Below, in pieces: positions 1-64,000 of a DNA stretch of 64,000 nucleotides; positions within the stretch are counted from its first letter, which is position 1; every line of letters begins with the position of its first letter. Both the position numbers and the translations under genes were made by a program. This DNA comes from Rebecca billardiae RCC1528 (Eukaryota; Protista; Haptophyta). The notes below the pieces were generated by a model. It was not told where the DNA came from. It saw nothing but the letters and a program-made list of their open reading frames with translations, and ran no database searches. The stretch is from the NCBI GenBank assembly GCA_965240325.2, contig OZ251235.1:1984001-2048000 (forward strand). The letters run 5' to 3'.

Positions 1-600
1 GACCACCACCACCGGCTCGCGCAGGTTGGGCACGCCGCCCAGCTCGAGCGGCGAGATCGACTCCCAAAAGTCCGGCTCTGCAATCTCGAGCAGCGCGAGA
101 TCGCACTCGTGCGCGACGACGCGCGCGCGCGCGACGTAGCGCCGCGCGGAGCCCGACTTGCGCACCTCGATCAGCGTGGAGTCGGCGACCACGTGCGCGT
201 TCGTCAGCACGTAGTTGCTCCCGCCCTCGCGGATGATCAGCCCGGAGCCGGTCGACGACTCGGGCGGGTGCGACTGCCACGGCAGCTCGTAATTCGGACG
301 GCACATGACGGAGAAGATCTTGACGACGGAGCGGTGGCGCCGCGACTCGTCGACGTCGGCCTGCGACGGCTTCAATGCGCGCGCGCGGCCGAAGAAGTCC
401 GTGCGGCCCGCCTCCTCGCCCGCCGCCGCCGCGCCGTCGCGCTCGGCGCGATCGGATGCGCCGCCTGCCGCGCGCACCACGCTGCGAGGCGGGCGGGCTG
501 CGCGGCCCAAGACGGGCTGGGACGCACCGCGAAGCACGCGCGACGGTGGGCCACCCGCGGCGACGATCGCCACGGCGATCAGCGCGCGCACGGCCCACAT
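1..600 (-). CDS. Deg/HtrA-family trypsin-like serine protease, N-terminal part (runs off window)
   Basis: Not in the ORF track. Manual translation from ATG at 600 gives MWAVRALIAVAIVAAGG (signal-like)...SVVKIFSVMCRPNYELPWQ...STGSGLII...VLTNAHVVADSTLIEVRK...HECDLALL, matching the DegP2/9/10-type motifs with catalytic His and Asp. Confidence 0.88.
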   Translation of the reverse strand, partial: MWAVRALIAVAIVAAGGPPSRVLRGASQPVLGRAARPPRSVVRAAGGASDRAERDGAAAAGEEAGRTDFFGRARALKPSQADVDESRRHRSVVKIFSVMCRPNYELPWQSHPPESSTGSGLIIREGGSNYVLTNAHVVADSTLIEVRKSGSARRYVARARVVAHECDLALLEIAEPDFWESISPLELGGVPNLREPVVVV

Positions 601-941
601 CGCTGCGCGCGTCGGCGATGGATGAAGGGGTTGTCGTCGATGGCGCCGGTCCTCGTCGTCGTCGGACTTTTTTTTTTCCCATTCATATTCGCGTCGCGCT
701 TATATTCGGGACGAAAATACTAAAATAGCCAAGCTGCCCGGCCGGAAAGTGCGCCGCACTGCCGCTGTAGCTAGATCTCCTCCGGACTGCGCTGCCATCG
801 TTACTCGGCGGCACTCGCGTAGTCGCGTGAAGCGAGGGCGATGGCGGAGAGCTTACCATTGTCAGTCGTTCACTACCAGCCAGGTGGCGGTGCGTCTCGC
901 CACTCATGACTCACTGAGTCACTACGGTCACACTCAGTGAC

Positions 942-2348
942 TCACCAGGCTCTCGGCCCGGAGTACACGGGCAGCGGGTGCGGCGCGCCGGGCGGCCGCT
1001 TGAGGATGTCGAAGAAGACCGGCACGACCCCGTCGCGCAGGACCGCCAGCGCGTCGCGCTCGGCGTCCGGCGGCGCCGCGGCCTCCGCGGCGCACAGCTC
1101 GGCGAGCACGCGGCACTCGTGAATCTGGTGCGCGCGGTACGGGTGCAGGGGTGGCACCATCTCGTCGTCGTCCGCGCCGGCGGGGGCGCGCGCCGCGGCG
1201 GCCTCGGCGGCGGAGCTCATCGCGTGCGCGAGGTCGAAGAGCACGAGCGCGCGCGCGTGCTCGCGCGGCACGCTGTGCGTGCCCAGCTGCCCGTAGAAGC
1301 GCACCATCCCCACCTCGGCCAGCGCGTCGGGCAGCCGGCGCTCGGCGCCCAGCTCGAACAGCTCGAGCGCGCTCTCATAATGTCCCTTCTCGCGCGCGTG
1401 CACGCCCATGTTGAAGCAGGCCGTGCCCGTGCGGTCGATGGGCGCGGCGAGGCGCGCGGCGCGCCGCTCGAGCTCGCGCGCGCCCACGTGCCCGGCGGGG
1501 CGGCGCTGCGCGTACTCGACGGCGGTCTGGATGCACTCGAGCGCGTGCCCTTCGAGCACGCGCGCCATGCGCTCGCCTGAGTCGCCGCGCGGGGCGGCGA
1601 GGCCCTGGGAGATGAGCTGCGCGTTCCGGATCGGGTACGCGCCGACGGCGACGCCCGCGAGGTCGAGGTACACGCGCGCGCAGCGCAGCAGCGCGCTGCC
1701 CGCGCCGAGCAGCGCGCCGGTTTTCTCCAGCCGCCGCGCCGCCCTCTTGAGCTCTTCGAGCTCGCTCTTGTCGAGCTCGCGGTTGCTGCCAAAAAGCGTC
1801 ACCGCGGCGTTCACCCGGTCGACGAGGGAGATGGCGCGGCAGTTCGGGAGGCGCTTGCCGAGGAAGATCAGCGGGTCGTGCCCGCCGTTCAGGTCGGTGA
1901 AGAAGAAGTCGTCGGGCACGCCGAGGCTGAGCGCGTACGCCTCGCGCTTGCGCTCGGCCGGCGCCTCGAACGCCTCGGGCCGGACCAGCTCCTCGATCGG
2001 CGGCGGCAGCTCGGCCATGAGCGCGGCGAGGGCGCCGTACGCGTCGACGTCCAGCGGATTGGCATCGTGCGCGCGGCGCGCGTCGGCGATGCGGCGGCGC
2101 AGCTCGCTCAGCTCGGCGCGAGGCGTGGGCTCGAGATTGGTCGGCTTCACTTTGAGCCCGCCCGCCTCGCCGTCAAAGTGCACGGCCCAGCGCTGCGCCT
2201 GCTCGTCAAACTGCTTGAGCGTGCATACGCGCCCGTTCAGATCCGCGCGGCTCACGAGGCTGTGGATGATCGCCTCGCGCCCGGGCTGGAGGGAGGGGGT
2301 GAGGTCGGCCGGCTCGACGTCCATCGCGGCGGGCTGGGCCTGGGCCAT
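942..2348 (-). CDS. Hypothetical protein with N-terminal SH3/KOW-like module and Sel1/TPR-like repeats
   Basis: 468-aa ORF with normal composition. N-terminal GREAIIHSLVSRADLNGRVC...RWAVHFD...LKVKPTNLE module, then Sel1-like ACFNMG...ALELFELGAERRLPDALAEVGMVRFYG. Confidence 0.65.
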   Translation of the reverse strand: MAQAQPAAMDVEPADLTPSLQPGREAIIHSLVSRADLNGRVCTLKQFDEQAQRWAVHFDGEAGGLKVKPTNLEPTPRAELSELRRRIADARRAHDANPLDVDAYGALAALMAELPPPIEELVRPEAFEAPAERKREAYALSLGVPDDFFFTDLNGGHDPLIFLGKRLPNCRAISLVDRVNAAVTLFGSNRELDKSELEELKRAARRLEKTGALLGAGSALLRCARVYLDLAGVAVGAYPIRNAQLISQGLAAPRGDSGERMARVLEGHALECIQTAVEYAQRRPAGHVGARELERRAARLAAPIDRTGTACFNMGVHAREKGHYESALELFELGAERRLPDALAEVGMVRFYGQLGTHSVPREHARALVLFDLAHAMSSAAEAAAARAPAGADDDEMVPPLHPYRAHQIHECRVLAELCAAEAAAPPDAERDALAVLRDGVVPVFFDILKRPPGAPHPLPVYSGPRAW

Positions 2349-2540
2349 CTTGGGCCGTGGCGTGTTGTCGATATTATGTCGCGGCTCAAAAGTCCGGCGG
2401 CCGCCATCCGGCTTATTTCAACTTCCGGTGAGCCGTTGGAGGCGAGAGGCGGCAAGAGCTGCCACTGCCACCGCCATCGCCCCGCTGCACTGCGCGAAGG
2501 GCGGCGCGAGGGGCTGGGCAGCTGCTCGCGCGCCGCCGCC

Positions 2541-5237
2541 ATGCAGGCCTCGTACGCGCCGCGCACGTACTGGGTGGACGATCCGATCGACAACTTCCGC
2601 CTGCGCGTCACCCTCTACCAGGACGGCCCCGAGCGCGCCGACGCGGCCAGCCTGCCGACCCAGCCCGAGCGCGCGGACGAGAAGGAGTCGCTGCTCGGCG
2701 GCGTGAGCCGGCGGCGGCGGCGCGCGCGCAAGGGCGACGAGCGCGCGGCGCAGGAGGCGTCATTCGCCTCCCAGGAGCACGCGTCGTACGACTCGCCCGC
2801 CGCCGCCGCGCCCGGCACGCGCGCCAACCCGTACGTGCGCGAATTCGCATGGCAGGAGAAAGTGATTGGCCCGGCCGAGGTGCGCGCGTACCGCGAGCGC
2901 GAGCGGCGCTCGGCGCTCGGGCAGGGGATCGAGGCGCTCGGCACGGGGCTGCGCAGCCTCTTCGCCCAGCCCGCGCCGGACACCAGCTTCCGCGACCGCT
3001 CGTACGCCGAGCAGATCGCTGCGCTCGACGACGAGGCGCAGGCCGCGACCGGACGACCGTTTGCCGGCGAGGTGCTGCACTCGAAGGTGCACGTCGACCG
3101 GTTCGTCGACCGGCGCGAGCTGCGCGCGCGGATGACGACGAGCGAGCTCGAGGAGCCCAGCCCGCTCACCCACGCCGTGCTCTCCGGCCGCGCGCTCGAG
3201 CCGCTGCCGCTCGCGCCCGCGCGGCCGGGCGTGCCTGCGCCCACGCCGCCTCCGTACCAGCTCATGCACATTGTCGCCGATCTGGGCGAGCGCTCGCAGC
3301 CGGCGAGCGCGGCGGCGCGCGCGCGCGCGGGCGAGGACGACGACGACGAGCAGGCGGGGCCCGACCGCACCCTCTTCGTGCTGTGCACGCTGCGCGCGTA
3401 CGCGAACGGCCGGCTCGACATGACGCCCGGATTTTCGAACGAGGGCGTCGAGCTCGAGCCGGACTTGGACGAGTCCGGGGCGCCGCCGCCGCCGGGCGGC
3501 GGCGCGGCGGCGGGGCTGCTCGCGGGCGGCGGCGCGGGCGGCGGCGCGCGGGCGAAGGGGTGGCACCGCCTCACCGCGCGCGACGGCAAGGTCTGGCGCT
3601 TCCGGCTTGACAACTTGGCCGAGCGGCTCGTGAGCGAGACAGAGCGACGCGCGGAGCGCGGCGCGCGCGTGCACGAGCTGATCGCGCGGCAGAACCCGTT
3701 TGGGGGCGGCACGGCGTTCACGCCGCCGCCGCCGAAGGGCGCGGTGGTGCTCAACGTGCTCGGCGAGCTGGTGGGCGCGCACGGCTTCGACGCCGCCTCG
3801 CTCTCCGCGCAGTACTTTGTCCATGTGAACGAGGGCTGGACGGTCTCCGCGTCGTCGTCCGTGCACGGCATGACGCAGGCGTGTCTACCCAAGTGGGTAC
3901 CGGCGGAGCGTGAGTACGAGCACATCGTGCACTTCGGGCTGCCGCTCGAGCTGACGCTGAGCAACCCGAGCTGGGGCGCGCGCGGCGGCGCGGACGACGG
4001 CGCGGGCGCCGGACTCTCCGCCTCGGGCGCGGGCTCCACCGCTGCCGCCACGCTGTTTGTGCAGCTGCTCTCGCGCGACCGCTTCGATCGGCACATGGTC
4101 GAAGGGTACGGGCACGTGGCGATTGCGCCGAGCGCGGGCGCGTGCACGCACCGCGTGCGCACGTGGCGGCCGGCCGCGTCGGCCGCGGCGAGCGTGCGCC
4201 GCTTCTTCGTGCACGAGGTGCGCCCGCGCCGCGCGCGCGCGCCATGGCCGAGCGCCGCGCGCCGCCCCGCGCGCCGCCCCATTCGGGCGCCGCCTGCGGC
4301 CCACCGCCTCGCCGGCCGCCCCGCCCGCGCGCGCCGCCGCCCTCCTGACCACCGCGCCGGCCGGCGCCCGCAGGGAGATGAGATCTCCGACCTGCGGTAC
4401 GTGGGCGTCCCGAGCGGCGTGCCATCGAAGGGCCTCAACAAGTACGGCTTCGCCAGCGAGAAAGCGGGTACGTGCGCGGCGCGCGCGCCCGTGGGCGCAC
4501 CGCCCGCCCCCGGCCGCACGCGCGCGCCCGGTCGTGCGGGGCCCGGAGACTTCCCGGAAACGCCCGGGCGAACGTCGCCGCGAGCGGCCGGGGGCGCGCG
4601 CCGGGCTCGTGCGCTGTGGCATGCGCGCCGACGCGCCGCCGCCGCCACGCCGCCGCGCGCGCGGCGCGCACGCGCGCTCGCAGGCACCGTCGTGATTCGT
4701 CTGAGCTGCATCACGCAGCAGGCGCAGCCCAAGCCGGCGCCGCAGCAGCACTCGGACGAGCGCGGGAGCGCCGGGCACGAGGGCCTGGCGCGCGGCGGCA
4801 CGGCCGCCTCCGCGGGCTCGACGATGAGCAAGGCAGACCGTGTGCGCATGAAGCTCGAGCAGCGAGCAAGGGAGCGGGAGGCTGCGGCCGAGCGCGCTCG
4901 CACCGCCGCCTCCGAGCGGCTCTCAACCACGCGCCCGTCCACCGCCGCCTCCATCGAGGGCGGGGCGTCGCTGCGGCCGCCGTCCGCGCGCTCGGGGCCG
5001 GCCGCTGATCGCAAGGCGAGCGACGAGCTCGAGGCCGAGGAGACGCCATCGCGCGAGCTCTCGGCGCGCGGGCGCCGCGCCAGGGCCGCCCGGCGCGCTT
5101 CCACCGGAGCCGAGGAGGATCGAGACCCCGCCGCGAGCGCAGGCGATGACGTGCGCCCTGCGACCACGCCGGCCACGGGGCTCGGCGCCGCTGCGGCGGA
5201 CGAATCGTCGGAGTCGCCGCTCGTGAAGCTGAGCTGA
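2541..5237 (+). CDS. MKS1: MKS1, B9-domain ciliary transition-zone protein. Inferred introns 4218-4373 and 4468-4683
   Basis: N-terminus TYWVDDPIDNFRLRVTL, motifs FAWQEKV and LCTLRAYANGRLDMTPGFS, B9 domain (GELVGAHGF...HFGLPLELTL...VEGYGH...TWRP), then LNKYGF. The two Arg/Ala-rich inserts are bounded by GT..AG. Confidence 0.88.
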   Translation: MQASYAPRTYWVDDPIDNFRLRVTLYQDGPERADAASLPTQPERADEKESLLGGVSRRRRRARKGDERAAQEASFASQEHASYDSPAAAAPGTRANPYVREFAWQEKVIGPAEVRAYRERERRSALGQGIEALGTGLRSLFAQPAPDTSFRDRSYAEQIAALDDEAQAATGRPFAGEVLHSKVHVDRFVDRRELRARMTTSELEEPSPLTHAVLSGRALEPLPLAPARPGVPAPTPPPYQLMHIVADLGERSQPASAAARARAGEDDDDEQAGPDRTLFVLCTLRAYANGRLDMTPGFSNEGVELEPDLDESGAPPPPGGGAAAGLLAGGGAGGGARAKGWHRLTARDGKVWRFRLDNLAERLVSETERRAERGARVHELIARQNPFGGGTAFTPPPPKGAVVLNVLGELVGAHGFDAASLSAQYFVHVNEGWTVSASSSVHGMTQACLPKWVPAEREYEHIVHFGLPLELTLSNPSWGARGGADDGAGAGLSASGAGSTAAATLFVQLLSRDRFDRHMVEGYGHVAIAPSAGACTHRVRTWRPAASAAASVRRFFVHEVRPRRARAPWPSAARRPARRPIRAPPAAHRLAGRPARARRRPPDHRAGRRPQGDEISDLRYVGVPSGVPSKGLNKYGFASEKAGTCAARAPVGAPPAPGRTRAPGRAGPGDFPETPGRTSPRAAGGARRARALWHARRRAAAATPPRARRARALAGTVVIRLSCITQQAQPKPAPQQHSDERGSAGHEGLARGGTAASAGSTMSKADRVRMKLEQRAREREAAAERARTAASERLSTTRPSTAASIEGGASLRPPSARSGPAADRKASDELEAEETPSRELSARGRRARAARRASTGAEEDRDPAASAGDDVRPATTPATGLGAAAADESSESPLVKLS

Positions 5238-6013
5238 GGTTGAACTCCGAGAATACGACGTCGGGTGCGACTGCGAGGTGGCGCCACTGCCCCGCCGGAC
5301 CCGGTCGGCCGGCGGCCGTCGGTCGGCGCTGAGTGGACGTGGCTGGCACGCACCGCGGCGTGCGACTCCGCCTCCGAAGGCCAGGTCATCCGACGCGAAA
5401 AGTCAGAGTCACAAGCACGTCGGAGCGCCGACGCGGCCCGCGGGCGCCGCCTGCAACTAAAACCCGGGATGGTCGCGTGACGGTTACGGCCTACGGCTAC
5501 GGGATGACTGAGACTCGCGGTCCGCGATGTAGTCGAATTCTGTCGATGTCGTCGAGTATGTCGACGATATGACGGTCCGGTGAGGCGGTCCGGTCAGGCG
5601 GGTCACGGACACGGCGAGTGACTGGCCGCCGCGGCACCGCTGACACTGATGACGATCTATGCTGATGAGAGTCCGCGGCGGTGCGCTGACAATCCGATGA
5701 TTATTGCTACATGACTGTGATGGCTATAAACACCAACGTCGGTCGGCCGGCGGAACGCCCGATAAGCCGATGGGCCTCTGCGTGGCCCAGTCCGCCAGTG
5801 CCAGTGGGCCAATGGCGACCCGGACCCGGCGTGGCAGTCAGACTCGGGCCAGTAGGAACGGCTCACAATGTCGACGGCGTCGGGCGACGCCGCCGAGCCA
5901 CGAGCAAGCGCTCTCCACGCGAAGCCGGGTACGCCCGAGTGCACTCGTGGCTTCCCGTGTCTGAGGTGCGTGTCACGTCTGCGCCCGTGCCGCCCGTGCA
6001 GCCGTGCGTGCGC

Positions 6014-6385
6014 TCACATGCCGCCCATGGAGAAGATGAGGAAGGCGATGATGACCGCGCCGATGGTGATGCCCAGGCCGATCGGGATCGCGAGGACGAG
6101 TGGGCTCCCGAGCGCGCCCTGCACGAGGCCCGGCAGCGAGTTGATGTCGAAGTCCTCCGACACATCCGCGGCGAGCTGCATGAGCGAGCTGAACGCGTGG
6201 CCGTCATCGGGCGGCAGCAGCATGGACGCAGAGGCCCGTCGAGCGGGCACGGGCCGAGGGGCGATGTGGGGGCGTGCCACCGCCGCGAGGCCGCGCGAGG
6301 CGGCGGGGCCCTGCGTGGCGAACGCGCACGCGAGGCCCACGTGCATCAGCAGCATCGCAGTGAGTGCGCCGCGTGCCATCGTCAT
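6014..6385 (-). CDS. Small putative plastid-targeted single-pass membrane protein
   Basis: Signal peptide ending ACA-F, an Arg/Ala-rich transit-like segment, an acidic stretch and a C-terminal hydrophobic helix (LVLAIPIGLGITIGAVIIAFLIFSM). Confidence 0.65.
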   Translation of the reverse strand: MTMARGALTAMLLMHVGLACAFATQGPAASRGLAAVARPHIAPRPVPARRASASMLLPPDDGHAFSSLMQLAADVSEDFDINSLPGLVQGALGSPLVLAIPIGLGITIGAVIIAFLIFSMGGM

Positions 6386-6565
6386 GACGGTGCCGAGCAC
6401 ACCAATTCCCCGCGCGCGCCGCGCGGGGGCCGCGATCACCGTGAGAAACGATGGCGTCCCCGGACCAGCCGCACAAATCAGCACAAATTGCCGCCTCGAG
6501 TGCGTCCGGTGCACGGGCTGCCGCCGTGACCGAGCTCATAGCCAGGCGGAAAGCCCAGCGCCGCG

Positions 6566-8008
6566 ATGGAGGTCGCGCGGCTCGTGCGCACCTTCATGGT
6601 GGTCGGCCTCGTCGGCACCATCATCCACCTCACGAGCGCATTCGTGAGCCCGATCGTGCCCCTCTTCATCATCGGGCTGCTGTACTTTCTGATGCAGATC
6701 CCCGGCGGGCCGGGCCCAGAGCGCACGCCGCCGTTCTTTGACGAGCAGCCATTAGGAAGCGGGCTGAGCTATGGCGTGGCGGCGGTGCAGGGCGGCCGCC
6801 CGTACATGGAGGACATGCACCAGGTTGTCAGCTTCAACGGCGGCGCGAACGGCGTGGGGAGCGGAGCCGTGGGCGCCGTGAGTGGCAATAGCAACAACAT
6901 GGCGCTGCATTCTGCGGTCGCGGACTCTGTCGGCCTGATGAACTTTTTCGCGGTGTACGACGGGCACGGCGGCAAGCTCGCCGCGCAGTACGTGCACAAG
7001 CACCTTGTCTCGCGCATCGTGCACTCCCTCGAGCAGAACGTCGGCGCCGCCGACGCGGCGCCCGCCGACGAGGGCTCTCAGGAGCTCGTGTTGCACAAAG
7101 CCATCCGAGAGGGGTTTCTACAGGCGGACGAGGCGTTCATACGGGTGCGCGGCGGCGCGCCCGCGCGCGGCGGCGGCGCGTACTGCGCGCGCGCGCGCGC
7201 CCTCGCGCGCCCTCGCCGCGCGCCACCTCGCTCAGCCTGCGCGCCCGCCCGCGCGCGCGCGCGCGCGCGCTCCGCGCGCCGCCGCGCAGGGCGCTGCCAA
7301 GCTCGGCCTCTCAGACGGCTCGACCGCCATCGCGGCGCTGCTGCAGCGCAACGGCGTGCTCACCGTGGCCAACGTGGGCGACTCGCGATGCGCGCTCGTG
7401 CGCAAGGACGGCAGCTGCGTGGCGCTGAGCAGCGACCACAAACCAAACCGCCCAGACGAGAAGGCGCGCGTGTGCGCAGCGGGCGGTTGGGTCGTGCACC
7501 AGGGCTGCTGGCGTGTAGCCGGGGACCTGGCGGTGTCGCGCGCGTTCGGGGATCGGCATCTGAAGCGGTACGGCGTGTGCGCCGACCCGGAGATCACGCG
7601 CTTTGTGGTCGCGCCGACCGACGCGTACCTCGTCCTCGCGTCGGATGGGCTGTGGTGCGCGGCCGCGCCGCGCGCGCGCCCCTGCGCCAGCCAGCCTGCG
7701 CCCGCGGCGGGGCGCCGTGCCGAGCGCGCGCTGACTCGCGCGCTCGGCACACGCGCCGCGCACGCGCGGTGGTGGCGCGATCGATGGCGCGCAGGGACGT
7801 GGTGAAGGAGCCGGCGTGCGGGCAGGTGCTGAGCAAGTGCTCGTCCTCGCTCGAGGGCGCAAAGGCCCTGTGCAACCTCGCACTGCGGCGGGGCTCGGGG
7901 GACAACATCTCTGTCCTCATCATCGACCTGCAGCGCTTCGCGCCCTCGAGTCGCGCTCCGAGAGAAGCGGCGGCCGCGGCGAGAAGCGTATCGTCGCACG
8001 AGGACTGA
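6566..8008 (+). CDS. PP2C/PPM protein phosphatase with two N-terminal TM helices. Inferred introns 7145-7289 and 7655-7794
   Basis: Motifs QGGRPYMED, FFAVYDGHGG, GSTA, ANVGDSR, DHKP, LAVSRAFGD, LASDGLW|D and GSGDN are joined in frame once both introns are removed. Confidence 0.93.
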   Translation: MEVARLVRTFMVVGLVGTIIHLTSAFVSPIVPLFIIGLLYFLMQIPGGPGPERTPPFFDEQPLGSGLSYGVAAVQGGRPYMEDMHQVVSFNGGANGVGSGAVGAVSGNSNNMALHSAVADSVGLMNFFAVYDGHGGKLAAQYVHKHLVSRIVHSLEQNVGAADAAPADEGSQELVLHKAIREGFLQADEAFIRVRGGAPARGGGAYCARARALARPRRAPPRSACAPARARARARSARRRAGRCQARPLRRLDRHRGAAAAQRRAHRGQRGRLAMRARAQGRQLRGAEQRPQTKPPRREGARVRSGRLGRAPGLLACSRGPGGVARVRGSASEAVRRVRRPGDHALCGRADRRVPRPRVGWAVVRGRAARAPLRQPACARGGAPCRARADSRARHTRRARAVVARSMARRDVVKEPACGQVLSKCSSSLEGAKALCNLALRRGSGDNISVLIIDLQRFAPSSRAPREAAAAARSVSSHED

Positions 8009-8459
8009 GCTGTCCGCCAGGGCCGGCTGCGGAGCCCTCGCGCTGACAATATCACAACACCGACTACGGGCCGCACTGATCTAAGCTGAGCTTCGGGCAC
8101 AATCATGGCGGTCACGGGTCTGACGCGGGAGCGGACTCGAAGAGTCCGATCGTCCGATCGCAAGGTCCGCTATTACCGGGTCCGGCGCGGGCGGCTGGGA
8201 CAGTGCGGGTCCGCCGTCGGCCGTGACGGCTGTGAGCCGGCCGCGGTGCCCCGCCGGCGGGACTGTGATCGACTAATTATCTGTCGTCTGTCTGAATGAC
8301 TGATACGGCTAGCAGTCGATACTCTACGATTGAATAAGTTGAACTCGATTCGCCGACACAGTTAGTTACTGAGGCTCATTCGGTCCACTGCTTTATAAAG
8401 TGCTGAGTGTGCTGACTGCTGCCGTCAGCTGCTTATTCACGGATCAGTGAACACTAAGC

Positions 8460-8464
<5 letters not shown>

Positions 8465-8529
<65 letters not shown>
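8465..8529. repeat. (TA)n microsatellite
   Basis: About 32 perfect TA units. Confidence 0.97.
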
Positions 8530-8532
<3 letters not shown>

Positions 8533-9259
8533 ATACAGTTTGACGGCTGCGGGCGCCGAACGACGGTTGTTGCATATACATATATATGAATGAGAGGCGT
8601 CATTACCTGCTATACCACTGCTAGCTAGAGTTACTGTCGTCAGGCTCAGGCTGGGCACTGGGCAGGGCACACAGCTGACCCGCCGTCCGGAGCTCTGATC
8701 AGTCCATCATATTCATGTACATGATGATCAGTCAGTGCGTCTCGACTCTCGTATTCTTTCTTCGAGCGCTGCCTGCTGAGTGTCGACGATCGGGCACTGC
8801 CGCCGACGAATCAGGAGACCCGCGTCGTCCTACCTGTGTCGTTAAATCATAGAATGAGTAAACTGTAGCTACTGACGATCACTGAATGAAGCCTGCTGTC
8901 ATAGGCTGTAGCTACCTTTCAGACCGTCGTACTCGTAGCACGCACACTCTGTCCGCAGGATGCTGGGTAATCCGACGAGGAGTAAAGCCCAGCCCGAGCG
9001 GAGGCCGGACGGGGAGGGAGCGGTAATTCCACGGCATCGATTTTCATAGAACGCGCGGCATCGTGGACATGCATCTTGCCCGCGACGATCGACACCGGCA
9101 CTGCGGCAGTGGCCTCCGCCGGCTGCAAAGGCAAGGCGGCCACCATCGCGATTCGCGAATTGGCCCCTGCTTGACGCTGCCTGACGGCTGACAAGTGGAC
9201 CGAGCCTGCCGCCGAGCTGGCCAGGCGCTCGCTGCGCGCTTGAAGGGGGTGGCGCGAGC

Positions 9260-10471
9260 ATGGCGGCCTCGTGCCTGGCGCTCCTGGCCGTCGTCACCGT
9301 GGTTGCTCGAGTGAACAACGAGACCGCCTTCAAGCTGGCGCAGGCGCACGCGGTGGCCGACCACATGTTCATGCGACTGGAGAACATCTCGCTGTCCGTG
9401 GGGAACGTGGACAACTGCTCGCGTGGAGTGGACGTGCCGACGTACTGGATCAACCTGGACACATCGATTGATCGACGAAAGTTCTTCCTGAAGTCCCTGA
9501 GACGCAGTGGCATCACGACTCCCATGGAGCGCGTTCCAGCTGTGCGCGGCGGGCGCTACTGGCGCAACCCAGTCAAGTCCTCAGGGTTTGCGTGGAGGTC
9601 GAAGGGCGAGCTGGGCTGCGCGCTCTCCCACCTCAAGGTTGCTCGAAGGCTCCTCGACGACGGCCACGATGCCGCCCTCGTCCTCGAGGACGACGCTGAC
9701 CTCACGTTCTGGCGGCTGTGGCCGTACTCCTTGCGACAGATCATCAACAAACTTCCGCCAAACTGGACGACCTTGAGCCTGCAGCACTGGCTCAACGAGT
9801 CCACGTTCAGGGAGTCGACCAATCGGCTAGTACTGGAGAGCGGTGCGTCTGCCCCCGTCAACAAGTCCGCGTTCATCGTGAACACGGAGTACACTGAGGA
9901 GGTCTGGGGGACTACTGCATACCTCATGTCTCGGCGGTGGGCAGCACGGCTCTGCTCATACACACTCGGCTGCACCGCCTTGCATCGCAATCGCATCCCG
10001 ATCGACACGCATAAGACCGGCGCAGATCACCTGCTCTACCGCATGAACGGGCACGTCACCTTCGTTCTTTGGCCCCAGTACATCGTGGTCTCTTCTCCAA
10101 CGCGGAAGTCGTTCTCGACCATAACTAAGCAACTCCATCGCGCCGCGCGCGACAGACAAAAGATCTTGCAGCTGGCGCTCGACAACAGTGCCCACCTGAT
10201 CAGGCTTCTGCAGGACAATGCTGGCGCAGGGACCGCGGCGGCCGTGCCACCCCTGATGGTCTTTTCAGGCGGGAACACCTGTTTCAAGCCTCACGCCGCC
10301 GCCCTCTCGAACAGCACGCCCGCGCCAATGCGATTTCTGCTGCTCATTCGCCAGCTGCGTTACCCGCGCTGCTCGAACCACAACTGCACGCGAGAGAAGA
10401 ATTGGCGCGTATTTCGATCCTCAGCGCGCACGTGCCACGCACCGCAGCGTCCACCTTCAGGCTGGTATTGA
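9260..10471 (+). CDS. Glycosyltransferase family 25 (LgtB/Lex1-like), intronless, with N-terminal signal or anchor
   Basis: YWINLDTSIDRR, ERVPAVRG, GELGCALSH, LVLEDDA, GTTAYLMS, ADHLL. Confidence 0.87.
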   Translation: MAASCLALLAVVTVVARVNNETAFKLAQAHAVADHMFMRLENISLSVGNVDNCSRGVDVPTYWINLDTSIDRRKFFLKSLRRSGITTPMERVPAVRGGRYWRNPVKSSGFAWRSKGELGCALSHLKVARRLLDDGHDAALVLEDDADLTFWRLWPYSLRQIINKLPPNWTTLSLQHWLNESTFRESTNRLVLESGASAPVNKSAFIVNTEYTEEVWGTTAYLMSRRWAARLCSYTLGCTALHRNRIPIDTHKTGADHLLYRMNGHVTFVLWPQYIVVSSPTRKSFSTITKQLHRAARDRQKILQLALDNSAHLIRLLQDNAGAGTAAAVPPLMVFSGGNTCFKPHAAALSNSTPAPMRFLLLIRQLRYPRCSNHNCTREKNWRVFRSSARTCHAPQRPPSGWY

Positions 10472-11543
10472 CGATCCGGATATATCGGCTCCGGGGCGGG
10501 ACTGCCTGGCGCGGCGCCATGTCTGAATGACTCGTCGTCATATATAGAATAAGCCGCCACTGATGAAGCAGCGCCGCGCGCATTAGCGATGCATGTATAG
10601 TAGCAGGTTTTTATATTATGATGTAGGCCATTACTCAATAGGCGCGCCACTGATGGCGGCTGAATTTTACGCCGAGTCAGACTCAACCGGGAGCCGACTT
10701 ACGGATCGATCGCGCGAGTGGCAGCATTACCGCTTATATACCTAGCGGCGGAAATCAAATCCGCCAAATAATGATCATCAGTCAGGATCGACTAGGACGA
10801 GGAGTCGCCCGCGAGTCAGGCGACTCACAAAGGTGCATGCACGCATATATAGTAATAATGTTTATGATTATCACCAGCTCAACTATGTGGCTCAATCGAC
10901 TTTCATCCGGCCAGCGTTAGTACTTATTGAGTTGTAGTTAAATTTGCGCTGTTGCGATCTCTGACGCCAGATGATCTGTCGAGTATATTGATATGTGAAG
11001 TGCGGTGATGCGTCTCAATCAACAGCAGTCCATTCTGCCCCAGTGTCTGCGTCAAAGTCTGAGCCGCCAGACTCCCGGCGAAGGAGGACTTCTGCTTAAC
11101 AGTCCGCACATCGTGGCGCCGAAGGAGTCACTCACGCCCACTATTACACGGGCGGGCCACACGCATCCAATAAAGCGCTTACACGCCGCGCGCTGAGATA
11201 ACAGTCATGCGCGCAATAATAGTATCATCGCGCATGAAACTTGCACTGGCAACGGTAGCTACCGATGGCGAAACCTCGATCTGCGGTGCCGAAGCTTCGA
11301 GCCTCCACCGCGAGGCGTAGAAGCTGGTGCGTCGCCGGGGATCGCGCTATAGGTATATGGACATGGTGCGCATGCTCAGTCACTCAAGGACACCCTCCTC
11401 CGTCCCTCTGCACCGCGGCCCTCGCCCCTCGCGCGGCTCGGCCTCGGGCGTGGTCCACCAGGTTGCGGCCTGCACAATACACGCGATCTGACGCGCGCCC
11501 GGCAAACGCCTGCGCATGCCCCTTCCATCGTCAGCTATCCGGA

Positions 11544-12028
11544 GGCTCCGGCTCCGGTCCCACCCCCCCAGCTCCGTTACGTCTTCGCCCCAAGCCGAAG
11601 TCAACCAAGCGGACCATGCAGCAGAGTCCCTTCACTCCCTTGACCCTTCCGACCCCCGATCATTGACGATGACTTCAACGAGAAATGTCGCATCCGACCA
11701 CCTCCCAATAGGTTCAGACTCTATTTTTACTATATAATTACCCGTCCCTTGCTCAGATTTCAGCACAGTCCGGGAGCGTTCCGGGCACCTGTATACATAT
11801 ATGCGAAAATGATACCCGGGTACTGGGTATTTAGTTATAGAAAATAGAGTCTGAACCTATTGGAGGTGTGGCTGATGATCCATCTGGCCGTAATATCGTC
11901 CAAGTGACCGCCTGGGGTGGGCTAGGAGCTATTGTAGATCATCAGAGGCGGAGATCCCGCCGATTGCAGTGTCAATATGTAACGCTCCACCATGACCGGA
12001 CTGGGGGGGGTGGACCGAAGCCGGAGCC
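11544..12028. repeat. Nested inverted repeats (decayed foldback or MITE)
   Basis: 11699-11734 is a near-perfect reverse complement of 11836-11868 (CACCTCC(C)AATAGGTTCAGACTCTATTTT). 11544-11576 is a reverse-complement match to 11997-12028. Confidence 0.75.
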
Positions 12029-13818
12029 GGGACGGAAATGCTTTGTGGATGGGTTGTGTGATTAGCGGACTACCGTGCATCAGGAGGTTGCGACGGACCT
12101 GTCTCATGTCTGTTCGAGGCGGTCCGTTTATAAGAGTCTGAATATACAGTATATATTATATTAATATTTGGTCTGCCGTGAATTAAATTCAGTTTATGTA
12201 AGAGTGCACTAGCCACTACTATAATACAGACAGGCTGGGGGCTGCTTCTGGCTGCATGCGGTGCAGCCACATCAGTCCACATTTGAGCTGCCCCATGCAC
12301 CACAACGGCCTCTGTGCGGATGTGACACGTCACGCTCGCGGTCTCATGACGACACGCTGCCGACTGGCTTGGCCACCGCTGCCGGCCGTCCGCAGAGGAC
12401 ATCTGAGACTGAGTCGAGCTACAGGCAGAGAAGGGGTTGCCACCGCATTGGCACACTCACAGGTCGCGACGAGGCCACTGGCATCGAGATACGGCACGCG
12501 CATGGGCTAGCATTCGCTCGCATGCGGTGTGCTAAAGTGAAGCCCCCCGGTATGCGGCAGTTCTTCATTCAGCAAACACGGGTGCACGCGCGGGCGCGAG
12601 CAAGGCGCGCTGACGGATGCTGAATGGTGAATGCTGTGAGTTTGCCTCATGGCGCGCGCAGATCGTACACGAGCCTCGCCCCGGGCGCGCGCCCGCCCCG
12701 CGCCGACCGCACCGTGCACCGCGCGCGCGCTCCCGGTTGGCGCGTGGCCACGGTTGGCTCTTGGTGCGGCGCGCGGGCGCGGGCTGGCCTGAGGCACGGC
12801 GAGGGCGCCGGCGAGCGCGGCGCGCGGCGAGGGAGGGTACTACGTGCTGTCTAGCATGCGACCAACCACGCGCGCCGTGTCCGCGGCCGCTGCCGCGGGC
12901 GCAGGAGCACGCGGCGTGCGCACCCCACGCGCCCCGGCGGCCCGCCAGGAGAATTAGCCGCTGCGCCGCGAGGGCGCACGAGCTGATCGGTAACCAACCT
13001 CCGCCCGCTCGCGGCACTGGAAGTACGCAGCCATTTCCGCCCTTGCCGGGCCTGTCACTCAGCCCCGTACGATCCAGCCCAGACCAGTCGCGCACGTCCC
13101 GCACGCGTCGTCTCGTGTGGCACGGCAGTCGAGTCAAGCGGCGTGCCGTCAGTCTGTGCGCCGCTGCCCGTGGCCAGGAGGCGGTGCGCACGCGGCCGCA
13201 CGCGGCGTCGATGGTGATGACAAGGCCGGGCCCCGCGACGGGCGTCGCGCTCGAGCAGTGCCAATCTAGCTGCGCGCGTTCGGAGACAGAGGCGCACAGC
13301 TCGGCAAGCCATGCGGCACAGGTCGATCGCGTACGCCGCAGCGGCGAAGGCAGGCGCGCAGTGGTGATGTGACGGCGAATTTGGGCGCTGCGTGTATCAG
13401 CGCCGGTGCCCAGCCAGTCGTAACGGGCCCGAGCGCGATCGTGCAGGGGCGAGTGCCGCCACGCGCGTCCACGGAGCAGAAGACCGCCATCCGCCGCCAA
13501 AAGCGCGAGATCGCTCAGATCGGCGATCGGTACCGAACCGCGCCAGTCCGGTGCAAACGCGGTTGATCTTGGATCGTCGGCTTTTATAAGAGGTACAAAA
13601 GCGGACGTGCGTCCCCCGGCTGAAATTCTATATGCTGATTTGAAGAGCGGTAGATGAATAATTACTCGCGCCCGACCAAGCTTGGGGCTTATTACAAAAT
13701 ACCACTTCGTAAGCCCCTTGGCCCGACATCATCACAAATTTGCGCGCCAAGTCCGCCGTATCATCAATCCCCGGTTGACCCTGAAACAATATGTGGCCGA
13801 TGAAATCGAACCGCCGAA

Positions 13819-16800
13819 ATGCCTGAAAATATATGGCCCAATGAATGGCCGCTACCCACAGATCGCTGCGTTTCGTACCCGCTCGTTTGGGACGACGACG
13901 GGGGGCCGCTCGGCGCTCGCTCGCCAACACCCTGTGTCCCCCGCGAGGTGAGGTCTGACGACTGGGCTGGGCGGCGTAGGCAGGCGATGCTGAAGCCTCC
14001 CCACGCTGACGCGGGTGGGGACGAGGCCCCGCCAAGCCCACTCGTCCGCAGCACGATCGATGCCGCCCAGTTCGCCCTCGACACGGGCGAGGACGACGGC
14101 GTCCCACTGAGCGACTTTCGCGAGCTCCGCGTGCTTGGCCGCGGTGCGAGCGGCGAGGCCTTCTTGCTGCAGCACGCGCGCCAGCCGGCGTTGCATGTCG
14201 TGGCGAAGCGGATCACGATCGGCGACATGAACGAGAGGGAGCGCTCGGCCGCGAGCACCGAGGTGCGCATCTTGGCATCGCTGAACCATCCGACGATCAT
14301 CAAGTATTACGGCAGCGTGATCAACCGCAAGGCCAAAGTGCTCGACATCGTGATGGAGTATGCCGACGGCGGCTCGCTCGCCGAGCGGATCCAGGCGCAG
14401 GCGGCGGCCGACACGCCCTTCGACGCGGACCTGCTCTTTTCGTGGCTCGCGCAGATGCTGTGGGGGCTCGAGCACCTGCACGAGCGCGCCATCATCCACC
14501 GCGACCTCAAGCCGGGCAACGTCTTCCTCACGCAGGGCGGGATGCTCGTGCGGCTCGGCGACTTTGGGATCTCGCGGCACATGTCCAACGCCGCGCAGCT
14601 CGCCGAGACCATGTGTGGCACGCCGTACTACCTCTCGCCCGAGATGGTGCGTGCGACCCTGCGACCCTGCGACCGCGCGCGTGTCCGTGACTGGGACTGG
14701 CTGGGTGTGCATGCGGCATGCGGCATGCGCGCGTGCCAGTGCCGGGTGCGCTGTGCGCGCGAGCACGGCCGCGCGCCGCCACGCGGGTCCCGCTGAGGCC
14801 CTCCCTCTCGCCCTCCCGCCCGCAGGTGATGGGCAAGAAGTACTCCACGCCCGCAGACATCTGGTCGCTCGGGTGCATCTTGTTTGAGCTGCTCTTCCTC
14901 AGGCGGCCGTTCGCGGGCAAGAACCTCGGGCACCTCGTGTACGAGATCGTGCGCACGGAGGTACAGCCGCCGACGCAGCTGCTGGGCGCGCACGCAGAGC
15001 TGTGCGAGCTGATGAGCACGATGCTCGTCAAGGACCCGGCGCGGCGCGCGACCGCGGCTGAGCTGCTCGCGATGCCCGCGCTCACGTGCCGCATCGACAC
15101 GATCTCGAGATCGCTGCTCTCGCTCGAGCAGCGCTCGCAGGAGCAGCACGACGCGCTGCTCCGGCTACGCGGCCGCGTGGACCAGCAGCTCTCGGCGTAC
15201 GACCGCGCGGGGCTCTCGCCCGAGCACTCGCTCGTCGTGTACCGTGCGGCGCGGCGCATCCAGGCGCAGTGGCGGCAATACAGCAGCGTACGGCGCGCGG
15301 AGGCGCAGCTGTTCGGCGAGGAGGAGGACGGCGCGCGCAAGCCGGCGCGGGACATGGGCCTCTCGGCGCCGGCGCTGCACCGGCTTCCGCCCATCTTGGA
15401 CGACGAGGACGAGGCCCCGCTCAGCGCCGCGCGCAAAGTCGCATCCAGCCCGGCCGCGCCGACGCGCCGGCAGCTGGCAGACATGGGGCCTGACACGCCG
15501 CGCTCCGCGGCGTCGTCGCCGCGCAAGGCGGCGTCTGGCCCGGCGCGGCTCGCGCGGCTCGCGCGCGCACCTACCGCGGAGCAGCAGCTCGCGCAGCTCG
15601 ACGCCGTCGAGCCGTTCGACGCGGGCGAGAGCGCGCGCGCGCCCGACGCGTGGGCCGAAGCGGAGGCGATGGATGAAGCTTTCCTGCTACTGCCCTCGCC
15701 GAGCCCGAGCTCCAAGTCGGACGGCGGGCGCGCGACGAGCGCGGACGGCGAGGGCGGTGAGCAGGCCGAGGCGCCGCGGCAGCCGTCCCCGACGCTTCCG
15801 CCGCACAGCCTCGAGGCGGGCGCTGCCGCGCGCGGCGCGGGGGTGCACACGAGGGTGGGAGCTGAGACACAGGCACTCTCACGGGCGGCGAGCGGCGGCG
15901 CCCCGGCGGCGGCGCGCGCGCAGCCGCCGCCGCTGCGGCAGGGCGGTAGCGCTGGCGGGGTGGCGGCGCTGCCCAGCGGCTCGGCCGCCCCGGCCCGCGC
16001 CGAGCCCGCGCGCGCCCCGCCCGGGCTCGGCCCGGCGCGCTCGTGGGGCGAGGACACGTGGCAGGCCGAGTCCTCTACCGGCGCGGGCGGCGGCAGCGGC
16101 GGCAGCGGCGGTGCGGGCGGCAGCGGCGGTGCGGGCGGCAGCGGCGCGGGCGCCCCTCGCTTCGCCAAGCCGAGGAAGCCGATGTTCACCCCGCCGCTCG
16201 GCACGCGCTGGCACCTGCCCAGGAGCGACGCGCCGCGGCCCTCCAAGTCCAGCACCACGCCGGACGCGCCCCGCCGGTTTGCGTTCGGTGCGCCGCTGCG
16301 CCGCGCGCGCCCGGAGCCTGCCAGGCCTCGCTACGCCTTCGACGGGCCGGATGTGCAGGCCGTGGTGACGCAGCTGGCGCGCGTGGACCTCGCCGCGACG
16401 CGCGCGGCGGAGCAGGCGGACCTGGGCTCGCTCAGCCGCGAGTCGCCCAGGCGGACGTCCGACGCCGACCAGTGGACCGTGGCTGAGGCCATGGGCGGCG
16501 TGGCGTTCGGCGGCGGTGGCGGCGCGCCGCAGCCTGCGGAGGCGCGGACCGCGGCGTTCGGCGGCGGCGGCGCGGCGGGCAAGCCGCGCCTCACGCGCTC
16601 GGCGACGACGGGCGTGCAGGGCAGCGCCCAGCAGCGCGCGTCGGGCGCCAAGCCGCGCGGCTCGCGCCAGCTCGGCCGTGCCCGTCGCTCGCAGCAGCCG
16701 TGGGCGGCCGCGGCCACAGGAGGAGGCCGCTGGTCGCACGGCGCGGAGCGCGGCGGCGCGCGGGCGTCGGAGCGTGACTCGCACGTGACGATTCTGACGG

Positions 16801-19204
16801 TCGAGTCGCGCGCGCAGAGCGACGGGCGGGCGGAGAGCGACGGGCGCGTGGTGCGCCTGCTGGGCGAGCGCGCCGAGTCGCGCGTCACCGCCGACGGCCT
16901 GCTGGGCGCGCCCGACCTCCACGGAATCTCGTACCAAATTGCATGCTCGTACCGGCCGGTGCGCGGCGCGAAGGGCTTCCGCTGGTCGGTCGAGCGCACG
17001 GCGCACGACTTTGCAAGGCTGCACGCCGAGCTCGGCGAGTACCGCGCGCAGCTCGCGGTGGCGGCGGCGTGGGCGGGCCACGGCGGCGGCGGCGCGGCGC
17101 GCGAGGAGCGCCCTCCAGGCGATGACGCCTCCTCCTCCGCGCGCGCCGCCGCGGGCGCCGCGCCCCGATCGATCCTGATGACTCCGCTCCAGCTGACCGG
17201 CGTCACGGCCACCGAGCTCGAGATGCAGTTGAGCGTCTTCCTGCGCGCGCTGCTCGGCCAGCGCGCGGCGTGGGACGCGCCGCCGCTGCGAACTTTCCTG
17301 GAAGTCTCCGCGCTCTCGTTCGGGCCCGACGGCTGGGACAAGGGGCGGGAGGGGCGGCTGCGGCTGCTTGAGACTCAGCCGCACCGCGCGCCGGGCGCGG
17401 CGCGCGGCGGCGGGCTCGGCGGGCTTGCGCGCGCGCTGCTCGCGTGCGCGCCGCTGCCGCCGCCGCCGCTGCGCCGCGACGGCAGCGGCACCGCCGCCGA
17501 CGGCGCTGAGCTCTCGACCCGCGTCACCCGCCCGCGCGCGGCGGACGGCGCGGGCGGAGGTTTGGGCGGCGCGAGCGGCGGCGCCGCGTGGTTCGTTCTC
17601 AAGTCGAATCTTCTCTGCCAGCTCGCGCACGCGGGCGCAGAGACGGCTGAGGACGTCTGGCTGCTCGACCGCTCCTTCGAGATGCGCGCCGCTCTCGAGG
17701 CGAGCGGGGGCGGCGGCGGCGGCGTTCGCGCGGGGTACGCGCCACGGGCCGGCGGCGAGGCTGGCGCCGCGGGCGCGGGCGGCGGCGGTGGTGACGGCGG
17801 CGGTGGCGCGGCCGCGCGGCGCGAGGGCAGCTGGCTCTTCAGCTCGCGCCGCGCGGCGCCGCACGCCGCGCGCGTGCTCACCCTGCACTCGATCGGCCGG
17901 AGCCTCTCCGTCCTCCCGCCGTCCGAGGCCGACCTGGCCGACTGGCTCCAAGCAGTCCGGCTCGCGCACTCGCGCTCAGAATGGACCAAGCCGCACGCGC
18001 ACGGCTCGTACGCGCCGACGCGCTCGCGCTGCGCGGCCGCGTGGCACGCTGGCCGGCGCGTCTGGCTGCGCGCGCTGACCCGGCTACTCGCCAGCGCGCG
18101 GCTCGAGATTTGCATCTCGGCGCGCACCGTCGCGCTGGGGCTGCGCCTCGCGGCCGAGGCCGCGCCGGCAGAGTTGCTTGAGTCGCGCGACGGCGCGGAG
18201 GAGCTCACGCTGGGCGCGCTGCTGCGCGCCAAGGCGGAGGCGGGCGTGGCGGTGCGCGTGCTGCTGTGCCCCACGACCTCCGACCTCGAGCCAGCGCCCA
18301 AGCCGAGCGGCGGCGCCGCAGCGCGCGGCTCGCGCGGCAGCGCTGGCAGCACGCCGACGCTCGGCTCGCGCCGTGGCTCCGCGGCTGCGCTCCCGGCGGG
18401 CGGCGGGCGGCGCGGCCGGTGGCCCGGCGCGGGCGGCGCGGAGGGCGCCGAGCACGCCGCGGGCGCGCCGCTCCTGCAGCAGCTGCAGCAGCAGCGCCGC
18501 TCGTCGAGCGGCCAGCTGCTCGGCGCGCTCGGCTCGAGCGCGCGCGCGAGCGCGCTCGCGCTGCAGCAGCTGCACCCGAACGTCACCGTCCTGCTCGCGC
18601 CGCCGGCGGCGAGCGGCGGCGGCGGCGGGGGCGAGGGCGTGCCGCCCGCGCGCCGCGGCGCCGCCGGCCTCGCCAACTCGTCGCTCGAGGCGCCGCTGCG
18701 GAGTGCGGGCGCGGTGCATGGTGCGCGGCTCGTGGTGGTGGACCAGCAGATGGCTCTCATCTCCTCCGCCGAGATCGCAATCTCGGCGGCCGAGGTCGCA
18801 ATCTCGGGATCGACGGGCGAGATGGATGAGCCGAGTGTAGGGGAGGGCACGCCACAGGCTGCCGAGCGCGCGGCGGGCGGGCGGGCGGGCCGCGAGGCCG
18901 CTCGGCCCACCCCGCCCTCGCCACCGCCGCCCGCGCCGCCAGCCTCGCCGCCTGCGCCGCCGCCGCCGACGTCGTCGCACCCTCAGGCGCCGGGCGCGGA
19001 CGACGGGGCGCCGGCGGCAGCGGACGCGCCAGCGTCGGCGGGGGCCGCGCCCGAGATCGGCCGCCGGCTGCTGCGCCCTGCGCTCCGCACGGCAGGCGAG
19101 GTGTCCTCGGCGCCGATGGCTGCGATCAAGCGGCCGCGTGGCGTGTCCTTTGTTCCAGACGACGAGCCGCAGCCGCAGCCGCCGCAGCCGCAGCAGCCGC
19201 AGCA

Positions 19205-19235
<31 letters not shown>

Positions 19236-21413
19236 CAGCCGCCGCCGCCGCCGCAGCAGCAGGAGCAGCCGCCGCAGCAACCGCAACCGCAGCCGCAGCC
19301 GCAGCCGCAGCCGCAGCAGCCAACGGGTGTGCGCGCGGGCGCCAAAGCCGGTACGGCTGGCGCGGCGGGCGGCGGCGCGGACGGCGCCGGCACCATGACG
19401 GTCATGGATCTCGAGCTCTCGGCCTCTGACCTCGGCCGGACCGGCGGCTTCGCCTTCGGCGCCGAGCAGGCGGCGAGGCGGCGGGAGGGCCCTGAGGAGA
19501 GCGCGACTGCCGGTGGCGCCGGAGCGGCGGGAGGCAGCGCGCCCGCGAGCGCCGACCTGCGTGCGCAGCAGCGCGCGGCGAGCGCGGCCGGCGCGCCCGC
19601 GCCAGTGCCGCAGCCGCCGCCGCCGCCGCCGCCGCAGCAGGGGCGTACGCCGCAGCCGGCCGCGCACGGCGGCGCGCGCGGCGCGGACGCGCGCGCGGCG
19701 CCGGCCGCGCCGCCGGCCGCCTACTTCTCGCTGAGCCACGACCTCGCGATCGAGCTCTTCGCCGCGCCCGCGCGCGACCTGGCCCGCCATTTCGCGGAGG
19801 AGTGGAACCACTGCCGGCGCACCGAGCCCAGGCTGATTACCCACGTGGGTAATCAGCACGCGGGCGCGAGCGCCGAGCGTCGGCCGAGCGCGCAGCGCGC
19901 GGCGGTGGCGGCGGCGGCGGTCGCGGCGGCAACGGCCGCGGGCGGCAGCGGGCGGCGGGGCCCGCGCCGGCCGAGCGCGTCGCGGCTGTATGCGCCCGTG
20001 CCGCCCATCCTGCCCGCGCCGGATTACCCACGTGGGTACACGCCGTACCAGCTGCAGGGCGAGCTCTCGTGCCAGGCCGTCCGCTCGGCGGCGGCGTGGT
20101 CCGTCGGCTGCTCGCACGAGGCCTCGCTGCACGACGCGCTCGTCTCGCTGATCGCCGCGGCGCAGCGGTTCGTGTACGTCGAGAGCTCGCTGGTGGAGGC
20201 GGATGAGGCTGAGCCGGCGGACGCGCCGGCACCGCCCGAGCGCGCGGCCGCGCTGCAGGGCTCCGCGCGCGCCGTCGCGCGGATGGCCTCGGTGCACGCC
20301 GCCGCCGGCGGCGGCGGCGGCGGCGGCGCGTTCGGCGGCACGACCAGGCACCGCGTCACGCAGGCGCTGGTCGATCGGATCTGCCTCGCGCACGCGCTCG
20401 GCGCGCCGTTCCGCGCGATCCTGCTGCTGCCGCTGCCCTCTGATGCCTCGTCGGCGCACTCGGCCGATGGCTCGCTCGCGTGCCTTCAGGACGCGTACAC
20501 GCAGCTGCGCGCGCGCGGGGTCACGACGCCCTCCGAGTATCTCTCCCTCTCCTCTCTGCAGGCGTGCGCGCCGGAGGAGGGCGGGCCGTGCGCGGCGCCG
20601 GTGCGCGTGCTCTCGCGCGTCGCCATCGCCGACGACCGAGTCGTCGTCGCGGGCACTGCCGACATTACTGACAGGTGCGCGCCGCACGCGAGCACGCGCG
20701 CAGCCCGCGCCCGCCTCGCGGCCGCGCCGCGCAAGCCGCGCTCACCGCAGCCCGCGCCCAGCTCGGCGCCCACGACCCGCACCGCGCGCGCGCGCTGCAG
20801 CGACCTGGCGGGCGACTACAACTCGGAGGTTGGCGTGCGCATCGAGGGCGCATCCTTTGCGCGCTCGCTGCGCTGCTACCTCTGGTGCGCCCACCTGGGT
20901 ATTCGGCTAGGCACCCACCTGGGTATTCGGCTGGGCACGGCTGTCGGCGAGTGCAGCGGCGGCGGCGAGGCGAGCACGGTCGGCGCCGTGCGCCCGAGCG
21001 CGCTCGACCTCGGCACAGCCTTCATGCCGAGCTCGCTCGACTTTGAGCCCGAGCTTGGTAGCCTGCCGCAGCCGCGCGGCGTGAGCGAGGCCGAGTGGAG
21101 CGCGCTGCTGCATGCGCCGCACTCCGAGCCCGCGATCAAGCTGTGGAGCACCGTCGCCGCGCACAACTCGGCCGCGTTCGCGCGCGCGTTCGGGCCGGCG
21201 TGCGCGAGCGGCCGCCGCCATCGGCCCGCCACCACCGCGGAGCAGGTCGAAGCGGTGTTCGGCGAGGCCGCCCGCACCGGCTGCCAGGCGCTCGTCGAGT
21301 TCCCACTCGCGCGCGTGCCGGCGGCCGCGCCGCCGGCACCCGACTCCGCGGCCGCGCGGCAGGCGAGGAGGAGCGCGGCGCGGCTCGCGGTCGCTGCAGT
21401 GATGAGCCGGTGA
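13819..21413 (+). CDS. NEK/NIMA-type kinase fused to IQ motif, PX, PH and a degenerate phospholipase D. Inferred introns 14647-14825 and 20675-20800
   Basis: Kinase motifs GRGASG, VAK, HRDLKPGN, DFG, GTPYYLSPE|...DIWSLGC. IQ motif AARRIQAQWR. PX end FLEVSALSF. PH WFVLKS...WLQAV. PLD landmarks HGSYAP, AQRFVYVES, FRAILLLP, FARSLRCYLWCAHLG, LVEFPL. Confidence 0.8.
19165..19322 (+). repeat. Coding poly-Gln/Pro (CAG/CCG) tract inside the PLD insert
   Basis: Encodes PQPQPPQPQQPQQ...QPQQP. Confidence 0.85.
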
Positions 21414-21923
21414 CACCGTGACCGACGCACCGGCCTCAGTCACCGACCCGACCGCGCTGGCTCCGTGACCGTCGTCCGCCGCTCATCACGCTTCATTCCT
21501 GGCAAAGGCGCTCCGGCTCCCGCTCAAGCCGACGCTCACGCTGCCGCACTCGCAGCAGGCGACATTGCCATCGCATGTATCGTCAGCGGCAGCATCATCA
21601 TCGTCATCATATATATTGCTGCGCTATGAATATATCGTGGCGCATCATCATTTGTACTACTATATATGCGCTTAATTTGATGTAGCAGTGCATTATTATC
21701 ATTTGTCGGAGGAGCAGCCGGCAGCGGCGGAGGAGGAGCCGGCAGCAGGTCGGAGGAGGAGCCGGCAGCGGCGCGGCGCGATGCCGGTGACTCGAGTCCG
21801 CGAACGGAGCGCGGCACTCGCGGCGGTGCGGCTGGGGCCGTGGACAGAGTGGGTGCGCTGAGCGCGGCGCACAGCGAGCGTGGGACTGAGCATGCGGATT
21901 CGGCGTGCGGGGCGGGCGCGCCG

Positions 21924-22484
21924 TCAGGTGATGGTGAGCACCAGACGGCGCTGCGCGTTGGTCGCTGCGGTGAAGAGGTGGTGCGTCTCCACTCCCTGGA
22001 TGTTCGGGTGCACCTTGCCCACGGCGTCGAGGCCGACGCGGAGGCAGCGCAGGTTGGCCTCGTCCTTCTTCAGCCCACAGGCCACGGCGAGACCTGTGCG
22101 CGCGACGCCGTCCTCGTCGCCGAAGACGAACGGCATCGCCATCGCGGACGACGGCGCAAAGAAGGCGCCGCACGAAAACGGCTCGGGCGCGTGCGGATCG
22201 GAGCCGGCGTCGACGACGGCGTACGCCTTCTTCTCGCAGCGCGCGAAGAGCTTGAGCGGCGAGCCCGGCATGCGCACGCGCATGATCTCGCGGCATTGCA
22301 TGCCGCTCGTCTCGAAGAGCATGATGGCCAGCTTGGCGCCCGCCGTCTCGCGCGCTACGTCGCTCGCAAACGCGGTGAAGGCGACGACGTCGATGAGGCG
22401 GCGGATCTCGTCAGGCGCACGAATCTCATCGGCCACGTCGACCGGTTGGCGCCGGTCAGCGCCCTCGACGTTGTGGAACGACAT
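21924..22484 (-). CDS. Hypothetical globular protein (186 aa)
   Basis: Balanced composition from MSFHNVEG to RRLVLTIT. No family recognised. Confidence 0.6.
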   Translation of the reverse strand: MSFHNVEGADRRQPVDVADEIRAPDEIRRLIDVVAFTAFASDVARETAGAKLAIMLFETSGMQCREIMRVRMPGSPLKLFARCEKKAYAVVDAGSDPHAPEPFSCGAFFAPSSAMAMPFVFGDEDGVARTGLAVACGLKKDEANLRCLRVGLDAVGKVHPNIQGVETHHLFTAATNAQRRLVLTIT

Positions 22485-22681
22485 ATGCTCTCGCGACGAA
22501 AAAGCGGACCGGTGGCCGGCGGCAGCCCGCTCGAAGGGCCCTCTCAAGCGCGCCGCCCGCCGAGCGAGCGAGGACCGACCTCGGTCGCTCCCGGAAGGGA
22601 GGTCGTCGCTCCCGCGTGTGCGGTCAGTGTTCACCGCGTCTAAACATTTCCGAACGGTCGAGCCGTCGAGACGACAAATTA

Positions 22682-23363
22682 CAGGTGGGTGAGGGCAGAA
22701 TGAGACAAAATCCCGGATCGTGTTTTGCGCTCCACCACGATGGCGCTCACGCCCTTCGCGCACGTCGTCGTGGAGGGCATCAGACGAAGAGTTCAAGCTG
22801 CGAGTCTCGTGGGCTAACTCCATGCCGTTGAGGAGCACGAGCACCATCAAGTTTGTCTCACTTTGGGGGGGTGAGGGCACTTTGAGACGAACCGCGTGCG
22901 CACGCCCGACGAGCTCACCAACTGGGGAGAGCAAGCTTCCCATGGGCTCTTGGCGCGTGTCTGACGTCCCTACTACCTCCCATGGCATGTCCAGCCGTCA
23001 GGTTGGCGTCCCCTTGCAGTAGTAGACTACCTTGCTCACGTCACTGAAGGGCACCGTGCATCGCGGTTCGCGGCCGTCTCAGTCTCAGACACAGTGGCGG
23101 GCAGCACGTTCGGCGGCTACGTTTGGTGCGTGCAGGCCAGGCATGGGCAGCGGAGCGGCCTGCAAACGAGCGGAGGTGCCAGGCATGCACCTTGGGCACA
23201 CATGTGACGCGTCTCGACAGACTTGCGCCCACCTCACCGGGCGCTGTAGCGCGTGCGAGGCGGGCGCCATGCACCACGCCCACGGTGGGCGCCACTGGAC
23301 CGCCACTGGGCCGCCACCTTTGTCTCAAAGTGCCCTCTGTCTCATTCTGCCCTCATCGACCTG
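22682..23363. mobile_element. Non-autonomous Tc1/mariner-pogo-type TIR element (682 bp)
   Basis: 26-bp TIRs CAGGTGGGTGAGGGCAGAATGAGACA and rc CAGGTCGATGAGGGCAGAATGAGACA (24/26 identical), TA on both flanks, plus an internal inverted pair 22873-22888 / 23322-23337. Confidence 0.85.
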
Positions 23364-23888
23364 TAATGAAGAACACGTGAGCGATTTTCGACTAGTAGCT
23401 TTTCGTGGGCCCGACCGCGACGAGCGAGCGCGGCCCGTCCGGCGAGTCGTGTGTCACTCCTAAGGTCCTAGTATGGGGGTAGTAATCATATGCCACATAT
23501 TGTGTCCGGCATGACATCCAGCGGTCCAGCCCGCAGCATGCCGAGCGAGATGAGCAGCCTGGGATGCCGGCACGCGCAGATGGCCAGCATACGTTGAAGT
23601 GGCACCCATGGGGGCTGGCGGCACCGGGTGTCGCTGAGCGGCCTGCGCCAGAGCCGCCCGTCCGCCGTCGCAACTCTGAGCACGGGCTCAGCCACGACCA
23701 ACCACGCGCGTCATCATAAGCTCGGAGTCACGGCCGAGGTGCTCACCATGTGGAGCATCGTCGAGGCAAGGGACGGCGTCGCTTCCATCGAGCCCAGCGA
23801 GAGGCGGGGCAGCACACGCACGTGCGCACGCACGCGCAGGTGCCTGAGCCGCGCCCACGGCCCGGGCCACGCGCGCCCGTGCCTAGAC

Positions 23889-24597
23889 CTAGACCTTCAT
23901 GCCCTCGTCCTCATCGAGCAGCGATGCGTAGTGCTGCTTGTATTCGGGCGCGCGCACGGCGCCGGGGCCGCCCTTCAGCCCGCTCGCTTTTTGCTTCATC
24001 TTCTCCAGCCGCCTGACCATCGCCTCCTTCACACCTGCGGGGCCCGCGCCGCGGGGCGGCGTCCAGGCGCGCGGCGCGCGTGCGGTCAAGGCGCGTGGCG
24101 GGCCGGGCCAAGGCTCCGCAGGCGTGCGGCGCGCTTCCGCGGCGCATGCGACCGGAGCATGCAGCGCGCGGCGCGGTCGGGTGATGGCACGAGCGGGTCC
24201 CGGTGGCCGCCCCAACGGCCCCGCAACCGCCCGCACCTTTGGGCTGCTTCTTGAACCTTTCGTTGTCGACCTGATCTGACTGAATGCGTCGGAACACTTT
24301 GTCCGCGTCCCCCCCCGTCGCGGCGTCCTCCTTGTCCATGATCTCCTGGAGGATCTGCATGGCCATCACCTCGTCGGCGGAGACCTGCGCGCCCTCGGCG
24401 ATCGAGGCGGGGTCGAGCGAGTCATCCGAGATCTGTAGCAGCGTCTCGATCGCTTTGTCGAGCTCCTTGTCCGCCACCTCCTCGTACACGCTGGTGATCA
24501 CCGCGCGGTCGATGGTGGGGAACATCTGCTGGAGCTGTGAGACGGCCTCAGTGGGCGCATCGTCGCCAAGGTTGATGAGGTCACCGCCGGCTGCCAT
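23889..24597 (-). CDS. CUE-domain ubiquitin-binding protein. Inferred intron 24035-24236
   Basis: AVSQLQQMFPTIDRAVITSV...LDKAIETLLQI carries the MFP...LL CUE signature, followed by a UIM-like DEVMAMQI segment. Confidence 0.82.
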
Positions 24598-25225
24598 GGT
24601 TGCGCGTCCAAGACCCGGTACTCGTCGCGGGCACAGCCACCCGCTCGGTCCCCGCCTTCCGCGTCCACTCACAGCACACCGCGTTGGGAAGCCGGGCGAG
24701 ACGATCGCTCACTGCTCAGTGTGTCGCCGGCCGGACTGGGTATCTGCCCTAGGACTTTTCAAACACCCGGAATTCGAGAACGATCGCCAGCTGGTTGGAA
24801 GATGATTATCTCGGCGTCAGCCTTTTCTATTTCGGCCGTGTGTATTCCGCCAATAGGCAGCTCTCCTTTTGCGCCTACACGCCGGGCGCCCAGCACTCAT
24901 GGTTGGCACTCGCGGTGAGTTCTACCATAAGTTCTTCTTTACCCCTCTGAGAGTCAGTCCGGAGCGGCGTCCGGGGGAAAGGGATAAATCGTCGGTTTCG
25001 GCAAACAGCGTGGCGATCCCGCGAGCAAACAGGCGCGCGGCTGTGCGCAGGCGCGTCGTTCGGACCGGTCGCCAGTATCGGCGGCTTTCCGCGTGCGCTC
25101 TTCGCGGGCTTGCCCACGAGCGCAGCTTGGAAGCTGTGGGGCCCACCCGCCAACGCCAGAAAGCCCCACCCCCACCCTCTCGAAGGGCTGGCGGGAAAAG
25201 GCCCACGGGCGCGCGACGGGATCGC

Positions 25226-27904
25226 ATGGAGACGTGCGCCTCGCCGACCAAATGCAGCGGGGCGGGGGGCGTGAGTGACGTGCACGATGCTGGCGTCACC
25301 CCCGCCTCGCCCAAGTCTGGCGCGGCGGCGGGCTCAGCCGGCGGGCACGGGCTGAGCGGCGGCGCGCACGACTCTGCCGCGCCGCGCGGGCGCTGCGCGG
25401 GCGCGGTGGCCGGCGCCGGCGCCGCGAGCGAGGGGGAGGCAGCGGGGCGGGGCCCAGACACCGCCATCCTCCCAGCGAGCGCGTCCGCCGCGCCCGAGCC
25501 GTCTGCCGCCGGCGCCGCGGCCGCGTGCTCGGCGGGCGCGTCGCGAGCGGGCGGCGGCCGGCACCGTCCCGCCTCGGCAGAGCCGCCGCTCGTCGCGGGG
25601 GCGGCGACGGGCGGGCTGGCGCGCGAGGAGAGCGGCGAGCGGGACGAGTCGGACGACTGCTCCGAGCTCGCCCCCGGCGCGCCGCTCCCCTTCGACGTCG
25701 TCAAGCTGCGCTGCCACGGCATCCGCGAGGGGTCGTACCAGTGGGAGCTGAAAACAGCGCCGAGCACGGCCGGCTGCGCGGACGTGGAGTCGTCGAGCGG
25801 CCCGCGGCGCGCGCCGAGCGCGCCGAGCGGGCCGTGCGTCCGCTCGGCCGCGTGGTACGCCGCCACCGCCGCCGCCACCGAGCTCATCGCCTCGTACAGC
25901 CACGAGCACGTGCGGCTGACGATGGCCTACACTGACGAGCAGCGCACGGAGGCGCTCAAATTGTTTCGAGATTTGAACCACCTGAGCCTGCGCGGCGGGA
26001 TCTCGTGCGAGCGCGTGGTGACGCACGCGGCGTCGCACACCGTGCTGCTCCAGTTCAAGGAGCACCTGCACGCCTGCGCCGCCACCTTCGACCTCTCCGA
26101 GCACTGCGTGATGCTGCGGCTGCTCGCCACGCACCCGCGCATGACACGCCACGGCTTCGGCAAGGTGGTGGTCCACTTCCTGAAGGAGCTGGGGCGCGCG
26201 CTGGGCAAGGTGGCGATCATCGCGTACACGTACCCCAACGCCGCCCTCTTCTACGAGGTGCGCGCACCTGCCGCGCACCCCGCCCTCGCGCGCGCGCGCC
26301 GCCGCACGCCGCGCCGCGCCGCGCCGCGCCGCGCCGCGCCGCGCCGCGCCGCGCCGCGCGTGGTGCGCTCTCGCTCCGACGCGTGTGCGCGCGTGTGCGT
26401 GCGTCGGGCGCCGCGCCGCGCCCGCGGCGTGCCGCAGGCCATGGACTTCCGCGCGACGGGGCAGATGGAGAACGAGATGGCCTTCAACATCCAGCGCTCG
26501 ATGGACGACGTGCTCGACTCGCTGCGCGATCTCTCCGAGTCTCACCCTTACGCGTGCACGCGCCGGTCGCGCGAGGCGGCGGGCGGCAGCACCAAGCTGG
26601 GAGCGTACACGGAGGCGGTGGCGCAGCCGCAGCTCTCCGTCGACGGCGCGCCGCCGACCCGCTCCGACGCCTCGTGCGCCAAGACCGAGGCGAACATCGC
26701 CAAGATCTGGGACCACAGGCCAGCGGTGGACGGCCGCGGCTCGGAGTATCTCGTGCAGTGGCATGCGCATTCGATCGAGGGTTCGGTGTGGGAGCCCGAG
26801 TCGGAGCTGAAGCGATGCCGGCGCGCGCTGCAGGCGTTCGAGAGCGCGCACGCGCGGATGGTGCAGGGCATGCCGCCGTCGTGCCGCCCGCCGCCGCTCT
26901 TCGGCGCGGTGTCGGCGGGCGGCGGCGCGCACGCCGCAGCCGCGGAGCGTACACCGTCGGCGCTGTCAATGCCGCCGGCGGGCGCGGACGGCGCCGCCGC
27001 CGCCGCGCCCTCGCCGCCCGCAGGCGCGGACGCGGAGGGCGCGCGCGAGGGCGGTGGCGGCGCGCGAGCGCCGCCGCTCGGCGGCGGGCGAGCGAGCCGC
27101 TCCCGGGGGGCGCTCTCGCCCGCGCCGAAAGACGGCGGGGAGCCGGCAAGCGAGGCTGCGCCGCTCCCAGGCACGCCGCCGAGTGACGGTGGGAGCGGCT
27201 CTGTGGGCGGCGCGGGGCGGCGCAAGCGCGCAAAGCGTACCGACCCGTGCTTCCTCGCGGCACCGGGCGACGCGCCGACCGCGCCGCAGGTGCTCGGCCC
27301 GCGCAGGCGACACTCGCGCGAGGACGGCGGCGGGGCGGGCCCGCCGACGCCGCCCGCGCGCCCGCCGCCGCTCGCGCCGACGTCGGCTGAACAAGCGGCG
27401 GGTCTGCTGGCCGCGGCGGGTCTGCTGGCCGCGGCGGGTCCGGGCCCGGCAGCCACGCCGGCGGCGGACGGGCCTGCGCCGCGCGCCTCGCCCGCGGTGA
27501 GCCCTGCGCGTCGTGGCCGCGCGCAGCCGGCGGCGGGCCAGCACGCGCTCGCGGCTGCCGACGAGCTGGCCGCAGCGACGCGGGTGCGCGCCGCGTCGCG
27601 CTGTGTGCCATCGGCCGCGCGCGTGCTCAGGCGCCCGCCCGTCCGCGCGCCGCGCTCACCCACCCCCCCCCCCCGCGCCTCGCGTCCGCTGCGGTCCGAC
27701 GCCCACCGCTTGGCGCAGGAGCAGGGCTCGCCGTGCGACTCTGGCAGCAACGAGCCGTCAACACCGCCGCATCCGTCGACCGACCTGCCGACGCCGACCG
27801 TCGGCAAGCGCCTGAGTGCCGGCGGCGCAGACGACATCCGCCCGAGCAAGGCGGCGCGACCGAGCCCCGCGGACACCGCCGCGGAGGCTGCCCGCCGCGC
27901 CTGA
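25226..27904 (+). CDS. GCN5/PCAF-like GNAT acetyltransferase with chromodomain. Inferred introns 26258-26437 and 27584-27718
   Basis: GNAT motif A LLATHPRMTRHGFGK and motif B YTYPNAALFYE|AMDF. Chromodomain IAKIWDHR...EYLVQWHAHSIEGSVWEPESEL. Confidence 0.75.
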   Translation: METCASPTKCSGAGGVSDVHDAGVTPASPKSGAAAGSAGGHGLSGGAHDSAAPRGRCAGAVAGAGAASEGEAAGRGPDTAILPASASAAPEPSAAGAAAACSAGASRAGGGRHRPASAEPPLVAGAATGGLAREESGERDESDDCSELAPGAPLPFDVVKLRCHGIREGSYQWELKTAPSTAGCADVESSSGPRRAPSAPSGPCVRSAAWYAATAAATELIASYSHEHVRLTMAYTDEQRTEALKLFRDLNHLSLRGGISCERVVTHAASHTVLLQFKEHLHACAATFDLSEHCVMLRLLATHPRMTRHGFGKVVVHFLKELGRALGKVAIIAYTYPNAALFYEVRAPAAHPALARARRRTPRRAAPRRAAPRRAAPRVVRSRSDACARVCVRRAPRRARGVPQAMDFRATGQMENEMAFNIQRSMDDVLDSLRDLSESHPYACTRRSREAAGGSTKLGAYTEAVAQPQLSVDGAPPTRSDASCAKTEANIAKIWDHRPAVDGRGSEYLVQWHAHSIEGSVWEPESELKRCRRALQAFESAHARMVQGMPPSCRPPPLFGAVSAGGGAHAAAAERTPSALSMPPAGADGAAAAAPSPPAGADAEGAREGGGGARAPPLGGGRASRSRGALSPAPKDGGEPASEAAPLPGTPPSDGGSGSVGGAGRRKRAKRTDPCFLAAPGDAPTAPQVLGPRRRHSREDGGGAGPPTPPARPPPLAPTSAEQAAGLLAAAGLLAAAGPGPAATPAADGPAPRASPAVSPARRGRAQPAAGQHALAAADELAAATRVRAASRCVPSAARVLRRPPVRAPRSPTPPPRASRPLRSDAHRLAQEQGSPCDSGSNEPSTPPHPSTDLPTPTVGKRLSAGGADDIRPSKAARPSPADTAAEAARRA

Positions 27905-28291
27905 GGCTGAGGGCGGGCGGGCGGGCGGGCGGGCGGCAGGCGGGCTTCCGCTGTCTGCCCCGGGGCCGCGGCCGCCGCCGGCTCTCGCACTGGCAGCGTG
28001 CGCCACCCCTGCTCCGTCGTCATGGTGAGGCCGAGACCGGCGCTGAGTCTCCAAGTCCAACTAATGCTGCAAGATGGCGATGCGCCGAGCCTGCAGGCAG
28101 TGCAGGCCCAGCGGGCCGCGGCCTAGAATAGTCCGACTAGTCCGTGTCCGCCTGTCTGGCACCGCGCGGCCCGTGCCCGTGACAGGCGGGACGGGAATGA
28201 CTCGGCATTGCGTGCCGTCCAAGCTGCATGAATGAGCTGTCTTGTAAGTTGTATCATTACTGTATATTATTTTATAACTATATCAGTCGTA

Positions 28292-29309
28292 TCCCCTTTA
28301 TAATAGGCCTTACTCCGCAGTAGTCTGCTTCGATCTATACGAAGCAGCAGATTTGGGTGGGCGGCGGCGTGGGAGCGCTGGGCGCGCAGGTAGACGGCGC
28401 GAGCGGGCGCGCGCACGCTTGGGGGCATCTTTGGGACCATACCCATCGATGACCCGAGCCTCGCCGCCACCGCCCTTCCCCTTCTCCCGTGCCACGGCGT
28501 CCAGACGGAGTGCCAAACGAGCGTTTGAACATGCCACGAAGCAGATTTGGAATGGTGCTCAAACCGCTGCGGAGGTGATCATCAGGCCGCTGCGTGAGGC
28601 TGGGAGGGGTATCATAACATAATGAATGACAGTCGTCACCCGTGCGCCGGTCGGTAGGCTGCTACTCAGCGCCCGTAGGCTCGTACGCTGCACCTCGAGC
28701 TCAAGATCCCTCACCGTGGGCTCCGCGCGAGTGACACTGAGCACGAGGAGGGTGTACTTGCGAGGGGTACACGCGTCGCGCCTGCGATCGACGCCAAGAC
28801 AAGCGAAGAAGCGATACCACCAGTCCCGCCAAGCGCCTGCCTGACTTGCACTCGGTGTACACACCGCGTGCGGCGTGCCGCAAGGGAAGGAGCCCGACCC
28901 GTGCCTCAGCGTGTCCCGCGCGACTGGCTGGTGGGCACTTTCAGCGTGATCGGTCATGCGAACGCGCGCAGAGTAACGCGCGCAGTATGTACACTGTCTA
29001 CAATCATCTTTGTCGGTCGCCCACGTGCTTGAAGCGGCTGCAAGGAGTGCAGCCGGGTGTCGCGGGCCAGTCGAGCGCCCAGCCAGCACGACGGCAGCTC
29101 GGCGCCGCCGCGCGTTGCCATCGTGGAGGCGGTGAAGCTGGAGGTACTAGGCTGGCGGCTGTCTGAGGGTAGCTAGACCATGCCTGGACACTGTCAAGCC
29201 GTGTTCAACGCCCAGGCGCGCGTGGGTGGGCCGCAAAGCGCGCGCAGCGGCCGCCGTCAAATCTGCTTCCATACGAAGCAGATTGAACTGCGGTACCCTC
29301 ATAAGGGGA
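28292..29309. mobile_element. Degenerate ~1-kb TIR element with hairpin-containing termini
   Basis: 28290-28367 resembles the reverse complement of 29250-29311 (TATCCCCTT...CCGCAGT...TCTGCTTCG...GAAGCAGATTTG..GGCGG). TA sits on both outer flanks. Confidence 0.6.
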
Positions 29310-29586
29310 TAAACGCGGCATCCAGAGTCCAGTATCTTCTAAATGGTCAATATCTATTGATGGACAGCGGTTTACGCCTTTTATTAAACTGTCAAGATCA
29401 TAGATTCATAGTACTAGTAGATGAGCCGCGGCGGTGGATGAACAGTCTACTTCAATTACTACTACAGCATAAGCGGAAACGGCGTTCAATTCATTATTCA
29501 GGCTCCACCAAGGGGCCAGATTGCGCGCCACCAGCTTGCACAGCGTCGCGTCAGGTTGCCGTGTTCCCCGTTCGTCACGCCCGAGG

Positions 29587-32500
29587 ATGATGCGCTGCGC
29601 GGCGTGCGTGCTGTTGAGTCTGTCGCCGGCGCTCGCGGCGGAGCACCACTCTCTCGGCCGGCCGGTGCTCCGCGACTGGAGCGCGGTCTCCGACCTGCGC
29701 GCCCGCCCGCACGGCCCGGCGTCCGAGCGGCTGCACCTCTCGTTCACGGCCAAGGGGCGGTCGCACAGCCTGAACCTGACTCACGTGGACGACTGGCCGG
29801 CGGACGCTCGGGTGACGATCGTGCGCTCCGGCGTGCGCGAGGACGTGCCGCCGCCCCGGCTCGCGACGTACGCCGCGGTCGGCCGCGACGGCCGCACGCA
29901 CGCCCGTGCCGTCCTCCTCCCCGGCGGCAAGGTGCGCGTCGCCGTGCGTGACGGCGATGATGTGCTCACGGTTGCGCACAGCTCGGCACGCACTCTGCTG
30001 CGCGGCGGCGCGGAGGCGCCCGAGGTCGTCGCGTACCACACGCGCGACGTGGACCTCGGCTTCGCCGACGACGCGCTCGAGCCCGGGCACGAGCTCCTGT
30101 CCGGCGCGCTCGCCGCCGCGAACGGCGCGCACCGCGGTCACGGCCGGCGCCTCAAGCGCTTCGGGAGCTGCCCGGGCTCGAAGCACAGGCTGGTGATGGG
30201 CGTGGTGCTCGACAGTCTGTTCACCGGCACGGTGGAGGGCGCGCTCGCCGAGTTCGCGCAGATCCTCGCGAGCGCCAACCTCGTGTACGAGGACCAGCTC
30301 AACCTGCGGCTCGTCGTGGACAACCTGATCGTGTTTGAGGGACACTCGCCGCCCGGCGACCCGAGCCTCCCGCCCAACTTCCAGAACGGCGGGCTGCCCT
30401 CGTCGGACAACCTGTGCCGGACCGAGGCGGACAGCTCGATCGACTCGAGCGAGCTCCTCGGCGCCTTCACCTCGTGGGCGAGCTCGCGCGCGCCCAGCCG
30501 CACCCTGTGGCACCTGCTCACCGGATGTGACGTACCCGGCTCGACGGCCGGGCGCGCGTACACCGGAGTCACGTGCGGCAGCCCGGCCAACACCGCCTGG
30601 ACGTCCGACATCGGCGCGGCGACGTGGCTGGTCTTCGCGCACGAGGTGCGCGCGCCCGCGACCCGCGCCCGCGCCGCCGCCCGCGCGCGCCGCCGCGGCC
30701 GCGTGCGCGCCGCCGCGAGCGGCGGCGCCCCAGCGCGCGCGCGCTGCTGACCGACCGCGCGGCGCGCGTCGGCACGCTCTGGTACTGCCCCCGCGGCGTG
30801 CGCGCACAGGTGGGCCACAACCTCGGCGCGAGCCACGTGCCGACGAGCACGGGCCTCGGCATCATGAACCCGTCCGTGTCCAACACGCCCTCCTTCCACG
30901 CCGCCTCGGAGAGCCGGCTCTGCGGCCACGTCAACTACATGATCGGCGCGGGCTGCGTCACAGCCGACACGGGCGCTGGGCCAGTGCAGAGCGTGACGGT
31001 TCACGAGGATTTCGCGGAGCCGTGCCAGCCGAGCGACAGCTACGAGCTCATCGCGCGCGCGAACGTCCACCCGGAGTCGGGCACCACCTACATTGGCAAC
31101 TGGTACCAGGTGCCCGTGCGCGTGCAGGTGGGCGGCCTGCTGCCCGCGGACGGCGTCGGCGCGAACGAGAGCACCTGCAGCCCGCAGCTGCCGAGCGTGC
31201 AGGGCGCGGCGGAGTGGGCGTGGTTTGAACTCGAGTGCTACCGGCAGGACTTCACCGCGGTCGCGTTCCGCGGCGGGGTGGTGCGCGTTAGCGTGGACGC
31301 CGGCACGCCCGGCGACTGGTTCCCCGTCGCGTACTGGCCGGACTTCTCCCTCGAGCCCCGGATCACGATGTCTGTGAGTCTCTTTGTCGTCGACGGCGCC
31401 GGGCGGGTGGTCGCAGACGCAGAGGCGTCTTGCATCGTGCTCAACGCGTACGCGCAGGCGGTGGGCTGCACGACGGGCGAGATCGAGATCGGACCCGCGT
31501 GCGAGTCCTCGCCGCTGCCGCCGCCGCCGACACCGCCGACTCCGCCCACTTCGCCGCCGCCGAGCGCGCCGCCGCCGCCGCCGAGTCCGCCCAGCCCGCC
31601 GCCACCGAGTCCGCCGAGCCCGCCGCCGCCGAGCGCGCCGCCGCCGCCGCCGAGTCCGCCCAGCCCGCCTCCACCGAGTCCGCCGAGCCCGCCGCCGCCG
31701 CCACCGCCTCCCTCGCCTCCACCCTCGCCTACACCTCCGCCCTCGCCTCTGCCTTCGCCTCCGCCCTCGCCTCCGCCCTCGCCTCCGCCCTCGCCTCCGC
31801 CCTCGCCACGGCCGCCGCCGGGCGCGGCGCAGACCAGCTCCTCCGCCTCCTCCTCGTCCGACGGCGGCGGCGACGACGACGACGGCGACGGCGACGAATC
31901 GTCGAGCGACCCGTGGTCCGCGGGCAGCCGCGTCGAGGTGGCCGCGCAGATCACGCTCAGCGGCACCGTCGAGGGCTGGCGGAGCGCGGCCAAGCGCGAC
32001 AGCCTGTGCGGCGCGATCGCGCGGCCACTTGGCATCGGGCGCGAAGACTGCCGGGTGGATGAGGTGATTGCCGGCTCCGTCGTGGTCGCCTTCACGGTCG
32101 TGCAGGGCGAGTCGTACGACGACGCGACGCCGGTCGCGGACAAGCTGCTCTCCGTCAGCGTGCAGAGCGCGCTGCGCGAGACCATCCCCGCGGAGACGGG
32201 CGAGAGCGTGCTCGCCGACCCAACCGTCGAGTCTGTGCACGAGTACGAGGGGCAGGGCCAGAGCGCGGTGGTGAGCCGCCGGAGCGGCTTCCTGCCCGAG
32301 GCGACCGTGATCGCGGTCGGTGCCGCGGCCGGCGCCGTCGGCCTCTGCCTCGTGGTCGGCGCTGTGCTCGCCATCAGGTGGTGGCGCCGTCGCGCGGCCG
32401 GCGGCCCCGACAGGCAGCGCGCGGATGGCGTTGGCGACGTAGTCCACGTGACTGTCACGGCGGCGACGCGGACGCCCAGGTGGTCTGCGGCGTCCGCGGC

Positions 32501-32693
32501 GCAGAAGGCCCCCGCCGCCGCTCCGCAGCCGCCCAGGCAGCTGGAAGAGCCTCGAGCGGCGGCCGCTGGCCCGCCGTCGGCGGCCGCACCCAAGCTCTTC
32601 GCTTGGCCGTTTGCGAGCAACCGCCAGCAGCGTGGCGCGGTGCCAGCAGGGTCGTCGGCAACACCCGTCGTCGCGATTAGCGGCGTGGTGTGA
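29587..32693 (+). CDS. M12B reprolysin/ADAM-like zinc metalloprotease, type I membrane protein with Ser/Pro stalk. Inferred intron 30646-30809
   Basis: Signal peptide and prodomain. HE|VGHNLGASH zinc motif is restored by splicing, followed by Met-turn GIMNP. TM segment VIAVGAAAGAVGLCLVVGAVLAI then RWWRRR. Confidence 0.9.
31509..31820 (+). repeat. Coding SPPP/SPPPP extensin-like repeat
   Basis: About 100 codons of Ser-Pro repeats. Confidence 0.9.
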
Positions 32694-33046
32694 GAATGGC
32701 CGACGATAAGATTTGCAGCGCGGCCCGATCCGCCTTGGTTACAACCTTGAACCTATGCTTACTACGCGTCTCTGATGTATGTCTCTGACGGTCACTGCTG
32801 TGCGCGTGGGCTCGAGTGACACACGGGGCCGCGACTGGCCGGGGAAAGTGATGCTGGGTAACTCACAGTCGTTTGTAAACTACTAAGAATAAGAGACGCA
32901 CACAGCTCAGGCAGGCGAGATACGTCGTCTCAGAATCTCAGGACGATCGGGCTGTGATGCAGCGATTTCATCGCCGCGATTTGTCCGGTGCCGGTTGCCG
33001 TGCAAGCCGGCGCCGGCTGGCGCCGGTCCATGCTGGGATCAGCAGG

Positions 33047-34717
33047 ATGCGCGACGGGCGCCGCGATCGCGCGCATGCAAGGCGCAGGCAAGGGCAAGGT
33101 GTGGCGCTCGCCTTGAGCGCACTCGCGCTCGTGGCGGTGGGCGCACTCCTGCTGTGGCTAGATCTGGGCTCGCACGTGGTACCACCCCACTCGCACCACA
33201 GCCGCCGGGCGACGCGACGCGACGCGCGCAACTCGCGCCAGGCGCACAAGAGCGAAAACCGAGACGAGAAGCGCAGCGACCGGCACAAGCCGGACGCGAG
33301 CAAATCGGCGGACGAGATGTGGGCGTCGTCGTGCAAGCTGGGCGACTGGATGAAGCTGGGCAAGTGCAAGCACGGCTTCAGCACCCCTGGCTGCTCTGAA
33401 GGGTACCACACTTGGTTCGAAGCCGGCTGCCTCTGCGACTACAGCGCGTACCCGTGGGGCTTCCTGCCCAAGGACATCACGCCGGTGGGCTTCACCTGGG
33501 CGCTGATGAAGACGAACATCAGCTACGCGCAGATCGCCAGCCAGAGCGGCTGCATGGAGCAGCTCGACGACTGCAACGCGCCGCGCGAAGGAGACGTCCG
33601 GCTGGATGCGTACGGCCATGGCACGCTCGAGCTCTTCACCTCGAGGCGGTGGCGGCGGGTGGTGGGCGAGGTGGACAACGAGACGGCGTACGCGCAGTGC
33701 ACGCGGCTAGGTGCGCGCCCCCGCCGAGCGTGCGCGCGCGCCGCCCTGCGCGGCGCGCATCGCGCGCGCGCGCGCCGTGCTCAGCCGGCGCGGCATGCCA
33801 TTACTGAGCGCGCCTCCCCGCGTCGCCGGCCGCCGCGCGCCGCGCGCGCAGGCTTCACGCAGGGTGGGCTCGCGGACTCGGCGGACATCGTGACGTTCGA
33901 CTCGCAGAGCATGGTGCTCGTCAACGCGCCGTGCGAGGCAGGCAACGCGCTCGACAGCTGCGTCAGCCGCGCGCGCCATCACTCGGGCAGGGCGAAGCTG
34001 CTGCGGCTCGCATGCACGCACGACGGCCCAGCCGGCTGTTTCATCGCGCGTAACGGCCGGCGCGAGTGCGTGGTGGGGAAGCGCACGTACAACCGCACGT
34101 CGGCGCTGCCCGCGAGCGCGCCGAGCTTCGCGTGCGGCACGAGCGGCAGCGGCTTCCTCGCCAAGCCGCCGCTGATCGAGCAGAAGCCGCCGCAGGCGGA
34201 GGAAGGCGGGATGGACGATGCCGCGTGCCACTCGCTGTTTGAGAATGTTCTCGCGCGCTGCGGCACGGCGGACCAGTCGAGCAGCCGGTGGCCGAGCAGG
34301 CAGATGTGCAGCGACGGCTGCCACGACACGATCCTGCAGGCGATCCTCGCCGAGGCGTGCCACGTCACCGTCGTCGACTCGACGTGGGGCGCAACCTTTG
34401 GCGGCGCGATCAAATCGCATGCTGAGATCCTTTACAACCAGTGCGGGCGCGACCTTTGGCAGACGGCCGCTGTCTCGGTCTCACTGTACGAGGGGTGCAT
34501 GGACCTGCTGATCGACATGTGGAAGAAGTGCCAGGAGGACTCGCAGAAGCACCTGTGCAGCGACTCGTGCGCCGAGCGCGTGAATGACGCGATGCGCGCC
34601 GAGTCGTGCTACGACATGCACTACTTCCGGCGCGACTCGAAAACGTTCCGCGGGCACGTCGAGATCATGCGCGAGCTCAGAATACGCGTGTGCCAGCAGC
34701 CCAGGGGCTGGAGCTGA
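33047..34717 (+). CDS. Type II membrane Cys-rich protein with SRCR-like domain. Inferred intron 33711-33851
   Basis: N-terminal TM, then GDVRLDAYGHGTLELF...W...TAYAQCTRLG|F (SRCR-like), then two Cys-rich helical repeats. Confidence 0.65.
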   Translation: MRDGRRDRAHARRRQGQGVALALSALALVAVGALLLWLDLGSHVVPPHSHHSRRATRRDARNSRQAHKSENRDEKRSDRHKPDASKSADEMWASSCKLGDWMKLGKCKHGFSTPGCSEGYHTWFEAGCLCDYSAYPWGFLPKDITPVGFTWALMKTNISYAQIASQSGCMEQLDDCNAPREGDVRLDAYGHGTLELFTSRRWRRVVGEVDNETAYAQCTRLGARPRRACARAALRGAHRARARRAQPARHAITERASPRRRPPRAARAGFTQGGLADSADIVTFDSQSMVLVNAPCEAGNALDSCVSRARHHSGRAKLLRLACTHDGPAGCFIARNGRRECVVGKRTYNRTSALPASAPSFACGTSGSGFLAKPPLIEQKPPQAEEGGMDDAACHSLFENVLARCGTADQSSSRWPSRQMCSDGCHDTILQAILAEACHVTVVDSTWGATFGGAIKSHAEILYNQCGRDLWQTAAVSVSLYEGCMDLLIDMWKKCQEDSQKHLCSDSCAERVNDAMRAESCYDMHYFRRDSKTFRGHVEIMRELRIRVCQQPRGWS

Positions 34718-35539
34718 CGGCCGGCGGGCCCGCGTCGAAAAGAGAGCCGGCGCGCGCGATGCGAGCAGCATGCGCTGCGCTCCGGGGATCCGACAGATCT
34801 ATCGATGGGCAGATGGCATGGCACCGGCGGCGGGCTACTCTGCAAACCGAACGGCGCAACGCGTCACACGGAGTATAGACCGAGACGCGGCCCCGAGCTG
34901 GCACGCCGCAGTCCGCACGGGGGACGGGCACGGGCTGACGCTAACTACCCCACTACGGGCGCGCGGCTCCACCGCCTGTATCGTGGGTGGCATCATCGAC
35001 GAAATTATTACGATGACGCTGAATAATATATATAGCTATAAATATATATTATTGGCAATAATACTATATGTATTGCAATATATATAGCTATATATATATT
35101 TGTAATAATTTAAGTAATAAGGATGACGTGGTATGCAACGGGCAAGTGTCAGGCTCAGAGTGCAGCATATACTTTTAATAATCATCATATGGTCCGGCGA
35201 TATCCGCGGCCGCCGGCCGCCGGTCGGGGCCCCGCGGACCGCGGCCCGTGGCCCGTGCCGCAGTAGGGCGGAGCGGGAGCGCACAGCGGCGTGGAGCCCG
35301 GGCGGCGCGCTCAAGAATCTTCGCGTCCGACTTGCGGGCGGACTTGGCGCGCCGTGCTTCGAGACGCCAGCAATGGTCGGCGTCGAAGCCAGGTACGTGC
35401 TGTAGTTAGCGTGCCGCGGCTGAGCGCGATCGAGTAACTGGGGGGAGGCTGGCAGCGTGCGCGCGGCGGCGCTGGCGGTGGCTCGCCACCGAGCGTCGCG
35501 AGGGGCTCGGCGGCTCGAGCCGCGCGCCGTCAGCCGCGC

Positions 35540-37878
35540 CTAGCCCTCGACGGCGAGGCCCAGCGCCGCCGCCGAGCTCCCCGTGCGCGACGCCGTCTTG
35601 GCGAAGGCGCACAGCTTGCCCACGTCGACCGAGTTGAAGGCGCACGCGCGCAGCCGCGCGCGCACGTGCGCGGTGAGCGCGTGACACACAGCGAGCTCGT
35701 CCTTAGCGGGCGTCACCCACGCAGGCGCCTCGCTCGGCTTGCGCCGGCGCGCGCGCTCCACGCGCCGCCGCGCCAGCTCCGTGTCAAAGAGCCGCTCGAG
35801 GTAGAGCAGCTGCGTGTGCAGCGCGCGCGCGCTCACCTCCGGCTGCATGCGCGAGCGGCAGCGCGGCGCGACGCAAGCCTGGCATGGCCCCCGAGCGCGG
35901 CGGCGCGGCGGCGGCGGTGTCGCGGCGGCGGCGGGCGGTGAGTTGACGCGTGCGGCGGCGTGTCGCGCTCGCGGGGCGGCGGGTCGCGCTCTGGCGCGCG
36001 CGCGTACGGGGAAGACGGGCTGGCCGTTCTCGTCGGTGGAGACGTACGCGGAGAGGCAGCGCGTGCGCTCGCCGCACGACACCTCCTCGCAGACGAGCGC
36101 CGACTGCGCGGCACGGGCGCGGCGCCGGAGGCGGAGGGACGGCGCGGCGCGGCGCTCGGAGCGGTGAGCGAAGGCGGCGGGCTTGTGGCGGAGCGCGGTC
36201 CGCCATCGCGCACGCGCGCACGCACGCGCACGGAGGGCGGTGCGGCCGTGCGCGCACCGTGTAGTACGCCTTCTCCGCGGCGCGCATGGCGAGCGTGATC
36301 GCGTTGTGCAGAGCGGTGCCATCGTAATTCTCACCGCAGGCCTCACACCGGAGTGACGGGTGCGAGCCGTCGCGCGAGGCGACGGCGGAGCACACCGAGC
36401 GCGCGGGCGCGACGGCGCGGCACGCGGCGCAGCCGAGCTGCAGCGGGCGCACGTCCTTGAAGCGCGACTCGTCGTCCTCCGGCGCGGTGCCGTACACCTC
36501 CTCGCCGCCGTCCGCGGCCGCGCCGCCCGCGCCGGGCGCGGCGCTGTGAAACTTACTCGGGTCAAGCCCAAGACACTCGGCGATGCGCGCCGAGTCTGTG
36601 CCCTCGATGGGCTCGCACAGCCGCGCGACGGGCGGGTGGATCTGGTTGGCGAGGTACCAGTCGCGGTCGATCTCGAGCCCGCCGTCCGCCTCGAGCACCA
36701 CCTTCGGGTGCCGTGCGCGCTCGGCGATGGACTTGCCCACCGCGGGCGGCGGCGGCGGCGGCGGCGGCGCGGCGCCGTCCGCGCCGTCGGCGGGCGGCGG
36801 CGCCGCCGCCGCCGCCTCCTGCGGCGCGCACACGACGTACTCGACGATCGAGCCGGCGGCGACGGACTCGCCGCGCGCGATCTGCTGCAGCGCCACCTGC
36901 ACGTGCGGCTGGTTCTTCGCGTCGGGGTAGTCCGCCGGCGCCTTGGTCAGCCCCTTGGTGATGGTGTAGGCCTCAATGGGCAGCTTGTTGGCGCGCACCG
37001 ACGCGGCGACCGTGCGCAAGTACTCGTGGACCGCCTCGACGATCTCCTCGCGCGGGCGGGCGGAGAGGATGAGGTCGAGCACGGCGGAGCCCACGTCGCG
37101 CGACAGCGTGCACCAGTCGCGGCGCACCAGGTCCAGCCCCTTCGTCTCGCGCTCGCACACGATCGTCGGCGCGCCGCCGGGCGCGGCGGGCGGCCCCTCG
37201 CTGACGACGACGCGCGCCGCGTACTTTTTCTTCTTGAGTAGCAGCATCATCTGGAAGATGCCGTCGACCTCGATCTCGAGGCAGCGGTACAGCTTGTTCA
37301 CCTCGCGCTTGAGCGCGCCCGCCATCTGCTTCGCCTCGCCCAGCGCGTCCGTGCGCGAGTGGATCATGATCGAGTCGGTGTCTCCATAGATCACCTCGAG
37401 CCCCAAGCCTTCTGCGATGTCAACCGTCCTCTGGAGCGTCGCGCGGCCGGTCGTGCAGATCAGCTCGGCGATGGGCCGCGCGAAGAAGCGCGAGCCGGCG
37501 AAGCCGAGGCAGCCGTACATCGAGTTGGCCATGATCTTGAGCGCCTTCTGCCGGATGTCCAGCTGCTTCAGCTTCGCCGGCTCGCTCGTCTGCTTGAGCA
37601 GATTCTTGACCACCTTGCGCTTGGCGACGATTGAGTGGATGAGCCGCGGCAGCACGCCGGGCTCCGCGCCCTGCTCGGGGAGCGACGCGGGCGGCAGGCT
37701 GCCGTCCTCGAGCGGGCGCGGGCGGGAGACCGTGGTGAAGCACAGGTTGTACTCCTGCACGATCGACGGGTACAGCGAGTTGAAGTCGAGCAGCAGCACG
37801 AACTTGTCGTACAGCCCGCGCTTGGGCTCGAGCACGAGGCCGCCCGCGTACGCCGGCTTGCGCCGCGCGGACGTGGAC

Positions 37879-37923
<45 letters not shown>

Positions 37924-40744
37924 TCGGCGTCGTCGGCGTCGTCGGCGTCGGCCGCGATCGCGGCGTCCTCCTCCGCGCCGCCGCCCGCCGCCGCCGCCGC
38001 CGCCGCCGCCTGCGCCCCCTTCTTCTTGGCCAGCGCCTCGCGCTCCTTGCGCGAGAGCTTGTCGGGGACGATGAACTTGAGGCGGTGGAACTCGTGCAGC
38101 AGCAGGTACTCGATGCGCTCGGCGCGCTGGCCCTTGAGCGAGTGGGCCCAGAGGTTGCCCGCGATGGTGGTGAGCTGCCGCGTGAGCGGGAGCACCTGCA
38201 GCTTGTCCATCAGCCGCAGCGCCAGGTACGCGTCGTTCTCCACCGACTGCACCAGCGCGAGCAGAGAGTCGCTGCGCTCGAGCCGCGCAGGCACGGTCGC
38301 GACGTCGATGTCCTCCTTGCTCGTCACGTCCAGCTGCGTGCGCGCGAGCTCGCGCAGCGCGTACGAGCGCTGGCCGAGGAGGAGCTCGCGCGAGCAGAGG
38401 TACGTGTCGACCATCAGCCGGCCGCACACCACGCTCCAGTCGAGCCACGCGTCGCGGCCGCCCGCCGGCGCGGCGAGCGCCGACCTGGGCAGCTTGGAGC
38501 GCTTGAGCCGGCACAGCTTGGACCAGTGCTGCAGCCCAAGAGCGGCCATGCGCTGCAGCAGCACCTGCACGTCGAAGCCGGCGATGTTGTGCCCGACGAG
38601 CACGTCGGGGTCGAGCGAGTGCACCTTCGCGAGCAGGAACGAGAGCAGCGCGCGCTCCGACGACGTCTGCTCCACGCGCATCCCGCGCGCCGCGCCCAGC
38701 TTGGTGCGGAGGTCCCATGGCCAGATCGAGCCCTCCAGCTTGCGCACCACGCTGAAGTGAGAAAGACCTCCGCCGCCCGCGCGCGGCTTGGAGGCGAGCG
38801 CGGCGGAGGCGTCGGCGCCGTCGAGCTCGATCCCGTCGTGCACGATCGCGCTGGCGAGCACCACCTGGTGCGTCCGCGCCTTGTCCGTGCCCAGCACCGT
38901 CTGCACGTGCAGCGACATGACCCGGAGCGGCGGCGCGGGCGGCACGGGGTCGGCGCGCAGCACGCTGATCGCCTTGCGCCCGCTCACGCACGCCTCGAAG
39001 CGGCACCACGAGACGGCGGCGGGCGGCGGCGCGACGCCCTCGATCGAGAGCCAGCACGGGCCCTGCACGCCGCGCTTCACCAGCAGGTGCTCCACCATCG
39101 ACGTGCTCGCGCCGAAGATGTGCGAGTACGTGTTGCCGCCGCCGTCGGGCGCGTGCACCGGCCTGCACTCCGCCTCATAGGCCACCTTCAGATACCGGCC
39201 CTTGGCTGGCACGCCCTCCTCCTCGAAGGCGTACTTGCGCTCGACGGGCTTGCACTTGAAGCGCTTCACGCCGTGCGAGTTCATCAGCTTCGCCACCTCG
39301 GGGTACACGTCCTTCGGCTCGTAACCGTCGCGCGGCAGCACGAAGATGTGGCGCTCGAGCGAGCGCACGGCGACGCAGCACGACGCGAACGCATCCTGCC
39401 GCGCGCCGCCGCCGCCGCCGCCGCCGCCTCCGGCGTGCTTGGCCACCTTGCCGAAGAGGTAGAGGACGCCCGGCTGGTTGTACGGGTCCTCGTATGCGTC
39501 GAGCCAGTACAGCCGCAGGCTGCCGTCCTCCTCCAGCGGCGGCATGCTGTTCGAAGCACCGCCGCCGGCCGCGGTCGCCGCCGCCGGCTCGGCCGAGCGC
39601 GGCTCCGCCTGCGAGCCGGCGCCGCCGCCCTCCTCCGCGTCGGCGTCGAGGCACACCTTGAACCAGTCCTCGCCGCCGCCTGCGCGCGCGGGCGGCGGCG
39701 CGGGCGCGAGCGGGCGTGCGCCGCGCCGGGGCGCGTGCGCGCATCAGCGCCTGCGCGCCGCGCCCCGCAGCGCGCGCGCCGGGCGCGCGGCGCGGCGCAC
39801 GCACCAATCTCAGGGGCGGCGGAGAAGGGCTTGGCCGCCGCGCCCGCGACCGCGTCGTCGGCGGCGCCGGCGGGGTCCGCGTCGTCGGCGGCGCCACCCG
39901 GCGGGGCGGGGCCATCCGCGTCCATCGCCATGTCCTCGTGCCCACCTGCGCCGCCATCGTCCGCCCCCATGTCCATGTCGACGCCGGAGGGATCCGGCTC
40001 GCCGCCCGCGCGCGCGAGCGGTGCCTCGGCTGCCGCGCGCGCCGCGGTGCGCGGCACGTGCGCGCGCTCGCGCGCGACGGTGCTGTACGCCGGCGGCGCG
40101 GGCCGCGACGCGGGCGTCGTGCGCTCGCGCTCGCGCGTGATCCGGTTGAGCGAGCCCGTGAACATGAGCTGATCCTTGGCTGAACGCGGCCGGCCGGCGC
40201 CGCGCGCGGCGCCGGCCGCGCTCGCGCCCGTCTCCGCGCTGATGCCGCCGAGCACGGACGCGAGCAGCGCGTCGGCGCCCTCGTCCTCCTTGCGGCGGAC
40301 GCCTGCGGCGCTCGGGCCGATCTGCTCGCCGCACGCGGCCGGGCCCTTCGCGCCCGCCCGCCCGCCAAGGAAGGCAGCCGAGACGGCCTTCTCAGGCTTC
40401 TTCTTCGCCTTGGGCGCCATGGACAGAGCGCCCTTCTTGGTGATCGCCTTCGCCTTCTTGCGGCGGGGGCCATCCTCGTCGTCCGAGACCTCCTGCCCCA
40501 AGTCGTCGTCGCTCCAGCCGTCCTCGCCGTCCCTCTCGATGAAGTCGTCGTCCTCGGCCAGCCGCTTGCCGTAATCCTCGTCGTCATACTCGTCGTACAC
40601 CTTGTCCTCCGCCTCGAGGTGGAACTGCTCCGTGCGCTTCAGGCCGCCACCGCCCTGGCGCGCCGCCGCGATCTGCGCGGCCAGCTCCGCCGCCTTCGCC
40701 GTCTTCGACACCGCTCCGCGATCGCGGAAGCTGCGATCGGTCAT
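35540..40744 (-). CDS. POLA1: DNA polymerase alpha catalytic subunit. Inferred introns 39680-39804, 36104-36257, 35879-36007
   Basis: YWLDAYE, LYLFGK, YAGGLVLEPKRGLY, LLDFNSLYPSI, KIMANSMYGCLG, VIYGDTDS, KKKKYAA, KGLDLVRRDW and a C-terminal Zn finger. Confidence 0.97.
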
Positions 40745-40960
40745 GGTGCCCGCCGAGCCGCTCGACGGTGACCAACGGACTCGCGACTCGTGACGAACGC
40801 CAGGATGACGGTTAGGCAACGAGGATTTTCTGATAACGCGAATGAATCGACAGGCCGCATTATTTTTCGTACATTAGTCGATTTTCGTCGCGCGTCGGCG
40901 CGTCATCGAGTTCTTCGCCTCGGCGAAGCTGCACGGGCGGTCGGCAGGGTGACAACAGCC

Positions 40961-42043
40961 ATGGAAGCGCGCCCGCCGCATCGTCGGGGCGGCACGCTCC
41001 CGCACGCGCACGGCGCACGCCCGTTGCACGCGGCGTGCAGGCTACTCCCAGTGCTGGCCTGCACCTGGGCGTACCATGGGCCCGACGGGGCCGCCGTCGA
41101 TGCGATCCCTGCCGAGCCGGGCCTGGAGCGCATCCGCGCGCAGGCCACGGAGCTCCTGCGGCGGCCGGCAGGCGACAGCGTGCTGCCCGCGGGCACGCCC
41201 GCCTCGCTGGTCGCGACGACGTGCGGCGGCCCGCGGCGCAAGGTGAAGAAGCGGGGCGTCAAGTTCGCGCCGCGCGTCGTCGACGGCTGGCGCCAGCGCG
41301 GCCTCGAGGACACCATCCGCATGTTCCGCTCCGACAAGGCGTCGACGCACAAGCGCAGCCATAACTACGTCAACCTGTACGAGCCCTTCCTCTCGGCGGC
41401 GCGGGGCACGGACGTGCGCGTCGCCGAGTTCGGCGTGTACTGCGGCAACTCGCTCCTCGCCTGGCGCGAGTACCTCGGCCCCCGCGCGCGCGTGTGGGGC
41501 CTCGACATCTTTGGCGCCAACCAGACTGCCATCTACCCGCCCTCAGACGCCGGCCAGCTGCCAGCGGGCATCGGGCTGGTGCGCGTGTCGCAGGTGGACC
41601 ACTGGGGCGTGGTGGCGGCGATCGACGCGATCCAGCCCGACATCGTCTTCGAGGACGCGTGCCACTCCAACGCCGGCAACGTGCTCGCCCTGAACGCAAT
41701 CTTCCCCGCCCTCAAGCCGGGCGCCGTATACGCGGTGGAGGACTTCGAGCCCGCGCCCCGCGGCGATCCCGGGCCGCGGCTCTTCCGGGACAACCCGTGC
41801 TGGGACCCGACCAGGCTGAGCGCGCGCTACCCGGGCGCGTTCGACGAGATGCGCACGTGCGCCGACGTCGGGCTCGCGCACTACCTGACGCAGCTCAAGC
41901 GCCTCCTCGACTCGGGCCGAGCGCCGCCGCCCAACCTGGCGCGGCCGGCGTGCCTCACCAACTTCCACGCCATCGAGCCGCTCATCGAGCGCATCGACGC
42001 GCACGAGACCGCGTCGGCGTTTGTACTCTACAAGCGCAAGTGA
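40961..42043 (+). CDS. Class I SAM-dependent methyltransferase, MycE/ElmMI-like sugar O-methyltransferase
   Basis: SDK...HNYVNLYE, EFGVYCGNSLLAWREY...WGLDI, DIVFEDACH, FPALKPGAVYAVED. Confidence 0.8.
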   Translation: MEARPPHRRGGTLPHAHGARPLHAACRLLPVLACTWAYHGPDGAAVDAIPAEPGLERIRAQATELLRRPAGDSVLPAGTPASLVATTCGGPRRKVKKRGVKFAPRVVDGWRQRGLEDTIRMFRSDKASTHKRSHNYVNLYEPFLSAARGTDVRVAEFGVYCGNSLLAWREYLGPRARVWGLDIFGANQTAIYPPSDAGQLPAGIGLVRVSQVDHWGVVAAIDAIQPDIVFEDACHSNAGNVLALNAIFPALKPGAVYAVEDFEPAPRGDPGPRLFRDNPCWDPTRLSARYPGAFDEMRTCADVGLAHYLTQLKRLLDSGRAPPPNLARPACLTNFHAIEPLIERIDAHETASAFVLYKRK

Positions 42044-42986
42044 GGGCGGCCTCCTCCCGCTTCCGACGGCTCTCTCCTGGCATGCATGCGCGGCGCGCGC
42101 GCCACGCCCTTGCAATCGTAGGCGAATGTAGTTGTCGTTGTGATGCAATGTGCGTCGTCGACGCCTTCCGCTCACTTCGACGGATGAAGCGGATGAGGCA
42201 CGACGTGCACGGCGCCGCCCGTCGCGCCCCGCCACCCCGGGCCTGGCGCTTCTCCGTTCTCGACGACCGGCCGCGCACGCGTGACGGGCAGGCCGGCGGC
42301 ACGGGCGCTTATATCCGACTAGTTGACGTAGTCGCGGTAGTAGTAAGTACTAAGTAGAGACTCTCAGAGACGGTAACTACTGCCGCGCCGCGTCAGCGTG
42401 CGTACTTGGTCTTATGACTACTTGTATATCGACTAGTAATAATCGACATCGTCACTATCTGAGGCGGTCCGGCCGCGCGGGACCGCGCCCGCCCGGGAGT
42501 ATGCGCCGCAGTGCGGCTGTCACTGAGTGCGCGCCACTGCTCACTCGGTCTCAGCTCAGCCAGCGGCAGCTCGGGCAGGCTCGCGGCACGGCCCAGTAGT
42601 GAGTTAGACGGCGCCTGCTCGAACGCTGCGCAGCGAATGCGTTTCACGACTCGTCATGATCGATGCATGAATCATCGGATAGTTAATCTCGCCTGCCTGA
42701 GCTGTGTATGCGTCTCTTATTCTTATATAGTAAACTGTATATTCAGGCCGCGCCGAGCAAGTGATCCGTCAGCGGCGACTGGCGTCAGCCTGGCCGGGTC
42801 AGGCCCGGCGGAACGGTGAATTGCCAGGCGCTGATGAGCTAGCCTGAGGGGAGCGGGCACTTGCGAATCGCCGCCGCAATGATGCCTTGAAAGTGGTTGC
42901 GACCCATGCCAGTCCGGGCAGGTCGTATGAGAATGAATCATGAATGACCTGTAGCCCCATGGCGGTTGGCTGTGGCGAGCAACATG

Positions 42987-43771
42987 TCATTGCTGCATGT
43001 GGCCAGGGAAGCCTCGGCTGGGCGCGTCCCGTCCACCGGCCGCGTCATCGCCACCCTGATAGTCATCCACTCCGCCGCCGAAGCGAGAACTCCACTGTCG
43101 CGAGGTCCGCGCGCGCGCGCGCGCGTGACACCAGCGCGGTGCGGTGCGCATGAGATGTCAGCGGCGCAGCGTGCAGGCTCGACGCGGTCCGGCGCGTTAC
43201 TGCCTGGGCACGCACCGCGCCTGCAGCCCCACAGCGCGCGGCCGAGCCGCGCAGCGCGCACCTTCTCGCGCTTGGCTCTCCTCGCGGCCTTCGCCTCCTC
43301 CATGATCTGCGCCATGAGCTTTGGATCGCTGCGCGCCGCCTTCATCCGCGCGGCTGCAAACTCCTGCATCGTGGTGGGCGGCTTGTCCTTACCGCCCGCG
43401 CCGCCGGCCATCATCGTGTCCTCGTCCTCGTTGAGGATGCGCAGCCGCATCTCGCGCTCCTGGCGCGCCGCAATGTCCGCTTCCGACTCCTCGCGCTGGC
43501 GCTTGATCCTCTTGCCGGAGATGACGCTGCGCACGACATCGGCGCTCTTCGACTTGTGCTTCTCCTTGTCCTTGCGCTTCTTGCGCTTGTCCTTTTTGTC
43601 CTTGTCCTTCTTGTGCTTGTGCTCCTTGTCGCGCCCGCGGGAGCTCTTGTCGCGCTTACTACTCCTGTGCTTCTCCTTGTCCTTGTCGCGCGAGCGCTTC
43701 TTCTCCTTGCGCCGGTCCTCCTCAGAGGAGGAGGACGAGGAGTTGCCCGAGTCGGAGGACGACCCCGCCAT
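42987..43771 (-). CDS. Small Lys/Arg/Ser-rich probable nuclear protein. Inferred intron 43095-43261; 3' exon uncertain
   Basis: SSSDS/KEKKRSRDKDK low-complexity N-terminus, RSVISGKRIK motif, GTGCGC donor at 43261. Confidence 0.6.
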
Positions 43772-43846
43772 CGTGCTCGATGAAAATCAGAAAATGAGCC
43801 CGGACCGACCGCCGGCCACGCAGTCGTTCGCATCGTGTTCACGACG

Positions 43847-45794
43847 ATGGCGGTGGCGGCTGCGCGCGTACTCGCCGTGCTCGGCGCTTCAGCCGCGACG
43901 ACGTTCAGATGCTCGTTCGAGCCTGAAACACCGCTGGTACGCGCCGTGCATCTGGCTTCGAGCGCCTCCGCGCTGGCCGCGCGCTAGGGCTGCCATTGCA
44001 CACGCGCTCACCCATGCGGCCGGCGCGCGTGCGCGCACGCGCCCTCGGGCGCTCGCGCGCGCTTGCGCAGGACATCCACGTCTACGTGAGCGCGGACCCG
44101 TCGCTGCAGAGCTTCGAGGGCGCTGTTCCGGTCTGGCGTGCGCAGGGCGTCCCGTACAGCCTGAAGGCGCCGACGCAGCGGCACACGGCCGTCCTGCCGC
44201 TGTCAGAGGCGGCGCAGCACAACGGCACGCTGTTTGCACACGTCTTCGTCACGCCGCACGGGCGCTCGCCGGATCCGCAGGACGAGAGCCACGCGCGCAC
44301 GCTCACGTCGAATGTCTCGCACGCCCTCGTCGTCCACGGCCCGCGGCCCACCTTCGCGCCGCTGCGCAACCTGCTGACCGGCGAGCGGCCGCCGTGGCAG
44401 GCGGCCCTATTTGACAGCTTGCCTCCGGGGCACGAGCGCCAGTGGATCAGCTTCTTCAAGCCTGCTGTCTCGATCAACGTGGTGGTGGACCACGAGTCGT
44501 ACGAGCTGAACGCGATCCCGATGGTGCTGTGGCAGCACTGGTTCGAGCAGCGCCTCGTCAGCCGGCGCGAGGGCCGGTTCAAGCCCATCGTGTTTCTCAA
44601 CGAGCTCGCGATGGTCAAGGGCAGCTGGGTGCCGCTCAACGCGAGCGTGGCCGAGGTGGAGCTGAGCCTCGACGCGCAGCCCATGTCGATCCGGCGGTTC
44701 GTGTGGATGCTCAACCTGCGCCAGTCCTTCGCCCTGCAGGAGGAGACGCTCGGCATCTCCGAGAAGGAGTCGGAGGAGCTGCGCGGCATGTTCACCAACA
44801 CGCACCCGGTGCTGCTGTACACGACCGTCGGCGTGTCGGCGCTGCACCTGCTCTTCGACGTGCTCGCGTTCAAGCACGACATCTCGTTCTGGCGCTCGGT
44901 CGAGTCGATGGAGGGGCTCTCGACGCGCTCGGTCTTCGCCAACGTCGCGATGGAGGCCGTCATCCTCGTGTACCTCGTCGACGAGGGCGCGAGCTGGCTC
45001 GTGCAGCTCGGCTCCGGGCTCACGCTGCTGGTCGGCGTGTTCAAAATGTTCAAGTCGCTGCGGGTGCGGCGCGCGGACGCGGCGCGCGCGGCGGGCGGCG
45101 TGTCGGAGACGGACATGTACGACCGGCTCGCGTACAGCCGGCTCGCGCCCCCCGTCGCGCTCCTCGTCGTGGGCTACGCCGCGTGGGAGCTTCTCTTCGA
45201 CTTCCACCGCGGCTGGTGGGCGTGGGCCCTCAACTCGCTCGTTGCGCTCGTGTACGGCGTCGGCTTCATCGTGATGACGCCGCAGCTCTTCATCAACTAC
45301 AAGCTCAAGTCGGTGGCGCACCTGCCGTGGCGCTTCTTCTTCTACAAGTTCCTCAACACCTTCATGTGCGGCGCGGCGCGCCTGCGCGCCCACGGCTCGC
45401 GTGCCGCGGCCGGCACGCGCGAATCACGCGTCCCGCCGCGCGCCCTCGGCCGCACCGCGCCGCGCGCGCGCGCAGCGACGATCTCTTCGCCTTCATCATC
45501 AAAATGCCGACGCTCCATCGGATGTCGTGCTTCCGCGACGACATCGTCTTCATCTGCTTCCTCTACCAGCGCTACATCTACCCCGTCGACCGCAAGCGCG
45601 TCAACGAGTTCGGCACCACGGGCGAGCCTGCCAGTGCTGCAGCCGCCGACGGCGCAAGTGCTGACGGCAAGCGACCGCAAGCAGCGGCCAAGCAGCAGGG
45701 CAAGGTGCGCGGCAGCGCCTCTGGCGGCGGCGAACGGCATCAGCCAGGGAGCGGCGGGCGACAACCGACAGCAAAGTCCAAGAAGACGAACTAG
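43847..45794 (+). CDS. CLPTM1: CLPTM1-family membrane protein (lipid scramblase-like). Inferred introns 43937-44070 and 45366-45475
   Basis: HNGTLFAHVF, LAFKHDISFW, GFIVMTPQLFINYKLKSVAHLPWR, LNTFI|DDLFAFIIKMPTLHR, YQRYIYPVDRKRVNEFG. Confidence 0.95.
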
Positions 45795-45987
45795 CGCGCG
45801 TGGTCACGGAGCCGCTCATCGGTGGCGGGTGCCCCTGGGCTGCCAGCACAGCCAGTGAGCGCCACTCTGCGAGTCTGCGGATGAAGTTGTGACGCGCCGT
45901 CGCCACGCGTAGCCCATGTACGGTTACGCGTCAGTCAGAGTCGTCAGACGACGCCGGCGACACGACTGCCAACTACGGCATATGTAT

Positions 45988-46398
45988 TGATGTTTATTCC
46001 GCCTTACCAGTTCCCCGGTCACGCAGGGGCTTATCACAGTGTCCCTGCGGACGTCGTCAGCAGCGCCGTCCGTGCGGACGAGCGGGCGGTGCGGGAGTCG
46101 TCCCACACGGGTCACAAGTCAACGTCAAGGGCAAACGGCGGCCACCAGTAAACTGATAGGCCGGTCGTTAGACCAATAGCGCCGGGGGAAAACGTATATA
46201 CGTAACCGGCGGCTTGCGTTCGCCTGCGGGCAGCGGCGAAAGCAATAGGATTAGGGGCCGAGCGCGCTCGCGCTGGTTCAGGGAGGGCAGGTACGACAGC
46301 GAGTAGTACCTGGGACTCGACCTCTCCTGGCGGTTGGATCCAAGCGCCTGGAAAGGAAAAGAAATCATGCACGGAGGGAATTCGGAATTAATACAACA
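45988..46398 (-). repeat. 3' LTR
   Basis: Identical by eye to 48433-48843; both copies give the same 86-aa ORF in the track. Confidence 0.95.
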
Positions 46399-46411
46399 CC
46401 CCCCCTCGACA

Positions 46412-48397
46412 TCATGCCGAAGGCGGCGGAGGTGGTGGAACAGCATGCAGTATCGCCACGACGTGCTTGAGAAAAGTACTCGTCGCGGTAGCATTGGTCA
46501 TGATGTCGGACCGGTTGTCGTCGGTCGGCACCTTCTGGATCAGCACGGCGCCGTCGGCTTGCGCGCGCCGCGTGAAATGGTACTTCACGTCAATGTGCTT
46601 GGTACGCTTGTGGTGCACCGGGTTGTTCGTCAAATCGATCGTGCCCTGGTTATCCTCGTAGATCACCGTCGTGGGCTCCACGACCGGCTCGTTCAAAAAC
46701 GTGACCAGGTCGCGCAGGTAGATCACCTCGCGGCAGCACTCGCTCAGCGCGATGTACTCCGCCTCGCACGTAGACAACGCGACCACGCTCTGCAGTCCGC
46801 TGTGCCACGAGATCGGGACCCCGTTGTACATAACAAGGTATCCCGTCGTAGAACGTCGATCTTCACGATCGTTCGCCCAGTCCGAGTCCGCGTACGCCAC
46901 CAAATCAGGGTGTTGTGCGTGCGTCGCGTGCCGGAAGAGGATGCCGCGCCGACGCGTGCCGAGCAAGTATCGGAGCGTGCGCTTCGCGGCGGTCAAGTCG
47001 TAGAGCCGGGGATTGGACATCCGGCGTGCCAGCATGTTCACAGCGTGTGCGATGTCGGGGCGACACGTCGTCATGCAGTACATGAGGGCACCGGTTATCT
47101 CCTGGTAGTGCTGGCGGTCAGCGCGCAGCAGGAGGGCTTGCAGCGGGCGGGGGATCTCGCGCGTCTCGCTGCACTCGGGGGTCGGTGGGTGGCGCTCTCC
47201 ACTCAGGTGGAAGCGCTCGCACACATCACCGATGTACTGGTTCAGGTGGGTAAAAAGTCCGTCCACCGTGGTCTCAAATTCGGCGCCAAGGAACTTGCTC
47301 AGGCAGTCCGCGCCCTGCATCTCGTAGTGCGTCAGCAACGCCGTCATCAGCGCGTCCAACGCGTTCTTGTCCTTCGAGATGTTCATCATCAGCAGATCGT
47401 CGACAAAGTGACCGACGAACACGTAGCCGCCATCGACTGCCCTCGAGTAGATGCACGGCGCGCTCGGGCACGGCTCGAACCCATGTTCGAGCAAACACTT
47501 ACGCAAGTGTAGGTACCACACGCGCCCAGTCTGGCGCATGCCAGGGAGCGAATTCACAACAGCCTGCACCGTCTGCGCGGCGGGTCTGCTCCGCCTCGCT
47601 CGGTCTCGTCGCATCGGGTCGTAGTCGCGCGGCAGCTCGGGCGCCGCGGACTCACCAGCTCGTGCGTCGTCATCGCCTCCGGCGTCATCGCCGTCGGCGC
47701 TCGGTTGCGCAGCTTCGCTCGCCGCGCCCCCGTCGTCATGAGCAGCAGCGCCGCCGTCATCGGCCGCGCCGTCCTCAATCTCAAAATGCTCGTCGCCCTC
47801 GCCGGTGAGCTCGCCGTCAGCGGCGTCCCCCAGCTCAGTCTCGGGCTCGGCATTGTCATCGCTGGCCGCGAATGGAGTGTGCCTCCCCTCGACCAGCGAC
47901 CGCTCATCAATGATGTACACGTCCTTTGAGTGTATCACCTGCTGCTGCCCGTCATCGAGCAGCACCTCGCGCCCCGTCCAGCTGTCCTCTCGTGAGGATG
48001 GTCGGGGCGCTCGCGGCATCGGTCTCAGCGGATGCCGTGAAGGATAGGCATCGTTGCCACTCCCATCATCATCGAGCTCGTGCTCGACGTTGTCGATCAC
48101 GGGGACCATCCAGGCCCCCGCCGCGGTGTCGTCACCGCAAGTGCCACACGCGGGCACGTCAATGCTCGCACGGTTCGTACCGCGCGCGCAGCCGCCCTGC
48201 AGGCGGAGGACATTCGAGGTTGCGTAACGGATGTCCTTCTGGTAGTCACCGAACTCGTACACCACGCCGTGCGTGGGCATCTGGTTCATCAGCGCGCTTT
48301 CACTCGGCTGCTCGATGCAGAGCGCGCTGCACGCGAGCATCATTGCCCGCGCGTTCGTCGCGACACCCGCGGCGCTGCGACCGGCTGGATGGGCCAT
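46412..48397 (-). pseudogene. pol: Collapsed copia polyprotein ORF with partial RT and complete RNase H
   Basis: SLPGMRQTGRVWY, FVDDLL, YQEITGALMY...RPDIAHAV, YADSDWA...RRSTTGY, VALSTCEAEY, EDNQG, RTKHIDVKYHF. No integrase core or RT N-terminus seen. Confidence 0.88.
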
Positions 48398-48432
48398 GCC
48401 CGGCGGTCCGTGGTTTCACACGTTTGAGCTCA

Positions 48433-48843
48433 TGATGTTTATTCCGCCTTACCAGTTCCCCGGTCACGCAGGGGCTTATCACAGTGTCCCTGCGGACGTC
48501 GTCAGCAGCGCCGTCCGTGCGGACGAGCGGGCGGTGCGGGAGTCGTCCCACACGGGTCACAAGTCAACGTCAAGGGCAAACGGCGGCCACCAGTAAACTG
48601 ATAGGCCGGTCGTTAGACCAATAGCGCCGGGGGAAAACGTATATACGTAACCGGCGGCTTGCGTTCGCCTGCGGGCAGCGGCGAAAGCAATAGGATTAGG
48701 GGCCGAGCGCGCTCGCGCTGGTTCAGGGAGGGCAGGTACGACAGCGAGTAGTACCTGGGACTCGACCTCTCCTGGCGGTTGGATCCAAGCGCCTGGAAAG
48801 GAAAAGAAATCATGCACGGAGGGAATTCGGAATTAATACAACA
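48433..48843 (-). repeat. 5' LTR
   Basis: Copy of 45988-46398. Confidence 0.95.
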
Positions 48844-49182
48844 TGTATCTAGGACGCGGATCATGGCTCATCGGTCTGATGCGGCTCTGCTCACTGCCGT
48901 CTGCCGCCTGCGCCGCTGTCGACCTGTCCAGTGTCGGCGGCGGAGTGTTTTAAAAATAATATATATATATATATATTTAATATATATACGTGACTTTGAA
49001 CAGTGCTATCAGTATCTGCCGCTGACTCCGCCGCCCACCGCCGCCGTGCGCTCAACCCCATGGCTCCGAGGCCTGGCAGCACGTAGCAGGCTGGATGCGG
49101 AGAGAGACCGGACGCGCCGCGCCGCGACCAGCGCAAGCCGCACGGTCCCACGCCGCCTGCGATCCCCAGCAGTCGTGAGTCG

Positions 49183-50338
49183 TCATGCGCGGCTGCCCTC
49201 CGCCTCGGCCGCGCAGTCCTCGTACACGCGCTTGAGGTAGTTGAGGTTATTCTGCGCGCACACCTTGGGCGCGCCCATGCCGGGCAGCACGTCCTGCTCG
49301 ATCAGCGACCAGCCCGTGTAGTTCGCCTTCGCCTGCCAGTTCACGATCGCCTTGAAGTCGACGCACCCTTTGCCCAGCTCGCAGAAGACGCCATGCTTGA
49401 TCGCCTCGAAGTAGTCCCAGCCATGCGCGCGCGCCTTCTCCGCGACCGCTGGCTCGCAGTCCTTGCAGTGCACGTACTTGATGCGGTGGCCCACCTTGGC
49501 GAGGTACTCGTGCAGCACCTTCGGGTCGTTCTGCCGGCTGCCGTACATCACGTGCCCACCATCGAGCGTGAGGTTCACGTACTTGGGGTCGGTGAGCGAG
49601 CAGAACTTGTAGACCTCCTCCGGCGTTTCGACAAAGCCGGCACAGTGCGGGTGGAAGCACACGCGCACGTTGTACTGCTCGAGCACGGCCTTGCCGATCA
49701 GGTTGGCCCCGTCGGCGAAGATCCGCCACTCCGCGTCCGTCAGCCCCATCTGCGCCGTCACCCGCCCGGCGTTCTTCGTGCGCACCGGGTCTGTACCGTT
49801 CTCGTCTGCGAGCACGAGCACAGGTCGATGCCGGTCGCTCGCGACTGAGTTGAGCAGCTTGGCGAGCTGCAGGCCCTCCTTGACGCCCGCCGCGTGCTTC
49901 GTCGCATCCTTCAGCTTGACCGGCAGAAACGCGCCGAGCATCACCAGCGAGCGCGAGGTGAGCTCGCGCTTGAGCAGCGGTGTGAACGTGGGCATGTATC
50001 TGTGGTGGTGCGGTGCGTGTGCGCCAGTGCGGCGCGCGCGCGCGGTGTGCGTGGCGCGTGGCGGGCGCGGCGCGCGGCGAGATGCGCGGGTGAGGCGGGT
50101 GACGCGCGGCGCCGTGGTGTGGCACGGGCACCTCGGGCCGCGGGCGAGAGCGCGCGCACCCCCAGTCGCCGAGCTCAGTCGCGGTGTAGCCGCAGTCGCG
50201 GAGCTCGTCGAGCATCTGGCTGAACTCAATGCCCTCGCCCTTGAAGTCGTCGAACTCCAGAGCGCCCCAGGAACATGGGGCGTTGCCGATCTCGATCGCT
50301 CGGATGCGCCGCGCGAGCTCATTGCCGCTCACCGCCAT
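49183..50338 (-). CDS. iolE: IolE/MocC-like inosose dehydratase (xylose-isomerase-like TIM barrel). Inferred intron 50000-50159
   Basis: IGNAPCSWG, GYTATELGDWG|YMPT, FHPHCAGFVET, LTLDGGH, YVHCKD, FCELGKGCVDF, GWSLIEQD. Confidence 0.8.
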
Positions 50339-50770
50339 GAGGATCACACGCGCGCCCAGGCGCTCCCCGCACGCTCTCACGCCCGCGGTCGGACTCCGAG
50401 ATCTCGATCGGCTCCGCCGCTTGGCCGTCGTGGTCCAGGACTCTCTGGCTGATTTCTCCGGCTTGGAGCACCGGATCCATCCGGAAACCGAGCGACTGCG
50501 CACCGCAGGCACCACCTCAGTCTCACTTTGACTTACGCCCACCGGCACGGTCAGTCACGCGCTAGTATCGGCGAAGCCGAGCCTGGCGAGCACGGGCTCA
50601 GCCAACAACAGGCAACAGCCATGCGCACAGCCGCACGGTGGCCGGGCGCACGGTCAGTCAGCGCGAAGACGGCCGGCAGCGGCGCTTACAAACATCCCAC
50701 GAATATATGCCCGCGCTCGCGCTCGCCAGCCACCGCCGGAGCTGTGCGTGCGCGGCCCGGCAGGTCGCCA

Positions 50771-52432
50771 TCATGGTTGTGCCCCTGGCCGAGCGGCGCC
50801 GTCGCTCGGCGCGGCCGCGGCCGCGCGCGCTTTCGCGCTTGTCAAGCCGTTACTGGGTGTGCCGGCCTCGCTCGCACCGTTTCGCCTGCTGCTGCTGGCG
50901 GTGCCGTCGAGCCCGTTGCGCGCACCGCCGCCGCGGCGCGCCCTCTCGGCCTCGGCCTGCGCGCGCGGGCTCGGCTCGTCCTCCTCCACCGCGGTCATCG
51001 GCGCGTGCCGGATCTCGTCAGGCTCGTCCTCGGCGGCGGATGGGATCCGCTGGCCCCGCGCGCGGCTCCTCCAAGCCTGCTTGGCGTTGGGCATCGGAAC
51101 AAGCTCCTGCCACTGCGCAGAGTCGACGCGCTTCAGCCCGACGGCGCCGCTGCGCGAGGGCTCGGGCGTGTTCGCCGCGACGGAGGGCACCGAGTAGTAC
51201 ACGAGCGTGCCGAGCACCACCACGACCGTCGCCGCGCCCTTCGCGGGCGTGAGGCACTGGCTCTCCTGCCGGTGGCAGAAGGCGACTGACGAGGCGGCAA
51301 ACAGGAGGATGGCCTTGAGGCCCTGCAGCAGCCCTGTGCTCACCGAGCCCTCGATCTGGCAGATCACGAACCACGCGATGTTGTGGATCCAGTTGTTGAT
51401 CGTGTGCGACGCGAAGAGGAACACGAGGTACCCCGTCGACGCGTCGGCGTCGCGCGTCGGCTGCGCCACCAGCACCTCCCAGCGCGGCACCGTGTACACG
51501 CACAGGTACGCGCCAATCAGAAGCGTGCCCCACACGCCCATGTACCATAGGAAGTCGATGGGCGTGAGCCCGTCGCCGCGCACGAGCGCGCGCTCGCACA
51601 GCACGTACTCCAGCCCGTACCCCACCGTGCCGATCAGCGTGAGCGCGATGCCCACCACCACGCGCTTGCCGGTGGTGGACGAGGTGTCCTCGCCGGCCGC
51701 ACTCAGGACGAGCCCGCTCGTCACGAGCAGGATCCCGAGGACTTGCACCGGCTTGAGGCGCTCGCCGAGGATGATCCAGCGGAGGAGCGCGGCCCAGCTG
51801 GACACGCTCGAGAATATGATGCCGAAGATCGCCGAGCCGCTCATCGTCAGCCCGATCGCCGTCAGGGTCGTGCCCACCACGTCGCACACCGACGCGACGA
51901 TCACGTCGACGTTTGTGAACATCGGGCGCCACGGCGGCAGCTTCGGCTGGCCGGGGATGCAGCCGAGCGTCGTCGTGCACGTCGGGTGGCGCAGGTCGCA
52001 CTTGAGCAGGAGGAACCGCCCGGGTATCAGCGAGAGCAGCATGCCGCCGTACCAGTCCAGCGTGGGCAGCTGCGCGGTCGGCCGCTCCGCCACGCCGGCA
52101 TACACCATCAGCTGCATGCCCACGCCCCACCACACGCCCGTGGCGAGGAAGGCGATGCGCATCATGTGGATGTAGCAGCAGTTCGGCACAGCGGGCTGCC
52201 CGTCGTCTGCGCCGTCGCGCCCGGCCGCATCCGCGCCCTGCCCGCTCTCCCCGCCGTCGTCTGCGCGCGCGGCCGAGTGCGCCTTGCCGTGCGACCTGTC
52301 GCCGTTGGCGCTCTCGGCAGCGGAGGGCAGCGTCTCGGCCGAGGCCGACAGCCCCATCAGCGCGAGGCCTTCCCCATCGGTGTCGACCTGTGCCGGCCGC
52401 TCGGCACGCGCGCCGTGCCCCTCGCGAGACAT
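50771..52432 (-). CDS. DMT-superfamily (EamA/SLC35-like) transporter
   Basis: About 9-10 hydrophobic segments, including IIFSSVSSWAALLRWIILGERL and GLEYVLCE. Confidence 0.8.
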   Translation of the reverse strand: MSREGHGARAERPAQVDTDGEGLALMGLSASAETLPSAAESANGDRSHGKAHSAARADDGGESGQGADAAGRDGADDGQPAVPNCCYIHMMRIAFLATGVWWGVGMQLMVYAGVAERPTAQLPTLDWYGGMLLSLIPGRFLLLKCDLRHPTCTTTLGCIPGQPKLPPWRPMFTNVDVIVASVCDVVGTTLTAIGLTMSGSAIFGIIFSSVSSWAALLRWIILGERLKPVQVLGILLVTSGLVLSAAGEDTSSTTGKRVVVGIALTLIGTVGYGLEYVLCERALVRGDGLTPIDFLWYMGVWGTLLIGAYLCVYTVPRWEVLVAQPTRDADASTGYLVFLFASHTINNWIHNIAWFVICQIEGSVSTGLLQGLKAILLFAASSVAFCHRQESQCLTPAKGAATVVVVLGTLVYYSVPSVAANTPEPSRSGAVGLKRVDSAQWQELVPMPNAKQAWRSRARGQRIPSAAEDEPDEIRHAPMTAVEEDEPSPRAQAEAERARRGGGARNGLDGTASSSRRNGASEAGTPSNGLTSAKARAAAAAPSDGAARPGAQP

Positions 52433-52684
52433 GCCCGACCGACAGGAGCGAGGGCGAGCGTTGAGGGCAGCGCCGCCACCACGTACGGCAAGGTCGAAAG
52501 GCGATGAAAGCCCGCGATTCTGGTTGCATGAGTTAGTTTTCGCGGTATATCGTACCCGCGCGGCGCGCCGGCGCCCCCGCGGCCGGGCGAGGGCCGCCGG
52601 AGTCCACCCCGGACGTGGGCCGAGCGACCGGAATACCGGATTGAAATCGATGGCAGGACGAATCAGCCTCTAACCCCCGCATCG

Positions 52685-54467
52685 ATGGAGGCGGACGCGC
52701 CCGGGGTGGCCGAGAATGGGGGTGTTGCGCACAATGGCGCACCCCCCGCGAGCGAGCAGCACCACGCTTCCATCGTAAGCGCGAAAAGCCGGAGCAGCGA
52801 GCCCGAGGGCTTCGTGGGCGTGGAGCTCACCGCCATGGGTGGCGCCAGTTGCGAGCCTGCGACGCCCGAGCATGCACCGTCCGCCGCGCCGAGCAGGCGC
52901 GGAGGATGGTGGTCGATGGGCTCGCGCAGGCGCGCCAAGGCCCCCGGCCGTGGCAAGCCCGCGACCAATGGCGCGAGCGGCGGCGTGCACCACGACGACC
53001 TCGCCCCGATGAAGCCCGCGGACGAGGGGGAAGCGGAGAGCTCTGAGGACCACGGGACGGGCGCCGCGCACTCGAGCACCGTCGCGATGAGCGTGGTGAC
53101 GATCGTGAAGGCGTACATCGGCTCGGGGATCTTTGGCCTGCCGTACGCCTTCAGAGCAGGCGGCTGGTTCCTCGCGCCGGCCGGGCTCGCGCTCATCTCC
53201 GTCATTTCGAACGGGTGCGTGCTGCTGCTCGTCGACTGCAAGACGGCGGCGCGCTCGGGGGACGTGCGCACGTTCGGGCAGGTGGGGCGCGCCGCCTTCG
53301 GCTCGGTGGGCTCCGCGGTCGTGAACGCCAACCTTGTGCTCACGCAGGCGGGCTTCTGCGCTGTGTACGTCATCTACCTGGGTGCGCGCGCGCGCGGCGC
53401 ATCTCGCGATCGCACCTCGCGATCGCACCTCGAGATTGCGATCTCGTCTGCACGGCTGCTGACACGGCCGTGCGGCCTGCGCGCGCGCTCGCGCCGCCGC
53501 CGCGCTCGCCCCCCGGCGCCGGCGGGCAGGGAGCAACCTCACCCAGCTGCTCGACTACCACCTGGGCGTGCGCATCGTGCCCGCCCCGGCTCAGCAGCCC
53601 AGCCTCGAGGCCGACGAGCTGAACGAACACGCATTCGTGTTCCTCGTTCTCTGGCCGGCCCTCTCGCTGCTGTGCTCGCTGCGCTCGCTGCGTGGGCTCG
53701 CGCCGCTCTCGCTCGTCGGGAGCGCGCTCGTGCTGACGGCGCTGTGCGCGGTGGTGTGGTTCGCGCGCGGCCAGTTCGCACCGGGCCGGCCGCGCGCGCT
53801 CGTGCGGCCGGTCGGCCCTGCCGACTCGCTTCCAATTTTCTTCTCGATGGCAATCTACTGCTTCGAGGGCATCGGCCTGGCGCTGCCGATCGAGAACGCG
53901 ATGAGGGAGCCCGAGGCGTTCAAGCCGGTCTGGCTGATCAGCATGGCGGCCGTCACCTGCCTCTTCATCGCGTTCGGCGGGTACGGGTACGCGGCGTACG
54001 GCGCGAGCACAGCGAGCAAGATCACGGACATGCTCCCGCGCGCCTCGCGCATCGCGACGCTGGTCAGGCTGGGCGTGTGCGGCTGCCTCGTGCTCAGCTT
54101 CCCGATGATGATGTTCCCCGTGTTCGAGATCGTCGAGGGGAAGTGGCCGCTCAAGACGGTGCTGCGCCGCGGGCGGATGGGCGGCGCGGTGCGCATCAGC
54201 GTGCGTGCGCTCATCGTCCTCCTCGTGTGCACCTTCGCCTCGCTCATCCCCGACTTTGGCCTCGTGATCTCGCTGATCGGCGCGCTCGGGTGCAACGCGA
54301 TGGCGTTCATCCTCCCGACCATCTTCCACATCAAGATCTGCTGGACGAGGCTCGGCACGCTCACCATCCTGCGCGACGCGCTGATCGCGCTGTTCGGCAC
54401 GCTCGCGCTTGTCGTGTGCACGTACACCACGGTGCTCAAGATCGTGCGCGGCGAGCGGACGCACTGA
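52685..54467 (+). CDS. AAAP-family (SLC36/AVT3-like) amino-acid transporter. Inferred intron 53382-53529
   Basis: IVKAYIGSGIFGLPYAFRAGG, TQAGFCAVYVIY, IYCFEGIGLALPIENAM, FGLVISLIGA, AFILP. Confidence 0.93.
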
Positions 54468-54744
54468 CGATTCAGAATATTCAGATCGCGAAGGCAGCAG
54501 GGTCGCTTTGGAGTCTGCTGAATGAGTCTGAGTGATGATGCATGTACAGCATTATGTCAGTACTGAGAGCCTGCAGTGACGGGGCCGCAGCGCTGCTGTT
54601 TCAATGTTCGTCCGTCCTATAAGGTGGACTTGGCCGACTTGGGACTTGGGTCACTGGAGCACAGTGACAGTGGTCACTCTGTGCAGACTGCAAGTCCGGT
54701 TTCGGACTTTCGGTGCTCGTTCGCCTCCCCGGCGAAGCAGTACG

Positions 54745-55215
54745 ATGGCGGCCGGGCGATCGCTTGCGGAGCCGCAGTACCTTGCTTCGGCTGAGCATGT
54801 CGACCAGACACTCCTCGCGGAGCGACAACGCGCCGTGCTCCTCCGTTTTGGGCGGCGCAACGACCCGACGACGGCGACCGTGGATGTCCTTCTGCACGAG
54901 GCTGCGCATGAGCTCTGGCTGTACTGCGTGATCTATCTTGTCGATCTGGACGATGTGCCCGACTTTATCGATGTGTACGAGCTGTACGACCCGTGCAGCC
55001 TGATGTGCTTCTACCGCAATAAGCCGCTGGTCGTGGACGTTGGGCACGGGCCGGACACAAAGATCACTTGGCCCCTCTACGACAGCGGGCGACTTGCAGA
55101 TGCGATTATTCACGCGTGCCAGTCCACCCGTGGTGGGACTGACAACGAGAGCTCGCGCCAAAGAGGCTTCTTCGTCGGGGCGTTCCAGGGGCTCTTCTTT
55201 GGCATGCCACTTTGA
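54745..55215 (+). CDS. Divergent Dim1/TXNL4-family thioredoxin-like spliceosomal protein
   Basis: VDQTLLAE..RAVLLRFG, VIYLVDLDDVPDF..VYELYDPCSLMCFYRNK, VDVGHG...KITW. Confidence 0.85.
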   Translation: MAAGRSLAEPQYLASAEHVDQTLLAERQRAVLLRFGRRNDPTTATVDVLLHEAAHELWLYCVIYLVDLDDVPDFIDVYELYDPCSLMCFYRNKPLVVDVGHGPDTKITWPLYDSGRLADAIIHACQSTRGGTDNESSRQRGFFVGAFQGLFFGMPL

Positions 55216-56870
55216 GAGCGACAGCGCACGGCGTAGCTGCAAGGAGGAGCCCGGGCACGACCAGGATATGACGGCTATCGACAACCAGCGGCTTCACTGG
55301 ATTCTGGCTGGGCTAGTAAAGTCTGCTCACGGCCAGAGTGGCGGCGGCGGCCGCCGACCGGCGCTGGCCGGCAACTTATTCTGCTACTACTGGATCGGTG
55401 ACGACATATGCCGGTGCGATGATGGCGCCGTTCATCCGCGGGACTACCGGATCCGACTCATCCGAGGGATCCGGAATATTGGGCACCGATCGACGACGAC
55501 GACAATCTGATTTGACAATCAGAATCACGGCGGGCGGCGGAAATTCACCCTACGGCGGCGTCGGAAAGCCGCGTCGGATCGTCGATCTGATCCTCGCCCG
55601 GCGCCCTCGGGCTGAGGCTCGGACCATCGTCATCGTGATCGGCCGGATCGGGGGCATCGGCATCGGCAGGTGCCGTGACCATGGTCAATAAATGCGCATG
55701 GTCATTACGAGTCCACGAGGCACGACTAGTACTGCCTACTGGTACACCGGCACGGCAGATCATATCGACATATATATATGTCACATGTGCGTGAAAGTAG
55801 CTAGCTGCTATATATACGTCGGACTTGCCGCGCCACAATTACAATTGCATCGGCCGGGCGCGGTCGAACCTCGTCGTCAAATCTGGCGGGTTATTCCGGC
55901 TCCCGCCCGCTCCGGCGGATCCCGCCGGCTTTTGTTATTGTAATAATAAAATATTTCGTCGTCGTATAGCTTAGCTAGTCATGTGATGGCCCGCGGTGCA
56001 GGGCGGAGCGCGCAGCGTGGAGCCCGCACCAGCGGGCCCGAACCACGTTTCAAAAAGATCTTTGATCAAGAAAAAAGGGACGGGGGGCGGCGGAAAAAAA
56101 GGGGCGGGGGGCGATTTTTAGGGCTGGCGGAGACCGAGTTTCGAGTTTTTGAGATCGCATTGAGAGGTCTATCAGGCCAAAAAAAACCGCGCCCAGCTGA
56201 TTCCCGTAAGTAAAGTGCGATCTGGACGTCAGCTGGACGTGGCATTAGTGTAACGGTTCGTTACGAGCGAATCGTACTCGTCTTCCCGGATCGCGTGACG
56301 TCCGGACTGGGCCACATCCGGATCGTCGGAGGTGACGTGCCCCGGCACGATGGGCGATGGCGGATATGCGGGACGGCGCCTGCACGTGCCTCCGGACCCG
56401 CCTCCCGCTTGCTGCTCACGCAGTCAGCTGCGACCGTGGCGCATGATCGCAGAAGCAGTGCCGGCAGTACGGCCTGCATCAGCTAGTGCCGCGCCGTCGT
56501 GGCGCGCGCGGTACGGTTGCGCGTTTGCAGCGCTCGCCGGCTCGGCGACGGCACGCGCGTGCGGCTCAGGTGTGTCAAATGCGGTCTCGTCGGCGCGCTT
56601 TCGCCTGCCACCTCGTGCACCCGTGCCGCCAGTTTCATCGTCTTCATGAGGACTGCTGCTGCTGTCGCCATCCGCTCTCCATCACCCCGAGTCGCCGGTC
56701 GCGCGGCGCGTGCGGTAGGCACTAGGCAGGGCGTACGGTCACTCACCCGTGCAACGGGTCAAGTGGCCAGAGTACGTCTGGTCGTTGGCTGGCACGGGCC
56801 GCAGCGCTAAAGCACCCTGCTGTCACACCCGACTCCTTCAGTACTCCGAGCTCCGCGGCACGACTCACTC

Positions 56871-57016
56871 GGCACGATCGCGGACGGGTCGGATCCGAGC
56901 TGATCAGCCAGAGTTGGACACAGTTTGGCAGCTACTAGTAGTAATTCCGATGCCGATGGCACGATCGCGGACGGGTCGGATCCGAGCTGATCAGCCAGTT
57001 GGACATTTGGCAGCTA
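56871..57016. repeat. Imperfect ~60-bp direct repeat (56871-56934 and 56958-57016)
   Basis: GGCACGATCGCGGACGGGTCGGATCCGAGCTGATCAGCCA...GTTGGACA...TTTGGCAGCTA occurs twice. Confidence 0.9.
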
Positions 57017-57269
57017 GTTGTCAGACGGACGTCCGATTTGACGACCGGTGCCGGGTGCGGTCTCAGGTCCGCTGCTGTGATTGTGTGAAGTGTGAATGAG
57101 CAGTCTCGCGGTCGCGCAGGCAGGGCGACGGTCGGACTAATATAGCTTCAGTCATCTCAGAACCGACTTCAACTGGCGAACTGCCACTACGGCGGAGAGC
57201 CGCGATTGCACGGCCACCGCGGGCCCCCAACTGCGTTGATTCTATGCAGAAAAGGACCGCGGAACGCGG

Positions 57270-57271
<2 letters not shown>

Positions 57272-57321
<50 letters not shown>
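57272..57321. repeat. (TA)n microsatellite
   Basis: About 25 TA units. Confidence 0.97.
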
Positions 57322-57326
<5 letters not shown>

Positions 57327-57935
57327 AATATATTTAATTCGCATTATATTACAGCAGCGATGATCGCCGTCGGCGGGCGGAATTCTGATCGACGATGACT
57401 GATATGACGCGAGGACTGACGCGAGCATTGCCCGAGCTTGGCAAGCCCTTAGTCGCTTCAAGGAGCCTGGCCCGCGGTGCCTGGAGTGAGTAGCCAGTGA
57501 CGCTGCGCGGCTCGCGCCACACCGCGCCGGCGGCTGCCGGCGCCGCCGCGGCGCGCCCGCGGCCGCGCGACCGTCACTCGACACTTGTCAGCGATGCCGA
57601 TGTCCAGCGGGTCGGCGGACCGCAGGCGCACCGCCCTCCGAAAGAGTCCAGGCTCCCGGCGCGCGCGGGGCCGCCCCAAGGCCAAGGCCTGACGAGATGC
57701 CAGGCGCAGTCCCTCCTGCTGACCAGCATCCGGTGCGGCTGCCGGCCGGCGGCTGTACGCCACGGCCGCGCCGATGCTGGGCCGTGACGCTCACGGCGAA
57801 CGCGGGCACGCCTGCGCCGGCGTCGGCGGCTGCTTTCGTCTCGCACGGCGCCGGGCGCCGTCGCCTGCCGCTCCGTGGCCACGCGCTCGCAGCGCATCGG
57901 CATCGGCGGCTCAGCGCGGAGGCAGATGGCGGACG

Positions 57936-59265
57936 TCACTTGAGCTTGTTGCCGCCGCCCAGGCTTGCCCAGTACTCGTCCGTGCCAGGCTCGGGCGCCG
58001 GCTGGGGCGGCTTACCCGCCTGCGCCGCGCGCTTCTCGCGCTCCTCTGCCGCCCGCCGCAGCTCGGCCGTTCTCGCGATGGCTGGCCCGAACTTATCCGC
58101 GCCCGCGGCCGCCTGGGAGGCCGGGTCCGCTCTGAGCTCCGGCTCAACGTCCACCGGCTTGCCGCTCAGCGTGCCGCTCGCACCCTGGAACTTGGGTGCA
58201 GGTGGTGCAGCGTCGGCCGAGCCCGCGCCGTTCGCGGGCCCCGCAGCGCCCTCGGGGCTAGCCGCGGCCGGGAGCTTCCGCTGCTTCGCGCTCGACGACT
58301 TGCCGTCCAGCCGCTTCCCCGAGCCCACAAACTTAGGCGTAGCCGCCTCGTCGTCCTCCGAGCTGTCGTGCTCGAGGTTGGGCTCGCTGGCTGCTGGGAT
58401 GGCGGGCGCGGCGGGCCGCGCGCTCTGCGCCGGCAGCGACTCGCGCGGCGGCGGCTCGACGTAATCTGCGGGCGGCGCGAAGTCCACCTGCACGTCGGCT
58501 TCGATGATACAAACCGCCTGTGGCCGCCCGCGCCCAAAGCTGCCGCCTGCGCGTCCGGTCAGCGTCGGCGCGCGCCGCCGCGTCCGTGCGTCAGCGACGA
58601 GCAGCAGCGCGGCGGGCGCGCGCTGGGGCGCGGGCGCGCCGCACCCTCCGGCTTGACTTCCACCACACCGATGTCGTACTTCTTCTTGTTGTAGAATATG
58701 CGGATCACCTGCGCCGGGCGCGCGCGGGCAGGCGCGCGCCGCCAAGAGTTGAGCCATCCTCGCCAGGCGCGGCGGCGCGCAGTCGCGGCGCGGCGACGCA
58801 GATCTCACGACGGCGCACCTCGCCTTTCGTGAGCGCGGAGAAGTTGCGCAGCGTGGCCTCGAGCACGGCCTTCGGGTTCGAGATCTTCACAAAGTCCGAC
58901 GTCTGCGGCTGCAGCTTGACGTACATGCCCTTGGGGATGGTGGCCGAGCGCACGTGCAGCATCGCGCCCTCCTGCAGGTGCATGTTCTCCATGATCCAGT
59001 ACGGCAGGTAGATCATGCCCTCCTGTGCGATGAACTCGAGGACGCCGCAGTGTAGGCGCAGGTCCTGGAAGTGCGGGTTGGTCAGCTCGAAGATCATCGG
59101 ATAGCTGATCTCCAGGTGCGCGAGCTTCTCGAGCGCTGACGGCGGCAGGATGATCTTGTCGGCCGCCTCAAGGCGCTCGGGGTCGCGCTGCTGCTCGGCA
59201 GCGATGAGGGACATGCTGTGGCACTTGTACATGTCGGCGAACTGGCCGCCATGCATGCCAAACAT
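57936..59265 (-). CDS. UFD1: Ubiquitin fusion degradation protein 1. Inferred introns 58709-58818 and 58547-58644
   Basis: KIILPPSAL, YPMIFEL, HCGVLEFIA.EG, LPYWIM, VKLQP, NPKAVLE..LRNFSALT, DVQVDFAPP, and SHP boxes FVGSGKRLDGK and FQGASGTL. Confidence 0.96.
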
Positions 59266-59554
59266 GATCGCGTGCCGGCGCGTCCGCCAACGCGCGTCTC
59301 GATCAGTCGATCGGTGAGCGTCGCGCCCAGTCCGCTGCTCACCAGTCCGGTGGCCCAACAGGGCCAAGTCACTCGCAACCTTGGCCGCCATCATTCCAAT
59401 ACTTGCGCCAACCGGACGCGCATCAAGTTTCGGTGCCCGTTCGCGGTCTCAGCGCTCCCGCCCGTGGTGAGGGATGTGCGCGCCACCTCGGCGGAAGGCG
59501 GCGGCCACCGCATGGCTGCCATGGCAGCCGTGCGCTCGCCGCGTGATCAGCGCG

Positions 59555-60697
59555 ATGCTGAACTCGCTCTTCGTTCTCTCGCGTCACCCAGCTACGAGTG
59601 CGTGCGCGCTCGTCGCCGCCGCTGCCACTGTCGGCCTGTCCTCGTTAACGGGCAGCACGGCCAAGCGCGACCTCGCCCTCGTGTCGTGCATCCTGGTGAT
59701 CGCGATCACGTGCGCCCGGGTGCGCTTCGTGCTGCCCCGTGTGTACCGCGCACACGCTCGCTCGGATGAGCACGCGGAGGAGGAGCGCGCCCCCGCCCCG
59801 CTGGGATCGCCCGCGCGAGCGGCAGACGCGGCACTTGAGCTCCTGCCAGACGATCTCCTGCTCCGGGTGTGCGCGTGCCTCCCGCTGGCAGACCTGGCCG
59901 CGCTGGCGCAGTGCTCGCGGCACACCGCCTTCCTCGCGAAGCGTCCAGAGCTCTGGCGCGTGCTCAACCTCCCCGAACGCGCCGAGTCCATCCGCACCGC
60001 CATCGCCGCCATCCCTTCGTGCCTCGAGGGACCGGTCGAGATCTCGCTGCAAGCTGGCGTGTTCGTGGAGGGCCGGCGGCCGCGGTGGCGCGAGCTGTGC
60101 GGCCTCGACGGCGCGCGCTGCGGTGGCGTCAAGGTGACGCGCCAGCTCATCATCAAGGCCCGCGCGGGCGACGCCGGCCGCGTGACCATCGAGTCCGACG
60201 CGGGCGAGGCGGTGGCGTTCCTGCCAGGGTGCGAGGGGAGCACGCTGGAGGGCGTGGCGGTGCGCACGCGCAGCTTTGCGAGCCATGCCGTCGCCGTGTA
60301 TGCGGACGGTGTGAGCGTGCGCGAGTGCACGCTGCGAGCGTGCGGGCGCAACAGCTGCGGGGTCGTCCTCACCGGGCAAGGCGTGTGCGCGCGCGTCGAG
60401 AGGTGCGACATTGCCGAATGTGGCGGCGGCGGCGTGCTCATCTCGTTCGGCGTCGGGCTCGTGAGCATCGACGAGTGCTCGATCCGTCGGAACACATGGA
60501 GTGGGGTCGGCGCTTTCTCGGGCGCCTCGGTTCGGATCGCGCGCACCGAGCTGACGGGCAACAAAATGTTCGCCGTCGGCTGCGCGCGCGACGTCGCCCT
60601 CGAGGTGACGGAGCCTTGTGTGTTTGCAGACAATGAGCTGGGTAACGTGCACCGCTACCTGAGCAGCGAGCCCGCGCCTGGCCCGGGCTCGACCTAG
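59555..60697 (+). CDS. F-box protein with right-handed beta-helix (FBXO11-like) and N-terminal hydrophobic helices
   Basis: F-box LPDDLLLRVCACLPLADLAALAQCSR...LWR, then SIRTAI, TIE, and PbH1-like repeats (CDIAECGGGGV, CSIRRNTWSGV, LTGNKMFAV). Confidence 0.8.
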   Translation: MLNSLFVLSRHPATSACALVAAAATVGLSSLTGSTAKRDLALVSCILVIAITCARVRFVLPRVYRAHARSDEHAEEERAPAPLGSPARAADAALELLPDDLLLRVCACLPLADLAALAQCSRHTAFLAKRPELWRVLNLPERAESIRTAIAAIPSCLEGPVEISLQAGVFVEGRRPRWRELCGLDGARCGGVKVTRQLIIKARAGDAGRVTIESDAGEAVAFLPGCEGSTLEGVAVRTRSFASHAVAVYADGVSVRECTLRACGRNSCGVVLTGQGVCARVERCDIAECGGGGVLISFGVGLVSIDECSIRRNTWSGVGAFSGASVRIARTELTGNKMFAVGCARDVALEVTEPCVFADNELGNVHRYLSSEPAPGPGST

Positions 60698-61562
60698 CTG
60701 CTTCGCCATCACAGGCTTTGGGCTGCTGGCTGTGAAGGTGGCGTCGTGCCGCGCTTGTGCCTTCGGTCCTCGCGCTCGTGAACGGTGTGCTGCGTCGACG
60801 TGCGTCGTCCTCTCGAAGCGGCCGACTCGCAGCTCGGCAGACACTGCCACTGGCAGCAGCCAGCAGCCTCCGCGCAGCAGCAGCTCGCCAGTCGCCAGCT
60901 TCCCGCGGCGGCTGGGCGTCCGCGCCGCGTGAGCGATGTCACTTGGCGTCGCTCGACGCTCGACCCGACGCCGGGCCCGACGGCGACGGTGCCCGTGCCC
61001 GTGGCCGTGGCCGTGGCCGTGCCGTGGGCGAGTGGCGCTTGAATCGCACCGACGGATCGAATTCATCATCTGTACGGATAAGCAGCACTGATGACGACGA
61101 TAGTAGTCTACTATTCCTGCCTCTTGGATATGAAGTCGACATTTCCATGTCGTGCGCAGCGGCGCCGAAGACTCAGCAGGACTCGTCTCTCTCTGCTGTG
61201 CATCGCGAGTTCAGAATCACTGACGTGAGACCGGCCGCCCGCTGTGCTGGCGCTGGCTGTCTGTGGAGTGTGGAGGACCGGGCAGTCGCCGACCGGTGCC
61301 AGCGCCTGGAAGTCGCGCCGAGCGCGCGACATGGCCACCGCAGACCACGGCGGTGCCGACCGCGGCCGCAGCAGCCCATCGCAAACGCGCGGCCTAGCCT
61401 GCCCTCTCCGCGGACAGCGGCGAGGGCTGGCCCATCGACGCCCGACGCGTCGCCAGACGGGCACGGCAGCACCTTGGGGTGTTCGCTGGTGGAGAGGATG
61501 ACGCTGAATAAATAGGCGCGAGCCAGCCCGGGGACGGCGCAGGGCGGAGCGTGCCGCCCGGC

Positions 61563-62522
61563 TCAGTCGTCCTTGCCGTCCTCGTCCTTGTCGTCCTCCG
61601 CTTCCTCCTCGCCGTCCTCGTCCCCTGCTCCGTCGCCATCGCCGTCGGCCTTAGCGCCGCCCTCGCCCTCGCCCTCGTCGTCGGCTCCCTCCTGCTTGCC
61701 GTCCGCGGCGGCGCCGGGTGCCCCCTCGAAGCCAGGCTTGCCCTTGTTCTGGGGGTTGCGCGGCGACTCGGCCCACTGCGCAGAAAGCAAAGCGGCGGTC
61801 GGGGCAGCGCGCAGCGCGCGTGAGGGGCGTGCGCACGGGCGCACACGGGCTGCTGCGCTCACGAGCTGCCGCGCGCAGCGTTAGCTCGCTCGCAGCGCGC
61901 ACCCGTTCCGCCGCCATCTTGAAAGCATCCCGGTGCCTCAACTCGGGGTGCTCGGCCTTCACCTTCGCCACCTCGTCCTGGAGCGCAGCAGATCATGCGC
62001 GGCGTGGGCACGTGGTGCGATGTGAGCGGCGTGATCGCGGGCGCGCACGGAGCGCGCGTGCGGTGGGGGCGGAGTCCGAGGGGCGTGCGGCGTGGACGCA
62101 CCTTCATGAAGAGGTTGTACGCGCTTGGGCTCCGAGGCGGGCGTGCTGCGCGCAGGCGGCGCAGTGCGTCGTGCAGCGGCGCGCGCGGGTCAGCGAGCCA
62201 TCCAAACTGCGCGCGCGGCGCGGCCGCGCGCGCGCGCGGCGCAGGGCGCACCTGGCTTGTCCTTCTTCTTGCGCCCGCGCTTGGTCGTGACCGGTCCGGG
62301 CGCCTTCGACTGCGGGTACGCCGTCTGCTGGATCTGCACGGCGAACACAGCCTTGCAGTTCCCGCACTGCACCGAAGTGATGCCTTCGGGCAGCTGCACT
62401 TGCAGCTGCGAGCCACAGTTTGGGCAGGTGACCTGGTACCACTGCGGCTGCGGCATGGGCATCGACATCTGCGGCCAGTTTGGCGGGGCGGCGCCAGTCT
62501 GCGCGCCGGCTCCTGGGATCAT
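61563..62522 (-). CDS. YABBY-like transcription factor (C2C2 zinc finger, YABBY/HMG-like domain, acidic tail). Inferred introns 62146-62251, 61978-62101, 61776-61902
   Basis: YQVTCPNCGSQLQVQLPEGITSVQCGNCKAVF, then spliced RPPRSPSAYNLFMK|DEVAKVKAEHPELRHRDAFKMAAER|WAESP. Confidence 0.82.
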
Positions 62523-63237
62523 CGCGTCCTCGGCCTCGGCGGTGTGCTGCGAGTCGCTGGTGTCGAGCTGCTGGCGCAGTTGGGAGCGAGTGCCCAGAGC
62601 ACCTTGCTCGCCTATTTGACTCGTTGCCGACGAGCCAAAGGTCGGGCGGGCCCGCCCCAAGTCTGGCGCATCGGCTCGATAGCACAGGTTGATCGATCAT
62701 CGAGCCCGAAGCTCTCGGGCGAGAAGGGGGACCAGTAGGGGCCCCTACAAAAACGCGAATGAGGGGTTCAAAGGAGACTCGCACCGATCGGAGCCGAGCG
62801 CGCGCGCCCAGCGCCGTGGCGCGCTGCGTACGCAAACGGTTGGCGCTCGCGCGAAGCACGTTCAAAAATTGTTGAGTGCTCCCCTTTTTTTCTGTTTCAA
62901 ATTCGACCGGTGGGGCCCGGACCTCAAGTCCTGAGGTCACGCATTTCGTCATCGCAAATCAGCGAACGTTCGAAAAGTGGAAGTACAGGGGTACGTGCCA
63001 GGCGGGTACCGCTCTAGCAGTTTCAAACACTGGTGATAGCTATCTCGCGCTTGCCGCCGCCTTGTGCCAAAAGTACCCGGATGAACTACACCGGACTGCG
63101 CAATCATCCGGAACGCTCGCAAAGCCGGAGCGGCCAGCGCGCGCCGCGCGGCTTTCCCTCGGACGACTTGTCGGGGCCGGGCCGCGAGGACGAGCAACAA
63201 GCACCCACGCGCACGGGCAGCACAACCACGACGTGCC

Positions 63238-63480
63238 ATGGCGGAGCCAAGCGGAGGACCTGGGCAGCAAGCGATCATGGCCTACTTGCAGGCGCACGAC
63301 CTGCAGGCCAAGCTCAACACGATGCTCAACGCGATGGTGCTGGAGCGCCCGAGCGACGTGCGTCGGTGGATGGGCGCCTACATCGAGCGCACGCACGGCA
63401 GCCGCGGCCAGAAGGTGGACGTGCGTATCCGCGGCTCGGCGACGGGCTCGGGCGTCGCCCTCAGCATCAGCCGGGCCTGA
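63238..63480 (+). CDS. Small Dpy-30/RIIa-like dimerisation-docking domain protein
   Basis: AYLQAHDLQAKLNTMLNAMVLERPSDVRRWMGAYI fits the YL..H.L...L...L..L...RP.D pattern. Confidence 0.6.
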   Translation: MAEPSGGPGQQAIMAYLQAHDLQAKLNTMLNAMVLERPSDVRRWMGAYIERTHGSRGQKVDVRIRGSATGSGVALSISRA

Positions 63481-64000
63481 GGCGGCGCGGCGGGCTGCTT
63501 CGCCTCCTGCTCTGCGCCTGCGCCCTCGCGGAGCCGGCGGCGGGCGGCTGGATGTACGAAGACGCTGCGGACCTGATCGCGCGCGTCGTGGACGTCGAGG
63601 CCGTGGTGACCAGTGGCCGCCCGGCGCTGCTGGAGTTCTTCGCGCCGTGGTGCGGCCACTGCCAGGCCTTCGCCGGCGAGTACCGCGTGGCCGCGGCGAC
63701 GCTGGCGGCGGAGATGCCGACACTGTCTGTGGGCGCGATCGACTGTGTCGCCGACGCTGCCGTGTGCAGCTCGAACGCCGTCAAGATGTACCCGACGCTG
63801 CGGCTGTACGACCCGGTCGGGGCTGTGAGTGACTTCTCTGGCCGGCACACCGCGCGCCATGTCGTCGAGTGGGTCACGCGCACCGCGCTCACGTTCCCGG
63901 CCGCGCAGCCGCTCGTCGTGAGCACGGACGCGGCCGTGCGCGAGCTGGTGGCAGACTCGCCGCTGGTGCTCGCGGTGCCCGCGCTCGAGGCCGGCGAGGA
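63477..64000 (+). CDS. Protein disulfide isomerase-like thioredoxin (start uncertain; runs off window)
   Basis: Manual translation gives LLEFFAPWCGHCQAF...VGAIDC...VKMYPTLRLY. Confidence 0.85.
   Translation, partial: MRRRGGLLRLLLCACALAEPAAGGWMYEDAADLIARVVDVEAVVTSGRPALLEFFAPWCGHCQAFAGEYRVAAATLAAEMPTLSVGAIDCVADAAVCSSNAVKMYPTLRLYDPVGAVSDFSGRHTARHVVEWVTRTALTFPAAQPLVVSTDAAVRELVADSPLVLAVPALEAGE

Follow-up and report, generated by a model that had tools for sequence, protein, structure and literature searches.

A 64,000-nt stretch of DNA from the haptophyte Rebecca billardiae RCC1528, a flagellate alga with very GC-rich DNA (called the window here, meaning the whole stretch analysed) was predicted from its letters to encode a NEK-type protein kinase fused to PX, PH and phospholipase D (PLD) domains in which both catalytic HxKxxxxD (HKD) motifs are destroyed. 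The locus raises the question of whether one gene encodes both halves and, if it does, what a lipase-derived body with a dismantled active site would do on a kinase.

Gene model and coding frame

Most probably the locus holds a single gene of three exons (13819 or 13987 to 14646, 14826-20674 and 20801-21413), with a predicted product of ~2,430 amino acids; it is DNA-level evidence that points to a single gene for kinase and PLD. The parts of the model are the following:

13819..14646, + strand: exon A, a short N-terminal region followed by the kinase N-lobe and activation loop (the kinase domain starts at ~14119)
14647..14825, + strand: intron 1, 179 nt, GT-AG, phase 0 (GAGATG/GTGCGT ... CCCGCAG/GTGATG)
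14826..15083, + strand: kinase C-lobe, opening exon B (Pfam Pkinase, 2e-10)
15084..16868, + strand: linker of ~600 codons with no credible Pfam match
16869..17321, + strand: divergent PX domain with a low-complexity insert (sub-threshold in Pfam; collinear alignment and model matches)
17346..17975, + strand: PH domain interrupted by two long disordered inserts (collinear alignment and model matches)
17976..18779, + strand: PLD N-lobe with pseudo-HKD1 (alignments; model core pLDDT 85-95)
18780..19730, + strand: inter-lobe insert of ~317 residues, Pro/Gln/Ala-rich and disordered
19731..20674, + strand: first part of the PLD C-lobe with pseudo-HKD2 (PLD2 alignment, conserved-column table and a relative)
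20675..20800, + strand: intron 2, 126 nt, GT-AG, phase 2 (from the relative's contigs)
20801..21413, + strand: exon C, the end of the PLD C-lobe and C-terminal helices (stop codon 21411-21413)

Exon A may start at ATG 13819 or ATG 13987, downstream of an in-frame stop at 13801; coding signal is absent from 11400-13900, and the codon score of exon A is positive from ~13960. Intron 1 falls between kinase subdomains VIII and IX, and the join leaves no gap, because NEK1 residue 196 is matched by the last residue of exon A and NEK1 residue 198 by the second of exon B.

The original prediction took 14718-21413 (+ strand) for one uninterrupted frame. This open reading frame (ORF) of 2231 codons is indeed open, but it spans two exons and encloses intron 2, which goes unseen because it is stop-free and its length is a multiple of three. 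At the homologous site, one contig of the relative (L001) carries a 113-nt GT-AG stretch that shifts the frame, and another (L002) carries 114 nt with an in-frame TGA. If translated, intron 2 would give a 42-residue insertion that is missing from 48 of 48 canonical PLDs, and its codon score is 0.03. A scan restricted to GTG[CA]G donors returned no further stop-free intron candidates before the final ~200 nt of the frame. In genomes with third-position GC (GC3) >0.9, in-frame introns can hide inside long open frames, and gene-fusion arguments should rest on codon-periodicity tests, not on ORF length.

The region is 75-80% GC. GC3 is 0.84-0.97 along the kinase-PLD frame, and the flanking non-coding DNA is aperiodic at ~50-60% GC. 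A codon model trained on the other genes of the window scores above zero in this frame from 14826 to ~21300; the brief dips include one over 20680-20799, at the position of intron 2. The linker, an Ala/Gly/Pro/Ser/Arg-rich, low-complexity sequence with no recognisable domain, has a GC3 of 0.87-0.96 and a codon-model score above zero in the same frame, three short dips excepted. It holds no stop in 599 codons where ~6 would be expected; because the other five frames hold 1-7 and zero stops are rare in shuffles (P(0)=0.0015-0.005), the open linker frame exceeds chance.

These measurements bear on the reading that the locus comprises two transcription units or isoforms, with a NEK mRNA ending in the linker (by alternative polyadenylation or through an unseen splice that leaves the frame and meets a stop), a PX-PH-pseudo-PLD mRNA of its own arising from an internal promoter and the open frame being a by-product of GC content. 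Other frames do hold long ORFs, for example one of 867 amino acids on the minus strand, one stop-free in-frame intron did hide in the ORF, and a kinase accompanies none of the 150 nearest PLDs. However, a by-product of GC content does not fit a stop-free linker, nor a codon model and GC3 periodicity that hold the frame throughout, with no low-GC aperiodic gap like those in the intergenic 13350-13950 and 21450-21750, and the frame of the kinase C-lobe meets its first in-frame stop at 21411. We therefore regard separate units as rather unlikely and retain the single three-exon gene.

Kinase, linker and PX-PH-PLD module

The kinase half matched Pfam Pkinase in two pieces, at 7e-40 in the ORF 13819-14796 (N-lobe) and in the C-lobe over profile positions 171-261 of 263. 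Its best relatives among PDB sequences were NEK1 (8.8e-37), then NEK7 and NEK2 (~1e-30), the first non-NEK family being RSK at 3e-24, once one GCN2 entry without a qualifying stretch and a PKR-NEK7 chimera are set aside; the predicted NEK assignment thus holds as a similarity ranking against PDB sequences. NEK1 is also among the PDB kinase matches of the C-lobe. The catalytic motifs, read by eye, are intact as predicted (GRGASG, VVAK, HRDLKPGN, DFG and GTPYYLSPE), and the protein is most likely a catalytically competent NEK-family Ser/Thr kinase, judging by these residues.

An IQ motif had been proposed at ~15245-15300, together with a calmodulin-responsive NEK. The segment fits a loose pattern only (RIQAQWRQYSSVRR), with the second basic residue off register, and the IQ profile PF00612 gave no Pfam match up to E=10 in either the 41-residue segment or the whole linker, which leaves both proposals without support. 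The best Pfam result for the linker was DUF6426 at E=1.3, which is not credible.

PX and PH, also predicted, are both present, each on weak individual scores. In Pfam, PX remains sub-threshold (E=0.11) and PH gave no match; the two regions are collinear with the Pfam-verified PX and PH of one protein (P0022) and with other PX-PH-PLD proteins. The predicted PX model matches the PX domains of SNX25, SNX15 and SGK3, and the PH model matches the PH domains of PEPP1, ArhGAP9 and GRP1 (TM by target 0.5-0.6); these matches to PX and PH structures carry a probability of ~1, but E values of 0.01-0.1. HMMER searches with the PLD region returned 276 matches (best full-length 4e-20), usually as four collinear stretches; the seven matches scanned against Pfam all contain PLDc, and most also PX and/or PH. 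PLD2 was recovered among PDB sequences at 7e-12, and the proposed structural comparison with PLD1 bore out the homology, as Foldseek matched the model to human PLD2 and PLD1 at E~1e-19 (TM by target 0.64-0.70). The inter-lobe insert has pLDDT <50 across model residues 271-587 and keeps the coding frame except for a short dip at ~18820-18999, and the C-terminal helices of exon C are modelled at pLDDT 80-92. Alignments and the predicted structure thus indicate a PX-PH-PLD module that is complete, belongs to the PLD1/PLD2/PLD-zeta/Spo14 type and retains a two-lobed PLD1/2-like fold.

HKD motifs and selection on the PLD half

The HKD columns were placed in an alignment of 49 sequences, 48 of them canonical PLDs. 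HKD1 reads HGARLVVVD at 18717-18743 and aligns to HHEK....D, with His>Gly, Glu>Ala and Lys>Arg changes, the Asp kept and the downstream GG.DL turned into SS.EI. HKD2 reads LSRVAIADD at 20610-20636 and aligns to H.K....DD, with His>Leu and Lys>Arg, the Asp again kept, GSAN.N turned into GTAD.T and ENQFF into ESSLV. Among columns at least 90% conserved in the 48 canonical PLDs, 49 of 115 (43%) are altered here, clustered at the catalytic motifs; in the comparison set, two HxKxxxxD matches occur in 107 of 151 fetched proteins. Catalytic residues have been lost while the PLD1/2-like fold has been retained. The predicted catalytic degeneracy of the lipase is borne out by these motifs, altered at precisely the predicted sites, and by changes at several other invariant positions: because both HKD motifs and their GG.DL and GSxN partners are altered, the protein is a pseudo-enzyme derivative rather than a catalytic member of the PX-PH-PLD group. 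The suggestion that the parallel Lys>Arg changes preserve phosphate binding fared worse. The Arg is conserved in HKD2 of the relative, but in the neighbouring GSxN the Asn that binds phosphate is lost: the window has Asp there and the relative has Thr, so the position is not conserved either. This substitution argues against a preserved phosphate pocket.

Contigs of the relative cover the C-terminal PLD lobe, with 71% identity to the window in the 19731..20674 block and 60% in the exon C block, and they keep the LSR form of pseudo-HKD2 (VRVLSR[V/I]AIADD). The NG86 dN/dS over 288 codons is 0.56, only moderately below 1, with dS-dN at ~3.4 SE by a hand estimate; the strong GC3 bias lowers dS and therefore inflates this ratio. 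Comparison of two alleles from the relative gives 4 synonymous changes and 1 non-synonymous change over 1,017 nt of exon, against 8 substitutions and 1 indel in the 113-nt intron. Less favourable to selection, intron identity between the species is ~80% in a GC-rich global alignment, close to the 82% of the exons. Purifying selection acts on the C-terminal PLD lobe.

Neutral decay, which would have made the PLD half a drifting relic of a fused or adjacent lipase with no present role, is improbable by the same data. The altered 43% of invariant PLD columns, the long disordered inserts, a dN/dS that is high for a domain and PLDc and PH regions that Pfam no longer recognises would all suit a relic. 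Yet ~1,500 codons are still open with strong codon bias, the structural core is confidently predicted and matches PLD2, and the relative keeps the pseudo-motif block nearly unchanged, splice sites included. Its exon changes, four synonymous to one non-synonymous, are ~14-fold rarer per site than those of the intron, and dN is significantly below dS, in a ratio inflated by GC3 bias. The shared LSR motif, the dN/dS value and the allele pattern together indicate a PLD half that is not decaying.

Still less probable is that the PLD remains an enzyme with a non-canonical site, built for example from the first His of HGAR and the Arg residues and perhaps acting on another phosphodiester substrate. 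His1334 does lie immediately before the lost catalytic His, and both motif Asp residues, the Arg replacements and the fold are kept. HKD enzymes, however, require one His per motif, and the HKD2 block (VRVLSRVAIADD) contains no His at all; the GSxN Asn is replaced in both species, and GG.DL and ENQFF are altered. The HKD His acts as nucleophile, and mutating it abolishes activity (PMC6008594). The pseudo-enzyme reading is kept here. An assembly chimera joining two unlinked loci inside the linker is hardly credible. A low-complexity GC-rich linker is a sequence type in which assembly can go wrong, but a random join keeps frame only a third of the time and would not yield a continuous stop-free codon signal over 600 codons, and no composition break is seen.

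Known relatives and a proposed role

The PX-PH-PLD enzymes (human PLD1 and PLD2, plant PLD-zeta and yeast Spo14) share with this protein the order PX, PH and two-lobed PLD, hundreds of them aligning collinearly, and the structural motifs ARDLARHF.E.WN and Q..RS..WS.G are kept here. Unlike them, the protein has lost His and Lys from both HxKxxxxD motifs, carries altered GG.DL, GSxN and ENQFF motifs and long disordered inserts, and bears an N-terminal NEK kinase and a 600-residue linker. We could not find a counterpart of the combined NEK and PX-PH-pseudo-PLD architecture, of which the original prediction knew no description, among the 150 nearest PLD representatives (0/150 with a NEK-like kinase) or in the literature searched.

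The closest analogies are the FAM83 pseudo-PLDs that anchor CK1 and the trypanosomatid NEK-PH kinases. In FAM83 the motif His is lost, FAM83F has a Lys>Arg change, and the retained Asp is required for CK1 binding (PMC6008594); in the present protein, too, the domain derives from a PLD, lacks the motif His, keeps both Asp residues and would serve a Ser/Thr kinase instead of acting as a lipase. The FAM83 domain (DUF1669/SACK1) differs in being vertebrate-only, in having a single pseudo-HKD with little PLD1/2 similarity beyond the motif, and in binding CK1 non-covalently (PMC6008594), whereas the predicted protein carries a PLD1/2-type domain, complete with both lobes, in covalent fusion with a NEK. 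No segment matched the Pfam family PF07894, so the resemblance to FAM83/SACK1 is one of functional analogy and not of membership. The trypanosomatid kinases also place a lipid-binding-type accessory domain after a NEK catalytic domain, but they have PH only, without PX or PLD, and form a kinetoplastid-specific clade (PMC1266030). PLD5 and other members of the HKD superfamily similarly lack the motifs, and PMC6008594 describes them as inactive and the PLD3/4 branch as transmembrane proteins. PLD5 differs in belonging to that branch and in having neither PX-PH nor a kinase.

Kinase scaffolding by pseudo-enzymes attracts current interest, with KSR and FAM83 as examples. We consider it probable, at about 0.6, that the locus is a three-exon gene in which a competent NEK and a disordered linker are joined to a dismantled PX-PH-PLD whose non-catalytic task would be targeting or scaffolding. 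The pseudo-PLD would no longer make phosphatidic acid; PX and PH would direct the kinase to membranes that bear phosphoinositides, and the pseudo-PLD body may act as a binding platform or as an intramolecular regulator of NEK output. The fusion would then be a covalent counterpart of the action of vertebrate FAM83 pseudo-PLDs on CK1. Lipid binding by PX and PH, kinase activity and the scaffold role are what we purely infer.

A broader and more tentative possibility, which we hold to be doubtful, is that a GC-rich algal lineage turned a complete PLD1/2-type lipase into a non-catalytic regulatory body permanently wired to a NEK, independently reinventing FAM83-CK1 kinase anchoring in covalent form, with PX and PH giving a membrane address that directly ties phosphoinositide or phosphatidic acid identity to NEK signalling at the flagellar or mitotic apparatus. 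In the literature searched, vertebrate FAM83 was the only PLD-derived kinase scaffold found, and it keeps one short pseudo-motif. If real, the fusion described here would offer a natural Rosetta-stone hint of a functional link from PLD-type modules, or from phosphatidic acid or phosphoinositide membranes, to NEK signalling, and a tractable system in which to ask which partners a PLD fold binds once it is dead.

NEK kinase and its division by an intron

The kinase that begins the locus is split between two (+)-strand open reading frames (ORFs), with the N-lobe in ORF 13819-14796 (Pfam Pkinase, 7e-40) and the C-lobe opening ORF 14718-21413, which is 2,231 codons long (Pfam Pkinase, 2e-10). A 179-nt GT-AG intron at 14647-14825 joins the two kinase ORFs. 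Exon A ends on the counterpart of NEK1 residue 196, and the second residue of exon B matches NEK1 residue 198, so the splice join is gap-free.

Predicted structure of the kinase/PLD locus (window positions)
to 14646, (+): exon A, kinase N-lobe
14647-14825, (+): intron 1
14826-20674, (+): exon B, kinase C-lobe, linker, PX, PH and both HKD motifs
20675-20800, (+): intron 2, hidden in the ORF
20801-21413, (+): exon C, C-terminal block of the PLD part

Comparison with PDB sequences placed exon A nearest to NEK1 (8.8e-37), followed by NEK7 and NEK2 (~1e-30); the first non-NEK family was RSK (3e-24), one GCN2 entry without a qualifying stretch having been set aside. The Gly-loop, the VAIK lysine, HRD, DFG and GTPYYLSPE were all found, in agreement with the original reading that the catalytic motifs of the kinase are intact. 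A word-indexed search of the C-lobe against long proteins only returned a single weak match, to an unrelated kinase. The IQ motif proposed for the same frame conforms to a loose pattern only and gave no Pfam match at E up to 10, so the description of the kinase as calmodulin-responsive is unsupported. Directly upstream of the kinase gene, the stretch 12565-13500 (GC ~0.70-0.80) carries long ORFs on both strands that we considered as additional upstream exons and ruled out, codon periodicity being absent in every frame; this stretch is probably non-coding (promoter, 5′ UTR or repeat).

Diverged PX-PH-PLD module and its active site

Pfam analysis of the long ORF revealed nothing past the kinase, and scanning of separate segments gave no PLDc, no PH and PX at E=0.11. 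Because Pfam was mostly silent, the PX, PH and PLD calls rest on HMMER alignments to homologues and on predicted structure. Among PDB sequences, human PLD2 matched in four collinear stretches (7e-12), and PLD1 matched too. With 17811-21410 as query, HMMER run exhaustively against 1.84 billion representatives yielded 276 matches at E≤1e-3, mostly in four collinear stretches, the best full-length match reaching 4e-20. All seven matches that were scanned with Pfam contained PLDc/PLDc_2, and PX and PH were each present in five of the seven. The region upstream of the catalytic part was collinear with the PX and PH of those PLD proteins and showed the signatures W.V.R...DF..LH, FLEVSALSF and a C-terminal PH helix entering H..S[FY]AP.

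An AlphaFold2 model of 16821-17990 (19 homologues; pLDDT 80-93 in the structured blocks) had PH domains (PEPP1, ArhGAP9, GRP1) and PX domains (SNX25, SNX15, SGK3) as top PDB matches, with probabilities near 1 yet E-values of just 0.01-0.1. The model of 17970-21410 (48 homologues; confident core, pLDDT 85-97) resembled the human PLD2 and PLD1 catalytic domains, with a Foldseek E of ~1e-19 and TM by target of 0.64-0.70. Taken together, the PDB, HMMER, alignment and model matches point to a strongly diverged but real PX-PH-PLD architecture, which bears out the proposed domain order. Word-indexed protein searches with the PX-PH-PLD piece and the PX piece gave matches dominated by low-complexity words.

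To assess conservation, we aligned the window with 48 canonical relatives, in which 115 columns reached a conservation of 90% or more. Of these columns, 66 are unchanged in the window and 49 differ, with the changes concentrated on the catalytic motifs. Two HxKxxxxD matches were present in 107 of 151 fetched proteins.

Catalytic motifs of 48 PLDs and their counterparts in the locus, from the alignment
18717-18743, (+): HHEK....D to HGAR....D (first HKD motif)
GG.DL to SS.EI
RMPWHD to AAP...SHD (without the Arg, Met and Trp; Pro, His and Asp kept)
ENQFF to ESSLV
20610-20636, (+): H.K....DD to L.R....DD (second HKD motif, HKD2)
GSAN.N to GTAD.T

The coordinates and substitutions originally reported for the two HKD motifs were exact, but the loss extends beyond both of them to further catalytic motifs. 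The GSxN Asn and the motif Lys/Arg share one pocket. Little favours the suggestion that the Lys>Arg changes keep phosphate binding: although the Arg is conserved, the GSxN Asn is replaced by Asp in the window and by Thr in a relative. As HKD catalysis requires one histidine from each motif (PMC6008594), lipase activity of the PLD module is very unlikely.

Antisense and off-frame ORFs of 500-870 aa, for example 18084-20687 (-), overlap the PLD region; they owe their existence solely to the scarcity of stop codons at ~80% GC, and were rejected as genes, their periodicity mirroring the sense frame.

A probable single coding unit and a hidden intron

The window is very GC-rich: third-position GC reaches at least 0.9 in coding regions, and non-coding sequence has about 50-60% GC. 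Third-position GC in the kinase/PLD frame was 0.84-0.97 from 14826 to 21400, the linker included, and the non-coding flanks at 13350-13950 and 21450-21750 were low-GC and aperiodic. A codon-usage log-odds model trained on five other genes of the window was positive throughout this frame except for short GC-rich dips, one of which coincides with intron 2; low-complexity coding sequence is the probable cause of those at 15460-15580, 15760-15940, 16660-16780 and 18820-19000. The 599-codon linker contained no in-frame stops, compared with 1-7 in the other five frames and ~6 expected by shuffling (P(0)=0.0015-0.005), and no stop follows the kinase C-lobe until 21411. A scan for further in-frame introns of low coding score (GTG[CA]G...[CT]AG), confined to GTG[CA]G donors, returned only 20675-20800 and a candidate overrunning the stop codon, leaving the ORF free of any second candidate up to its final ~200 nt. 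On the strength of third-position GC, the codon model, the stop-free linker, the intron scan and the open frame to 21411, we put the probability that the locus is one coding unit, of some 2,430 aa, at about 0.8. The residual doubt is that internal promoters or alternative polyadenylation split the locus into separate transcripts, or that mis-assembly joined the kinase and PLD halves. The locus is very probably one gene, whose product would run from an intact NEK kinase through a long disordered linker to a PX-PH-pseudoPLD.

ORF 14718-21413 is open, as originally described, but it is not one exon. The sole close relative in databases is P0002, a 217-aa fragment from contig L001 (1,182 nt, 78% GC, run ERR14847148), which is 71% identical to the window in the HKD2 block and 60% in the C-terminus and retains VRVLSRIAIADD. 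Between these blocks the frame of L001 shifts over a 113-nt GT...AG stretch (L001:341-453), matched at the equivalent site in the window, 20675-20800, by a GT...AG stretch of 126 nt. Excising the stretch restores the canonical ...ITD-x-DL.GD...SE spacing in both. In the window it amounts to a 42-residue insertion that is missing from all 48 PLDs and has a codon-model score of 0.03. In contig L002, which represents another allele or strain of the relative (run ERR14847151), the stretch 341-454 is 114 nt long with an in-frame TGA. These comparisons show that 20675-20800 is a stop-free intron with a length divisible by three. Because this intron is invisible in the frame, ORF length is an unsafe guide to exon structure in this genome, and ORF-based gene calls will over-read such introns. 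The donor |GTGCG and acceptor GCAG| occur in all three examples (window, L001 and L002), and introns of this lineage may, at ~80% GC, lack stops and have a length divisible by three, which hides them in ORFs.

Elsewhere in the window, 1878-5234 (+) is a 1,119-aa ORF in which Pfam detects a B9-C2 ciliary basal-body/transition-zone domain (1.4e-19) and whose coding periodicity is clear only from ~2400 to ~4800; because this gene is present, the organism builds cilia or flagella. The DNA polymerase alpha catalytic subunit at 35784-39653 (-) has DNA_pol_B (1.6e-116), exonuclease and zinc-finger domains in 1,289 aa and is apparently intron-poor, with third-position GC up to 0.99. The ORF at 24869-27901 (+) encodes 1,011 aa with a chromo domain (3e-07), and its coding periodicity is strong. 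The glycosyltransferase family 25 ORF at 9260-10468 (+) (6.7e-14) sits in a lower-GC stretch (8000-12000, 56-58% GC) with a third-position bias of ~0.8, weaker than its neighbours, which could reflect different expression or a different origin.

Selection on the PLD module and known counterparts

Over 288 codons of the C-lobe region, NG86 comparison of the window with L001 gave dN=0.28, dS=0.51 and dN/dS=0.56, with dS-dN ~3.4 SE by a hand estimate of standard errors, counter to neutral decay. The ratio is probably overestimated because strong third-position GC bias depresses dS, and the true value probably lies below 0.56. Between L001 and L002, the 1,017 nt of exon sequence contain 5 differences (four synonymous, one Ala>Val), and the 113-nt intron carries 8 substitutions and one indel. 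Window and relative have the pseudo-HKD2 block and both splice sites in common. The dead PLD module is thus maintained by selection, under relaxed constraint, in at least two related organisms, and the shared pseudo-HKD2 block places the loss of the HKD2 His and Lys before their split. L001 and L002 come from sister runs, are 98.8% identical and nearly coincide at their ends. Among about 15 billion proteins no other close relative turned up, so public protein sets cover this lineage very thinly; a metagenome scan with the HKD2 block of window and relative, aligned together, yielded no relatives.

The locus shares fold and architecture with PLD1/2/zeta/Spo14 but fails their defining catalytic test. 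A PLD joined to a kinase turned up neither among the 150 nearest PLD representatives nor in the papers searched nor in the ESM Atlas, where the 1,949-aa exon B gave kinase fragments only (score 0.70). Unusual domain fusions are common in protist genomes, and the locus combines two known phenomena, domain fusion and pseudo-enzyme. The nearest functional precedent is FAM83, a family whose PLD-derived domain has no motif His and depends on the remaining motif Asp to anchor CK1; in FAM83F the Lys, too, is replaced by Arg (PMC6008594). The locus likewise keeps both motif Asp but has no SACK1 match in Pfam, and so is not a sequence member of FAM83. Trypanosomatid NEKs with a C-terminal PH (PMC1266030) provide a precedent for a NEK with a lipid-binding accessory domain. 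By analogy with these systems, the non-catalytic PLD body may target the kinase to a membrane or scaffold it.

What the first reader, a model, noticed from the sequence alone, without database searches (positions are those of the whole stretch)
61563..62522. Complete YABBY-architecture gene in an apparently non-green alga
Seen only after splicing four exons: a C2C2 finger (C-x2-C-x16-C-x2-C), a basic linker, then RSPSAYNLFMKDEVAKVKAEHPELRHRDAFKMAAERWAESP, closely matching plant RVPSAYNRFIKEEIQRIKA.NPDISHREAFS.AAKNWAHFP. Established: finger+YABBY proteins are leaf and polarity regulators of seed plants, with few reports elsewhere (e.g. Micromonas); YABBY-like HMG boxes alone occur more widely. 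The introns fall just before the domain, after FMK and immediately before W. From memory, plant YABBY genes have introns at about these places, which needs verifying. Inference: the family may be much older than green plants or was transferred between algal lineages.
Basis: partly seen in the sequence, partly recalled or inferred. Interest (0 to 1): 0.82.

Follow-up and report, generated by a model that had tools for sequence, protein, structure and literature searches.

The report
Haptophyte gene with plant YABBY architecture
A haptophyte (non-green) alga carries a real four-exon gene for a small DNA-binding protein laid out like the YABBY leaf-polarity regulators of plants, which suggests that this protein design is much older than green plants.

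Summary
On the minus strand, 61563-62522, four exons with GT-AG introns encode about 200 residues: a C-x2-C-x16-C-x2-C zinc ribbon, a basic linker, a two-helix HMG-type YABBY domain and an acidic tail. No RNA run was listed for this genome. The splice model is instead confirmed by a relative's transcript (P0002) and by the annotated Diacronema lutheri orthologue, so the host is a Pavlovales-type haptophyte.

On the near-identical orthologue, Pfam YABBY scores 57 bits against 36 for HMG_box. The finger is only generically ribbon-like: YABBY_N scores 15-17 bits (cut-off 28.6), and it resembles LSD1-like ribbons at least as well.

The same architecture occurs throughout haptophytes, in a sequence labelled Goniomonas (a cryptist), in many unnamed marine protists, and in green algae whose fingers reach the YABBY_N cut-off. 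A tree puts plants and green algae on one side of a well-supported branch and haptophytes and the cryptist on the other.

The intron before the conserved W matches exactly in place and phase. The other two lie 1 nt and 2 codons away. Other haptophytes lack these introns.

Verdict: a distant YABBY-family relative, auto-labelled in databases, with no description found in the searched papers. Independent domain fusion is not excluded.

The parts
62252..62522 (-). Exon 1 (ATG at 62522; 90 codons plus 1 nt). It holds the N-terminal leader, the zinc ribbon and the basic linker.
   Evidence: sequence; 81% identical to the transcript protein P0002; 80% identical to D. lutheri P0068. The start matches the orthologues' starts.
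62328..62444 (-). C4 zinc ribbon, residues 27-65, with C33/C36/C53/C56 (C-x2-C-x16-C-x2-C).
   Evidence: Zn_ribbon_4 26.8 bits, YABBY_N 16.6, zf-LSD1 14.6, all below their cut-offs; nearly invariant across haptophytes; four strands at pLDDT above 90 in the model of P0002.
62253..62282 (-). Basic linker KRGRKKKDKP. Probably a nuclear localisation signal or a DNA-contacting arm (inferred).
   Evidence: Sequence. A basic run at this place is kept in all 17 aligned relatives.
62146..62251 (-). Intron 1, 106 nt, phase 1, six residues upstream of SAYN.
   Evidence: The paralogue L001 has the same place and phase. The plant intron has the same phase but lies 2 codons further upstream.
62102..62145 (-). 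Exon 2, 44 nt: (A)RPPRSPSAYNLFMK, the start of the YABBY domain.
   Evidence: YABBY model positions 23-33; tblastn with P0002.
61978..62101 (-). Intron 2, 124 nt, phase 0, directly after the K of FMK.
   Evidence: The plant intron lies 1 nt earlier, at phase 2 inside the K codon, in 109 of 109 loci.
61903..61977 (-). Exon 3, 75 nt, 25 codons: DEVAKVKAEHPELRHRDAFKMAAER. It covers the end of helix 1, the loop and helix 2.
   Evidence: YABBY is the only Pfam hit (24.3 bits, positions 34-56). The corresponding plant exon also holds 25 whole codons.
61776..61902 (-). Intron 3, 127 nt, phase 0, immediately before the conserved W codon.
   Evidence: The plant loci show the same position and phase (AAKN|GT...AG|TGG). 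So do the paralogue L001 and D. lutheri.
61563..61775 (-). Exon 4. WAESPRNPQN ends the domain (61746-61775). A Gly/Asp/Glu-rich acidic tail follows, with stop TGA at 61563-61565.
   Evidence: The motif W..SP.NP[QK]N is conserved in the family. The tail is disordered in the model.

Best explanation
This is a real nuclear gene of a Pavlovales-type haptophyte. It encodes a small DNA-binding protein of about 200 residues that is a distant homologue of plant YABBY proteins.

Shown: a four-exon structure; an N-terminal C4 zinc ribbon; a basic linker; a domain that best matches the YABBY C-terminal model and folds as two helices (helices I and II of an HMG box, with no helix III); and an acidic disordered tail.

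Inferred mechanism, from plant YABBY and HMG-box proteins. The two-helix domain and the basic arm bind DNA. The zinc ribbon mediates self-association or partner binding. The basic run brings the protein into the nucleus. The acidic tail tempers DNA binding, as it does in HMGB proteins.

Inferred history. The gene belongs to an old finger-plus-YABBY family shared by Haptista, Cryptista and the green lineage. The haptophyte/cryptist branch (finger x16, short linker) and the green/plant branch (finger x20, long linker) are deep sister groups, not the product of a recent transfer.
For: Gene model.

Domain: YABBY scores 57.1 bits against HMG_box 36.2 on P0002, and 35 of 44 family members hit YABBY.

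Fold: four strands plus two helices at pLDDT above 90, with no third helix. PDB matches are only to helices I-II of HMG boxes.

Comparison with a plant YABBY: BLASTP aligns finger and box in one colinear hit (E 4e-18) and hhalign gives 98.6%. The finger alone scores 23-26 bits. With the cysteines held fixed, 0 and 1 of 1000 shuffles reach the real score.

Bridge through green algae: green-algal proteins with the same order of parts score YABBY_N 28.4-30.4 bits and YABBY 30-65 bits. Finger-to-finger hhalign gives 94.3% for haptophyte against green and 96.8% for green against plant.

Distribution: Diacronema, Emiliania, Phaeocystis, Coccolithus, Goniomonas, Bryopsis and many marine contigs.

Tree: the branch separating plants plus green algae from haptophytes plus the cryptist has support 98/97.

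Introns: the W intron is identical in place and phase in 109 plant loci and here. Under a uniform null the observed pattern has P about 5e-4.

Leads only: the language-model and fold searches rank plant YABBY clusters next after the haptophyte cluster.
Against: The finger fails the YABBY_N cut-off. It is at least as similar to LSD1-like ribbons elsewhere in this genome (33 bits; hhalign 96.9%).

The YABBY C-terminal model also scores 42-63 bits on finger-less small proteins of a fungus and of unnamed organisms. So the box alone does not define the plant family, and the finger could have been joined to it more than once.

The W intron is also in the finger-less paralogue. It therefore speaks for the box, not for the fusion.

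The three introns are missing in Emiliania. Other prymnesiophytes have an intron four codons away. Bryopsis has none in the box.

Only two plant cDNA sequences and one named green alga were available for the tree. Most protist rows are unnamed. The Goniomonas label rests on one transcriptome.

No RNA data exist for this strain, and no binding was tested.
Confidence: 0.6

Rival explanations
1. Convergent architecture. A common LSD1-like zinc ribbon was fused independently, in a haptophyte/cryptist ancestor, to the widespread two-helix YABBY-like HMG box. Only the box would then be homologous to plant YABBY, and the resemblance of the whole layout would be coincidence.
For: The finger HMM scores an unrelated tandem-ribbon protein of the same genome at 33 bits, and hhalign to it is 96.9%, higher than to green or plant YABBY fingers. 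Finger spacing differs (x16 against x20). The box occurs alone or with another N-terminal domain. The shared W intron belongs to the box, because the finger-less paralogue has it too. The plant finger intron is absent here.
Against: The order of parts is the same, with the finger N-terminal in every lineage. The alignment to a plant YABBY is colinear. Green-algal intermediates link the fingers. In the tree of finger-plus-box proteins, three of the four groups each form one side of a branch, the green group is unresolved, and the branching of the named groups is taxonomically plausible.
Confidence: 0.25
2. Transfer. The gene, with its introns, came into haptophytes from a green or streptophyte-like alga by endosymbiotic or horizontal transfer.
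For: One intron position is identical with land plants and two are close. A green signal in the nuclear genomes of algae with red-derived plastids has been discussed in the literature (own knowledge; the claim is contested).
Against: Haptophyte sequences are not nested in the green/plant clade; a branch with 98/97 support separates them. The family is in both haptophyte classes and in a plastid-lacking cryptist. The green algae sampled lack the box introns.
Confidence: 0.08
3. Protease-less GCNA. The protein is a shortened member of the GCNA/ACRC family (disordered region, SprT protease, zinc finger, HMG box), as Carmell et al. 2016 proposed for plant YABBY.
For: PMC5098910 lists the same finger, disordered region and two-helix HMG combination, and reports a GCNA protein in Emiliania.
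Against: This genome has its own canonical GCNA (L004: SprT 45 bits, Zn_ribbon_SprT, HMG_box only 13 bits, no YABBY hit). hhalign of the finger against the GCNA finger gives 4.4%. The order of parts also differs: the tail here is C-terminal and acidic.
Confidence: 0.04
4. A rival about function, compatible with any of the histories above. It is not a sequence-specific regulator but an HMGB-like architectural chromatin protein.
For: It has a basic arm, an HMG-type helix pair and a long acidic tail, as in HMGB1. The nearest solved structures are HMGB1, Nhp6A and Abf2. It is one of only two YABBY-box genes found in this genome, and the finger is highly conserved.
Against: Helix III of the HMG box is absent. 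The YABBY model wins by 21 bits. Plant proteins with this domain act as transcription factors (PMC8074164).
Confidence: 0.3

Closest known systems
Plant YABBY transcription factors (FIL/YAB1, YAB2, CRC, INO; Pfam YABBY_N PF24868 plus YABBY PF04690)
   Same: The order of parts is the same: N-terminal C2C2 ribbon, linker, two-helix HMG-like YABBY domain. The box motifs are shared (PSAYN.F.K.E, H[RK][ED]AF, AA..W). There is a phase-0 intron directly before the W codon, a 25-codon exon before it, and an intron at the end of F[IM]K (1 nt off). The alignment is colinear with E 4e-18.
   Different: Finger spacing is x16, not x20, and the finger fails the YABBY_N cut-off. There is no intron in the finger. 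The linker is about 25 residues, not 50-100. The tail is acidic and the plant HFGL motif is absent. The host is a unicellular haptophyte with no leaves or polarity to specify.
Green-algal YABBY-like proteins (Bryopsis sp. GMH40088.1; unnamed compact marine picoeukaryote contigs, probably Mamiellophyceae, cf. the Micromonas report of Worden et al. 2009)
   Same: Finger plus YABBY box. Finger-to-finger hhalign gives 94.3%. The box scores about 66 bits against the haptophyte profile.
   Different: The green forms have x20-22 fingers that reach the YABBY_N cut-off, linkers of about 150-190 residues and lengths of roughly 350-490 aa. They group with land plants across a 98/97 branch. Bryopsis shares the plant finger intron; the haptophyte gene does not.
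Finger-less YABBY-like small HMG proteins (for example Spiromyces aspiralis EV182_003651, P0136) and the Cys-less paralogue in this genome (L001)
   Same: The same box with the W..SP.NP[KQ]N ending. The YABBY model scores 42-63 bits. The paralogue shares introns 1 and 3.
   Different: They have no zinc ribbon. The paralogue has a cysteine-free strand-rich N-terminal domain, and the fungal protein is only 84 residues long.
LSD1-type zinc-finger proteins (C2C2-LSD; Pfam zf-LSD1 PF06943)
   Same: The ribbon pattern C..C...L.V.P.G...V.C..C. JGI names relatives of this protein 'LSD1 subclass zinc finger protein'. hhalign to LSD1-like ribbons of this genome gives 96.9%.
   Different: zf-LSD1 scores 14.6 bits against a cut-off of 20.2. 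LSD proteins carry several fingers and no HMG-type box.
GCNA/ACRC family (Carmell et al. 2016, PMC5098910)
   Same: A zinc finger, a disordered region and a two-helix HMG box in one protein.
   Different: There is no SprT protease. The finger is unrelated by hhalign (4.4%). This genome has a separate canonical GCNA.

Membership tests
Plant-type YABBY family | C-terminal YABBY domain (Pfam PF04690) above the gathering score and better than generic HMG models | tested here: met
   P0002, whose matched stretch differs from the window by one K/R, scores YABBY 57.1 bits (cut-off 28.6) against HMG_box 36.2 and HMG_box_2 32.5. The window exons scanned apart give 15.0 and 24.3 bits on adjoining model positions 23-33 and 34-56. 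The joined window protein was not scanned.
Plant-type YABBY family | N-terminal zinc finger matching Pfam YABBY_N (PF24868) above its gathering score | tested here: not met
   16.6 bits on window exon 1 and 11-16 bits on relatives, against a cut-off of 28.6. Only 1 of 44 family members has E at or below 0.01.
Plant-type YABBY family | Finger homologous to the plant YABBY finger by more sensitive comparison | tested here: inconclusive
   hhalign gives 31.6% to two plant fingers, 94.3% to green-algal YABBY fingers and 96.9% to LSD1-like ribbons. In the Cys-fixed shuffle test, 0 and 1 of 1000 shuffles reach the real score.
Plant-type YABBY family | Finger spacing C-x2-C-x20-C-x2-C | tested here: not met
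   The window has C-x2-C-x16-C-x2-C. The plant cDNAs L052 and L037 have x20.
Plant-type YABBY family | Order of parts: finger, then linker, then YABBY domain, alignable colinearly | tested here: met
   One BLASTP alignment covers both parts (64.7 bits, E 4e-18). hhalign gives 98.6% over 107 columns.
Plant-type YABBY family | Two-helix HMG-like fold without helix III | tested here: met
   In the AlphaFold2 model of P0002, helices 98-113 and 119-132 have pLDDT about 96 and nothing ordered follows them.
Plant-type YABBY family | Conserved intron positions (one in the finger, one just before the box, one in the K codon of FIK, one before W) | tested here: inconclusive
   The intron before W matches in place and phase. 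The FIK/FMK intron is 1 nt off with another phase. The intron before the box has the same phase but lies 2 codons off. The finger intron is absent. These introns are not shared by Emiliania, other prymnesiophytes or Bryopsis.
Plant-type YABBY family | Acts as a DNA-binding transcription factor | not testable with these tools
   There is no binding or expression data for this organism; no RNA run was listed.
Canonical HMG-box proteins (PF00505) | Complete three-helix L-shaped box | tested here: not met
   HMG_box matches only model positions 1-44 of 69. The model has no third helix. PDB hits cover helices I-II only.
GCNA/ACRC | SprT-like metalloprotease domain upstream of the finger and HMG box | tested here: not met
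   No SprT hit in any exon. The genome's only SprT locus is elsewhere (C33, L004). hhalign of finger against finger gives 4.4%.
LSD1-type zinc-finger proteins | zf-LSD1 (PF06943) above its gathering score, usually in several copies | tested here: not met
   A single finger scores 14.6 bits against a cut-off of 20.2.

The most novel reading that the evidence does not exclude
The finger-plus-YABBY gene, with at least the intron before the conserved W, already existed in a common ancestor of the green lineage, cryptists and haptophytes. Plant YABBY polarity regulators would then descend from a regulator of unicellular eukaryotes. Pavlovales would keep the most plant-like gene structure known outside land plants. 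Haptophytes would offer a single-copy, unicellular system in which to find the ancestral function.
Probability: 0.4. Interest if true: 0.75.

Novelty: new variant of a known kind. Interest (0 to 1): 0.6.

Why it matters
YABBY genes are textbook 'plant-specific' regulators of leaf and carpel polarity. Their origin is an acknowledged open question. The reviews read here trace them only to land plants plus a precursor in Micromonas (PMC8074164). One paper derives them from GCNA (PMC5098910), and another predicts them patchily in red algae (PMC12567131).

The only haptophyte transcription-factor survey in the library lists no YABBY family. It does list one 'C2C2-LSD' gene in Pavlova sp. and one in Tisochrysis lutea, which may be this gene (PMC4827209; that link is my inference).

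A conserved finger-plus-YABBY gene in haptophytes and a cryptist would move the origin of the architecture well before green plants. It shares an exact intron with land plants and sits on the far side of a well-supported branch from the green clade. It would also give an experimentally simple system, one finger-bearing copy per genome in a unicell, in which to ask what the ancestral protein did.

Tried and rejected
1. RNA evidence for this strain. The look-up of sequencing runs listed no run. Expression rests on relatives' transcripts only.

2. Fetching plant YABBY proteins by protein search. The word search with the haptophyte profile and with the most plant-like green-algal box returned no plant protein. 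The best 150 rows of the big profile search showed none either. Plant sequences were obtained instead with a degenerate DNA pattern for PSAYNRFIK in metagenome contigs, which gave 109 genomic plant loci and three cDNA-like contigs.

3. Naming the unnamed relatives. Three cluster look-ups and contig look-ups named only Goniomonas avonlea and Bryopsis sp. The compact contigs of about 60% GC with intronless genes are only inferred to be Mamiellophyceae. The NCBI records MDSX01 and MDSY01 could not be named.

4. Solved structures. No YABBY structure is in the PDB copy, only HMG boxes.

5. Fold search in the Atlas. The TM-score is about 0.3, too low to count. Only the ranking is suggestive.

6. W intron in a fungal finger-less relative. 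The Spiromyces gene is intronless, so it is uninformative.

7. GCNA origin. Rejected for this gene.

8. Green host. Rejected.

9. Haptophyte TF survey supplements. They hold no YABBY or HMG entry.

11. The joined four-exon protein of the window was never built or sent to a tool. The orthologue P0002 served as a stand-in.

Full report
**The sequence**

The gene lies on the minus strand. From ATG at 62522, an open frame runs to a GT donor at 62251. It encodes a short leader, a zinc ribbon with cysteines at residues 33, 36, 53 and 56 (C-x2-C-x16-C-x2-C), and the basic run KRGRKKKDKP.

Three further exons follow, bounded by GTGCG donors and CAG acceptors:
- 62145-62102
- 61977-61903
- 61775-61563

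They continue the frame through (A)RPPRSPSAYNLFMK, DEVAKVKAEHPELRHRDAFKMAAER and WAESPRNPQN, and then an acidic Gly/Asp/Glu tail. The protein is about 200 residues.

**Is the gene real?**

No RNA run of this genome was listed, so I used relatives. A word search with exon 1, given by reference, found 27 proteins.
- P0002 comes from an MMETSP transcript and is 81% identical in exon 1. It reads straight through all three proposed junctions.
- The annotated Diacronema lutheri protein KFE25_001852 (P0068) does the same. It is 80% identical in exon 1, and it is also carried whole, without introns, on a short JGI contig (L007, cDNA-like).
- The D. lutheri genomic locus has introns at the same three places.
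- Between the two genomes the conserved coding stretches are 79-85% identical, the acidic tail of exon 4 58%, and the introns 47-61%.

The model is therefore well supported, although expression in this very strain is not shown. The host is a Pavlovales-type haptophyte, not a green alga. This rests, and earlier notes on this genome also call it haptophyte-like.

**What are the domains?**

Scanned exon by exon:
- Exon 3 hits only Pfam YABBY (24.3 bits, model positions 34-56).
- Exon 2 hits YABBY positions 23-33.
- Exon 1 hits a crowd of zinc ribbons, all below their cut-offs: Zn_ribbon_4 26.8 bits, YABBY_N 16.6, zf-LSD1 14.6.

On P0002, whose matched stretch differs from the window by one K/R, the scores are YABBY 57.1 bits (cut-off 28.6), HMG_box 36.2 and HMG_box_2 32.5. 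The box is therefore YABBY-type, not a generic HMG box.

An AlphaFold2 model of P0002 gives a four-stranded ribbon and two helices at pLDDT above 90. There is no third helix, and the linker and tail are disordered. The PDB copy holds no YABBY structure; the nearest solved chains are HMG boxes aligned over helices I-II only.

**How wide is the family?**

The profile search of 1.84 billion representatives gave 1923 hits at E up to 0.001. These include:
- The haptophyte family. Named members (from the word search) come from Emiliania, Phaeocystis, Coccolithus and Diacronema.
- Dozens of proteins below 50% identity that keep finger, linker and box in one colinear match.

One of these clusters carries a Goniomonas avonlea label, a plastid-lacking cryptist.

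A second group has long linkers and x20-22 fingers. It includes Bryopsis sp. (a green alga) and proteins from compact intronless marine contigs of about 60% GC. In this group YABBY_N scores 28.4, 28.5 and 30.4 bits in three of the four proteins scanned and 16.9 in Bryopsis, and YABBY reaches 30-65 bits.

The box also occurs without a finger:
- in small proteins of the fungus Spiromyces and of unnamed organisms, where YABBY scores 42-63 bits;
- in this genome's own paralogue on contig 1, which has a cysteine-free N-terminal domain.

The box alone does not define the plant family.

**Comparison with real plant genes**

Protein searches did not return plant YABBYs. I therefore scanned metagenome contigs with a degenerate pattern for PSAYNRFIK. 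This gave 109 genomic plant YABBY loci and cDNA-like contigs of a YAB2-like dicot (L052) and a monocot (L037).

Results against the plant sequences:
- P0002 against the dicot protein gives one colinear BLASTP alignment from the first cysteine to the W..P motif (64.7 bits, E 4e-18).
- The haptophyte profile gives hhalign 98.6% over 107 columns.
- The finger alone gives 23-26 bits.
- The finger beats 999-1000 of 1000 shuffles that keep the cysteines fixed.

Finger-only hhalign comparisons temper this:

| Haptophyte finger against | hhalign probability |
|---|---|
| two plant fingers | 31.6% |
| green-algal fingers | 94.3% |
| tandem LSD1-like ribbons in an unrelated large protein of this genome | 96.9% |
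| this genome's GCNA finger | 4.4% |

Green-algal fingers against plant fingers give 96.8%. So the finger belongs to the LSD1/YABBY-like ribbon class and is linked to plant fingers through green-algal intermediates. Sequence alone cannot show that it is the YABBY finger.

**Introns**

In all 109 plant loci:
- the mini-exon (P)PEKRQRVPSAYNRFI(K) starts with a phase-1 intron;
- it ends with a phase-2 intron inside the K codon (AA|GTRAGT);
- the next exon holds 25 whole codons;
- it ends with a phase-0 intron directly before TGG (W).

A phase-0 intron also splits the finger five residues after the second cysteine.

The window gene compares as follows:

| Window intron | Plant counterpart |
|---|---|
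| Phase 1, before the box | Same phase, 2 codons nearer the box than in plants |
| Phase 0, directly after the K of FMK | 1 nt later, different phase |
| Phase 0, directly before W, after a 25-codon exon | Identical place and phase |
| None in the finger | Plant finger intron absent here |

If three introns fall at random in the alignable 279 nt, the chance of at least one exact match is 0.04. The chance of the whole pattern is about 5e-4. Real intron gain is not uniform, so these figures flatter the case.

Evidence against deep conservation:
- Emiliania has no intron from finger to box.
- Several prymnesiophyte proteins read through an intron four codons upstream, after AFKM.
- Bryopsis has none in the box, although it shares the plant finger intron.
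- The finger-less paralogue shares introns 1 and 3. The W intron is therefore a property of the box, not of the fusion.

**Tree**

I built a tree of 39 finger-plus-box proteins over 177 columns.
- A branch with 98/97 support separates {two plants, Bryopsis, the compact-genome green-type proteins and two unnamed rows} from {Pavlovales, prymnesiophytes, the Goniomonas-type and 20 unnamed protist rows}.
- Plants group with the green-type proteins (96/92).
- Pavlovales (99/100) and prymnesiophytes (98/96) are each well supported.
- Haptophytes as a whole are not resolved (44/71).

Haptophyte genes are not nested among green ones. This argues against a recent green-to-haptophyte transfer and fits an old split. 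The tree is unrooted, the alignable part is short, and most rows are unnamed.

**The GCNA idea**

Carmell et al. proposed that YABBY is a protease-less GCNA. This genome has a canonical GCNA with a SprT domain, a SprT-type ribbon and a weak HMG box. Neither its finger nor its box resembles the gene studied here.

**Literature and databases**
- In the searched library, two papers hold both 'YABBY' and 'haptophyte'. Their passages were not read. The only paper holding 'YABBY' and 'Emiliania' is the GCNA paper.
- Reviews trace YABBY to land plants plus Micromonas.
- A 2025 paper predicts YABBYs in some red algae.
- The haptophyte TF survey lists no YABBY family. It does list one 'C2C2-LSD' gene in Pavlova sp. 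and one in T. lutea. JGI names relatives 'LSD1 subclass zinc finger protein', so that entry may be this gene; this link is my inference.
- UniProt auto-labels the Emiliania orthologue 'YABBY protein C-term...' and others 'HMG box domain-containing protein'.

The family is thus present in databases, but I found no description of it in the papers searched.

**Mechanism (inferred)**

By analogy with plant YABBY and HMG-box proteins:
- The helix pair and the basic arm bind DNA.
- The ribbon mediates self-association or partner contacts.
- The basic run is a nuclear signal.
- The acidic tail moderates binding, as in HMGB1.

Whether the protein reads a motif or merely shapes chromatin is open.

**Limits**
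- The plant side rests on two cDNA-like contigs and on genomic exons from host DNA in plant-associated metagenomes.
- The Goniomonas label rests on one transcriptome.
- The Mamiellophyceae identity of the compact green-type contigs is inferred.

Noticed in passing
L001 1075-1890 (G000:C1, about 3113636-3114451, + strand): A paralogue of the gene. It has a cysteine-free, strand-rich N-terminal domain (pattern like V.VP....G..M.V.TP.G....V.VP....P...FQI.VP), a basic linker and a YABBY box (45.9 bits). It shares introns 1 and 3 of the window gene but lacks intron 2. The same Cys-less architecture occurs in unnamed proteins P0230 and P0254. It may be a zinc ribbon that lost its cysteines.
   Followed up: partly
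L004 15-2163 (G000:C33, about 682465-684613, + strand): A canonical GCNA/ACRC-type gene. It has a long Ser/Asp-rich disordered N-terminus, a SprT-like HEMCH protease, a SprT-type zinc ribbon and a weak two-helix HMG box.
   Followed up: partly
L134 1447-1770 (G000:C11, about 2444446-2444769, + strand): Two tandem LSD1-like zinc ribbons (C-x2-C-x14/15-C-x2-C) inside an open frame of about 1600 residues. They score 33 bits with the haptophyte YABBY-finger profile, higher than real plant YABBY fingers do.
   Followed up: partly
L002 1156-1944 (G000:C10, about 951809-952597, + strand): A protein with three generic HMG boxes in a row. It hits the YABBY model only weakly (25 bits) and is not part of the family.
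   Followed up: no
Database proteins P0015, P0045, P0006, P0009, P0026: Gene calls on prymnesiophyte metagenome contigs read through a short in-frame intron after AFKM. The stored proteins therefore carry intron-encoded inserts or false C-termini.
   Followed up: partly
L073 (contig Ga0209653_1000017, 139 kb), match at 4538-4564: A non-plant hit of the PSAYNRFIK-type pattern. It is a Lys/Asn-rich HMG-like box (PTAYNRFIK...AAEIW) on a long AT-rich contig, and its origin is unknown.
   Followed up: no
window 61000-61030: A (GCCGTG)n microsatellite just downstream of the gene. On the minus strand it reads as a His-Gly repeat in a spurious long ORF.
   Followed up: no
L009 1001-2930 (Bryopsis sp.): The Bryopsis YABBY-like gene has a phase-0 intron five residues after the second finger cysteine. 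This is the same place and phase as the finger intron of land-plant YABBY genes.
   Followed up: partly
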